A stretch of DNA of 64,000 nucleotides from Zygnema circumcarinatum SAG 698-1b (taxonomy: Eukaryota; Plantae; Zygnematophyceae). Each line of letters begins with the position of its first letter. Within the stretch, counting starts at the first letter, position 1. The stretch is from positions 3,348,001 through 3,412,000 of the forward strand of contig CM074808.1 of NCBI GenBank assembly GCA_037447605.1, in the 5' to 3' direction. Positions 1 through 64,000 of the stretch are shown piece by piece. A program made the position numbers and the translations under genes. Under the pieces are notes generated by a model. It was not told the DNA's origin. It searched no databases and was given only the letters and a program-made list of their open reading frames with translations.

Positions 1-128
1 TGATATGTTTTGCATGTCGGTTCATGGCCAGCTTTTTCCTACGACCCCCGGAAAGCAGTTCATCGCGAGCATCATAGTGGACGGCGAGTGCAAGCCAACA
101 CTCACAGGGCAGGAACCAAACGACTCAC

Positions 129-337
129 AAGAAGTCAAAACAACGTATGGGCATTGAGCACAGGTTCCCTCCGTTCAAGTACTTGTTGAACCGTGCGATG
201 TCGGTGGTTATTTCTCTAGATGAAGTACAGAAGAGATAAGAGCACTTGCCGAGCCCCAACTTGAACTGCGCAGACCGACCCCACAACACACAAGTGCTGC
301 TGCTCACTGCTGCCAAGATGATGATACGCGTCAGCAT
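129..337 (-). CDS. Possible first exon of a secreted protein whose gene continues off the left edge
   Basis: ATG at 337 gives MLTRIIILAAVSSSTCVLWG (hydrophobic signal-like). The frame stays open to a TT|GTGAGT donor at 128. No family recognised. Confidence 0.3.
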
Positions 338-811
338 TTGGCCACCATCCAGCCCCCCCCACCATATAAATAGCCGCACAGGCCTGCCCTCAGACCCCCC
401 TCGCTCGCCGCCTCCTTCCACAACCCATCGTCCGCCTCCAATCGGGCCCTCCCTCGTCCCTGGTCGGAGTCCGTCAACGGTAGGAGAGCCTCTTATTTGC
501 CGCGAATACACGAAAAAAAAAAATTCAATATCAAATTCGCAATTTCGCCAACCAAAAAATTGCTCCGCACGGCCTGCGAACCGTCAGCTCCATCCATTTA
601 TTTGCACATTTCCCTTCTGCGTGGGAATGCAGCTTTGCTGTTGAAACTATGTTCCTGCCCGACCTTCAAAATGTTCGTTATTTTGAGGGCCCATCCTCCT
701 CCAACTCCATCCTCTCTTGCTGTAACAGTTTCCCAGCTTTCCAGACAGAACTGTAACAGAGACTACATGGAACCCTAATTCTCAGTTGCTTCTCAGTTCC
801 CTTTCCGTCCG

Positions 812-3800
812 TCACACGCTTCTTGCTATGCTTTCGCAGACACTGTCTGCAGTAAAGTCGTCGTCCTCTGAACTCAGTTCCGAAGGGGCCAAGGAAGGGA
901 GCTGGTGAGGGGAGGGAGAGTTCAGCCGCAATTCAAGGCGAAGTGCAACTTCCAAATCGCGAACAACTTCATTCATCCCCGGCCTTAGCCCCCCGGGCTC
1001 CTGGAAGGAAACCCAACCCCCCCCCTTCCCAAAAAGTATATGAAAGGTGAACATAAAATTGAAGTATCCGATTCTTTTCATCGTCCCGAGTGCACAGAAT
1101 GACAAGAAGAGAGGAAAAAACAGAGTGTCTGTTCACATCTCTGCGAAAGCCTTTACCTGCAAACAACGCAGAACGAGTTCTCCCACAAGCTCCATGGAGG
1201 CATCTTCATATGCTCCCAGAGATTTGTCCACAATAACATCCATTACTTGTTCTTGCAAGTACGGCCGAGCCCACTCTACAAGGTTAATCTGCCAAACAAC
1301 AACAGAACAAGGACATTCAGTCTCGAAATACACATTGGCAAGGAGAAATCTCCCACAAGGCAACAGCAAAATTTCCAAAATTGGCCCCGAAGTACATCTT
1401 GTTTCTCCGCACCTGGTTGCTCTCATATGGCAGTTCCAAGTCGATGACTTTTCGCCCTGCAATGAGCTCCAACAGCACTACTCCAAAGCTATATACATCA
1501 CTCTTCTCTGTCAGTTTCAGCCACTTGTAGTATTCGGGGTCCACATAGCCAAAGCTGCCTCTCACAGCTGTGCTCACATGCGTCTCTCCTTCGAGAGGCC
1601 CATTCCGACTCAACCCAAAGTCACCCACTTTAGCATTTAAGTCCTCATCCAACAGTATGTTGGTCGATTTCACATCCCTGCAGCGGCAACCACAACATTA
1701 CTCCCCTGCATCATCGATATCTCCCACTCGCAGCAGAGAATCCTCCACAAAACCCTCTGATTTTCCCTACCTTTCTCTTTTGCCCTCCAACATCGTCAAC
1801 ATGAGTGTGAGCATTCCCTACCTTTTTCTTTTGCCCTCCAACATCGTCAACATGAGTGTGAGCATTCCCTACCCTTTTCTTTTGCCCTCCAACATCGTCA
1901 ACATGAATGTGAGCATTCCCTACCTGTGTATGAGAGGAGGGTTCAAGCCGTGATGGAGATAGTCGATTCCCCTTGCTGCCCCAATGGCTATCTCCAGCCG
2001 CTTCTGCCAGTTTAGAGGCACAGCATAGGGCCTGCTACTGGTCGGAATGTGGTCCCGAAGGGTGCCACGTGGCATAAACTGGTAGACGAGGATCATCTCG
2101 CTGCCCTCTTGGCAGTATCCCATGAGACTCACAAGGTGGCGGTGCCGCACTTTCGAGAGAATTTCCAACTCCACAAAGAACTGCGCGAAGCCCTGCCCAG
2201 AGCCCGCCACGTGGCGCTTCACCGCCACGAGAGTGCCGTCTTTCAGCTCTCCTCTGCAAACGCGAAAGAGAGGGCAGCCATGTGAGGGAAGAGGGAGGAG
2301 GGGGGAAGAGGGGGATGCGGGAGGGGAGAAGGGGAGGGGNNNNNNNNNNAGAGGGGGGGGTTGGGAAGGGGGGACGGGGGGACGGGGGAGTGGGGAACGG
2401 GGAGGAAGTGGGAGAGAAGGAGGGGGGGGGGAAGGGGGGAGAGGGAGGGAGTGGGTGGGTGGGATGCATCAGGAAAAGCGGAAAAGAGATCAGGGAATCA
2501 TAATCCCCTTCCCTATACCTTTCCCGAAAGAAACGGGCGGGAAATTAAGGCTGAACTCACCTATAAACTTTCCCGAAGCCGCCCGAGCCAAGAATGTTTC
2601 TCTGAGAAAAACCATCGGTAGCGACGTACATCTCCGCCAGTGTGAAAATTCGGCCGGCCGACAGACCCACTGCCACCACCTGCCAAGCAAAGCGAAATGG
2701 AGCCAAGACAAGGAAAGCCAAGTCAAGTCAAATGAAGTCGACTAAACGGTGCTAATGAGCAGCATGAGTTTGCTGGCTACCCATTGTACACACTGACAGT
2801 GGAATAGGAGTGCTGTTCTTCTGATGCTTGCAGCAAACAAGCAGTCCCAAATTCAAATCCTTTAACAGTCACAAGAGGGCATCAACTCAAAAATGTAGGG
2901 CCCACCTGCTTCCGACGGCTTGGAGTCATCCAGGACATCTCCCACAGATTGCGACGCTGAACGGCGCTCATCATCTGTAAACAAGCATTGATCCTGTCAG
3001 ACGGTCCCTCTCCCCCTCCCTCTCCTCCTTTCCCTCCTTTCCCACCTCTCCCTCCTCTCCCTAGCCCTCCTCCCTCCCCCTCACCCTCCCCCCTCTCCCT
3101 CCCCCTCTCCCTCCCCCTCCTTCCAGCATCCCACCAGTGGGAGCACCACCTCTTCGCCACCAAAAAGCCACCATCAATTACCAGTTCCCAGTTCTCTTAT
3201 ACCAGTTTTTACTTACCAGTTCACCAGTTCACAACCTCCGCTCTGTGAGGCTGTAACGGACGTGCCCTCACCTTGTAAGGCGCTGAAAATTCGACCTTGT
3301 CGCCAAAGTCATTATTGACTTTTTGCTGCCGACGGCGAATCCCCAAAAGGTATCCGCTAAGGATGGCACAAATGAGCAGAAGAACTGCTCCAGCTGAGCC
3401 TAGACCTATCAATACGGTTTCGGATTGGCTTGATGATGATGATTTTGGGCTTGGGGGAGGTGAGGAAGTGCAGAGTGGGAGATCTGCTCGCACTGGGGAA
3501 TCGGTCGGAGCACAGAGACCGGCATTTCCCGGCATGTATCTCGCAACTGAGAGTGGGTTGGCAACACTGGAGAGGGAAGTGAGGGTGAGGAGGTTGAAAG
3601 GAACAGGACCTGTGGAAGAAAGAAGAGAACAGAGAGACGGAAAGGCAGATTTAAATAAGCTGATATTGTGCTCAGGATGGTGTACTGTATAAGTGTAGCT
3701 TGTGTAGTTTTGCATCTATAATTGCGGAGGTGCTTGAAAGCGTCATGTACTTGGTGTCGTAATTTTCACATTTTGTTCACTTGGACTCCTTAACAGTAGT

Positions 3801-6800
3801 ACAATATCTAAGGTGATGTTTGAGTACGATAGTTACGGACTGATTTCAATGTTTGGAACAACGTTTACGAGAAAGGAGGGAGTCCATGAACGGCGTTCAA
3901 CAAAAGCAGAAGGCAGTCAAAAAGAAGATTTTGTCAAACGACCACGATACGTCTGCAAAACCTTCATGCAAGAGTTTCCTCTCCTGAAAGATCGAACGGA
4001 AAAGGTGAAATACCCAAGTACATGGGGCCCAAAGACGCGGAAGACGGTTTTGTTAAAATTTTGGCACATTTAGGGTTGTAGAATCCAATGAACCCTTACC
4101 TGTCAAGTGGTTGTTGTCCAACGTTATCTCGTGCAGGTTGGTAAGCCATCCCATCTCCTCCGGAATCGATCCATCAAGAGAGTTATTGTGTAGTCGAAGG
4201 CTGTATAACTTCCTTAGGCTGCCCAACTCTAGCGGTAGACTACCTGTGAGAGCATTCCCATATAGCCACAAACTCTCCAGGGATGCAAGAGACCCCAATT
4301 TTGGTTCTATAATTCCCGTCAGACCCATCATGGGCAAAATGATAGTCTTGACTTCCCCTTCGTCGCCGCAACCAATTCCTCTCCATACTACGGAACTGTT
4401 ACATGGAGTACCGCTGCTTATGTTCCAGCTTGAAAGGACTGCAGGGTTGCCCAAGGCTTGCTTGAAAGATAGCAGAATTTCCGAATCGGAGGCATTAAAC
4501 GAGCGGGATGATCTGTTGGTAGAGGCAGACAACAAAGGGTCGTCCGTTTTCGCCTGCATGTGGACCATCTTTAAGACTTCCAGAGCTGCCAGAGAAGCTC
4601 CGTAAGTTCCCGGGTCATGGAGTGACGGAATCAGTTCAACATGTAACTGCATCTGTTCCGTTCCTTCGAACGTGAAGTCCTGTGTGTCGGATAGGAACTG
4701 ACCCTCAGCTTCAGCCGTAACGTTATATGCCCATAGAACAGGGTTGTTGTTTGCAAGTACGTCGATGGAGCCTGCTTGGCCCTTGCCTTCAGTACTTCCT
4801 TCAGCATCGGTTATATATGCGAAGTGTAGTCTGACATAGTACTGCGACGAACAATGCAAAAGTGCAGAGATAAGTCAAATCATCGCACCAAGTATAGAGA
4901 TAGTGTTAGAGGGAGGGGAGAGAGGGATGTGAAACTGAAGCTAAGGAGAAACTCTTACTTCTGACTCTGAGCATCGCACCAAGTATAGAGATAGTGTTAG
5001 AGGGAGGGGCGAGAGGGATGTGAAACTGAAGCTAAGGAGAAACTCTTACTTCTGACTCTGAGCATCGCACCAAGTATAGAGATAGTGTTAGAGGGAGGGG
5101 AGAGAGGGAGGGGAGAGAGGGAGGGGAGAGTGAAGCTAAGGAGAAACTCTTACTTCTGACTCTGCCTCGATGCTGATGGTGTAAGTTAGACCTTTCTCAA
5201 CGCTTGGGGGAGTTCCTCGTTGGTGCTGATAAACGTTTCCGGGGACCCATGATGCAGTTTCATCAAGGGATAAGACTGAGTGGTTTGCTTGAAGAACGAA
5301 GGAAGGTTCGCTGAAATTGACATCATTTCTCCAATTCCTACCGAGTTGGTCGAGCTGAAAGGTTTTCGCTCCGCAGTTGATCCGAGCAACAGTGAGAAGA
5401 CTCGTGTTTGCAGCAATGGAGGCTCCATAGAGCCCATACAGATCATTGGGAGTACTTCCAATTTCGACTACTTCGATTGCGTTCACATATGCATATTTCC
5501 TATCTGGAATGAAGGCTAGTTCCAACTCGTTGCGGGAAAGACGAGGCAAGAAAAATTCCTGCATCACTGGAAACAAGCAACGCCCGCATAGAACTATTCA
5601 ACTATTAGAACTATTTTATTTTTATTTTATTTTGTGCCTCTTTTCTCGTCAAATTGTGGGAGCTTCAGTGAAGTGTTTGCAAAAGCAAAGGAAGGCATTT
5701 GAAATCTCCGGTTATGCTGCTTCTCTTTACCTGAATCATTTTCAGGCGCGCTGTAGCTAGTCAACAGAGTCAAGTTATTTACAGTCACAGAAAATGATGC
5801 GTTCGCAATTTCACGCACGGACTCTTCCCATGTTGCTCGCATGAAGTACAGTCGCAGAATGTAGCGTCTTGTGCCATTTATAGAAAATGAATAGCCGGAA
5901 AAAGTGGAAGACTTCCCAGATGACAGATGTGTCCCATCAAATACTCTTGCAGATTGGTATATTTGTGAAACTGGAGGGCAAATATGTTGCAAAAAGTCAG
6001 CGTTTAGGTAGCAAAAACAGCCAACCTGACTTCATCACATTGTTGGTCACCTTGATTCATATACTGTCCATTTATGCAAAAGACTTTCTCACATTGTCCT
6101 TGCAATGTCAATGTCTCTGAACATAAAAACAACAAACAGGGTGCCAAACCCTAACTGATAAATTTGACTCCTGACGGACTGTCCTCGCCCGCTATTAGAT
6201 GAACCTGAGAATGTCCAGCCGCTCCGAAAACTGTTGAGTGTACGGAAGTGGATGCAAGAACTTGCAATCCAGAAGTTAATAGAAACTAAGGAAGATAACT
6301 CACCCTTCAAAGTCCTATTTGAGGAAGAAGAGAATCCTGCAATGTACAAAAGCCAGACCTTAAGTCAGCTAGAAGCTTGCAGAGTCTACCTTAATGAATG
6401 ACAAGACATCCTCTAAACGTTAGCTTTGACTCACATATATACACCGCGCCCAAAAGCAACAAATAAAACATAACACTACCAAAACGTCGTCCTAATGCGA
6501 GTAGCACGAGCACAAAAGTTCCTCCTGACAAATGTTGACAACCGCACTGACTAGGTTTTCTGAACACACGTCCGCCGCCAGAGACAGGACGCGGAATATT
6601 CAAGGACCTATGCAGAAATAAAAATCATAAAATCTCTACAAACCCTAGCCCTGCACCGCATCTTACCTCCTCGACCAAACCGCGAAGGCTTGGAATCGCG
6701 ATCGCTCTCCCAATCCCTGTGGGCTGAGTCCGTCCAATGCTCCCCACCGCAATTAACTCTATACGCCAATGTGGCGCCTGCCTTTGAAGGACTGGAGGAT

Positions 6801-6985
6801 GCCAGCACGCGCCCCCCTGCAACTTCCCGGACGCTGTAACACTCCAACAGCAGGCCCACGAGGAAAAACCGCCATAGGAGCAACGGGGACTCGCCCTCTT
6901 TCCTCCAAGATCTCCTCCTCCTCTCCAACACCATATCCATGTCTTCCGCTCCTCCACTAGGCGCAGACGACGCCTGTTCCGCCAT
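812..6985 (-). CDS. Receptor-like kinase: signal peptide + tandem malectin-like domain + LRRNT/LRRs + TM + CrRLK1L-type Ser/Thr kinase (~1062 aa, 12 exons)
   Basis: Exons 6985-6667, 6336-6304, 5970-5731, 5566-5154, 4841-4100, 3609-3272, 2974-2906, 2679-2561, 2253-1924, 1677-1413, 1288-1157, 1000-812, all GT-AG and phase-consistent (3189 nt). Malectin motifs [45 protein letters not shown] motifs LSFKQAL..LSSW..GTPC and [24 protein letters not shown] segment [26 protein letters not shown] then RRRQQK. Kinase motifs [67 protein letters not shown]. Confidence 0.92.
1763..1923. repeat. 51-bp tandem repeat x3 in an RLK intron, each unit starting with the 5' splice-site sequence
   Basis: ttccctac recurs at 1763, 1814, 1865 and 1916 (51-bp period). 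On the minus strand each unit starts GTAGGGAA. Confidence 0.9.
2340..2349. other. Assembly gap (10 N) inside a G-rich intron tract of the RLK
   Basis: Run of N in the sequence, flanked by poly-G/GA sequence. Confidence 1.
4881..5164. repeat. ~91-bp tandem repeat (about 3 units) including the exon end and donor site of RLK exon 4
   Basis: catcgcaccaagtatagag recurs at 4881, 4972 and 5063. gctaaggagaaactcttac|ttctgactctg occurs three times. Confidence 0.9.
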
Positions 6986-7224
6986 CAGCCTCTCTCTGCC
7001 GCGCAAAAGAGGTTCTGTTGGAGGAGCAAAATGCCGCCTCCTTGCTGGGAGCCTCCAGGACTCATGGAGAAGCGTGCCTGGACACGGTCCAGTTGAACTG
7101 AACGCCTTCCTGCATGGAAACCCTAGCCATGGCGCCCTCCCCTCCTGCTCCCCCGGAGGCCTCCTCGTCGACCACCGCCACCGACGGCTCGCCACGTGTC
7201 GTCGGGGACGGCAACAAGCAGTTC

Positions 7225-7730
7225 GTACAGTGAGTTGTCGGTAAGTCGGTGGTAAGACGTCATATAATGTACCAGTTCGTACATGCTGATGGTATACTCG
7301 TACGATTGGTTGTACTTCTGTGCAGTTCCACTCGTCGTGGGTTTCGGAATTGGGCCACCGACATGGAAATTCGTCGCGATTCAAATTACCGTACGGTACG
7401 AACTTCAAAAAGACACGACCGTACAGGCCAGAGTTCGGAGCTTTCGAGGAAGCGAGACAAGCGAGCCTGTCGACAAAGCCTCTCTCGGACAACGACACGA
7501 ATAAAGTACCGTACGGTCAATAGTGGACTGTGCGCCGAAGCGCCAAATCCGGCCGTCGAGTTATGGTACCGTACGATGATGCCCAGGCCTCGACAAATAT
7601 GGGATTCTGGTCTAAAATAAGGGAGTATCCCCTAAATCCCGCGTTCCTCTAAAATAGTTTTGAAAACACCCCGTAAATAAGTCATGTACGGACGATTTAC
7701 AGTACAGTACATATGTACGGGTATGTACGG
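7225..7730. promoter_or_regulatory. Dense (C)GTAC motif cluster upstream of the RLK start codon
   Basis: 17 GTAC tetramers counted in about 505 bp, many as CCGTAC/GTACGG. Function is unknown (SBP-box sites or transposon subterminal repeats). Confidence 0.4.
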
Positions 7731-10666
7731 GTAACGCTTTTTTTAGCGGGTCCGTTCATGGTCGTTTTCAGTAATTTGAAGCAGAGTTAAGGGCATTTTT
7801 ATTTCATTTTCAATTTTAGTTCCTATTTCAGTTTTTGTTTTTGTGGCTAAAACTCAAACCTTTGGAGGTTCTGATTTGGAATTAAGTTTTAGTGAAGAGG
7901 TTTCTAGACTATGATGGGTTCCAATAAGGTGCTATTTGGAGTAATTCTTGATGGATGGAAATAGAGATGGAGAGCTTTGGATGGAGCTTTACAACTTTTT
8001 ATCGACAACGCATTTCCGTCGCCTTACAGCGGTGTCTTGCTTCCACGATCCTTCGACGTGCCGCAGTTGTTGGGACCCGTCCCGGTGGTCTTCCGCCCCT
8101 TCCCGCGCGTACTGCGCCCCACATTGGCGACCTTCGCGGCTGCTTCTAGTGCCGTGTTGTTGCGCCTAGAAGTTGATTTCCGTTTCCAAGCTTTCTCTCT
8201 GTCCCTCTGTCCGTTGTGACCGCTTCTTTTGGTTCCTTATGTCGATTTTCTCCTTGTACATTTGATGGCCTTGCCATCGTGAGTTCAATCAAACATCTTT
8301 TCTCTTTCTCTTTGGATGGGGTCTGCAAAGATTTGATGCAATTGGGTCTTAGAATGAGTAAGTAAATATATACGCTGTGATTTCCAAATGCAGAAGTGTT
8401 CTGATTCATTGGTAAAGAACCCAATCAATAATACTCGAAGAGTTTGCGCCAATTTCTAAAGCCGTGTTGTTAAGCCAACAAGTAGAGTTCATGTACAGAT
8501 GGCGACATCGCCATCGTGAGTGCAATGCCAATTCATTTTACGCTTTATTAACCAAAAAAAGGGCTTTTTAGGGCTGTTAAGGTATTTAAAGTTAAACCCT
8601 TAAGATAATCTCTTTAAGTGTCCCCTAAAAAATCTATTTACGACGTTTAAGGGATATCCCTCGTCTGAGGCGGCCTGGAGATGCGGGACTCGAATGCCGT
8701 ACGGTACGGTACCCAAATTCAAATGAAACCTGGCCCGCCAATCAGCTGTCATGTCACATTATTTTGAGCAGGGCTGGGTGTCTATGTCATCAGTTGGCTG
8801 CACAGTTACGATATTCCTCATTTCACTGAACTGCTTACAGACCGGGCTGACTGAGAACACCACATGGAACAGCCAGCCAGCCAGGGAGCGTACCTCTGTG
8901 TACCTTTGTCATCTACTGAAGGGCATTCGATCTTGTGAGCCCTAGAGGCGTAAGTCCTACGAATGGTTGCCATTTCATACATTGCAATCGGAAACACCAC
9001 ACCTGTAGACACCTAGTAGAAGTTTGTTGAGATTTTCAGAAGAACCAACAGTAATGTGAGATTCGTGTTCAATTTCACCAATAAGCTTGCAATTCTAGAG
9101 GCTTAAAAAATCCTTAATTCAATCTGTCGACATCCTGAACCCTCGGAATTCTGAAACCTTTTGAATCAGAAAGCCCTAACATTCAAAGCCCAAACCCTAA
9201 ACGCAAACAGTCTCTGGTTCAGTATGCGACAGACCGTACACCACCTCGATTCATTCAGATCGTACTGTCTCGTATCGGGAAGGAGGGGAGCCAGAGTTAC
9301 CGCTAACTTCACAACCATCTGCGTATCCAGGCTGCGAAGGTTTTGTGAAAAGGGCAGGTTCACAACGGTAGATTGTTATAGCAAGGTGTTCTAGCAAAAA
9401 AGGTGAAATGTTCGCTCCCCCCATGTCCCACTATGCGCACGTACTACCGTGTAAGCTCCTCGCCACCCTCACCCCGTAACTCAGATTGCATACGGGTAAG
9501 GGCACAACGACCAACGTCAGAGGCGGAGCTTCACTAGATTTTGATGATGAACCCGCATCAAAGACCACGAAGACAAAATTCAAGATGGACGATAAGCTGT
9601 GCGCATCCATTGTTGCGTAAATCATTCATCGCTCGCAGTCTTAACTTGTCGTTTTCTGGTTCACCAAAATAGATTTCATTTGTCTTCATTGTTCATGAGC
9701 ACAGGATTCAGGCTGAAGATCGTTCCCATTCTGCATTCACTTTCCTGGAAAGAAATCAAAACGAACTTGGGTGCACATTAGCCATGGCTAGGAATTCTAT
9801 CCGGTTTTGGTGACTGCCTTTGGTTGGAGGGCTTTAGTAGTAAACCCTTCGGAGATCATCAACAAGGATAGCCATCGATTGTTAGATTTTGTCTTGGTCT
9901 GACAAGGCCATTCTTGCAATTGCCTCGTTTCTTCATGTTGTTTGTTGTTTTTTCCCGCGGTGCCGTGTCGCCGCGAGCCGGCCGCTGTCGCTGACGCCCT
10001 CGGCCGGCAGCGGCCGCTGTTGACCGCGGCAGGCCCCGCCGGCCAGTGCCCGCCGCCAAGCGGCGCCTTCAGACCGTGCTTCTCCACATTTCCTATTTTT
10101 CATTTTTCCTTTCACGACCGCCGAGGAGAAAGAGCGAGACGACGCGAGACGACGCGAGAAGAGACGAGACAAGGACGATTTGGCATCCATTTTTGGCATC
10201 GCGCGGCGAGAGCGGCCACATGCCGACAACGACAAAATGTGGAACCCACCCCACCGACCTATGCATAGCCCTTGCGCGATCCGTTCCTGCCGCGCGGCTC
10301 CAGATTCCCCTATGCGACAAGATTGACCTTGCCAGGCGGCCCAAGACACGTGGCCGTACGACCCAGGAGGACTGCCCCCCTTCGCCGCGCCTTCCTGCCG
10401 GCCCGGCGCCGCTTGCACCGTACGGCACCGCCAGTCAACGACGTCAACGATGGTCGCCTCCGTACGGCGCCACGAGTCAACGCGGTCTCCCCCGCGGCCT
10501 CGCGGAAGGCGGCGGCGGCGGCGGCACACGGCGCGGAGGGGAGCAGCGCGCGCATACAAAGGAGGCGGCGGCCGCAGACGCAGACAGACAGGCAGCGCGC
10601 CCTCCCCCTCCGCCTCCTCCTGCACGCCTCGCCTCTCCTCTCCAAGCAGGCACGCGCGCGGAGGCG

Positions 10667-12101
10667 ATGGGGACCTCGAGGGGGAACGTCCTCTTCAATG
10701 TGCTCGTGGTGGCCTTGTCCCTTGCTGCTGGCCACGTGGCGGATGGCCGCCAATTGAGGAACCTCTTGGCTTCCTTCACGCCGACCTTCACAGAGTGTCC
10801 GAGCAGCCCCGTGGAGTACTGCGACTTCTTCTTCGATGGCTACGAGACTTCGATTCCTGTTATTAGGTAGGCGGCCGGCCCATGGCAGCGGAAAGGAGCC
10901 AGGCAGCCAGGGTTTAGCCAATCAAGCTCAAAATAAAAATATCATACTTGTATGGTTTATATTCTTCATCCTGATGGTGGGAATGAGCTGTTCCATGCAG
11001 CCTGGATGGGCAACCCGACACGGCGGTCGGCCCCGCCGTGATGGACTCCAAAAACGGAGAGAGCGTTGAGGTGGACAGTTCCGGCAACGCCGCCTTCCTC
11101 TGCACGGGGAGGGCAGGGACGAGTGCGGGGAACCAGTTCTATGTAAACGAAGAGAAGGCGCACCTCAAATTCCGCACTTTCAACACGGTGAGCATGAAGC
11201 GCCACCCTGCAATATTGCTGACGTGATGCCAGTGGTATTGTGTTTTAATACGTTGGGCTTTCTAAGAGGGATTTGGTGAAGATTCTGACATGCGACATGA
11301 CCTCGTCATTGGCACATGCAGCCATCAAAGGCCCACTTTGAGAATGCGTGCATGGTGATCCCCCTTACGACTCTACGAGTCACAGTCGACGGCGCTCCCA
11401 TCAACCTCAATTGGGGGGACAACAATCAGCAACAGTACCCTGACTCTCGTCGCTGCCTCGTGTTCACTACCGGCCCTCAAGGCGTCACTGGTGCCGCCTG
11501 CAACTTGACAGATCCATCGCCCCCTCCCTCGCCCCCTCCCTCACCTCCTCCCTCGCCTCCTCCCTCGCCCCCTCCTTCTCCTCCTCCGTCACCCCCTCCC
11601 TCTCCTCCTCCTTTCCCTCCTCCCTCTCCCCCTCCTCCACCTTCCCCTCCACCCCCTCCCCCCCCCTGCATGACCTCGTGCCCAACCACTCCGCTGGAGA
11701 TTTGCGACTTCTACTTTGAAGGCTTTGCCACGGAAGTACCTACGTTCAGCCTTTCCACTCCCAACCAGAGCCGTCTGAGCCCCGGCCTCCGCACAAACAA
11801 GACGGGGTCAGAGGTCGCGGTGGAGGTGGACAGGTCGGGGTCGGCCCTCTTCAGAGAGTGTCCTGCGCCGAGCACGGGGGCGGGGGAGCAGTTCTTCCTC
11901 AGCGGCGAAGACGCGGTCCTGCACGCGCGCACGTTCCAGGCCGCGCCCGGTCTGCCCTTCTTCCTCGCCCGCTGCGTCGCGCTGCCCATCGCGGCGTTCA
12001 GAATCCCATATGGAGCCGGCGGCGCATACAATGTGCCGCCGGATGCCGAGCAGCTCTTCGAGCCGGCGCGGCAGTGCGTCGTGTTCAGAACCACGGCGTA
12101 G
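10667..12101 (+). CDS. Secreted chimeric hydroxyproline-rich glycoprotein, copy A: two homologous Cys-containing domains joined by a (SPPP)n rod
   Basis: Exons 10667-10866, 11001-11187, 11322-12101 (GT-AG, phase-consistent). Signal peptide NVLFNVLVVALSLAAG. (PSPP)n linker about 11515-11667. Internal domain repeat CDFFFDGY/CDFYFEGF. Confidence 0.85.
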
Positions 12102-13316
12102 GGGGCGGAGCCGCGGGCTGGCGGGGGGGCTGGCTCGGATGCGATTCTGGGGGGTCCTGCCTTTTGCTGCTTTGTACATAGTACGTAGGAGCGGGCTGTA
12201 AGGTGTTGGTTTTGTAATTTTGCATTTGGTTTAAGGGCGCGGGTGAATTGTACATGTTCGTCTGGATGGTTCTCCACCAGCTTCATTGATTCAACTTTGA
12301 TTTGAAAAAAGAAAAATGAAAAATGATAATGATCTGGTTGGGCGACAACGTCAACTTCAAATGAGGCTTGCGGTGCAGTGGGGTTCATACGCAGAGTTTA
12401 TTTCTGACATTGTGTCCTTGCAATCGAGGCATTTGTGTCCTTGGCGTAATTTGCGGAGCGCTTGTGAGAACACGTAGCAGCTGAAATCGTCCCAACAAAA
12501 ACCACGAAAAGAGAGAAAAGATAAAAGGTGATAGAGTGACGAATGGTGTAACGAATAAGCAGCTTCAAGTTCCTTGTGATACAAACCTGTTTTGCTGGAG
12601 CTGTTCCTTTCAGATGCTTGGTTGAGGGTTGTTCTTCGCCTCTCATAGAGGGGATGTGCTTGCAAAATGTACCATACATGGAGGTACAATAGCAGCTGGC
12701 TATGAACCAAGTATGAAGTCAACAAATCCTGCTAGCCTTATATTCCAGAGCTGGATCCGCTTGTCCCGCCGTGCCCATGGGACTTCCTTTGAGCGTTGTT
12801 GTGAAGGGCGCACAAAATTTCAAGTTTACTTCGCGACTCGGTCAACGTTCATAGGATGGTCGACTAACACGGCGCATGGTGACCAAGATTGTGATGTGGA
12901 TCCGATGAATGAATTGGATGCCAACAAATGTTCTTATTTTTTTTTTTTTTTTCTTAAAAAACATTGAACCATTCGTTCAGTCGCACTCCATGGCCCTTTT
13001 GTGAAAATAGAAATAAACATTTTGAAATGAGCTTGAAGCTCCGGGGAGATGTAAGAATTCGCCGCGAAGGCCGTCGGGTACAAACGGGGTTTTGGCGCAC
13101 CGTCCTCGTCCAAGACCTCCGTTTCAGAGACCGGTGCGGGGCCAGCGCTTGCAGCCGCTTACTGCTTGCAGGAGGAAGGGAATCCATGAGGGAGGCATGC
13201 TGAGCGTTTGCTGACGCAAGGCGAGGATGATTATGCATTTGCAGGAGGGAAACTGATCGTATTGACCTACTGTGGTTGGTGCCGATTTGACATCGTCAGT
13301 ATTTCTGTCAGCAAAC

Positions 13317-13616
13317 ATGGACTTCGACATGGACGATCTCCTGAGTTCTCAGCGACAGCAAGTAAATACTTAGTCAGCTGCACAAAAAACGAGCGCAAAA
13401 GGAAAATCTGCGGCAGACTATGCTGATTTTGGTGAGGCAACTCCTCGAACGGCTCCAGTAAAGCAATTGTAGATCAAGCTTGACAATCTCTGGTGACTGA
13501 AAATGGACTATCAGTTTAAGGAAGAGTCAGTAAGATATTTAGATTCTCATTTAATCTGAATAGTTTTTTCATCATTTTCTTAACAAGTTCACCTTGGCTT
13601 ACATTGCAGACGACGA
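13317..13616 (+). pseudogene. Truncated copy of exon 1, intron 1 and the start of exon 2 of the At4g18490-like gene; the rest of exon 2 lies at 9497-9600
   Basis: ATGGACTTCGACATGGACGAT at 13317 matches 34414 (minus). Parent codon AAG has become TAG at 13371-13373. Sequence breaks off 6-7 nt into exon 2. Confidence 0.85.
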
Positions 13617-13652
13617 AAGAAAGAAAGAAAGAAAGAAAGAAAGCGAAAGAAA
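13614..13652. repeat. (GAAA)n microsatellite at the right junction of the duplication
   Basis: gaaagaaagaaag... lies directly between the end of the duplicated sequence and the second GCATACGG. It is absent from the donor locus. Confidence 0.95.
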
Positions 13653-14231
13653 GCATACGGCAGATGCCAATTCTGTATAAAAACCTCCGTTTCCATTATT
13701 CCAAGTGCGTGGACAGCACCAGAGCCAGCTCTCGTTGAGTTCGCCAATTATTTGACCAGCATGCCGGAATCGGGACCGTTCAGAAAACTTTTGAAGCTTG
13801 CTGCAAAGTGACACATGTCGAGCTAGCCTTTCAACCCCTAGAAGACGATAAATCTCAACAGTTGAAAGTTGAGGACCTAGACAGCCTCTCTAAAATGGAA
13901 GGAATGCAGGTAGAAGAACTTCATAGTGTGAACGTTATAGTAGTCAACCAAGGAAAGTGCCCGTTGAATGGGCTCACCACATCAGTAGATTCAATGCACA
14001 TATTGAAGAGCTTACGAAGACCGATCACTGGACTACAACCGCCTTCACTATTTACACTTCTCGCACAATATCCCCAGCAGGCTTACATGACGGTTGCATG
14101 TGCTGCTCTCTACATCGCATGGGATCATTGAAGTGGACCAGCGAACATTTACATGAGAGACTCTTCTCGTTGAACGTCGCTTCCTCCATACCTGACCACG
14201 TGGAGTTAAATAGCGTAGGTAGATTGGCAGG

Positions 14232-17200
14232 CTACTTAGTAAGGAAGCCCTTCTCGCAAAGATAGTTGATGACGGTCTCAGCCATGATCTCTGGAGCCAC
14301 AAGGGTACCGTCATCCTTGGCAACCTCCATCACCAGCTCCGGGTTTTCTGGTTCTTCATACGGATCATCGATGCCTGCAATTCATGCCCCATAGAAGGTT
14401 ATGCATGCGGAGAGGCCGTGATCACTTCCCATGTAAGTTGGGGCTATTTGGGGACCTAAAGCCCTCATTGTGGTTACAACTGCACACAACACAATGCCAG
14501 TGAACAGGAGATCCCTATAGAAAAGGACCTTCCAGAAATATCCTTAAATTAGTCATCCGAAGTCTCACCGACATCTTCAAGGACAGACGAGGAAGGACAG
14601 TCTCACCAATTTCTGACATACTGGTGCCAAGTTGTGACGTAATTATGTCAAGTTATTTCACGTTGCTAACTATTAACCACGACCTTCCCTTGTTGACTTC
14701 CTCCTGAGTGATGCATCCACAATCACATCCATAAAAACGACACGAGAGTAGTACTGGTCTCCTCCATTTCTCGACACGACTGAAGCACCAAAGCCCTTAC
14801 CATGTTCTACGACATCATACCCCGCCCATGCCCTCAAAATCGACCCAAACTTAGTCAGAATTTCCCCTCTACAGCAGTACGCCCCCAGGATGGCCTATCT
14901 CTCTATACAGAAAAATATACGGATTTCCCCCCCAGTAACTTCATCCCGTCTCACAATAATGGGTACGGAGAGTACAAATTGCTGTGCGGTCCTCCCCCTG
15001 ATTTGCACCCCTCTAACATCAAGACGGATATTTGCCAGTATCTTCCCACCGGTACTGCCATCCGTACTGCTGTATTTATCCAACATGTGAAACGTACCAG
15101 TGAAGCATTTAATCTTTCCTGCGCGGGCGAGTTTATACAGCCCCTTCGGATCACGTGCCTCGCAGACTGCCAGCGGGATTTTCATGTACACTTCAATAAA
15201 GTCTCCTTTTGGCAATAGATCCCTTGCCAACTGCCTATCCCGACTGCTCCACAGACGAGAAAAGCACGTCAGAGTGCGTCACCGTCAAAACTGCAGACTG
15301 ATGCAAGATGAGAACATCTAGTGCTAACAAAAGGCTAACGACTTACGCAAAAAATCACCATACAGGATAAGGACTCCTCTGTGATTGACAGTGACTTGCA
15401 GCCTACAAATAGGTGAGACTGCATTTTATAATGTATATGCTACACTTAGCCTGCAAACTCAACCCCGAAGCAGAAGTTAACCAACACCATGACACTGGAC
15501 CAGCCTTAAAACTAGCCGCGACTAAGATTAAAACAAATGAATGTATGAATGCTATAAAGGTTCAACATCGTTACATTCAAGCAACTATGCTCAGGGGAGG
15601 CAGCATATCTACCAACCAATATGATTCTATTATTCTATTCAGATAGAAACTGAAGTGGAACATGCATATCAGTCTTTAAACTTGCAGCACTTCCCAGGTC
15701 AACGGAAGGGGCGGCCGAAAGTGCTTAGCTGGTAGAAACAACGGAGTCTACGCATTTGATCAAAGCATAACCTTTGAAAGCATTTGGTATGCCAAGTATC
15801 AGCATACCTATATGGAGAAATGAAGCTGACCATAGTTATCAAATTTGCTTCTGCAAAAAGCTTTGCCACTTCGCCAACCCTTCGAATATTCTCCTCACGA
15901 TCCTGTGGGCTGTTATCCACGGCAACATCATTTTAGTAACGAGGCATAGGTAGGGCATACCACATGAAACGCTACATATCCAGAGTGTCAGTCCCTTATA
16001 CAAGCAGAGATATACAGCACCCGAGTGTCAGTTCAGGTTTCGAATCCAAACAGTCGTTGCTGCCTTAATAGGAGAGATCAGTTCCGTCATTGACACAAAT
16101 TTTAGTCAACGTCAGCTCAACTGTTTTCTAACAACTGTTAAAATCATTTCCACAGACAATCCAAATTGTTCCTCAACAGCAGCTAGAGGCAGAACTGCCA
16201 GTCGAGCACCCACGGCCTTTCATCATCCGTCAGTAAAGGCGATGAGCTCTTCCGTATGACTTTGCGAACGCTTGTCCAAGGAACTCCTTCACTTAAAAAA
16301 TCAAAAGCAACTTGCTATGCTAATTAGACGCAACACTCTAATTCGAGAAATATATTAGGAGAAAACCTAAGGGCTATGATAGAAGTAATCGATATGCATG
16401 TTTCCAGAAATAAATTGCTTAGTTACTAATAGATGTTCCTAGTGAAGGCTAAGTTCCATTGTACGTGATTCACTATATAAGTTACATACTTCAAGCCTTT
16501 CTTTTATGGCAATCAATGACTCCCACAACAGGCACACTTAAGGCATGGTCGAATACAGTCAATAAAGGATTGGAGTCCAGTGTGCATCATCCAGAACGGC
16601 AACTGACTCCACAGGATGCCAAAACCTTACCAAGTTATAATTATTTTCGTCACTTGCAAACCCCCAAAGGAAAGGTAAATGTAACTAGAAACGACAAAAT
16701 TTCTCAACAGTGTTACTGAACTACAAACAAACAGCTACTCTGTTTACTTGAATGTGAACCTTTTGAACTTTGATCCACCTGCATCTATGACGTTTAAGGA
16801 AGCAATAAGTTATGTATAAAGCAATTCGTTGAACTTAAAAGTCTGCTCAGTGACCCACAAGAAATCCAGCTCTCATCAATAGTAGTAGTTTCATCATCAG
16901 CTTTCATCACCTGAATCCCAGGTTTTTGTTCAGACCATGTCGAACATTGTCGCCATCGAGTACAAAGGCCATTTTTCCCAAGTTCGTGAGGGCATGATCC
17001 AATGTATAAGCCAGTGTACTCTTTCCTGATCCGCTTAAACCCGTCAGCCAGATGACGCATCCCCTCTGATTCATCAGTCTTTGCCTGCACCCGCTTCAGA
17101 GAGACGCAGCCACCACATTGTTTTTAGAACATAGATACATAAATTATCAAGCTTATTAACATGACAAAGTTTAGAGTTTTGCAGCTAACTAATGAATACA

Positions 17201-18970
17201 GGGAGCTGCAGATCTGCTAGTGGCAATGACTTCAGAATATGTGCATAATGAGAAGTGGGGGAGAAGTAAACTGGTTTTTAAAAGGCTTTTTGATTGCAAC
17301 TCAAACCCACTTTAAATAGCATTTAAAAATTCATCACTTGCTGTAAGTCTTATTGCAAGATTAAGTGAACAAGAAAGAGCCCATGCAGGGATAAGCATTG
17401 TCAAAATTCCGGGCATGTGAGGAGCTAGAGCATATTTTAGCAGCCTGAGCTATAACTCGCCAATTTCCCTATGAGAATGAATAGCTTAAACTGATTTGCG
17501 AGTTCCCAAATAAGAGAAGCAAAACGCAGTCTAGACTTCACCATACACATCACAGCGTCACACAGCAAAGGCTTGTAATGCTACATAACTACAAGGCGAC
17601 AAATGGCATGCCTCGCACAACCTCGACCAAAGATTGAACTCTAGCAGGAGCAGAATCGCGTGTCAGATGCTGGAGACGTTACCTTCACTGCGACTCTAAA
17701 GGCAGGCAACAGTTTTAATCTACAAACGACTGAGTCTCGAAATATAAAGCAAGGCATGAACTGCCTGTAGATTTCAGTCTCACAAGCACAGTGAATTCTG
17801 ATGTAGCTCCTTAAACAAGCAACAAGTCTTGATTTTCAAAGCACATTGCCGTAGCATCGAATCGGATAGTCTCCTACAGCCGTAGTCCTTAAGAGATCAA
17901 GGAGCAAAAGAAGTGAAATTTTCACTTTGGATTGGCAGATCGAGACAAGATCTTGCAATGCAGGTCGCAATTCAGGTAAGACATCTTTCCCAAGTAAACA
18001 ACGCCAGCTTTACAGTCAGTGCTCGAATTGCAGGAATACTCTCGTTTCCACATCCTCTGGAGGTGATGCCCAATTACAAAGAACACAGCTGTTCAAACTG
18101 AGATGTTTGTTCACGAGCCGACTCAGCCTAGTTCGACCTAGATAACCTAAAAAATCATCGAGCCGAGGATTCAAAGGAAAAAAAACGGAAATATAGGCAT
18201 CTGTAAGCTTTCAGGCAATTCATTCTCAAAGCTCACCTGTCTTCTTTGCAGACTTTTGAGTCATGCCATTTAATGTTTGTCGCTCTTCCAACATCGTAGA
18301 CGCTGGATTCTAACACTGCGCTAGTTGTACATCGCGCTGTGTTCTCCGGAACCACAGCGCCGTTTTCAGCCATGGAGACTGAGCAGTAAGGGCCGCCTGT
18401 TCTCCTCGATCTTGATGGAAAAGACAGAGCAGGCGAATGCAGCTGCCGATCGCCAATCTTACCTGCTACAAAAAACTCTTTCGCTAAAGAGACTACAGAT
18501 TCGCCTTCCAACATGCCAAACACTCGCCCACCCTGCAAACCTTGCAACATGGCTGCAAGATCTCACTTCAGACACGCCAAGTGAAACGATCAAGGCCGAA
18601 AAAGGCTTCAGACAGGCCTTGCTTTACTTGCAACGTCTTCAAATACGTGCTGGAGGCGCAGCCATGCAGGGACAGCAAGCGCCTTCTTGAAGCCCAGTGG
18701 ACCTCCAGGAGCAGAGCAGAGCCGTTTCCTGCAAGGGACTATCTCTGCCTCAATTTGAACCTGCCAACATCGGGAGGGAGGGCGGTGCCCAGTGACAGGA
18801 CGCGAAAAACAATATTTCATCCTGCCCTTGGTCTGAAAGAGACTTTTTCCTGCCGTCAAATATTTATTTCCAGAGGCGGGCAGACGATATGGCCCATTTG
18901 TGCCCATCATGTATATTGGCGTCAGCTGTTCGTCAGGAGGGTGGAAGTTTTTGGAGCGTGCGATGAACAT
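14232..18970 (-). CDS. APK: Adenylyl-sulfate (APS) kinase with N-terminal transit-peptide-like extension
   Basis: Exons 18970-18629, 18554-18237, 17084-16911, 15909-15808, 15243-15098, 14374-14232. Motifs [23 protein letters not shown] (P-loop), [74 protein letters not shown]. The first exon is less certain. Confidence 0.95.
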
Positions 18971-19598
18971 GTGTTTGTTGCCCGTTTTCTGCGGGCAGGA
19001 GGCCGGGCAGGACCGCTACAAGACATGGCGAGCCGAATCGGCGCGATCCTCGCGGTCGCAACTTTCTGACAAGGGATTTAATGCTTTCCTAAAACTATGT
19101 ATATAATTATATTCCTGTCCCTCTTTTGGCGCCCAAAATCAGAGGTCAATTGCAGGCTGCAAACCGAGATGACGGCTTTTCAAAAACCGAGTTTTTAGTC
19201 AGGCAGACTTGTGAGGCGGAGAAACCGAATTTAAAGTACAAACTTTTCTCAGGTTTGGAAATGGCGTCATATTACGTCTGCATGAGAAAGACCTGTCAGT
19301 CCCGTCAGTGCCCACTGTACGGAGAGCAAAATTTCTGCCGGATTTCACGCAAAAAGTTAAACATCGCCGTACTGGACAGGTGGATCCCGGGTCAAAAAAT
19401 TTGAAGGTGGAATCTATCCTGCTTCAGATGTACAGTATTATGTCTACCGGTATAGTACTGCTGTACACACATGCATTTTAAAGATCCACAGCAGGATCAA
19501 CTTGTTGAACCCAGTACAGTAATTGCAAATGATCCTTGCACTTGCGCTTCTCCGCGCCTTTTTTAGAGGTAAAATGCGGATCCAAAACGTATTAACTA

Positions 19599-19798
19599 GG
19601 GGGAGTCAGACCTTGACCATCGCCAAATCAATTTCGTAAGCCTGTCGGGCGAATTAAGCGTTGGCTAGGTACGCATTTCGGTACGGCTGGGCTCGGCGGA
19701 TCCGCGGATCCCGATCCGGAATTCGTACACGAAAGTAGCGACTTTTAGTATAAGGAATTCGGGAGTTTCGTAAGCGATGGTCAATGTCTGACTCCCCC
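19599..19798. mobile_element. 200-bp MITE-like element with 25-bp terminal inverted repeats
   Basis: Left end GGGGGAGTCAGACCTTGACCATCGC; right end revcomp GGGGGAGTCAGACATTGACCATCGC (1 mismatch). AT-rich flanks, no clear TSD. Confidence 0.8.
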
Positions 19799-19920
19799 AA
19801 TAATTAACAACATAGTAACTTTAAAAACTTTTCAAAAATTTCTCTTTTCTCCATTTCTGTTGTGCTTAGGTCCTTTGCGACCAGTCCCTCGTAGTTCCAC
19901 ATCATGCTTTTGTCCATGGA

Positions 19921-19946
19921 CATTTGATGGCCATCGTGAGTTCAAT
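19921..19946 (+). repeat. Member of a dispersed hairpin motif family TTTGATGGC(N0-4)GCCATCGTGAG (other copies at 8261, 8498, 20204, ~27830 degenerate, ~49375 on minus)
   Basis: Direct comparison of six loci gives the consensus CCATGTWCATTTGATGGC-Nx-GCCATCGTGAG(T/A)YCAATGCC. Confidence 0.75.
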
Positions 19947-20414
19947 GAAATTTTCTTGTGGTTTCAAAAAAGTTATTATTAAGATCGTTTCCATGCAGTT
20001 CCGGAGTTGCTTTGACAATCACTGCCTTCGCATCGAATGCTTCCACCCAAAAGAGCCAAACACTCAATTCAATTCAAACTCGTAAAGCCTCTAAAGAAAT
20101 TATCATCATATTAATCTTTCCCATGTAATCTCCTCCCCACATGCATCATCACACCCATCACATCCCCCTGGTTTGGCTTCCCATGTTGATTTCATCCATG
20201 TTCATTTGATGGCCTCCCCATCGTGAGACCAAAGCAAGTTATCCTCTCCCTGAAAAAAAAAGAACAGCAGAATCGAACCGATCCCAACATTGAATAGCCG
20301 CCCTCACATGCCCTCCTCCTAACCCTAATTCCCCAAAGCCAAGAAAAATTCCCAGAGCCCCCCCACTCCCCTTCCTGCCCCCCCATTTGACCCAACCCCC
20401 CCCCCCCCCCCCCC

Positions 20415-23400
20415 TCAGTTGCCCCCCTGCATTCCGCCCCTCATGAGGTCCTCCAACGCCGTTCGGAGTCGCTCCGTGGCGAGCCCACACTTCTCTTTGT
20501 CTAAGTTCCCAAAGGCAACCCTAATGTGACCCGGACCCCCAGAGGCGCTCCCTGGAATGACGGCGACCCCATGCTTCTCCACCAGCCACTTTACCACCGC
20601 TCTGTCATCTACGAACTCGGGAGGAAGTTTCGCCCAAACATAGATTCCTCCCTCCCCCCCCTTCACAGCTCCTTCGCCTAAACAGGCCAAGGCATTGAAC
20701 ACTAACTCTCTATTTGCTTCGAGTGTTTTCACCCTCTCATGCACCCATTCAGGCCCTTCTGCTAGAGCTGCGAGGGCAACTTTCTGACCCAACAAGTTTG
20801 CGCATATTGGAATAGTGTCTTGGGCTTTTAGGAGAGATGCTCCGAGGTCCGGAACTGAGTTCGGATAGGCAATCTGCATCAAGTGGGGTATAATGGGTTG
20901 TAGGTGTTAGCACATTTGGCTTACAAGAGACATCGATTCCTCGTTTGCAAAACTGTTAAGGATGTGGGACGTGAGCTTACATAGCCGACTCGCCATCCCA
21001 TCATGCCGTACGCCTTTGAGAATGAGAAAACGTTAATAATGTGGTCTCCTTCTAGGCACACATGCTTTCGTCCGTCAAACATAAAGTATCTGTAAGTCCT
21101 CACTCACAAAACATGGTTGAGGAAACTAAAATAAGAAAGCAAATTAGATAAACCAAGATGCAGTAAAACAGATCAACAAACAAAAGTAGGTGCAGTTGTT
21201 GGCACAAAGAGCCTTCGGCTGCTTACTCATATGTGTTGTCTAAAACCAGCCACGTGCCGGCAGCTTTGCAGGCGTCTGATATTCTCTGATAAGCCCAGTG
21301 AAACGGAATCAGTTAGAAAAGGCTCACCAAAGAGAGACTTGACTTGACTTGACTTGACTCGACTCGACTTGACTTGACTTGGCTTGGCTTGACTTGACTT
21401 AACTTTTAGGTCCCTTCAGGTGAAGGGACCTAAAAGGCTGCTCCAATGAGAGACCCAAAAGCCATGACAGTTGAATGCATCAACAAATTCCTTCATCCTG
21501 TATCTGTATAGGATGCCCTTAGTGAATTTCTTTGCTTGGGATCAGCTATGAGCATACCTGCAGTAACGATTCCGGAACGTATGTTCCAGTAGGGTTGCAA
21601 GGATTGCATATAGTGATGACACGTGGCGCAGGTCCGTACTGTCCTGCCAGTGCTGCATCTACCCAGTCTGCGCATTGATAGAAACGCGACTTCAAACTTC
21701 TACTGCTTTCAAGTGTATGCAAAAAGTTCAAGAGCTTTGCAGGGCCCGAAACAAACTGGAAACTGGAGAGAATGCAGGGCTCATACCTGCACTGGGACGC
21801 ATAGAGTCTTCATCACATTGGCCGTACAGTATCTTCGTGACACCGGTCATTTGAAATGCCATTTGGTGGTTGAAATAATAAGGGCTGAAGAGGACAACTG
21901 TGTCTTCGGGGTCGCAGAGGGTCAGAACAACATTGACAAATGCCTGGCCATCACAGTCACACGTGCGGTCTTCACTGCCTTTGTACCCAGAGCATTCATT
22001 TTCATTTCGAACATGAAATTTGTGCACATTGTAAGGAGAGTCTTTTTTGTCAAGCTATCCATCACCTGCCCACCTGATTAGCACCCGCCGTCACCATAAT
22101 TGAGGAGTTCATTAAGTGGTTCTCTTTCTTCACCTGCATAAGAAAGGACTGCCACTTTGTTCAGAAAAATGGCTTCCTCCTAAGCAACTTGAGCAAACAG
22201 CATGAGCAGGGAAGCAAATTTTTTTTTTTTTTTTGTCAAGAAATCTAGATCGTCTTGCAGATTTGTCCAGTCGTGAAGATCAGCTACAACTCACCTTCTC
22301 CACAAGCGCAGCTCTGAGTTCTATGGTGCCATCATCAGCACCATAACCATGAACTTTAGGATCACCAAGAACAGACTCCTGAGCAGCTTTCAGAGCGTTT
22401 ATTGGCGGTCCCCAATACACAATACCCTGAACATTGGCAGTGGGGAACGGAAGAGGCAAACAACTGCTTTGCAATGAGCACATAATAAAGTTACTGCTAA
22501 TATGTAAATGAACGCTCATTCAATAATGAGTGAAGTTATGGAAATGTCATTGGTCATTCTAATAAATAAGTACATAAATTTATCAAACCTCAATAACGAG
22601 CGCAGTGTAAAGCTTAAAAACGAGAGTGCCACTTCTTAGAGCTCATTCCCTCTCCTCCCCCTCGCACACACACAGGCGCGCATCACACAAGGCACACAAA
22701 TGCATGCACAAGAACATTCTTAAACATATCCATCAAGGCAGCCGCGAAAGTGAAGAAGAAACATTATTTGTAAATTTGGAATAATTTTCTACACGAGTTT
22801 TCTCCTCCCCTCCCTTCCCCCACTCCCTCTTCTTGGGCAACTTTACCCTTGCATGCTAAATTTCCGCCTAATTTCCTTGGTTTCAACAAAATCAAAGAAA
22901 CAAAGAAATAAAGAAACAAAGAAACTGAAGGACACGGCGGTCTAACTACTGTAGATGTCGTCGATGCAAGGAAGGAATTCGAATGTTGAATTCAAGATCA
23001 AATAATGTCAAATCAGGATGTCTGTACGTCCGGAAATTGCCCTGTTTTTTTCCCAGAGGCATTGTTGACACAACTGCAGATGCAGAAGGGCAAATGAACG
23101 TGAATTTACCTGACCGAGAGATAACACATCCTTGCGACCTCCTAGAAGCTTGGTCATCTGAGAAACAACGCATTTTTTTAGTCCTCCTAAGGCGATGACC
23201 GAATGGATTTATTCATAGTAGCGAAGTCAATGCCTCAAACATGCATTCATTGCCATTTAAGCTTCAAATGATGTAATCCTCCAGATTAAACGGTGTCACG
23301 CAGAATTTTTGTCAGCAATTGCCTGCCTTACCTGGACCATAATCGGAGTGTCTGTCTCCACAATCCGCTTAGACAGCGCAGGCCCCTCAGCCTTTCCAAT

Positions 23401-23622
23401 TGCAGCAGCCATGTCTGTTCCTTGCACGATTGCCGGCTGCGAGGCTGTTACACGCACTTCTTGATTTCGATCAGAAAAACGACAAAATCTCTGCTGTTCC
23501 AACTTTCTTTCATACAGCAGTGAGGGCGCGGCAAGAGACGGCGCTCCTACATCCAGCCACCCTCTTCTCTCTGCAAACAAGAAGACGCTCCTTGTGCAGG
23601 TGCACGCGGCTGCGCCTAGCAT
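20415..23622 (-). CDS. ISS1: Class I/II PLP-dependent aminotransferase, ISS1/VAS1-like (aromatic amino acid aminotransferase)
   Basis: Exons approximately 23622(or 23412)-23332, 23157-23110, 22426-22296, 22133-22072, 21945-21786, 21668-21558, 21284-21226, 21091-20983, 20879-20415. Motifs ETDTPIMVQ, SLGQGIVYWGPP, YGADDG..ELR, MVTAGANQAF, PYYFNHQMAFQMTG, NPCNPTGT, LDNTYEYF, SFSKAYGMMGWRVGY (PLP lysine), GGEGGIYVWAKLP, VIPGSASG. Confidence 0.92.
21336..21436. repeat. (GACTT)n microsatellite followed by a perfect 16-bp hairpin, in an aminotransferase intron
   Basis: gacttgactt... from 21336 to 21400, then CTTTTAGGTCCCTTCA-GG-TGAAGGGACCTAAAAG at 21403-21436. Confidence 0.95.
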
Positions 23623-23741
23623 ATGTCTCAGTAGAATTAAGGGTATGTCTCAGTAGAAATAAGGATATGTCTCAGTAGAACTAAGGATATGTCTCAGTAG
23701 AGCAATGTGACACAATAGAGCTAAAAGTATGTCTCAGTAGA
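23621..23741. repeat. 22-bp tandem repeat (4 adjacent + 1 displaced unit) at the 5' end of the aminotransferase
   Basis: (a/g)tatgtctcagtaga recurs at 23621, 23643, 23665, 23687 and 23727. Confidence 0.9.
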
Positions 23742-25063
23742 GATATCTGCAGGCAAACAACTGCCACCTGATGTCTAAAAAGCTGTCTGGAGACTGGAGG
23801 GTTAGACAGGAGAGGCGACAGAGGGAGGAGAAACGATGGAGAAGAGTTGTAATGCAGCACCGGCGCCAACTGGCGGCCTAAAGCGCAGTTGGAAAAGCGG
23901 TGCCTGGGGGAGGGACGAGGCGAGTGCCAGCGAGATGTGGAGTGTGGGGAAGGTAAAGGGAAGGGGAATGGGAATGGGAGGGGCGGAGAGTGGATTAAGA
24001 GGAACGAAGCAGGAGAGGGAAGGGGGTGGAGTGCGAGGAATGAAGCGGGAGGCTGTGTCACTCATGTGCTGATTCAGCGTTTATCGCGACCATGACTCGT
24101 TATCTTCTGCGACTCTCGTCAGGGGTCTCTGGGGACGTATCTCGGCTTCTCGGACTCCTTGGAGTGGAGGATTGCACTCTGAAAAACAGTGTAGGTGAAA
24201 TGCTGCTTCAAGACTCAAGAGCCGGTTCAGGGGGTCAAATTAGAAAACCGATTTGTGGCTGATTGAAGCGAAGTATCTTGGTGGAGAGGTGCTCTATCGC
24301 AATAAAACCAATTGAAGGAGAAGATGGTAATTATTCTGATATTTTTGTCAGTCTCATGGGCTGTTATTTGAAGTAGAATAAGGGTAAAAGCTGATCCCGA
24401 TCATGCAAGGATATTCAGGTAGCCTTCACTACGACATAATGGGTGGTGGAGAAAGGACAAAACGGAAAGGTTGGAGAATGTCCACGGTTCTTAATGCTGT
24501 AACGAACAAGAATTTGAGTCTGTGATCATCCATTTACTGGTTCTTGGCATTTGCTATGTTGAGTTATCAAGATGAATGTTACTCTGTGAAAAGGACAGGC
24601 GCAAGGTATATCTCGTCGGTTCTTGTTTCATTAATTGCTGAGCAGCGATTGTAGAAGATTCATACATATATGTGAAATCTTATGTTGAAATAGCGGACTG
24701 GCGTGGTCATGCATGCTGCATCATGATATAGCATTTTAGCAAAACATAGTACGGAACAATGTGGTTCTGAAAATTTTGTCAAGGTTGCTGACAAGGTTTT
24801 GCTGCTATAACATAGCATGTTATTCAAGTTTACGATTGGTGTGGTTATCTGCATTCCTGTGCCAACCCAAAACGTGAAAGAGTTGTTAGTGATATTGTAA
24901 AGCGTGCATTCATGTACAGGTTGGGGTCAACGTGATGATAATCCACGCATTTGAAAGCCTCGTATGAATTACGAAACCTGGAGCTGTTTGTAATCTTCGG
25001 TAGAGGCTATTTACTCTTTACCACGTTGAGTGAAGGAACTCAGGAATAGACCATAGGGTGGAC

Positions 25064-27642
25064 ATGGACGAGGATAACGGAGAGCTATGTCTCCATGGAT
25101 CGGTCGTGGATGAGAAATCTCAAATGATATTAGGACGAGGAGAACGGAACTGCAGAACAGATGGACTGAAGGAAGGATTTGGAGGTGTCCTCGCATGTTC
25201 TACGGAAGGAAGTCGTGATTCCGTGGAGTCTATCGGAGAACGGAGTTTTTCCATTAAGTTGCCCCCTATCCTCTTTTCCGGAACTGTTCCAAAAAAGCCC
25301 CGAATATATGTCTGCAATGAGAAGAAGGAAGAAGAAAGGAGTGAGAAAAAAGCCGATGCTTTAGAATTGCAGGGAGGAGATAATGGCATGCTTGGAGAGT
25401 TCGCTGAAGGGACGGATGTAGAACCGGCCGGAATGGGAAAGCAAATGCAAGAAGGGGATGTACAGGACAAGATTCCAATGTCCTGGGGTTTAAGACTTTG
25501 CCCTGAAGCCCTGCAGGCAGTTGCGGGTCTTGGCTGCAAAGATCTTGCAGAGCAGGTCATGGAGGCCAAGTATGGAATCATGGCATTCCGCATGGAACAG
25601 GTGGGTGGATGGTCCTTTTCCAAAGCCCTTTTCTCCCCATGGTAACAGTAAGAACTGGCAACTGGGGGGTAGCTGGTGTTTGGATGCTCTGCTTAATGTC
25701 CGGTTTAGATAGATGACAAGAATCAAAGCGTGGATGGTGGGCAGGGGGAAGAGCTTTGGGCAGCTGCAGCTAAAGCAGTAAACACGTATGAGCTTGTGCC
25801 AACTGTCGCGTCACAAAAAGTCATCAATCGAGCATATTACAAGATGCGAGAGTTGATTCGGGCCTTTGAACTCGTGCCTTCTTGTGATAAGAGCAGCCAT
25901 TTTTGCTCAGTTCATTTATGCGAAGGGCCGGGTGGGTTCATTGAAGCTACTATTGACTCGCGCACCTCCAATTCAGAGGCAAAGAATGTTAGAGAGTGCA
26001 GTGCGAGTGCTTGCAGGAAGAGGAAGCGGAGGAGGGCAACAGAGAGTTCCGAAGGGATAATGGGAGGAGGGAAAGAGGAGGAGGTTGGTGATGATGGATG
26101 TGGCCACTTTGTTAGGGAAGAAAGCAGAATACAGACAGGAGATAGTTTACAGGATGAAGAAGGCGGGCAACGGAGTATTAGAAGAAGGCGAGTGGTGGGT
26201 GTGTCAGAAAAAGAGACTTCAAAGGAATTAGCAGGAAGAGAGAACTTGGATGAGAGTCGCATTCCGATAAGCTCTCCACCGGAGGAAGGAGGGATGAAAA
26301 AGTATTCCCACGTTTGGTTCGGTATCACAATGAAATCTGCGAATTCTGCCAAACGGGTGAATCTGGCAGGAAAGGATTCGTTGACCAGGGGTGGTGGGCA
26401 TGAAGTTCCGTCATATTTGGCTTTTCAAGAGGAAAGATTAGCAGGAATAAGAAAGAGAGACTCGTTCAAAAGCATAGGAACGGATGTAGAGGCTGAGTGG
26501 AAAGTAGCGGAAGGCGAGTCTGAAGGAATGGAAGGGCATGCAAAGGAGTGGGCACATGGCTGGGAGGGTCCAATTTTTCAGCAGGAGGAGAGCTGCTGCA
26601 AGAAATCTTCATCAGGCAATCAAGCAATAGGCAGAAGTTCAGGTGGAATCAGCACTGCAGTGACGCATACGCTCTCCAATGTGATCTCTGGAGGTCCTAA
26701 ACTGACTGGAAGCGATTCTCTGTCCGAATGCATGTGTACAAGTGAAGGGAATGTCGAAAGAGGAAAAATGGCAGTGGAGGGACATGTCCATTATGGGGAG
26801 GATGGTAGCGGGGATCTGACAAAGATGGGAAGCATCGCATCGTTTGCCGAATTCGTGATGGCAAAGAGTGCAGGGAAGGGAGCCTTCCTGGTCACAGGAG
26901 ACGGCGGGTTCGATGTATCGGAGGATTTCGGAACGCAGGAGGAGCAGCATGTGCGGCTTGTGTTCGCCCAAATGTTGGCAGCTCTCAAGGTGCAGGTAAG
27001 GGGCTTTAGGGTTTCCAGAGTGCTGCATAAAGGAAGGAAGGCATAGTGTTGTCAGAACACGATGGAATATGTCCTCTTCCTTTGCTCCGCTTGCAGGCAC
27101 CTGGTGGCTCCTTCGTCCTGAAGCTCTTCGACTGCTTCACTGCAGCCACAGCCACCCTACTCGCAATAGCTACCAGCCTATACAAAGAAGTGAGGCTCGT
27201 GCGTCTCAATATGACACGTGTTTGCAGCTCCGAAAGGTACATGGTCGCCCGAGGCTACTGCGGCCCTCGTCAGCAGAATGGGGAGGTTGTTCCCAGTGGC
27301 CTAACAAGGATAGAAGATGACCTGCAAGCAGCCATGGAGGATTGGGAGAAGAAGGGGAGCATGAGGACTGCCAGTGTGGGGCCCATGCTGGAAGGCGGCT
27401 TTCCAAGGGACTTCATGGTTGCCATTTGTGGGTTTAATGACCGGGTTTTGAAGGGCGAGAGGGACGCCATTCATGCGGCACTCAATGTAGGGACGGAGTG
27501 GGCGGAGCTTTTGCCTGATCGGAGGTGTAAGAGGCAGAGGAAGAAGGCGGTTTGGGCCCTCCTGCAGAAGTGGATGAGAGAGGGAGGGAAGAAAGAGAAG
27601 GCGGAAGTTCTATGTGGACAATTGGGTGTGCCCATTTGTTAG
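25064..27642 (+). CDS. FtsJ/RrmJ-fold RNA 2'-O-methyltransferase, CMTR (cap methyltransferase)/NCLDV FtsJ-like, with long low-complexity insertions
   Basis: Exons 25064-25600, 25709-26995, 27097-27642. Motifs NRAYYKMREL, HLCEGPGGFIEA (SAM binding), WFGITM, GEDGSGDLT, LVTGDGGFDVSEDFGTQE, PGGSFVLKLFDCFT, SSERYMVARG, giving the K-D-K-E tetrad. Confidence 0.85.
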
Positions 27643-28566
27643 GTTTTAAAAAAGTGTTATTCGCACCCTTCGCTCAGGTCGATGTGCCCCCACTGGCAAC
27701 GTCGCAGCTTCTTGTGGAGGCTTTGCTTCTTGAAAACATAACAGGTTTTCACGTGTCTCTCGTTTGAAGAGGTCATTGCGACTGCTTCATTGATTCCACA
27801 TGCTCTATTGCCCTTTTCCATGTATATTTTATGTCATCGCTATCGCGAGGTCAATGCCAATCATAATTACTTTTATGCAAAAAAGGTGCACTTTCTAGAG
27901 AGTCTTCGTTTTTAGCTCTGGTTTCTTCTGTTTTCGCAAAACGAAACTTTTTTTTTTTAAACAGATTCCCTGTTTAAATATTTTGGGGTCTACTTTAGTT
28001 GCATTGGTTGGTTTGCGGTAGTAGTCTGTTGGCTACGGAGAAAACATGGAAAATAGCCTATTATAAGAGTCGACACAATATTTGGTATGATGTTCAAGGA
28101 AATGTGTTTTTTTGCGGATAAAAAGAACGGCAGAATCACCACATTAAGAACGTTAGCCAAAGTCGAAACTTCTCTCAGCGCTTACAGGGTGTGAAACTCT
28201 TGAGATGCACAAAACCCTGTCATGAGATGTTATTGAGTTATTGAGTTGGCCGTATGCGCGTCCTGTAGTCCTTCAACGTGGCCTTAATTGACGTCTTACT
28301 GGTATCCAGCTTCTCGTCTTTTCAAGCGGCTCGTGAACACTACACTGGTGTCAATGCCAAGGGTTGGGTTGCAGGCGTCCTCGTGAGTACTATACTGCAC
28401 TGGGAATTGGACAACACTTGAATGCCGCTCCATGCTGTTCCCCTTGTAGCCATGTTTCTCATAAGAAAAAGTGTCAACTTCCATCAGATTATCACACTTT
28501 TACCCGTCCGCTAGGCTCAACGCAGACACCAATGGGCACTTGTTGCGATGAATTGCGTTTGCAATC

Positions 28567-31500
28567 TCATTCTTCCGACAAGTTTTCCACAAAAATCCTC
28601 TCAATTGCGCTTTCCAGTTTCTGCATCTGGCAGCCCCTCAGGAGTCGCCAGGCCATGGCCAGACATTTTTGGCAACACAGAACGTCAGAGGTCTGAAAGG
28701 GTTCCACTGACAAGGATGACAGACACCAACAGACAAAGGATCAAAGTTGAAAAGATATGAGCATAGAACGGAGTAGTGTTCATTCAGATTGTCGCAGCGT
28801 CCGGGTGAGGAGGGTCTGCGTACCTTAGCTTCCACCATGGGATTGTCCAGCATTCGCAATAAGTTATTGGTCGTGATGGCTCTAATCAGCAGCTCTTGCG
28901 CTTCTTCGTTCTGCCTCTTGATTTCGTCATAAATCTGTTCAAGTAGCACACGAGTATGCGAAGTTAAAGGCAGTACCCTACTTGCATCACTTTACGTCGT
29001 TCGAAAGCAGTGTGAACCGGGAAGTCAAATAATGAAGAGAGATGCACCCGCCAGTGACATTATACTTCAATCCACGCTTACCTCCTTCAACGCACGCTTC
29101 GAGTCAATCCCTGCCCGTTGATGCTGGTAAGCACGCTCAACAATTGAAGCTTCTTTATTGGTGGTTATCTTGAGCGACTTATTCAGACATTCAGCGCCAG
29201 GATTGGATATGCAGAGTTCCTTATCACCACGCCCAACCTGAAAAAAAGCTAGTTTGAGACCCCCTTGTTCAGTATCTTCGAATTTAGATGTCTTGACGAG
29301 GTGAATTGTCTTGATCTTGACGGGTAAACATAATAATATGAATGCGTCAATCCTGTATACCAAGGCGGAGGTTCAATCACGATCCAACCTCTCGACTGCA
29401 TAAAAATTCATGCACACGAGAATTCATGCATGGTTCCTTCCTGTGAGAGTAAAGCGGCGAATGTTGTACCCACATTCAATCGTATAATGACAAGCAGTAC
29501 CCACAAGCGCTGAGAGGGCCAAATCTGGAGTTGTGGGTTGTTTAGGGACGACGACACACCCTTGTCGTCAGAGCTGCTGTAATTCGCTTCGTCTGCCCGA
29601 GACCTTGAAGCAGTGAGTCGTCTTGCTTCATGTTGGCAGGAAGCTTCGCAAAAGCATTTCTTCCTTTGCAATTTTCTTGTTCAGGCCTGCACCGTCCAGG
29701 AAAGAAAACGTTTCGAAAGTGGATGCCAGGCGAAAAACAATTAAGATGGACTCTTTCGTCAAGTGTCTCCTGATGAGAAGCAATCAGAAAGGACCATTGA
29801 TGGGGCAATTATTCAAGAAATAGTTTCGTTGATGGTGTTGTATGCCATAAGCTAAAGATTGCAGTGTGTATTGCATGCAACCAGGGGCGAAAACAACGAG
29901 AGAAACTATACTGGCCCACACATGCTGATTTCTAAAGGACGGCAAGACGAAACTAGTTGTCTGCGCGGTTATGTGCTAGATGCATGGGATATGCCTTAGG
30001 CTTATAGGCTTTGCCTCGACATTATATTGCCCTTCATGATCTGCCTTGCAGTGTCATACCTTCGGCTGGTTGATAGAGCAACAACGTGATCTACCTTGAA
30101 GCACATTGGCAGTGCCATACCTTCGGCTGGTTGATAGAGTAACAACAGTTGAAGTTGATTCACTCCCCTTCCACCATACGACGTCCTTGTTTGTCGGCTG
30201 TTAGGGCCAAACAAGCCAAAAACCTTATGTTTTACTATCAGCTCTTAATTGATGTATTCGATCCAAGAACAAAATCCTCTTGAGTTGAGGCTACGAAAAC
30301 GTTTTCATGTATTCAGCACACTGACACATTAGTGTAAATTGTATTTAGTCATAGAGTATCAAGCCCCTGATTTTCAGCGGAAATTACATACCATAGCCTG
30401 TAGCTTGGTTGACAGATCAGACCGGGGAACGGAAGCTCGTTCCTTTAAGGCATTCACTGACAATGGTGCACTCGCTAGGTTGACATTTGAAAGCATTCTC
30501 AACCTTTGGTTGGCGTTGGTTGGCTCCTGCTTACACCAGAAATGACCAAAACAAACCAGCCATAGTTTTATATTGAAAGTGTACAGCATTCCTCTTCTGT
30601 CAATTGCAAGCTTATACTGCAGAGGCGAACGAACAAACTTGAAAGAGTTAATTAAAAAGGCTGGCAAAGTCCTTCTCACAAGTGGTAGTTTCCTCTTTAA
30701 TGTCTGGAGTGCCCCTGTTGGTTTCGAACCCTTCAGAGTCTGCAGGGCTTCCTTCCTCCCGTCCATCGTCGTATCTTGGACGGACTTGGAGACGTCACAA
30801 GCAGTTGCAAAAACTTGTAGTTTTTTGTGGCTTGTCTCTAGAACTGGATTCCTGCTGGGCCACCAACTGGAAAAGGTTAACACTCATTTGTGTAGCTTTT
30901 TGATTTCCTCTTTAAGGTTCAAGCCATAACTCACCTCGTCAGGCGCTCAGTTGATGCTGCTATATCCTTTACAGCAGCAGCTTGCTGCTCATGGCCTCCA
31001 GGCTGCTTAGAAGATAGGGGCAGTGGCTCCATTTGTGTGGCTCTGTCCTTTCCTGCGGCAGCTTGCTGTTCATGGCATGCAGGCTGCTTAGAAGACAGAG
31101 GCAGCTGCTCCATTGGTGCAAGTTCCTCCACTCCTGTAGCGGCTTCCTGTTCATGGCCTGCGGCCTGCTTGGTAGGCAGCGGCAGTGACACGATTGATGC
31201 TGCTTTTTCCTTTCTCGTAGCAGCTCGCTGTTCATGGCTTGCAGGCTGCTTAGACGACAGATGTAATAGCTCGATGGCTGGTGCTTTCTCCTTTCCTGCG
31301 GCAGCTTGCTGTTCATGTCCTGCAGGCTGATTGGAAGACGGAGGCCGTGGCGTGATTAGTGCTGGTTTTCCTTTTGCGGTAGCAGCTGGTTGATCGTGGC
31401 TTGCAGGCTGCTTGAAAGACAGGGCCTGTAACTCCGTTGGTGCCGTCTTCTCCTTTGAAGCAGCAGCTTGCTGTTCACGTCCTCTGGGCGGCTTGGAGGA

Positions 31501-34414
31501 CAGAGCAGTGCTAATGAATAAACTCGTCGTTGTTGCAGGCTGCTTTGTGGAAGTCACCTGAGTAAGGTCCTGCTGAGTTTTTGCCGCATGCAGTGTCCGA
31601 TTTTTTACAAGAGTTGAGCAGTCTTCAACACCGCGACTCTGTTGTGGACGTGATGTTAACTTCGCTAGCAGAGGTGAAGCAAGAGGTTTTGACTTCTCAT
31701 TGCTCTGAAGGAGGCCAGAACATTGATTTGGTCCATTTTGTGATGTACCATCTACGATTCTGCAAAGCAGGTTAAGACCGTAAGAATTCGGCTGTGAAAC
31801 TTTGAAGGGCTTACTGTTTTGTTCGCACTTCCCGCATTCATGATTTCTGACTCCGGTTATCTCCCAGTTTGAACCATACTAAGAGTAGCTGGAAAAAGTT
31901 CTCACCTTCCAGGCTTGACTGAAGTTTGCCTTGACTGAGGATCGTGAGGCTTGGCGGGAAAGGGTGATTTGATGACTGCCGCTGTTGCTTGCCTTATCCC
32001 ATTTGCTGCAGGTTTCGTCGACAGTGCCTGCTCATTTGGAGCAATAGGCTGACATGCAGTGACATTGCGTTCGTGTGCCAGCCGTAACTCCTCTGGGTTC
32101 TTTTCCGTTTCTAAGGCAACGCGGGCAGGATAACACGAACTGTTCTCCCTGGAAAACAATGAACAGACCGTTTGATTGATGAACCTTGATTTTCGTGAAA
32201 GGACACAGACTGAGCTACGTTCTACTGGTACAGAAAAGAGCTGTCCAGTAGGCTTCTGAGAGATTCACCTTAACCAGAAAAAGCATCCTGACGTAGACAT
32301 ACCAGTGTCAACAATACAATACAATACAATACAAAAAGGCGGCATATATGTGATTCCGGCTTCGTTTCAAGATACAATCATGCAGAATTTGACTCTGCAT
32401 ATGTAACATTATGAAAGGCGGTCAGAATTTTTCCACCTCTGTTTGATGTCCAACTTATCAGAGGCTTTATCCGCAACGGTTTCGTCAGATTGCGCAGTTG
32501 CTTTGCCTTGCATCCCCTCCGCTTGTACCGTTGGAATAGGTGTCAATTCCTTGGTAGTTTCGTTGAACCCATTGTCACCTACTTGATGGTAGAGTGCGAG
32601 CGAAGCATCCTTGTACTTCTGAAGATCGGCTGATGAATCAAATGCTGCAGGATCGTTTTCTTGCTGACAAGCTCGATTCAACCCAACAGGCCCACCTTCA
32701 GCCTCACCTGCCTTCTCTGTCTCTGGCGGAGGATCTCTGGGCTCTGCTTGAAGTGCTTGCTTTGCAGGGGCACTTGCATCTCCTTTAGTGGCTCCGCTTT
32801 CAACCAATTCATTAGTCTTCATTTTATCTGACCAGCTGAGTGCTTTGAGGAAGCTATCTTGAAGGTCAGCCTCCGATGACTTGCTTGTTTCAATGCTAGT
32901 TTTGACATGGGCAGAATATATTCGAATTTCAGGCTCTTTCGAGCCCACAGCCGCTCCTGCGCCTTCGTCTATTTCTTGCATGTGTCCATTCGCTGCATGA
33001 TTGGATCCAGAAACCGTAGTCTTGTTTGAGGTATCCACTTTACAGTTACGAGAGTTTTCGAGCCCTGTGCCAGGTTCTTTGCTCATATCTTCGTGCTCAT
33101 AATCTTCCGATGATCTGCATTGTCCAGTTACTTCCTGTTGTGGATTCGTGTATTCTTCCCCGTGATTTCTGCCAGAAAGCTCACAACTTTCTCTTGTTAC
33201 ACCATTCGTCTTCTGATTGCTCTTGATCGACGCCTCATCGTTCGGCCGTGAAGGTCCCTTTAGCGGTTCCCTTGAAGTGATTTCGAAATCACTGCATAAA
33301 ACCTCCGACATCAAAGCATATAATTATCAGTTATTGTCCCCCAACAGCCTAGTTCTATCCAGCTCATGGCGTAATCGGGAAAAAAAACAAGGCGTGCTTT
33401 ACTGTCTGCCTGTACCAGCCACCAGTTATTCTTGAAAACAGCTACTCCTTCTCTCAATCTATTTACCAATGCAGACTGGTGATTCAGCAGTCGAAGCACT
33501 TATCCATGGACGTGAGTTCACCATTTGCTTGTGAAATCATTGAAACCAAGAGAACCTAAAGACACGGATTTGGAAGATTTAGCTGGGGAACTCCTCGCAG
33601 AAACAGTCTTCTTTTCGTCTCCCCTATGACTAGCTGGTTCTGGAGAATCCAATCCACTGATATTTATGTCAAATTTATCAAGTCCTCCTTCAAAATCAAA
33701 GTCCATCCTGTTCGCAGCCAACAAGTCGGTGTCAGCACTGCTATACTAAACCACGATTAAGGATTGGCTTCAGTTGTATTGAACGAATCTCTGCAACAGG
33801 ACAGCTATGTCCCTGGAACTTTCTAAGCGAAATAAGAGCCAGGAGTTCTTTCCAGCAAAGTGAATGAAGAATGGTAACAATTTTCGGCCTGATTCCTGTG
33901 CTCATGAACAATGCAGAAGAATGAAATATATTTGGTGAACCAGAAAACGTCAAGTTGAGATTGCGAACGATGAATAATTTACACAACAATGGATGCGTAC
34001 AGCTTATCGTCCATCTTGAATTTCGTCTTCGTGGTCGTTGATGCCGGTTCATCATCAAAATCTAGTGAAGCTCCGCCTCTGACGTTGGTCGGTTTCCAGC
34101 CCTTAAGAAAATCGTCATCTGCAATGTAAGCTTTGCAAGGTGGACTTGTTAAGAAAATGGGGAAAAAACTATTCAGATTAGACGAGAATCTAAATCTTTT
34201 ACTGACTCTTCCTTAACTGATAGTCCATTTTCAGTCACCAGAGATTGTCAAGCTTGATCTACAATTGCTTAACTGGAGCCGTTCGAGGAGTTGCCTCACC
34301 AAAATCAGCGTAGTCTGCCGCAGATTTCCCTTTTGCGCTCGTTTTTTGTGCAGCTGACTTAGTATTTACTTGCTGTCGCTGAGAACTCAGGAGATCGTCC
34401 ATGTCGAAGTCCAT
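28567..34414 (-). CDS. At4g18490-like uncharacterised protein (large, low-complexity middle, conserved N- and C-termini)
   Basis: Exons include 34414-34300, 34118-34001, 33737-33522, 33291-32437, 32148-31906, 31759-30935, 30866-30680, about 30526-30423, 30199-30121, about 29236-29081, about 28937-28827 and a last exon ending 28567. N-term DDFLKGWK..MDFDFEGGLDKFD and C-term IYDEIKRQNEEAQELLIRAITTNNLLRMLDNPMVEAK resemble, from memory, the plant At4g18490 family. Some middle exons are uncertain. Confidence 0.7.
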
Positions 34415-35689
34415 GTTTGCTGACAGAAATACTGACGATGTCAAATCGGCACCAACCACAGTAGGTCAATACGATCAGTCTCCCTCCCGCAAATGCATAA
34501 TCATCCTCGCCTTGCGTGAGCAAACGCTCAGCATGCCTCTCCCATGGATTCCCTTCCTCCTGCAAGCAGTAGGCGGCTGCAAGCGCTGGCCCCGCACCAG
34601 TCTCTGAAACGGTCTTGGACGAGGACGGTGCGCCAAAACCCCGTTTGTACCCGACGGCCTTCGCGGCGACGGCTAATTTTGAGAATTCTTACATCGACGC
34701 AGGAGCTTCAAGCTCATTTCAAAATGTTTATTTCTATTTTCACAAAAGGGCCATGGAAGCGGGTGAGCGGATAGTTCAATGTTATTTAAGAAATAAAAAA
34801 TAAGAATTATTATTTGTTGGCATCCCAATTCGTTCATCGGATGGATCCACATCACAATCTTGGTCACCATGCGCCGTGTTAGTCAACCATTCTATGGCCG
34901 TTGACCAAGTCCTGAAGTAAGCTTGAAATTTGTGCGGCCCTTCACGTTCATTTGACTACAACGCTCAAAGGACGTCCCATGCGCGCGTCGGGACAAGCGG
35001 ATTCCGCTCTGGAATGTAAGGCTAGCAGGATTTGTTGACCTTGTACCTGGTTCATAGCCAGCTGCTATTGTACCTCCATGCATGGTAGATTGTGCAAGCA
35101 CATCCCCTCAATGCGAGGCGATGACCAACCCTCAACCAAGCATCTGAAAGGAACAGCTCCAGCAAAACAGGTTTGTACCACAAGGAACTAGAAGCTGCTT
35201 ATTCGTTACACCATTCGTCTCTCTATCACCTTTTATCTTTTCTCCCTTTTCGTGGTTTTCTTTGGGACGATTTCAACTGCTTCGTGTTTCACACGACTTT
35301 TTGCGATCGAATTCGCAAAACGAGCGCTCGGCAAATTACGCCAATTATACAAATGTCTCGATTGCAAAGACACAATGTCAGAAATAAACTCTGCGTATGA
35401 ACCCCCCTGCACCGGAAGCCTCATTTGAAGCTGACGTTGTCGCCCAACCAGATCATGCCAGATATCATTTTTCTTTTTCCTTTTTTGAAATCAAAGTTGA
35501 ATCAATGAAGCTGGTGGAGAACCATCCAGACGAACATGTACAATTCTCCCGCGCCCTTAAACCAAATGCAAAATTACAAAACCAACACCTTACAGCCCGC
35601 TCCTACGTACTATGTACAAAGCAGCAAAAGGCAGGACCCCCAAGAATCGCATCCGAGCCAGCCCCCCCGCCAGCCCGCGGCTCCGCCCC

Positions 35690-37153
35690 CTACGCCGTGG
35701 TTCTGAACACGACGCACTGCCGCGCCGGCTCGAAGAGCTGCTCGGCATCCGGCGGCACATTGTATGCGCCGCCGGCTCCATATGGGATTCTGAACGCCGC
35801 GATGGGCAGCGCGACGCAGCGGGCGAGGAAGAAGGGCAGACCGGGCGCGGCCTGGAACGTGCGCGCGTGCAGGACCGCGTCTTCGCCGCTGAGGAAGAAC
35901 TGCTCCCCCGCCCCCGTGCTCGGCGCAGGACACTCTCTGAAGAGGGCCGACCCCGACCTGTCCACCTCCACCGCGACCTCTGACCCCGTCTTGTTTGTGC
36001 GGAGGCCGGGGCTCAGACGGCTCTGGTTGGGAGTGGAAAGGCTGAACGTAGGTACTTCCGTGGCAAAGCCTTCAAAGTAGAAGTCGCAAATCTCCAGCGG
36101 AGTGGTTGGGCACGAGGACATGCAGGGGGGGGGAGGGGGTGGAGGGGAAGGTGGAGGAGGGGGAGAGGGAGGAGGGAAAGGAGGAGGAGAGGGAGGGGGG
36201 GACGGAGGAGGAGAAGGAGGGGGCGAGGGAGGAGGTGAGGGAGGGGGCGAGGGAGGGGGAGATAGTGGCGGAGGGGGTGAGGGAGGCGGCGATGGATCTG
36301 TCAAGTTGCAGGCGGCACCAGTGACGCCTTGAGGGCCGGTAGTGAACACGAGGCAGCGACGAGCGTCAGGATACTGTTTCTGATTGTTGTCCTCCCAATT
36401 GAGGTTGATGGGAGTGCCGTCGACTGTGACTCGTAGAGCCGTAAGGGGGATCACCATGCACGCATTCTCAAAGTGGGCCTTTGACGGCTGCATGTGCCAA
36501 TGACGAGGTCATGTCGCATGTCAGAATCTTCACCAAATGAACGTTTCTTCACTCTTAGAAAGCCCAACGTATTAAAACACAATACCACTGGCATGAAGTC
36601 AGCAACATTGCAGGATGGCGCTTCATGCTCACCGTGTTGAAAGTGCGGAATTTGAGGTGCGCCTGCTCTTCGTTGACATAGAACTGGTTCCCCGCACTCG
36701 TCCCCACCTTCTTCGTGCAGAGGAAGGCGGCGTTGCCGGAATTGTCCACCTCAACGCTCTCTCCGTTTGTGGAGTCCATCACGGCGGGGCCAACCGCCGT
36801 GTCGGGTTGCCCATCCAGGCTGCATGGAACAGCTCATTCCCACCATCAGGATGAAGAATATAAACCATACAAGTATGATATTTATCTTTTGAGCTCGATT
36901 GGCTAAACCCTGGCTGCCTGGCTCCTTTCCGCTGCCATGGCCCGGCCGCCTACCTAATAACAGGAATCGAAGTCTCGTAGCCATCGAAGAAGAAGTCGCA
37001 GTACTCCTTGGGGCTGCTTGGACACTCTGTGAAGGCCGGCGTGAAGGAAGCCAAGAGGTTCCTCAATTGGCGGCCATCCGCCACGTGGCCAGCAGCAAGG
37101 GACAAGGCCACCACGAGCACATTGAAGAGGACGTTCCCCCTCGAGGTCCCCAT
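35690..37153 (-). CDS. Secreted chimeric hydroxyproline-rich glycoprotein, copy B (parent locus)
   Basis: Exons 37153-36954, 36819-36633, 36487-35690. Intact paralogue of 10667-12101 with a slightly longer (SPPP)n rod. Confidence 0.85.
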
Positions 37154-37488
37154 CGCCTCCGCGCGCGTGCCTGCTTGGAGAGGAGAGGCGAGGCGTGCAG
37201 GAGGAGGCGGAGGGGGAGGGCGCGCTGCCTGTCTGTCTGCGTCTGCGGCCGCCGCCTCCTTTGTATGCGCGCGCTGCTCCCCTCCGCGCCGTGTGCCGCC
37301 GCCGCCGCCGCCGCCGCCTTCCGCGAGGCCGCGGGAGGGACCGCGTTGACTCGTGGCGCCGTACGGAGGCGACTATCGTTGACGTCGTTGACTGTGGTGC
37401 CGTACGGCACGAGCGGCGACGGGCCGGTGGCAGGAAGGCGCGGCGAAGGGGGGCAGTCCGCTTGGACCGTACGGCCGCGTGTCCTGGG

Positions 37489-38895
37489 TAGGGATGGCCC
37501 GAGTTATAAATTCCGAATACATTATATACTTTACAACGGGTTTAAAAGTAGTAATATATTACAAACTAAAACATTTTATTACATATATTATACCCACTCG
37601 TTTTGAACAATTAACGACCGTACGAGCGTACTCGTACGGTCGTACGGTCGCACCATACCAAAATTAGGTCGTTTTGTCGTTGGCGTTGCGAAAAATGCGT
37701 CCGTTGTAGCACAAGATAAGTGGGGTTAAAAGGAGATTGCTGAGCTAGTTGCAGGTGCTGTACGGCCACTCGAGCGTCCGTGCTGAAACTGATGAAGGGT
37801 TGGGTTGGTGCCGTGGGTCTGCCTGCAGCATAGAGCCAGGATCCGGGGGATTCAGAGGTACGCGCAGCGGAAGACGTAGGGATCCTGAAGATGTTCCCAC
37901 CGGCGGCTGGACCCGATGCGCAAAGAGCCCTTCCTTGGGGGCTCTCCTCCCCTGTCCTCTCCTCGGCTAGTCTCTTAGCTAGGCTTCTAGTTATCATTGG
38001 TCATTGGGAGGAATGTAAGGCAGGATAGAACAAGATGGTAGCTTGGCATAGTGACAGCAAAGGGAAAACAGGACTCAACTTAGATAAAGGTTGTATTTTG
38101 GAAAGTCACCCCAGCCAGCGGTTGGCTGGGGATTGTCATTACAATGAAAGTATCTTCTCACTGAAATCTTTGTCTGGCTGGGCTGAATGGGACGTCTAAA
38201 TGCTATCAGCAAGAAGACTCTTTCTCTCTCTCTCTCTCTATCTATGGCATGGAACTCTCTCTCTCTCACACTTAGCATCTGTTGCTGGAACTGAAGAGGA
38301 GGAAGAGAAGAACAAGACAACAAACCACACAGCAAATACAAATACTAAGCCCAGCACTAAAAGACAAACAAGCATCACTGACATCCCATCTACTTAACAC
38401 TGACAATAGATCTTGAGCCTTCGCAGTGACAGTCCCTGATTGGCCAACTGCCCACTGAGTGGCCTGACTGACTGCGTGGAGCCTTCGGATAGGTCAACTG
38501 ATGACAATCGGCGGCATTTTGCGGCTCGTCCGAGTGCGCCTAGCTGGATGGTGTGCTGTTCCGTGGGCCGCCAACACATGGCGCCGCCTTCTCGCATTTT
38601 CCGTCGGCAACTCCTGGATTATGCCGGTCCGTGACACTGAATGTGAATATGTCAAGTACCACTGAACGGACGCGAATCCGTCGAGCGCAGCTCCGTTACG
38701 CTACACCGTCTGGTTCACTCTGTCTGCTCGTGCTCGACCGTACACCCGTACCGCATAGTACCGTACAATCGTACAACCATACGACCGTCCGACCGTACAT
38801 GTTGTAAAGGCGTTGTAAAGTAATGTATATCAGCCGTTATCTAATCGTCACAGTTGTATAATATAATATATATTATATAGTCGTAATTAATCCAT
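37489..38895. mobile_element. Composite transposon remnant absent from copy A: hAT-like left end, GTAC-rich subterminal blocks and a nested LTR fragment
   Basis: Starts TAGGGATGGC (resembles hAT TIRs such as TAGGGATG). CGTAC clusters at 37616-37650 and 38739-38798. No matching right TIR found. In copy A it is replaced by 60 unrelated bp (10280-10339). Confidence 0.55.
37706..38636 (-). mobile_element. Truncated LTR retrotransposon (one 503-bp LTR at 38134-38636 plus start of a gag-like ORF)
   Basis: Segment bounded by TGTCA...TGACA. The minus-strand ORF from 37997 begins MITRSLAKR, an MxTRS start typical of Ty3/gypsy gag. No pol and no second LTR. Confidence 0.55.
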
Positions 38896-40472
38896 TCGCG
38901 CAAGGGCTATGCATAGGTCGGTGGGGTGGGGTCGCCTCGGTCCCACATTTTGTCGCTGTCGGGATGTGGCCCCTCTCGCCGCGCGATGCCAATAATGGAT
39001 GCCAAATCATCTTCGTCTCGTCTCGCGTCGTCTCGCAGTCGTAAAAAGAGAAATGAAAAATAGGAAATGTGGCGGAGCATGGTCTGAAGGTACCGCTTGG
39101 GGGCGGGAATAGGCCGGCGGGGCCAGCTGCCGCTTCCGGCCGAGGGCGTCTGCGGCAGCGGCCGGCTCGCGGCGAGACGGCACCGCGGGGCATGAAGAAA
39201 CGAGGCAATTGCGAAAATGGCCTTGTTGGACCAAGACAAGACTTGAAAATCGACGGCTCTCCTTGTTGATCAATCTCCGAAGTGTTTACTACTAAAGCCC
39301 TCCAACCAAAGGCAGTCACCAAAACCGGCTAGAATTCCTAGCCATGGGCAATGTGCAGCCATGCGTGACCCGTATCTGATACGGAATCATGGATCTGATT
39401 CGTACCAGTCCAAGGAAGTTCGTCACTAGAAGACAAAAAGTAATTCGATTGTTGGTACGACGCCGTACTTCCATGATTACCCCAAATCTATCCCTCAGTT
39501 TCATTGGAACTTCACATTCCGTAAAACAGGATACTGCATGTTCCCTGTCGGCCCATTCCCCGCCTCCCGTTGGCGGCCGTACGGACGCCGTTCCGCCGGT
39601 TTGTGCCGCCGGTTGGGCCCCTTCCAGGCTTGTGCCGGGCGGCGGAGCCTCCCAGACTGACACCTGTCAGCCGTCGAGGCGACGTCCGCTCGTCGTGGGA
39701 CACGTGGCGGCCGCTGCTGCCCCCGGCCGGCCGGGAAGGCCTGCCAGCTGGCGCGGCGGGATCGGCAGCGGCCGGAAAGACCGGCTGCAACTAGCGCGCT
39801 CTTTATGGGGCGAGGCGATGGCCAACCACGTTCTGCCACGTGTTCATGTGTCGGACGTGTCTAGTTGTGATTGGTCCAGCTAGACCATACGGTCAGTGGC
39901 GGCCCGCCCTACACGGCCGCCTCGATCTCGTCCGGTCTGTTGAATACGAAGTCGGGACGTCGCGGGACTGCGGAGCCAAAATTCGTTTCCGGTCAGGGCC
40001 GAGGGGCTGACCGGACGGGGAAAACTGCGTACTATATATAGGCATTGATTTTTTGGTGGATTTCCATGATCTCGGGCAGGCAGGGGACCAAAAAAGTAGT
40101 TAATTGTGTGCCAGTTTGCAGGATCAAACCAGCTGGCTGATTCCTGCAGGCAGGGCACGAAGGGCAAGGCCAGCTCAAGCGCTGGCTGGCTCCTGAACAT
40201 GGCTGCTTTGCTTCCAAAGGCTGGATCTGCTGCTGCTCCTGCAGCCAGACTTCGTGCATGTTACTGTTAGCGCTCATAGCATGGCTTTGAAGTTTGAGAG
40301 ATTGAAGTCCGAAGTTTGAAGATTGAAGTTCGAAGGTACCTTTTTCATTTTGCAAGTGAAGTTGGGATAGTTAATTGCAGGCCGTTTCAACGCGAAGGAG
40401 ATTCCGAAAGGAGCATAGGAGTGTGGCGCTGTTGGAGATCACTTGCATGTAGTGTTGCTTGTAGCTGTAGGA

Positions 40473-42554
40473 ATGGGAGCGTTAAGAGAATGGATGTCGT
40501 ACAAGAAGGTGGCGAGACTTGGAACACTGGCAGCTGAGATGAAGGCTGTGGAGGAGGCAAAGGATAGGGCGGTCGGAGATGAGGTCTTGAATGTGCTTTA
40601 TGGGCAACTGCAAGCGGCAGGGTCGGTTGTGTATGTCAGGTATAGTGTGCAGACGAGTGTTTGTGATCATCGTATTGTCTGGATGGAAGATTGAGGCAAA
40701 AAACTCTTCTTATTGACTAAGCTGAGATAGAACTTTTGAATGGCCTATTAGTGGTGAAATATTTCGTCGTTTGGGAAAAGAGAAATATCTTTGTTTCCGG
40801 TTTCTGAGCGCCAGTTGTGTTTATGCAAATCGCTGCGGGTTAAAATTCAGCCACGTTTTTTTTCTCAGTGTTTTGAAACTGTGCTACTCTTGCGTGATTG
40901 GTTGTGTTGAACACTTGAACCACCATTTCCTCGCCTTGACTGCATTACTCCATGTTCCTTCTTCGTTTGTTATGCAACAAACTAATTGGGTTATGTGCCA
41001 CGTCCACTTTGGCTTGCCTTGTTAACTTTAATCGACCTTCGCCCTTCTCTGAATTTTCATGTTCACATTGTACTCCTTGCAGGCGATGCAGAAAAGGTTT
41101 AGTTTCAAATTCAGAGGATTCATTTGCCGTTTTCCTTTCCTCAAAAGTAGAACCGATGGAAACGCCCTCCTCGAAAGCGCTGCCCTTCTTGGAAGTATTG
41201 TACGAGCGGGGGTCTCAACGCCGCATCATGCACCTCTGCAAGCCTCATTCTGGACAGATTGTGATGTCTCTGGTGCCAGAGATATGCTCTGAAGAACCGC
41301 TGCCCGATGCCTTCCGGGTTTATTCAGAAGGGCATCTTATAGCACGTATTCACGGAGCAGTTTCTGTGGAAGAGGAGGCGGTTTCTGCATTTCCGACCTT
41401 CACTTTGTTTGCAGCAAAATATGGACCGTCACACATAAATTTGCCGCATGCTCAGGATGCAGATCGAGAAAGCTGTCACAGTGCCGAGTTAGGAAGGAGA
41501 ACATGGAGTGACTGGAGAACAGTTGGATTAGAATGTAAGCGGCTTGGGTTGAAGCGGAAGGAGTTACTTTGGGAAGTGGAGACTGACGGACAAGAGATGC
41601 TGGTTGACTATCAGGAGCAAGGGAGCTGCGATTCTAGTCAGTGGGGCCGGGAGGAAAGTAAATGTCCAAGAAAGGTGGAGTTAGAGGAGGGGTCGGAGGA
41701 TTTTCACTATGCCAAATATTCAATACACGGGTCCGATACCTTCTCTAGTAATTCAAGCTCAGGGAGCGCACAATTTTGGCACAAGGAGTCTGATGAAGGC
41801 GGACAGTCAGACGAATTGGAAAGGAGCGTATGGCGAGGATTTTTAAGCAGCCCAGAGACTCCGAAGAGGGAGGATTCGAAGGAGAGTGGAGAGAAAGAAA
41901 ATCTGGAGATGAGGCAGTGGCAGAGGACAAAGAGTTGGGCCAACAGAAAGAGATGGAGAGAGAGAGTGGCTCTATCTGCAGAACTCCAGCCTTCGGGGTG
42001 AGTTACCGTCAGAAGTCGGAGGTTAGCCGTTGGCTGGGCTTCCTTCACGCATTTTTCACCTGCACGCTCCATCTGAGAGTTTTACGAGTGTAAACCAACC
42101 TAGGCAGATTTGAACTATAACTTCCTTGAGTACGTTGTCTGAACATCGCGCAGTAGATGTGCTGTCGCTTAACAACTTTCGCATTCGAGCAATTTGTGCT
42201 GAAAGGCGGGATAGCTGTGTGGATTGGAGTTCCTACGTGCTTCATGGAATGCGTAAAAATATGGATGCGTGAGGCATAGGTTGATCTTGAAAGCATAGCT
42301 GACATTGTCCATGAGTTTTGTATGTGTTTTGAATGGGCAGGAAAGGTTGCAAAGGGCCTTCGATTGTGTTCAACTCAGTCGCTACCACTGGGGAGGCCGA
42401 GGGATGGGTGGCGCGACTCTCCCAACCTCAAATGTCGAAACGAGGGGCGAACTTCTTGAGTCTCCATCTCAACGAGGCCTGCGAGGCTGATCCATTATGT
42501 CTCCTGCTGCTCGCACTGCACTTAAGGGCAGGAGGGAGGAGTAAGGTTCGATGA
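40473..42554 (+). CDS. Uncharacterised protein (3 exons), possibly with a LURP-one/tubby C-terminal-like end
   Basis: Exons 40473-40639, 41082-41998, 42341-42554 join in phase 2 with GT-AG sites. The C-term LHLNEACEADPLCLLLLALHL is only weakly suggestive of a family. Confidence 0.5.
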
Positions 42555-43047
42555 TAACCGCCTGCCCAATCAATGCCACATCTCTGTTACGCCTGCCCCT
42601 TCATATTCATTTTCAATAAGGCCTTATATTCGTCCTGTGCAAGCGCGGTCGCCGCTGTCTATGGCAGACGTGATTGTATTTTTTGTTATAATGGTCCATC
42701 AAAATAATCATGCTATTCTTTGCACATAGATAACGCTAAATGTCTTCAAGAAGAAAAAGTGGCAATTTTGAGTGTTTAGTCGGTTGGCCGGCGTCTGCTT
42801 TATATGCCCAAATTTGTACTGACGGGCTGGGGAGTCAGGGTCAGATATAGGGTCACGCCTAGACTAGCTCAGTTCAATAAGGCCTCTGTGTAAATAAGCA
42901 ATCTAAGATGGTCGAGAGATAGAACGCCGGATTCATGAAAGTTGATTCATCCTTGGTGAGGGTACAACAGTTGCGACTGTAGCTTTATGTAAACAAGTTT
43001 GAACTCATTTGTTAATATGTTCGGCAATGGAAGCTTGCACAGATCGG

Positions 43048-43990
43048 ACCATTAGACAAACCAGTCGACTGGTTGGCAACCAGTGGTTGCGGACCGAAAC
43101 AACCATTCGACTGGTTGGCAACCAGTGGTTGCGGACCGAAACAACCATTCGACTGGTTGGCAACCAGTGGTTGCGGACCGAAACAACCATTCGACTGGTT
43201 GCCAACCAGTGGCTCAAGATGGAAACAACCATTCGACTGGTTTTGAACCCGTTGATGCCACTTGTTGGCAACCAATCGGCTGGTTTGGAACCAATGGATG
43301 CCACTGGTTGGCAACCATTCGACTGGTTTGGAACCAGTGGATGCCACTGGTTGGAAACCAGTCGACTGGTTGCGAACCAGTGGCGCAGGACTGAAACAAC
43401 CATTCGACTGGTTCGGAACCAGTGATCCAATGGTTGGCAACCATTGAATTTCTGAAATTATGCCTTTTTGCAAAAATGGGTCGTATGTGTTTTTTGGTGG
43501 GTTGCCAACCGTTGACAACTAGTGTAACAAGCCTGATGCGTACAGATGTGTACGGATTCGTACAGCCGAGTCGTACGGTTGTACGGGAATTCTGTACGGC
43601 CGAACCGTAATAGTTTTCTCCGAAACGCCGACGGCATTTTGGTAACTGTAGCGTTCAGTTCGCTACAACTAGTGATTTAATGGTTGCCAACCATTTGATT
43701 TAATGGATATAACCATTCGACTGGTTGCCAACCAGTGCCGCCAGATCGAAACAACCATTCGACTGGTTGCCAACCAGTGGCATCCACTGGTTCCAAACCA
43801 GTCGACTGGTTGCCAACCAGTGGATCCACTGGTAGGCAACCATTCGACTGGTTGCCAACCAGTGCCGCCAGATCGAAACAACCATTCGACTGGTTTGGAA
43901 CCAGTGGATGCCACTGGTTGGCAACCAGTCGACTGGTTGCCAACCAGTAGACGTCCAACCATTGCCATCCAATGGTTGTCCAATGGTTGC
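43048..43990. repeat. Palindrome-built minisatellite in two direct blocks (43048-43445 and 43680-43990) around a GTAC-rich core
   Basis: 42-bp units made of 14-bp modules (AACCATTCGACTGG / TTGGCAACCAGTGG / TTGCGGACCGAAAC). Contains the palindrome AACCAGTCGACTGGTT and the hairpin CCAGTGG-ATG-CCACTGG. Confidence 0.92.
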
Positions 43991-44992
43991 CGATCCACTG
44001 GTCCGAACTGTGGAAGCTTGTCCCCTCTTGTATATTTGAAACACTTATCACCGCTTGTCTTGTGTGTGTTTGCTCTGGATAATCTCCAAGTGAATGGTGT
44101 GTACAGACCAAATCAAAGTACTCAAATGAAATCAGGAAATCCATATAGAAAATGACACGGTGGGTCAAAAGGTGATTCTTGCTAATACCGCACTGAAAAT
44201 CCAGAACGATTTCCGTTTTTACAAACTCGCTGCGCTGAAAAATTTGCACTACAAAATGACAAAAAGCGATGACGCTCACACCAATCTACGGATCCTTTTA
44301 TTCTCTCACACCAAACATGGCCCAATGTGCAGCCGCACCTGTCCTGTCCGCAGAAGGACGGCAGCACCGCCACAGCGACCTGGGCGCTTATGACTGAATG
44401 GCAGTACAGCCACCTATGCAAATCACTGTTCTGAAACCCTAAAATCTTCAATCGCCCTATTTCCCCTCACCACTCCACTAACCATGAAAACCCGGAAAGA
44501 CCCCACTCTCACAAGCAGCCCATTCAACCCTAAATACAAATAAATGAAAGGGGGCAACCTGGCCTCTCTCTACACTACCTGCCGCCTCAGCGAGCTCCCA
44601 TTCGGATGCCGCAACTCAGGGGAGCTGAAATCCCATCCAGTCCAATCTTGAACTTCGGAATTCGTCGGATCTAAGTTACAATCGAAATGCGTGGCGTTGG
44701 CTATGGGCCACACGGCCTTATGTGGGGCGACATATCTGTACAGTCAGAGAAAGGACGCCGCTGTGGAGCAAACGCCGAGCCAGCAGGAGCCTTGCTCCTT
44801 CGTTTGAGAAACAGCCTGCACCTCCTGCTGGCGGCTGCTGCCCTTCAAAATGGGGAACATTTCCATGTGACGATCTTTGTAACAGGGAAATTATCCGTTG
44901 GATGCTATTCCAACAGGCACTTGGATAGTAGAGAGCTTCTGAGCACACCTTGGCTGTAAAATGAAATGGGTAGCTATGGCTCAAGGTCACCA

Positions 44993-47130
44993 TCAATGAA
45001 GCATTGCCGAAGAGTACCGCCTCAACGAGGATTTCTTTTCTGGGGTGGTTACTCTTCCGTGTTGCCACACTCTCCTCCAAGAATCTTGCAATGCTGCCCC
45101 GTTCATCTTGTAGTCCCCATCTAGCAATGTAAAAGCCTTCTGGGACGAGCCCTCAGCAACATCTTCTACGAGGGTTTCCATCAAGAGCCGCCCCTCAGCA
45201 GCGGACATAGCAACAGCCACTGCAAGGCTGCTTCCTCCCCGAATCCCTGACTTCTTTGAGATCGCCCCATCCACTGATCGAAGCGGAAATGTCCTGTGTC
45301 GCTCAAGGAGAAGACTGTTATGTAGGCCTCTTCGTCGTTTTGAAATTGAAGTTTCTGGCTTAGCGAGGTCCTGAATGGATTGTATGTTGGCAACATCGGC
45401 TAGTGAAGTAAAAGACCGAGATTTTCCACTGAAGTGTGAAGATAAGCCCCTCCTGCAATGTCACAGCATCGAAAGGCATCGTGAGACTCTTGACAGGTTT
45501 GACAGTGCTACAATGCGAACAAAGAAAAAAAAGAGCCCTCGAAAGAGCAGAACACCTTCCTCTGTCATGCAACTCAAAAGCCGGAAGTGCAATGGCATCG
45601 GCAAGCACAGAAGGACGTAGAGGGCTTCGTACGAAGGCTTCAGAAATAACCTAAAGATGCACCACACAACCAACGACATATCGTTTACTGTGACCCTCCA
45701 TGATCATGAGTAGACCTGACAAAAGACTGCAAGTTAGCCTGCCAAAGATTGCTTACTTTTGAAGTGAGGGAGAAGCCATCCTATGCAGACTGGATTCCAC
45801 CTCTATGTCCCCTCTCTCATGCTTTCCATCCACAGAAGCACCAGAGCTGTCGTCACGAGAATCCGAAAAAGAAAGAGATGAAGAACTTGCGTCTGCTGAA
45901 GGGAACTCCATGCCTGCAAGGACACGAGGAATAAATTGACTTTTAGAAAAGCAGGTCCGAAAAGGGAACGTCTCACCCATCCGCATCGGATCTTAGAAAC
46001 CGCGACAGCAGGTATGACTTTCCTTTGAAATATGATTCCAGTGTTGCATCCATCGCAGACTGTCCCAAACTTTCTGACGGATAACTATCGAATGGGAGAT
46101 TGTTGAAGCATCAATATAAACTAAACCCTACCACTACTTCTGAAGCAGCCAAAGGTTTGGGAATTCTATGCATGTAGTCCTCTTCGTGTCCTTAGTACCG
46201 TCCAATTTCAGGTTTGTTTTGCGAATTCTACCAATCTCTACTTTCCCGCAGAGCCAAAAAGAGAGCTCTTGCAGCAGCCCATCATTTCAGCTATCACAAT
46301 CCTCTACATTTGGCAAAGCTGCATCGCATATCTTTGTAAGAAGGCCGTAACAAACATTGTTCACACCGAATAGCCCCAAACGAAAAACCAACCTACATAT
46401 CCAATGCAAAAAACGACAATTCTGAAAACTCACCGCATGCTCTCTCCGGCTGCTTGGGAGTTCCCGGAGACTCGGCATCGCTTCCAGAAAGATTATGTCG
46501 GCCTCCCTCATCATCATTTCTTGAGGATGCGGAGGTGGAAAAGGAGTGAACTTGGTGATTCTCGATTCCTGACGCAGACCAGCCCTTTTCAAAGGTAGGA
46601 AAAAGAAAAGATCCCAGGCGGCATTCTGAAAAAGAAGACGAAGGACAGAAGGCCCTGGTTTCTGCCTGAGGGGCCGCCTCTGAAACCCTAGGAGAGGACT
46701 CGCAGCTCGGCGTAGAAGAAGGGAAGGAGAAATCAGAGCCAAAGGAGATCGCTGGAGAAGGAGTGGAGCCATTCTTGCGAGGCAGAAAGGCGGCATTGCC
46801 TTGCGGAAGCTTCATTTGAGCAGTTGCAGAGAATTGCGGCCTGTTCTCCGGAAGCGAACTTTGCTGACTTTCATAACTCTGCTGCTGCTGCTGCTGCTGC
46901 ATGTAGACGGAAAGGTTGGACAGCTTTCGGACAATGGCTTCCTGCTGCTGCTCTAAGCGGACATGTTCCTCCTGTTCCTGCTCCTGCTTCGCCATGAAGG
47001 GAGACACCCTCTCCTTCGCCAATGCAGCGTGCACCGGAATGGCAGCAAAATTGTACCCAACGCCGAAGCCTGCACTGAATCCCCGCCCCCCTCGCTGCTG
47101 CTGCTGCTGCTGCTGGTATGCAAGCGACAT
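44993..47130 (-). CDS. OXIDATIVE STRESS 3 (OXS3)/KIDARI-family protein with a Gln-rich N-terminus
   Basis: Exons 47130-46434, 45913-45757, 45452-44993 (phase-consistent). The family motif is assembled across a splice: EVES...LQK|RGLSSHFSGKSRSFTSLADV...DLAKPETSISKRRR. Confidence 0.78.
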
Positions 47131-50034
47131 CGTCCCCCTCTCTTTATCTCTCTTTCACTTTCCGTATCCCTTATCCCCTTTCCCCTTGCCTCTCTTTCCA
47201 ATAGTCCAAACCAATACCCTATCCGCCAGCGATGTATCCCTGAAGGTCCCTCACAGCAAGTGTCCCTCTAATCCAAACCTCCCTCCGCCTCTTTATACCA
47301 GCCCCCTCCCCGCACCGAGTCCTTGCGATCAAATCCCTCCCTCCCCCCGCACCCTAGGCCACCATGGCTCGCTCGCCGCAGCCCACATGCCCATACGAGT
47401 GGCGCTTGCTCCCTCCCATGGCCTCGGAAGCCCTCGGGCCCAGGACAACCATGGATGCCCTACCGCCCCTTCCCCTCCAACCGAGTCGCATGTCGTCGCA
47501 CAACGTCGCACCTCGGATCCGGGCGTCGTACGCCGTCGGATTGAGGGCACCAGCGTCGCACGCGGTTGCACGCGGTCGCAGGGCGCCGTGACGCGGCAGG
47601 CGAGGGCGGCCTCAGCCGCGCTATCCGCCCGCCTCCCCGCGCGGACGGCCCAGATGGGCGCTGAGTCACGCCCGGCTGACGCTATCCGTGCGACACAATG
47701 CGTTCAAATTGAGGGCTCGGATTGGCGGTCGACGCCGGAGGGATGTCGCAGGCACTTGCGTGCGATAAGGTACGACGGATTTTTTGCGTGTTTTTTGCGC
47801 GTAATTGCGGTTTGTTGGTTGGTTGGCAACTGCGGCGAAAGTTTTTTGCGCTGCCCGAAAACCCGCGCTGCCGCCGACTCCGACGCTTCCGGAAGGGGGG
47901 GCGGACGGACGGGAGATTTCGCATCGAGCGATATCAGCCGTAGGATTGGGGATGTGCCCAATCCTGACCGTTCCGTACAGTTTGCTCCTTTCCCGCTTGG
48001 CTGTCGTAGGCACAGGGAAGCTGCCCGAACACGCAAGTTCCTTATCCGGGCAGCCGGATTTTACGGTCCAGGGAGGCGGACCGCCGGTAAGATGCTGCCA
48101 CGTTGACAATCGTTTTCGAACGAAACGTTTTTTGGGCCCGGGCAGAGAAAATATCTGCTCGGGCTGACAGGGTGGCAGGGGCGGTCCACGTAAGCGTGAG
48201 GTGGTCCCGCGGCGCGTGAGGTCAAACTGGACCGCGCGTGCCGCCGCGTGGCGGGGGAGCTCCGGGGCGGTTGGCCGGCTACGACACGTGGCGAGTCCTC
48301 AGTGCGTGGCCGCCGATTGGGAGGGCCTAGCGCAGCCACCAGCTTCGCGCCACGTGGCGCCGCGGGGAGGGCGCTGGCTCCCGCTGCTGACTTGGAGCGG
48401 TGCAAAACTGGAAGGGAGCGTGGCCCGCAGCTGGAGCATATGTCGCCGTGCAGTTATGGGAAACTGTGACACGGAACGCTGTGACACGGAAACGGTGTGC
48501 TGTGGCTTTACCGTGTTGCTGGAAGGTAAGGAATGCAGATGCAGCCCCAGCAAGCAATCGGGGAACCACGAGGAGCCAAAGCCGCATCAAAAAAGCAAGC
48601 TTCCTCTGAGCCTCCCCTCCTCCAGCCTCCCGTCTGGGGACATGTGCGGGCCCGAGGGAGGGAGGGAGTTGTCAGCTTCTTGCGGTTAAGCTCAAGATGA
48701 GTGAGTGTTTTGGAGGAGCCGGCCGCGCCATGGCGGCCATTCGACTCCACGCCTCGGAGTGCTCCCCCACAATCGATTTGGCGGCGGTCCGCCCCTCGTG
48801 AGAATGAGGTCGTGCATCTGGCGAGGTCTTCGCGGCCCTTTTGTATTGTGTTGTTGGGTCGATCTGAAGCAAGCTCGTCGAAGAGGGCCAGTGCGGGAAG
48901 AGTAGAACATTTCTTGTTTTGGTGGGTCTTACGTGGTTAACGTTTTTTGCCGCTTAGCGGAGCTCTCTCCTGCAGGTTAGCTTGCCTCATCTGTAAAGTG
49001 TAGAGCTCGGGTCGACAGCACCCAAGTGAGTGTTGCTGGAGGAGCGCACAGACACGGTCCAACTCACCATTAATTACTTACAATGCAATTTGTCGAAGTA
49101 GTTTAAGGGTTTCAAGTTACCGTAGGACTTTTAAGGGGTTTTTTTTTTTTTTTTTCTGTCCTGATGATGATTGGTTGTCGTTACTGACATGAAACTTGTT
49201 ACTGGCTACTGTTGCCTTGCAATTGCTTCACACACAGTTTACAAAAGCTCGTCAGGGAATGAAAAGAGAGAGGTTGAGGAAAATGGAGAAACCTCCTCAT
49301 TCAGAATTGAGCAGCGCAACAAAGGCAAGAACCACGTAACATCACGATGAAATAGAGAATGTAAGTTGGCATTGGTCTCACAATGGCGACGCCATCAAAG
49401 TGAAAACGGTTTACAAAAGGTGCATGGCATGTCCTATCCCAAAGCGCTTTCGTGCATCAATTCCTTAATAAATAGAATCATGCATTTGTGGCAAAAGGCT
49501 TCAAAATAGAGCCCTCCATGCAGCTGCCATCCTATCCTGTACACGCGCACATCTTTTGAGACCCGCTTGAAGCGTTAGGCATGCTCTTGCATCGGCCTCT
49601 CGAGACCTGTATTCTCACCGTCTCCTCCCTTTGCCAAACTTTTTGGCATCCGGGTAAAGAGTTATGCTATTGGTTTCCCGCCCAAACTTTTTCGATTAAA
49701 TTTCTTCTATCCTCCCCTCTCTCCTCTTTCACCTGTGTGTTTCTATTGACACTCCATTTCTGATTCCCACACCCTCTTTCTCGCCTCCCTCCCTCCACCA
49801 GTCCCTCTGCCTGTCCCTCCCTCCCCTCTTTCCGCACTCAAAGTTATTTTTCCGCAGCTCTTTCTCCCTACATCTATTACGTCCCATGCCGCTCTAATTT
49901 TGTGTTGAATCTGCCACAACTTCTTCTCGCTTAGTTTTTCTCCGCCGATCTACTCTCCCTCCTCCGCTGTAGACATATTGAAATAGCTTCATATTACTTA
50001 CTGGAATCAGCACGTCGCCGGTGTTGAAGTGGTG

Positions 50035-53000
50035 TTACTCGAGTTCAGTCTTTGCGAACTGTTTGAGCGGCCTGTCATCTGCTTCCAAAGGATGAAAACG
50101 AGAGAGACGGGGGAAAAGAGAGTATATGTGTGAGAGGCAGAGAGAGAGAGAGAGAGAGAGATAGAGAGAGGGAGAGAGAGACAAGCTCGACACCAGGCTA
50201 GATACTTCGCGTAAGTTTCTGCCTGTCACAACGCGGAGTGCACACAAACCTTGTTTCAGGAGCTTCAAGCACGGACCCAAAATAAGGTGACTCAAATTCA
50301 TAGACAACAGTTGTTTCACTTGAAAGCACCGCAAAAGAAAAGTAAAAAGGAAAGAAAGTGCCCCCACCCCCCCACATACATATTCGGACACATTGTTACA
50401 GACCCGAGAACAAGGGCAGCAGTCAACCACCGGCCATCAGCCATCACCCACCTCGAATGGGAGCGAAGCCGGCGGGGCCGTACACGCCGAGGGGGGAGCC
50501 GTTGACGGAGCAGAGCACCTCTCCGGGCCGCGGCATGCGAACGGACGACTTGGGCCGGTCTTCCACAGGCACCGCTGTTGTTGCCTGCAACGCGGTATTG
50601 TTCGGTCCAGAGAGAGAGAGAGAGAGAGAGTCAGAGTGAGAGAGGGAGGGGGAGAGTGAGAGAGAGAGAGGGAGGGGTAGAGGGAGAGAGGGAGAGGGGG
50701 AGAGAGAGGGAGGGAGGGAGAGGGAGAGAGAGAGGGAGAGAGGGAGAGAGAGGGAGGGGGAGGGGGAGAGGGAGGGAGAGAGAGGGAGGGGGAGAGGGAG
50801 AGAGGGAGAGGGAGAGAGAGAGAGTGGGGGGGAGAGGGAGGGAGAGAGAGGGGAGAGGGAGAGAGAGAGAGTGGGGGGGAGAGGGAGGGAGAGAGAGGGG
50901 AGAGAGGGAGAGAGCGAGAGAAAGAGAGAGATTGGGGGAGAGGGAGAGAGCGGCAGAGGGAGAGAGAGAGGGAGAGAGAGGGGGAAAGGGAGAGAGAGAG
51001 GGAGAGAGGGAGAGAGCGAGAGGGAGAGAGAGATTGGGGGAGAGGGAGAGAGAGGGCGAGAGGGAGAGAGAGAGGGAGAGGGGGAGAGGGGGAGAGAGCG
51101 AGGGAGAGAGACAGCACAAGACAAAACAGTTTGTTTAAGTGCTATTTGATCTTTCACCATTTCTGCATAGGCCCCGTTCTTTCTCGACTTTTCATGCTGC
51201 ATGTCTTTTTTCGTTGTCTTTTATTCTCTGTGAACATAAATAGGAACTTACTTCGATATTGGGAGTCGCCAGTTCGGGAGGTTTCTCGGTGGTTTCCGCT
51301 CCGATCGAGTTTCTTTCATCGACACCTTCCGGACACTCTTCTCTCTCGCTCTGAAAAAGAAAAACAGGGTTTCAAGTTTAGTTTTAGGAGAAAATCTTAC
51401 GTTTTAAGTCAGGATTTTGAGGTTTAAAAAGCAGGGTTCAGCTGCTCGCAAATAACTTGTGAAGGGGATGATATCGTTTTGAATTAAAGAGGAACTTTAA
51501 AACTATAAGAATAGAAGCGGGCCACAGAAATACATGATCTGAGTAACGATTGAAGACTCGCCTGAACAGCTGCTTCTTGTCGATTTTCTGCAATTTCTTC
51601 TCTCTCCTCCGCTATGGGAGCTACATGGACTTCTGAAAAGGGCAAGATAGAAAATACTTAAAAAGATTGTGCATGTTATCCCCGACCTTTACCTTTTGAC
51701 GCCATGTGGGAGAGAGAGGGGCGAAGAGGCTCCGGTGGAGGGATTGAGAAGGGGGGAGAGGGACAGAGACAGAGGGAGAGAGAGTGGGAGGGGGCGAGCG
51801 AGAGAGAGAAAGGCAGCTGTATAGGCGGGGAGAGCAAGAGAGAAAGGATGCAATAGAGTAGGAACTGGGGCGTGGAGAGAGTGAGAGGAAATAGATGAGG
51901 ACTGACAGATGGTGGGAAGGGAGAGGCAGAAGAGGGCAGTGTGGGAGTGTGAGAGAGAGAGAGAAAGGGAGAGAGAGAGGGAGGGCGAGTGTGAGACAGT
52001 ACCTGGGGCGGGTGTCTCTATGGCTTTGCTCTTCCGCACTTTGCTCACATCTCCGCCATACTTCTCCTCAAACTCTCTCACCTCCATCTCCAGCACATAC
52101 TTAGGGAGCTGAACAGAAGGAGCAAGGGGGAATAACGTGAGAAGGCTTGTGAATTAGGGTTTGCAGAAGCAGACGAGAGGATGAATCCAAGAGGAGAAGC
52201 ATGGAAAGGCGCAGAAGTATCAATCGGGAAGAAATAGAAGAGTGGGGGCTATATCTGCGATGTTTTCTAGTGAAAGCATTCTGTTCTATGCCAATTCAAT
52301 CCACGGATTGCTGTTGGCCTCACCAAACTGAGCTGTATATGCAGCTCCTGTCGGAGATTAGCGATGCGTTCATCTATGGCGGCCTTTAGCATCCCAACGC
52401 GCATTTCAGCTGCATCCCGCCACTCTCTCTCACACGGTTCAAAAACAAAAAAATGTGCTGTGTTTTCCGAAAGTTTTCCCTCAATAGTGAAGAAAAGGAG
52501 GTTAAGAAAACAGCGAAAAGTGAAACTCCGGATGAAAGCTCTGAAAGCCAGAAAGGAAAAGAATGTGGAAAAAACGGAAAGGAATCCCTTTAATGAACAC
52601 TGTTTTCCACTTTTTCATGTTTGATGAACGGCACTCTCACATACATGCTCTCTCTGCCACTTTCCATACTCTCTCCCTCTCCTACATATAGGAACCTTCG
52701 CCCCCCTCCCTCCCTCCCTCCCTCCCAATTTCTCTCCCTCTGTCCAAACCATAGCTACCGGTCTCACTCACTGATTCGTCTCTCTTTCTCCCTAATAAAA
52801 CCCTCACTCGTCTCATCTACTCCTTGTCCTTCTATTAATTAAGGCCTTCCATCCTTCGCTTGCATTCGCTTTTCCCTCTGTCTATCTCTCCCAACACCTC
52901 TCCTATCTCGCTCCCCATCTATCACCCAGGTCTCTCTTCCTTCCCCCTCTTTGCACCCCCCCCCCCTCCTCTCTCTCTCTCAACCTCTCCCCTCACTCCG

Positions 53001-53345
53001 CCTCTCCCATATGTGTCTGTGTGTACCCTCTGCCTCCCGCTAGAGACACATCATCTGCATCAAGTATTGAGAAAACCCAACAGAGATACTGCAAATGTAC
53101 CCATTCATAAAATCAGAATAAAAAAAGGAATGAAGCAGTTGTAAACAACCCCCCCACCCCATATCCCTCCAGTCAGTCAGTAAGTCAGTCAGTCAGTCCA
53201 CCATTAATTAGGGTTCCTCACCTCCATCCATGACCTCCTGCTCGAACTGCGCCACGTGGCGGCCCTTGTCCGGACCCGCCGACTCCTCTTGCGGAATGTT
53301 TTCGCATTTTTGCGCCAACGCCTTTCGCGTGTACTTTTTCGGCAT
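50035..53345 (-). CDS. Borealin (chromosomal passenger complex subunit)-like protein, ~187 aa
   Basis: Exons 53345-53222, 52409-52324, 52108-52003, 51632-51562 (GC donor), 50584-50452, 50078-50035. N-term QFEQEV...IDERIANLRQELHIQLSLLPKYVLEMEVREFEEKYGGD fits the Nbl1/Borealin N domain. C-term RMPRPGEVLCSVNGSPL resembles the metazoan GE..S.NGSPL motif. Confidence 0.72.
50611..51115. repeat. ~500-bp polypurine (GA/GGGA) tract in a Borealin intron
   Basis: Almost exclusively G and A on the plus strand. It is the source of the spurious SLSL/ERER ORFs. Confidence 0.95.
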
Positions 53346-53605
53346 CGCGATCTCAAGGGCGAGGGATGGATGCGAGATATTAAGGTATGGGGACGGCTTG
53401 GGTGGATGCAGAGGGTTTAGCGCTCTCAAAAAGGATGAAAGGTAAGATGAGGGTTCAGGAGCAGGTGGTATATGAAGGCGGCCGCAGCCTGCGACTCCTT
53501 TTTACTTCTATTTCTGAGTAAGAGAGGCAAGAAAAACGCTTTATTTTGTTAGCATGGAATGGTATAAATATGAGATAGAAGGAATTCGAAAGGAAGTGCA
53601 CGCGG

Positions 53606-53672
<67 letters not shown>

Positions 53673-53710
53673 GTGGGGGGGAGCGCAATCCCCATTTCCG
53701 AACTTGAGAG

Positions 53711-53720
53711 AGCCGTTGGG
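53711..53720 (-). promoter_or_regulatory. MSA-like (mitosis-specific activator) element upstream of Borealin
   Basis: Minus strand CCCAACGGCT matches the YCYAACGGYY consensus bound by MYB3R factors. It lies about 370 bp upstream of the ATG. Confidence 0.35.
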
Positions 53721-54335
53721 GCCAGAATTCACGGAACCAATGCGATGCCTTTCTCTGCTCTCGGAGAAATGGGATTTTTTTTTGAATCGTACGACGCGTG
53801 TCGGGTTCTGAATGGCTCTTTTAGTACTGAAGGCTACGTGTCGTCTTTTGATTGGGATACCAGTTTTCGTACCAGGCCGTACAGTACCTTGTCCTGGCCG
53901 ACGGGGTTCGGGCTCCCAGCGACCAGTCCTTCCGTGCCACGTGGCGCAGTCGCGGAACCGCGGGGACCGTTCTGCGTGACCCGAGCAGCCACGTCCTCGT
54001 CGTCGTCGTTTTCCATTGGACGGAAGGCACCGGGACTGAGCTCGTTGCCTGTACCGTACGCGAAAACTCCAATCTCCAAAACGACAAGAGAGACATAATG
54101 GGAACCCCAACATGGATCGGGACTTTCTATGACCGTCCAGTCACAGTTTAAAAAAAGTGGATCATACGAACAACACAGAATGTCGCTGTTCCAGTCTGTT
54201 CCATGCTCTCCTGAACTGTAACAGATTTTGAAACTGCACGTGCATTTGTTCAAGGAATTGGCGCGCCTGGCACACCTCCCTCGTGTCCTCTCAGGTTCTC
54301 CGTCGGCTCCCTTCCTCCCTCCCTCCCTTCCTCCT

Positions 54336-55790
54336 ATGATGGCTGCGGTTGGCGGGGACATAGCCGGGTGGCGGGAGAAGGCGGAGGCGCTGCTTGAAGA
54401 GGGGAAGCTTGGGGAGGTGGGGGCGCTTTTGCGCCACGTGGCCTCTGTTCTGCAGTTGCGGGAGGTGGCGGACGCTGACCGCCACGTGGCAGCCTCGCTT
54501 GGGGAGATTTCCAAGCTGTACTACCGCGTGGGAGAGAGCGCTAGTGGACACGAGATGGAAATACGCGCCTCGCACTGTTGGCAGAGGGTGGAGGCGAGGG
54601 AGGGGCGGGAGGTGCGGGGGAGGAAGTGAGAGAGGTTGCATGGAGTAGGGTCATAGGGAGAGAGCGGGGAGGGAGGAGGCTCCTCCCATTTACACGTGGT
54701 TTTTCTTCTCTTTGTTGATATGCGTACAAACCATGGGTTGTGCGAAGATTTTGTACGGAAGTTATGTACAGAGATGTACGGACAGGGTCACACGTGTGAG
54801 TGTTAGCAAAGAGTTTTGAATCCCTGGACCTTCGATCGTATGGGCCATTTTGTTCGATCATGTTACTTTTTTGGCGGCTAGGTTTTAGGAAGGATTTGTA
54901 CAAGGTTATTGTATTCTGAGATTTTGACAACTGGAGCCGTGAGGGAAAAGCATAGGATGTTTATGCTTCAGGTCTGTTTTTGGAATAAAGATGTTTTGGG
55001 AAAAGTGTGTTTTGTGTTGAGTGCTGATCTGAAGTGTTGGATAATTGAGCTTGTCTAGCACGTCTAAGAAGAGTAAGTCTGTCAAAGATGTTGTGAAGGA
55101 AGAAGGACTCAACCCAACACTCTTTGCTACCTTTGGTCCTATCTCTTTCCAAATTTTTATTGGACTGAGTCTTTCTTCTTTCACAGCTTTTTCTGTTTCA
55201 CTTCCCTTTCCTAGACATGTTAGACAAGCTCAATCATCCAACGCTTCAGATCAGCACTCAATGCACAACACACTTATCCCAGTACATGCAAAATATACCG
55301 GAAGCATAGGCATCCTATGCTTTTCCCTCAAAGCTCCAGTTATCAAAATCTCAGAATGTTGTAACCTTATATACAGCTCCTTCCTAAAACCCAGCTGCCA
55401 AAAATAACATGATCAAACAACATGATCCATACGATCAAAGATCTTGTGATTCACAACTCCTTACTAAATCTTGACACGTGTGTCTCTATCTGTTTCTCTT
55501 TGTCTGTCTGTCTCTGTCTGTTTGCTCCATGTCTGATTGTACAGATCTCAACACTTTTCCCTTTCTCTATCCCCCCTTGTTCTCTGTCCCTCCTTCCTTG
55601 TATCCGCACCTCTGATTCCTCTCCTCTTCCTTTTCTCTATGTAGGATTCGGTAATGTGGAGCTGAAGAAGGCTGCCAAAGTTGCGTTGCAGCGAAACTTT
55701 GTGGCACATTTGCACTTCAAAAGTGTCAACAAACGACAAATAATCACACACGAAGTTCAATTCACTTTTTGTCGAAAGCCTTTCTACTGA
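54336..55790 (+). CDS. Small uncharacterised helical (TPR-like) protein; exon structure uncertain
   Basis: Exon 1 MAAVGGDIAGWREKAEALLEEGKLGEVGALLRHVASVLQL... Probable further exons at about 55059-55135 and 55646-55790. Divergent from Borealin and convergent with the ArfGAP. Confidence 0.35.
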
Positions 55791-55978
55791 AACCGTGAAA
55801 TTTGCAAGGAGTGTATCTTCCACGCCATCTTCAACATTTAAAACTAAGAATAAAAGAATTTTACCAATTAACAATGTAATACACGGATTTTTGGAACATG
55901 CACCGTGCATGCCAAAACTGAAACATAAACTACTGCTTCCGTGCAACTGAAACTGTCTGCTTCCTGTATTTACAAACT

Positions 55979-57634
55979 TCAGAACAATGCAGCGAGGTCA
56001 GCAAATGGATCCTTTTTCTGCTGTGTTTCACCGCCATTCATATCATGAAATTCAACATTCGACGAGTTACGGAGGTCGGAAGTTCCTGCAAATTTGTACG
56101 AATCCCCTGGGATCCCTAAAAACCCGGTCGTGCCTTGAACATCAGAACTTCCTGCCATAGCCACACTGTTCTCAATCTCGTGCACATTGAGAGAATCACG
56201 AAATGTTGCTGAAGGTCTCGCCACAGCAGCCGGCATTCTCCCACGTGTCAAACCCTGATTCAGGGAACTACCACTAATTGCCTCTCTCTGCGAAAAAGGC
56301 GCTGGGCTCGCCCACACCCAATCATCATCTGACAGCTGTCCCTCTGTCGTCTGCATCCCAACAGCGCCTCCCTCACTCGGCCTATTTAGATTGCCTGCAG
56401 CTTCAACTGTCACGTCACATTCATGGAGTCTCGGAGAGGCCTCTACCGCTCCCTGCTGCTGTCGAGACTGCGTGTGATTGGGAGCTGTTTTGCCAGGTGG
56501 CGCACTGTTATTAGGGCAAAACAGGCGCTTTTCGTATTTATCTCGAATCCATGTCTCGACAAAGTCATCGGGAGAGTCAGGTCGAGGACGTGGCCGAGTT
56601 AAAGGGACATTAACTGCAGGTAAGGATCAGGAACAGGAGCAGAGAAAGGGGAATAAGAATATTGAGCATTGCCAAGGCCGTAAATGCTGGAGTCCGAGCT
56701 AGTTTTAATTGAATAATGGTTTTGCTTTGAATGAATGAGAAGTAAAGAGAGTGTCCAATCAGGGATAGGGTTGAAGTTCAAGAGGGAAATAAGACTCGAT
56801 CTGGTAAGGAAGCTGGTAAGTGGACGAGGTAAGTAGAGGAGTAGGAGGGCCGGAGCAACAGAGGAAACCCAGGGAGGGATGGAAGGACGAGAGAGGCGAA
56901 AAAAAAATTCGGAGACAAAGGAAAAGAGAACCGGCGAGAGGTAAGGGACTGGACTGAAGGGAGCGAGGTAAGGAAAAAGAATAGTGGCAGAGAGGTAAGG
57001 GAGAGGAATGGCGAGAGAGAGGTAAGGTACAGGATTGGAGGGAAGGGAGAGCAGGGAGAAGAATGGAGGGAGAGCATTAACGCTGAGGAATGAAGGGACT
57101 AAGTGCATAGGGAGAGAAATGCAGAGATCAGGGCACCACAGACAAACATGACGGTAAGGAGATGAGGAGAGATTAGGGTTACATTATTCAGAAGGAGTCC
57201 ACGCACGATAACTGCTTACCCCCAATCCACCCGGGGGGGAAACTATCCCCCTGGAATTCTGAACCCTAAAACCCCTTCCAGCTTTCAACCGTAGTCTATC
57301 CCCCCCCCCTTTCCTTCTTTCCCACACCCCCCCACCAACCCCCCACTCTCTTACATTCCCAAAAGTCGTTCGCTCGGCGATTCCCTACGGCCGCCATGGC
57401 CGCAACATCCTCCGCCCGCCACGTGTCGAGTCCCACGCATTTGGTGCGTGACACGTGTGCGCCCACCTTGCGGTGCAGGCCGTAGCAGCGGTTGCACAGG
57501 AACGTGCCAAGTGTCACCGAGGCGAAGCGCGTGAACGCGCCCCCGCAATCCGCGCACGCGCGGTTCTCCGCCCGTCGCGCCACCGCCTCCACGCCCGCCT
57601 GCGGCTCCGGCGCCGCCACGTGGCGCGCCTTCAT
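55979..57634 (-). CDS. ArfGAP zinc-finger domain protein (~305 aa, 2 exons)
   Basis: Exons 57634-57355 and 56613-55979. Motifs NRACADCG-x16-CNRCYGLHR (CxxC-x16-CxxC plus catalytic Arg), GLDTW, GNRRANDFWE, WIRDKYEKR and C-term DPFADL. Confidence 0.9.
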
Positions 57635-57870
57635 GGGGGGAAAGACACGTGGCAGGGGTAGTCGTCAAACTGCTGCCCCGGGAGCCACGTGGCGCGTCTT
57701 GGAGCGAACACGTGGCAGGGTCGGTCCTACCTGCTCGCTCCGGGAGACACGTGGCGCGCCTTCGTGGGGGAGCGGACACGTGGCAGGGACAGTCGTTCTA
57801 CCTGCTCGCTCCGGGAGCCACGTGGCAAAGCCGAAGGAACGGGCTGACGCTTGGGATGCGTGGCACGTGG
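57614..57870. promoter_or_regulatory. Tandem repeat array carrying 8 G-boxes (CACGTG), overlapping the ArfGAP start
   Basis: CACGTG at 57617, 57646, 57686, 57709, 57748, 57777, 57819 and 57864. Seven are CACGTGGC. Unit period is 62-71 bp. Confidence 0.75.
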
Positions 57871-58345
57871 ACGCATCGTCGATCGACGGCGAATGCTTTG
57901 TGTGACATGGCAGGGAAAGTCACGACAGTCACCTGCCGGTCACGAATGGTACGGAAGTACGATTCAGTACGGAATATCGTGCCGTACGGAATGGCTCTCG
58001 ACTACCGAGGACAGCTCCCGTGTTCAAGACGGAGGTCGCGACATTTTTAATGTATGGGTTCCATGGTCGCATGGTCGCATGGGCATGGGGGGAATCTGAC
58101 GAAAACCTTCACCCTTTTTTAGAAGAAAAGGAAGTCATTTGAAACGCTAAAGACTTTAGTTTACAACAATGAAGCACTCTCGAATGCAAGCAGTGTCGTG
58201 GGAGAAGCCAAAACTCCAAGTGGAAACAATGTCTCGCCGCCTCCTCCAGCAGTCAAGTCGTACTGAGCTCCCCCAACTCCAGCCAATCCTTGGGACAGTG
58301 CAGAACGCACAAACTGCCGGGGTTTGAAGCGTTTCCAAAGGCGGC

Positions 58346-61300
58346 CTAAAGTTGCCAGTCAATTGGAGTTTTCTCCATGTCGACCAGGAGGGCATTTGCC
58401 TTTGAGAAGTGCCTGCACACACGGTCGTTGTCACCCACTTCATTAGTGTCGGAAGTTCCATGGGGAATGCACAAGAACACGCTCTGTACAAAGTTTCCTT
58501 TGTTGGTTTACAGGCTCAACACATGCAGACCATTGTAGATTATTCTTATCAACTCAGAAACTATTACAGGCTGATTCGACAGCCGGGAATAGTGGAATAT
58601 TATGGGAGTGATCGTGAGATCAATGCCAAATCCAATTGCGATCGGAAGAAAGGAGAGTGAGCTAAGCTATACGATCGAGTACGTTGAAGATTTCCACGAA
58701 AGTGCAAAGACCTTCCGATGGAATGATGGCATGTCAAACACAAAGGCGTTTGAGGGCAAGGAGGTGAGCGGAACAGAGGAGAGAGGAGGGCGGGGAGAGC
58801 GAAAGATTAGACACTTACTTGCAACCAATGAAGCCCCGATGTGCAGAGAGACCTGACGGATGCGGTGCTTTCAAAATGTGATGGAGACTTGGACTGATCA
58901 TCCTGTTCACAGCGCAAATCTAGTTGTTCAGTCATCTCATGGAACGATACAACTTGTAGCAATGCTCTCATCTTGCTTCAAATCCATCATGGAAGGACCC
59001 TTACAACAACTTAAACCACCACTAAGGAGTTAATATCTCCTTGATGGTAGATTGCCTTAGGACCATGACTCTGGAGGATGCATGCGAAGGAAATATTTTC
59101 GCATGTTAAACATGAGAATGAGAAACGAACAATATTGTGAACTGAAAAGAGTTGAACGGCTTGGGGGGTCAGAGAAATGAGCACCTGCACTTTTCCTGGG
59201 CATGAGCTCCCCATAGCAAAAAGATGACACCCTTTTGACGCTGTACGAGCGCCCTAATCACGGCGTCAGTGAAGGGTTCCCACCCCTTCCTCGCATGCGA
59301 GTTTGCCTGATGAGCCCTCACTGCCATCATGTAATTCAAAGCCTCTCATGAGTTCTAGAATAAGGTGAAATCGGAAATTAATTGCTTGAGATCATCTCTG
59401 AGCCAAGAGGAATATTTACAAAACTAGCCTGCGATTATTGGTATGGTTCACCTCAGTCTGTTTCCTTTGGAAAGCAGGCACGAATAATGCCTTATCGAAC
59501 CAATGAAGAATATCACAATGGCTCACGTAGGACAATGCGTGAAGGATTCTTGAACCTTTTACAAAAGCATCGATTTTGAAGCTTACCAGTGAGTACAGAG
59601 TTGAGCAGCAGCACACCCTGGCGGAAAAGTAGACACATAGAAAGGGATTAGACAACTTCATCATTTGATTGCTATTGACCCAAACACTGTTCTGACAATA
59701 AGATGCTTGAACGCCCAGTGAATTGTAAACCTCTAAGGTTCCGTGAACTTGAACAAGGCTGCACTTAGTTTGCTTGTTTTGAAGTACGCTAGGGACTGAA
59801 CACCGACCAAAGTTTGTTGTTTTTAGTCTGATAAATGTAATGATGGTCGGTAGAGAGGCAGAGAAAGTACCTGTGCTGCCCACTTCTCCAGATTCCCGTG
59901 TTCGGGAATAGAGCAACCCACATCCGCGTTGATCTCGCGATAAATGTTTTGAAGAGAGGATGGACGCTTGAGGCCTTCTGGAACAGAAAAGCTGAGGCCC
60001 ATTGCTTGACCTGGACCATGATAAGGATCCTGCATTGGCAAAGCTGCACAGCTTGTCAGGATAGAACGATGCACCGGTTTTATGTTTCGATCATGCTAAT
60101 TGACTTAAATTGAAGTTAACGATGTGATCAAAACCTTACGAAATCCTGCTTTTCAGACATGACTGTATTTTGCTTGGCACCTAGTACTGTCAACGTAGGC
60201 CTTGTAGCTGCTAGGCTGGCTGGGCGAAACAATTTTGCCGGTAGAAACATTTTGTCTCTGTGGATCAAGCCCCTATCGGTCCTGGGTGCTGTGATAAATC
60301 ATTAAACTTTCGAAGAGGTCCAACTTTTCCACCTTCTGAATTAATTAATTCCCCATGGTAGACAAGTGAAGCGTTTGGATTGCTGATGCATACCTGTCCA
60401 ATTATTACCAACTTCACTTGATCGAAGGGGCACGAATTGAGAGCCCTAAATATGTGTTGCGGCGGGGGGTAAACGGGGACCTTTCCAGAAGACTCCTGTG
60501 AAAGGAATTTCTGCAACTGTTGTGCATATGCCTTTCTTAGTTCTCCAGGCAATGCATCCTGCCAGCTTTTCTCCACCAGCAGGTCCTCAAGCTCCGGAAA
60601 AGTCAAGCCCTTCTCTGCAATGACACAAAAAGTCAGCTATGAGACGGTTGTAAAAAAGGGTTGCCACAAGCCCAAGGACAGAGCAGTCCAAATGGAGTAA
60701 TTTGTAGCTGACCTAGGAAAAAATAAAAATGCACCTTCATATGTGATCGAAAGGAGTGAATTCAAGTGAGTACAGTTTCCGAGTATAAACGTAAGAGTGG
60801 CAAGGAAACTCATGATTTTGTGAAAATGAAGAAGAAACTCTGTCAAACGTAGCAGCATCAGAAGGCCCTTTCAAGCTAATTTTCACACACGAAAAAAATG
60901 ACCACCAATAAGTGATAAAGGTGCTTCTTGCCTTTACACTGTGCCACTCGTGCTTCACAGATTCGGATTGTTTGTCGCCCAATTGCCAGTGCTCTGTTAA
61001 CTTCACATCTGACTCTCTGATGCAGATTCAAACTCTGAGGAGCGTCGCTGCAGCTGTCAGCGCTAGTGGGGTCTCCATGTTCAGGTTTTGTTGGACTGCA
61101 TTCACACACTCTGGGCCCCAGCTGAGATGCCCTGCAGCTGGCAAACTATATGCATGTCACGCATCAAAAGTTTGCTCCCCTCAATACTGATTTTGCATCC
61201 AGGTTTTACTTTGTTTGATGGCTCGAAAAACAATGAGTTGCGAAATAATGATTCCAGGAAGTTCCTCCATCCTATCAAGAAGAAAACCGTGAACGACCAT

Positions 61301-61964
61301 GACAACGCTCCACGTCTACATTGTAAGGCGTCCCACTTATAATTCATGTCACCACATGATGGAAAGAGTAGAGACGAAAGGGATACAAACATGCACCTCG
61401 ATGGAGGATCAACTGCGCCGTTTGCAAATTCCGACAAACTCGTGTTCTTCCGGGTTCTCTTTCCTGAATCGACTCTTTCAGTGCAGGCGTGTAGATTATT
61501 TTTGTGTTTCGTCAATAAGTCTATCGACTCTCCATCTGACAAGTTCAGATGAAAAAGCCAGAGCTTACAAAAGGAGCTTCATGGAAGCCTAAACGCTTTT
61601 AACCCAACAAGCAGAACCAGCAGGAGAGTTTTCCGCGGATGGAATCTTTTTAATGACAATGAAGCACCTCCTCCACTTGCTATTGAATTCATAAGCGCTT
61701 TGATGGAAGAGAAATGGTTGAAATGTCAAGGCTTCTTCTAAAAAATGCATGGGAGCGACTATTCGAGACATCGAGAGTTTGAGGGTTTTCTCCGAAACTT
61801 TAGACACGGAAAACTTCCTTACCTTTCGTGCCTGCAGCCAACACTTCTGTTTCCCGACTTGTTGTGGCGTCAGATTCAATACGAGTAACTGCAATAGCTG
61901 CTCCGGTGTTCACACGGAACTTTTTGGGAGCTTGGTTGAGGAATGTGAGAGATTGCTGTCTCAT
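58346..61964 (-). CDS. UNG: Family-1 uracil-DNA glycosylase
   Basis: Spliced motifs [27 protein letters not shown]|[36 protein letters not shown]|[10 protein letters not shown]|[58 protein letters not shown] (stop 58346). The N-term MRQQSLTFL is PIP-box-like. 5' exon structure is uncertain. Confidence 0.95.
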
Positions 61965-63037
61965 TCTGTTCTTCGGAGGGTGTCAACGAATGATTCAGTA
62001 ACTTGATAGGTCTGATAAATATTCACTGGTATATCCAAAATCTGAGTGGCATATGAAAGGTTGACCAAAATACCAGTTGCATCTGCTACGCTCAAGTTGC
62101 AAATTTGCACCAATATGTCACAAAAACATCGTATCCTGGTCGCCTTCAGCTCCAGAAATCACTCCAAAACTAGAACTCCAACCTTTGACACAGAAGGCCA
62201 GATCTTTTCAGTCAGTAAAGACTAACAATGCTAAGGCTCCGGGTTTCAGCCAAGATTTCCTTGTCGCACGCCAGAGTTCAATACGGTCCTCCAAAACGAG
62301 CACGAGCATTGATTCACATAATGCGACATCTGCAGCGCTACGAACGCATCACCTGCCCTCCCCTCCTCCTGCCTCCCCTCCGCCCCTCTCCTCCTGAAAG
62401 CAGGCAGGCTCTGTCTGGGCTTGGCAGAAACTTGGACAGTTTTGCTCATGCACACACTCGAAAAGTGGCGCTGGCGGGAAACACCGTCCGTACATTTTGT
62501 CCTTGCGTACAAGCACCGTACAAAAGTTTCCATGATCCGTTTGATCAGTTGTACGAATATGTACGAAATGCACACTCCATGTCAGAAATTTGAGAAATTA
62601 AGAAAGGTCGCAGAAGTACGAAACTGGCCGCATGGAACGGCCATGGCGAGGGCTGCCTGCCAGCGCGGCAGCGTGTCCCCGTCCCTGCTGGCGCCACGTG
62701 GCGGCCGGCGCCCGTCTCCCTCTGCTCCCCCTCTCCCCCTCTCTCCCTCGCCCCCTTCTCCCTCTCAGCTCTGCTCCGCCATTCCCTTCCTCCCTCTTTT
62801 TTGACCTAAAAGGGTTACAGCTGCTGTGAGGAAGCTTGTGGGTAGGAAGCGGAGGAGGAGAGGCTCGCTTGCGTGCGTAGTCTGTACTTGTTTTGGAGAG
62901 CAGGTGGAGGGAGGGAGGGCAAGGCGGTGGAACCGTAAGGGGAGGGAAGGAGGTGGGAGGGCTCGCTTGAAAGGCAGGGAGTTTTGGAGAGGCCCAGGGA
63001 AGGGTTGCGAGGGAGTGAGGGAAAGGGTGCAAGGGCA

Positions 63038-63294
63038 ATGGCGGAGGCTGGGATATCGTCTGCTCTGCCTAAGGAAGGGACGCTCAGTGCAGAAAACTAC
63101 CGGAAGATGAAAGCGAAGGAGTGTGTGAATGGTATGTCTGAGCTCCTTCTGCATATGATGCTTGAAAGAATGAAGGGCAGGAAATGAACGAGGTGGTTCA
63201 CCATTGGCCATTTTTTGGGGTTTGTTGGTGCTTTTGGGGTTGTTTTGAGGATCTGGCAGCATTTGAAGCGCGTACTGGAATGATGCTCTCGTAG
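63038..63294 (+). CDS. Possible 42-aa spliced small ORF or uORF
   Basis: Exons 63038-63131 and 63260-63294 (G|GTATGT...GGCAG|) give MAEAGISSALPKEGTLSAENYRKMKAKECVNAFEARTGMMLS. No family recognised. Confidence 0.25.
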
Positions 63295-64000
63295 TGGAAT
63301 TTTATTAAATTGGAGCCATGCAATCAATGCAGGGACTATTGTCCATTCCATTGGTGAACTCTCGGGTTTCCGTGTTAAAGCAGAAGCTTGAAATAGTATT
63401 CACTTTGGTCCACACGTAATCTTGTCTTGTTCTCGGCGAGTTCTCTCCTCCCCTTGTAGAATTCCGAAAATGTCATGGTTCATTCCTCGCCACTTCCAGT
63501 TTCTTGATTTTGTCTAGTCAATCACAAATTTTCTCCTTTTCCTTTGTGCAAAGGTGTGGTTTCGTGGGACGTGAATAAAACGTCATGCCTGTTATGCCGG
63601 AGATTATTTTTCGTTTGTACTTGCTATTGTGTATTTACTTCTGTTCTTTAGTTTTCTTTGGTTTGTGTTCGTTTGCTAACATTTTTAAAGGGGATTGGAG
63701 GGTGCTTTATAAACAGCTGGAGTTGCTGCAGGGACGCGGGCGGCAATTATTGGAGCTATCGCCTTCGCTATTCCCACGGTAGGGATTTTTGTTTTTTCAT
63801 CCTCATCTAGGAAATGTAGTAATGTAAGATAACCTCAAACTTCACTGTACCTTTCACTGGTAGTGGAAGATTTCTGTCAAGCCTCAAACGAAGTCGAATG
63901 TTTGTCTGTCTGCACATTTTTTTCGTTATGACTAGTTTTTGGTTTTCCCCAAGTTTTCAGTGCACGCACGGGTTGGAATTTTTTACTGAATTTGAAGTGG

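Follow-up and report, generated by a model that had tools for sequence, protein, structure and literature searches.

Circular DNA intermediates have been described for the duplications at cattle KIT (colour-sidedness), a yeast ORF cluster and tilapia vasa (PMC3245284), and for human segmental duplications (PMC7188851; PMC7450558). The published examples from yeast, tilapia, human and cattle, as given in PMC3245284 and PMC7188851, range in size from 15 to 480 kb. Their accepted signature is a circular permutation of unit length (PMC7188851; PMC7450558; PMC3245284), and the criterion used in PMC7188851 is an order of the type efghij-abcd that appears as two parallel lines in a dot plot. None of the human cases, as far as they are described in PMC7188851, created an intact extra protein-coding gene.

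A duplication with this geometry is present in the streptophyte alga Zygnema, within a stretch of 64 kb that was analysed as a whole and is referred to here as the window. In the single assembly used, window positions 9496–13652 (4157 bp) are a copy of positions 33841–39361, about 20 kb away on the same chromosome, in inverted and circularly permuted form. Like the published cases, the copy shows a permuted order, has the outer ends of its source joined head to tail, and shows nothing but filler or short indels at its breakpoints. Introns and upstream DNA are retained, as they also are in tilapia vasa, and as in vasa a later insertion in the source hides collinearity (PMC3245284). The Zygnema copy differs in being only about 4.1 kb long, as against 15–480 kb; in being intrachromosomal and inverted at a distance of 20 kb; in lying in a plant-lineage genome; and in having an exact 8-bp direct repeat on either side, a feature not described for those cases in the parts of the reports considered here. 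Unlike the human cases of PMC7188851, it provides an intact extra protein-coding gene. The circle route to gene duplication is rare and already described, and what the Zygnema case adds is base-pair resolution.

Organization and polarity of the duplicated segments

A blastn comparison of positions 9000–14200 with the window recovered the pieces in the order Z-X-Y, as against X-Y-Z in the source, on the same relative strand throughout, in agreement with the permuted order given in a preliminary description of this DNA. All matches are inverted: 9508–9757 corresponds to 34091–33843 (90.8%), 9768–10279 to 39361–38896 (79% with gaps), 10340–12465 to 37488–35320 (95%) and 12463–13616 to 35293–34112 (90%). 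The low figure for X is due to indels, identity at its aligned bases being 90%. The permutation takes the form of two parallel, offset diagonals, one for Z and one for X and Y together, which is the pattern looked for in circular-intermediate duplications. No second long duplication with such a pattern was found in the 64-kb window.

On the forward strand of the copy, segment Z occupies 9496–9759, of which 9497–9759 equals source 34105–33841 (substitution identity 0.90) and the G at 9496 lies outside the match; included here are the greater part of exon 2 and the initial ~140 nt of intron 2 from a gene that neighbours the wall-protein gene described below. Segment X (9768–10279; source 39361–38896, substitution identity 0.90) represents the distal part of the wall-protein gene's promoter, its many indels falling in GC-rich, low-complexity DNA. 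It is followed by 60 nt found only in the copy (10280–10339, forward strand), the source counterpart apparently having been lost along with one end of a later transposon insertion. Segment Y (10340–13616; source 37488–34112) carries the proximal promoter, the wall-protein gene and intergenic DNA, and closes with the start of the neighbouring gene: its promoter and exon 1, stranded at 13.1–13.6 kb, then intron 1 and the opening 7 nt of exon 2. The source segments lie on the reverse strand at 33841–34105 (Z), 34112–37488 (Y, including the source wall-protein gene) and 38896–39361 (X).

Both wall-protein genes are intact. The copy (10667–12101, forward strand; exons 10667–10866, 11001–11187 and 11322–12101) encodes 388 amino acids comprising a signal peptide, two Cys-containing domains and a Ser-Pro3 rod, and the source gene (reverse strand; exons 37153–36954, 36819–36633 and 36487–35690) encodes 394. 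Each has three exons and keeps both introns, which in the copy are GT-AG introns of 134 nt, and 897 bp of upstream DNA were included in the duplication, so that the earlier claim of an intact cell-wall gene duplicated with its promoter is upheld. Since introns, promoter and intergenic DNA are all retained, the copy is DNA-based, as had been proposed. Pfam returned nothing for either domain of the wall protein. Its C-terminal domain (140 residues) has only 40 distant relatives, at most 45% identical apart from one that reaches 50% but covers residues 1–89 of the 140 only; some of these relatives are fused to GDSL lipase or thioredoxin domains, and a look-up of the best remote homologue came back empty.

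The direction of the duplication follows from the neighbouring gene, which is whole at the source, where its ORF exons extend down to about 28.6 kb; of this gene the copy contains no more than the initial ~600 bp, in split and permuted form. The 33.8–39.4-kb region is therefore the source and the copy is derived, which bears out the polarity first assigned. Exon 2 of this gene is placed by inference at 34118–33983 (reverse strand), intron 2 opening with GTAAAT at 33982. Its earlier name, 'At4g18490-like', could not be confirmed: its exons have no matches in Pfam, and its 301-aa exon none in a search of 5.8 billion proteins or in the ESM Atlas. The insertion site of the copy is intergenic, flanked by genes for a receptor kinase and an APS kinase.

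As judged from the sequence, the duplication is confirmed. That reads of the source locus were joined into a chimera is very improbable, even though the junctions rest on one assembly: the copy differs from the source at about 5–10% of bases and by many indels and is therefore a separate sequence, an artefact would not yield the exact pair of flanking octamers described below, and there are no Ns nearby, the sole N run of the window (2340–2349) being distant from the duplication. In addition, at least half of the 31-mers sampled from 9300–13800, the individual words being unspecified, are present in 13 runs from 8 studies. Exact-protein look-ups for independent contigs or empty sites gave no matches for the junction-spanning and flanking ORFs, and a metagenome scan gave none for the left flank with its octamer; this organism's sequences are apparently not retrievable from the collections searched, and a 349-aa ORF from another part of the window likewise had no exact match.

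Junctions of the copy and the proposed circle

The outer ends of the copy can be read directly: the first base of Z, 9497, is source 34105, and the last base of Y, 13616, is source 34112. As the preliminary description had noted, these ends are only about 6 nt apart on the source, within exon 2 of the neighbouring gene. The six bases between them, TTTTCT (34106–34111, reverse strand), are missing from the copy and mark the presumed opening point of a circle, inside the exon and 7 nt past a cag acceptor. Within the copy, source ends 33841 and 39361 meet head to tail with at most 12 nt between them. This presumed closure junction (9760–9767, forward strand) contains 2–12 nt attributable to neither Z nor X, in keeping with the filler of about 12 nt reported before. 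A search for a template of the filler gave nothing convincing; the best candidate is the octamer ACGAACTT, 8 nt of the junction that recur at source 39423–39416, 55 nt upstream of X. The recurrence is compatible with chance but could reflect templated filler or a small deletion. No microhomology was found at either junction between chromosome and insert, the left flank ending in ...ACGG where the source has ...TTCT.

We propose that the gene was duplicated to a dispersed position through a DNA circle of about 4.1 kb that was opened once and caught in a chromosomal break, a proposal to which we give an even chance. A circular intermediate is the most parsimonious mechanism, with break repair by template switching as a serious rival. 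What the sequence shows is the geometry, the junction sequences, the polarity, the retention of introns and the equal divergence of the three segments; a circle, the succession of events and the kind of break at the target are inferred. A copy of 39361–33841 would first have been closed by end joining into a circle of ~4.1 kb, leaving no more than 12 nt of filler where Z now meets X. The circle would then have opened at a single point, 7 nt inside exon 2 of the neighbour, with the loss of six bases, and the resulting linear molecule would have been ligated in inverted orientation, without microhomology, into a break 20 kb away. That break, bounded by two copies of GCATACGG, could have been a cut with an 8-nt stagger, later filled in, or else the gap from which a transposon that duplicates 8 bp of its target had excised. 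The outcome would be a second complete, promoter-bearing wall-protein gene together with a scrambled 5' fragment of its neighbour. As nothing has been removed from the source, the circle must derive from replicated DNA, a transient tandem duplicate that popped out, or another chromatid or homologue. Since the transposon now found in the source had not yet been inserted, the circle would have measured about 4.1 kb at the time.

In the rival account, a break was repaired by copying with template switches (SDSA or MMBIR/FoSTeS) and no free circle existed. One version has a target end copying Z from 34105, jumping back 5.5 kb to 39361, copying X and Y as far as 34112 and returning to the target 8 nt behind its point of departure; in the other, each end of the break starts synthesis at one and the same source position and proceeds outward, after which the two products are joined. 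Such repair leaves the source intact by construction, could account for short and possibly locally templated nucleotides at the Z/X junction, given that ACGAACTT occurs nearby, and may produce an 8-nt duplication when synthesis restarts behind the departure point. Replicative interaction has been invoked for permuted human duplications in PMC7450558, and the copying of filler into transposon excision gaps is documented (PMC4423477). The synthesis would nevertheless have to end within 6 nt of its own start after 4 kb, at a place with no known feature, and microhomology is lacking at both chromosome-insert junctions, the places at which priming would have to occur; the ligation of an already formed double-stranded fragment fits these junctions better than priming on a template. 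Filler in rice, at 1–123 bp (PMC4423477), is also much below 4.1 kb. We consider template switching somewhat unlikely as the origin of the copy.

The same Z-X-Y order with an internal Z/X junction would also be expected if the source had once been a tandem duplication or rolling-circle concatemer, from which one unit length was cut out or copied, starting and ending at equivalent positions of consecutive units, and if this array later collapsed to one unit. There is no trace of a second unit at the source, and random ends would fall within 6 nt of the exact unit length with odds of roughly 0.003, as estimated from a 4.1-kb unit; this origin is quite unlikely. Homologous pop-out from a tandem duplicate could, for its part, also generate the proposed circle without a deletion at the source.

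Reopening and integration of a circle had already been suggested in the preliminary description. The unit-length permutation speaks for this, but template switching, named as the alternative in that description, would give the same product. Also counting against the circle are that the source is intact, that there is one instance only and that the junction filler and a (GAAA)n tract at the right end would be left unaccounted for.

Flanking octamers and the (GAAA)n tract

The insert is enclosed exactly by two copies of GCATACGG, at 9488–9495, adjoining the first inserted base, and at 13653–13660 (both forward strand), as originally claimed. The octamer occurs only three times in the window, counting both strands, and the probability of such a pair by chance is P = 0.001 for random boundaries 4.1 kb apart, where the 8-mer to the left of the first must recur no more than 60 nt beyond the second. 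The right octamer is separated from the end of Y by 36 nt of (GAAA)n (13617–13652, forward strand), which fall inside the flanking repeats and belong to a run (13615–13653) that is the sole array of its kind in the window. The microsatellite end described earlier is present but need not be connected with the mechanism, since it may be the product of expansion at this site while the copies diverged by ~10%; its derivation as hairpin or palindromic nucleotides from the lost TTTTCT, worked through by hand, did not reproduce the observed junction.

A target duplication next to an A-rich microsatellite at the 3' end, with both genes in sense orientation, is what might be expected of a LINE-mediated copy of an unspliced read-through transcript with a (GAAA)n-tailed 3' end, in which a template jump placed Z first. 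Although the 36-nt tract does adjoin the target duplication, neither an element family with such a tail nor any (GAAA)n-tailed element was found in the window. Three introns, the promoter and the intergenic region are kept, the 3' end falls 7 nt inside an exon, a position that is no polyadenylation site, and the two RNA pieces would need to be adjacent fragments of one transcript. An RNA-mediated origin is extremely improbable, and a LINE retrocopy was rejected on the retention of both GT-AG introns of the wall-protein gene, the inclusion of promoter and intergenic DNA, and the permuted order.

Repeats of 8 bp are produced by hAT elements (PMC4423477), and GCATACGG at both flanks has this length. 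It was from the number eight that a hAT transposase had been invoked; this role lacks support, as terminal inverted repeats are missing from the insert, its left end GTAAGGGCAC... and right end ...GCGAAAGAAA not being complementary. Unlike a hAT insertion, with which it shares the flanking 8-bp direct repeat, the insert also lacks subterminal repeats and a transposase, and its termini are made of ordinary exonic sequence from a host gene, so that it was rejected as a hAT or other TIR transposon. Helitrons begin with 5' TC, end with 3' CTRR and insert between A and T without target duplication. Helitron capture was likewise discarded, the ends of the insert being GTAAGG... and ...GAAAGAAA, its position between G and G, and an 8-bp duplication being present.

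An equally good reading of the octamers is that they are what a transposon left behind when it excised, before the break was filled (PMC4423477). Two intact target-site duplications can stay behind as the footprint of an excised element (Roffler and Wicker, 2015; PMC4423477), and filler DNA is copied into transposon excision gaps in plants (PMC4423477). The Zygnema site resembles these sites, and the gene-movement model cited in that paper, in that two target-duplication copies flank DNA copied into a break from elsewhere, as excision-footprint filler requires, and in that hAT-like elements are present in the window. It differs in the length (4.1 kb) and circular permutation of the inserted DNA, the usual filler being short and collinear, and in that no transposon remnant is seen in the sequence of the insertion site. 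Alternatively, the repeat might be a signature of integration, a transposase from the hAT-type elements that abound in this genome, or another nuclease cutting with an 8-nt stagger, having inserted a promoter-bearing circle of host, non-transposon DNA. This is highly unlikely; if true, transposase-assisted reinsertion of eccDNA would be a route to whole-gene duplication.

Later history of the gene pair

Substitution identity between copy and source is 0.901 in Z, 0.903 in X and 0.90–0.93 in non-coding Y, and the shared divergence of about 10% in all three segments points to one old event rather than two adjacent insertions; any original circle would therefore be gone. Two tracts of 475 and 276 bp are identical between the copies and show that gene conversion followed: since the duplication one protein domain has been converted while the other has diverged. 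The 1.4 kb that separate X from Y in the source (37489–38895, forward strand) are a separate and later insertion of a non-autonomous hAT-like transposon in the source promoter, 335 bp upstream of the ATG. At 37489 this element carries an Ac-like terminus, TAGGGATGG; inverted repeats are found in subterminal position at each end, and its far terminus appears to have been deleted together with about 60 bp of flanking DNA. On the proposed model, divergence by ~10%, patches of gene conversion, this insertion and possibly the growth of (GAAA)n would all have followed integration of the circle.

Circle-borne duplication is documented by a handful of cases, mostly of tens to hundreds of kb and several of uncertain polarity. 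In Zygnema, each junction can be read to the base pair, donor and recipient are unambiguous, and the product is a complete, promoter-bearing second gene. The exact 8-bp flanking repeat poses a testable question, whether the target was a staggered cut or the gap of an excised transposon. The locus also displays the fate of such a pair, through the conversion of one domain, the divergence of the other and the arrival of a transposon in one of the two promoters.

Structure and junctions of the permuted copy

A blastn comparison of 9000-14200 with the whole window yielded four long matches, all of them inverted, and no other of such length. These relate an insert at 9496-13652 to a source at 33841-39361 on the minus strand, and comprise segment Z (9508-9757 with 34091-33843, 90.8%), segment X (9768-10279 with 39361-38896, 79%) and segment Y in two parts (10340-12465 with 37488-35320, 95.0%, and 12463-13616 with 35293-34112, 90.3%). 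The minus-strand order of the source is X, 1.4 kb of extra DNA, Y and Z, and the copy reads Z, X and Y. Direct reading of the junctions placed the left end of the copy, where Z starts at 9497, at source 34105 and the right end of Y, 13616, at source 34112; the six bases between them (TTTTCT, 34111-34106) are missing from the copy. Inside the copy, Z stops at source 33841 and X begins at source 39361, with a gap of no more than 12 nt between the two. The matches and junctions thus bear out the permuted duplication reported in the preliminary description, and a self-comparison of the whole window yielded no second example. Misassembly is a weaker explanation of this arrangement, being at odds with the divergence of the copy from its source (5-10%) and with the presence of its 31-mers in runs of 8 studies; the only N run of the window is at 2340-2349.

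When only aligned bases are counted, substitution identity is 0.901 in Z, 0.903 in X and 0.90-0.93 in the unconstrained parts of Y, the 79% of X in blastn being due to indels in GC-rich low-complexity DNA. Because the segments are equally diverged, the alignments argue for a single event rather than two neighboring insertions.

The insertion site

The insert lies in intergenic DNA, 20.2 kb from the nearest end of the source. Its left neighbor is a receptor-kinase gene (minus strand, malectin-like start near 7.1 kb), with the 5' end toward the insert, and its right neighbor, with the 3' end about 1.2 kb away, is an adenylyl-sulfate (APS) kinase gene (minus strand, 14898-18550) whose exons match Pfam PF01583; blastn found no paralogue of the insert flanks in the window. 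The octamer GCATACGG abuts the first inserted base at 9488-9495 and recurs at 13653-13660, with a total of three occurrences on both strands of the window. In 200,000 random trials on the window itself, an 8-mer left of a boundary recurred no more than 60 nt past the boundary 4.1 kb onward in 0.1% of cases. A 36-nt (GAAA)n tract, the sole such array in a window with many other microsatellites, separates Y from the right octamer. Its position inside the octamers implies that the tract, or the sequence that seeded it, is as old as the insertion, and it may represent iterated filler or subsequent microsatellite growth.

The octamer pair would be one of two things: the filled-in ends of an 8-nt staggered cut, or both copies of an 8-bp target-site duplication left, together with a gap, by an excised transposon. 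Foreign filler DNA is known to patch the sites of transposon excision in plants, where "perfect" footprints with two duplication copies also occur (PMC4423477). The window itself contains elements with 8-bp duplications, among them the 975-bp foldback element at 43030-44020, which is flanked by an exact 8-bp repeat (GAAGCTTG) and has inverted termini (CACAGATCGGACCA) matching at 13 of 14 positions and a body of 42-bp palindromic tandem units. The insert lacks inverted termini; it was therefore rejected as a transposon in its own right, and the link to a hAT transposase suggested earlier is unsupported.

The source locus and the duplicated gene

On the sequences compared, the polarity appears clear, with the 33.8-39.4 kb locus as the original and that at 9.5-13.6 kb as the derived copy. 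In the source, the Y/Z boundary falls within a continuous open exon of a neighboring gene, predicted from ORFs and splice motifs (cag acceptor, 34121-34119; inferred exon, 34118-33983; GTAAAT donor from 33982), with more ORF exons extending to about 28.6 kb. In the copy, this gene is reduced to its first ~600 bp, split 7 nt into exon 2, and one piece stands at each end of the insert. Searches gave no confirmation of the name "At4g18490-like" previously applied to it. The gene also contains a coding tandem repeat at 30951-31510 (minus strand) of about seven 81-nt (27 aa) units of ~70% identity with a recurring SSKQPA.HEQQAAA motif.

At its start, the 1.4 kb confined to the source (37489-38895) carries an Ac-like terminus (TAGGGATGG), and it has GTACGGTCG-type subterminal inverted repeats at both ends; its other terminus is missing, as are ~60 bp of adjacent flank, which persist in the copy at 10280-10339. 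Situated in the promoter of a wall-protein gene, 335 bp before the source ATG, it is read as a hAT-like non-autonomous element that would have entered after the duplication, so that X and Y would have been contiguous when copied, in a unit of ~4.1 kb.

The wall-protein gene, carried in Y, has three exons (10667-10866, 11001-11187 and 11322-12101 in the copy; 37153-36954, 36819-36633 and 36487-35690 in the source) encoding secreted products of 388 and 394 aa, respectively, with a signal peptide followed by two copies of a Cys-containing domain, one on either side of a Ser-Pro3 rod. Neither reading frame is disrupted, and the two genes share identical contexts at all four splice sites. The copy retains both 134-nt introns, the 897 bp that precede the ATG and intergenic DNA as far as the promoter of the neighboring gene, from which it is evidently DNA-based, as had been proposed together with the intact gene and promoter; an RNA route to the copy is contradicted by the introns and promoter and is a weaker rival. 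Pfam recognized no family for the Cys-containing domain. An exhaustive HMMER search of 1.84 billion representatives with the C-terminal one (11679-12098) found only 40 distant relatives, some of which form the N-terminal module of a GDSL lipase or thioredoxin protein; it seems to be a secreted-protein domain that has yet to be named.

Two tracts are 100% identical between the loci, one of 475 bp (11674-12148 and 36117-35643) and one of 276 bp (10508-10783 and 37312-37037). As these far exceed the identical runs simulated at 10% divergence (longest run: mean 60, maximum 139), they indicate gene conversion between inverted copies 20 kb apart, with domain 2 homogenized (dS = 0) and domain 1 diverging (dS 0.045, dN 0.034, dN/dS ~0.76; 13 of 194 residues differ). 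Separately, the promoter/exon-1 fragment of the neighboring gene stranded in the copy has a 119-bp identical run (13252-13370) within a stretch (13247-13396) 98.7% identical to the source, compared with ~90% in surrounding non-coding DNA; this could be a product of gene conversion or a sign that function has been kept, for instance by a promoter that now fires toward the APS-kinase 3' end.

A proposed circular intermediate and its alternatives

Opening a circle at one point would give a linear fragment with ends that adjoin each other in the source and an internal junction between the source's outer ends, and three published surveys and case studies apply exactly the same criterion (PMC7188851, PMC7450558, PMC3245284). 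A circular intermediate, as advanced in the preliminary description, is the most parsimonious mechanism, to which we would give about an even chance; the permuted geometry and junctions can be read directly, while the circle itself we infer. Neither chromosome-insert junction, read directly, has microhomology and only six bases were lost at the putative opening point, which would favor ligation of a pre-formed fragment. The main rival, template-switch repair without a free circle, accounts for the intact source but demands that synthesis stop within 6 nt of its own start. A unit-length excerpt from a tandem array, a weaker rival, requires a coincidence of about 0.003. Under the circular route, survival of the source would mean that the circle came from a copied segment, from a transient tandem duplicate by pop-out, or from another chromatid.

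Permuted, circle-type duplication has been described before in cattle, fish, yeast and humans, and the present case is a new member, distinguished by small size, resolution to the base pair, exact flanking 8-bp repeats, an intact duplicated gene and a plant-lineage host. With the promoter uninterrupted in the copy and carrying the element in the source, the two paralogues may differ in expression.
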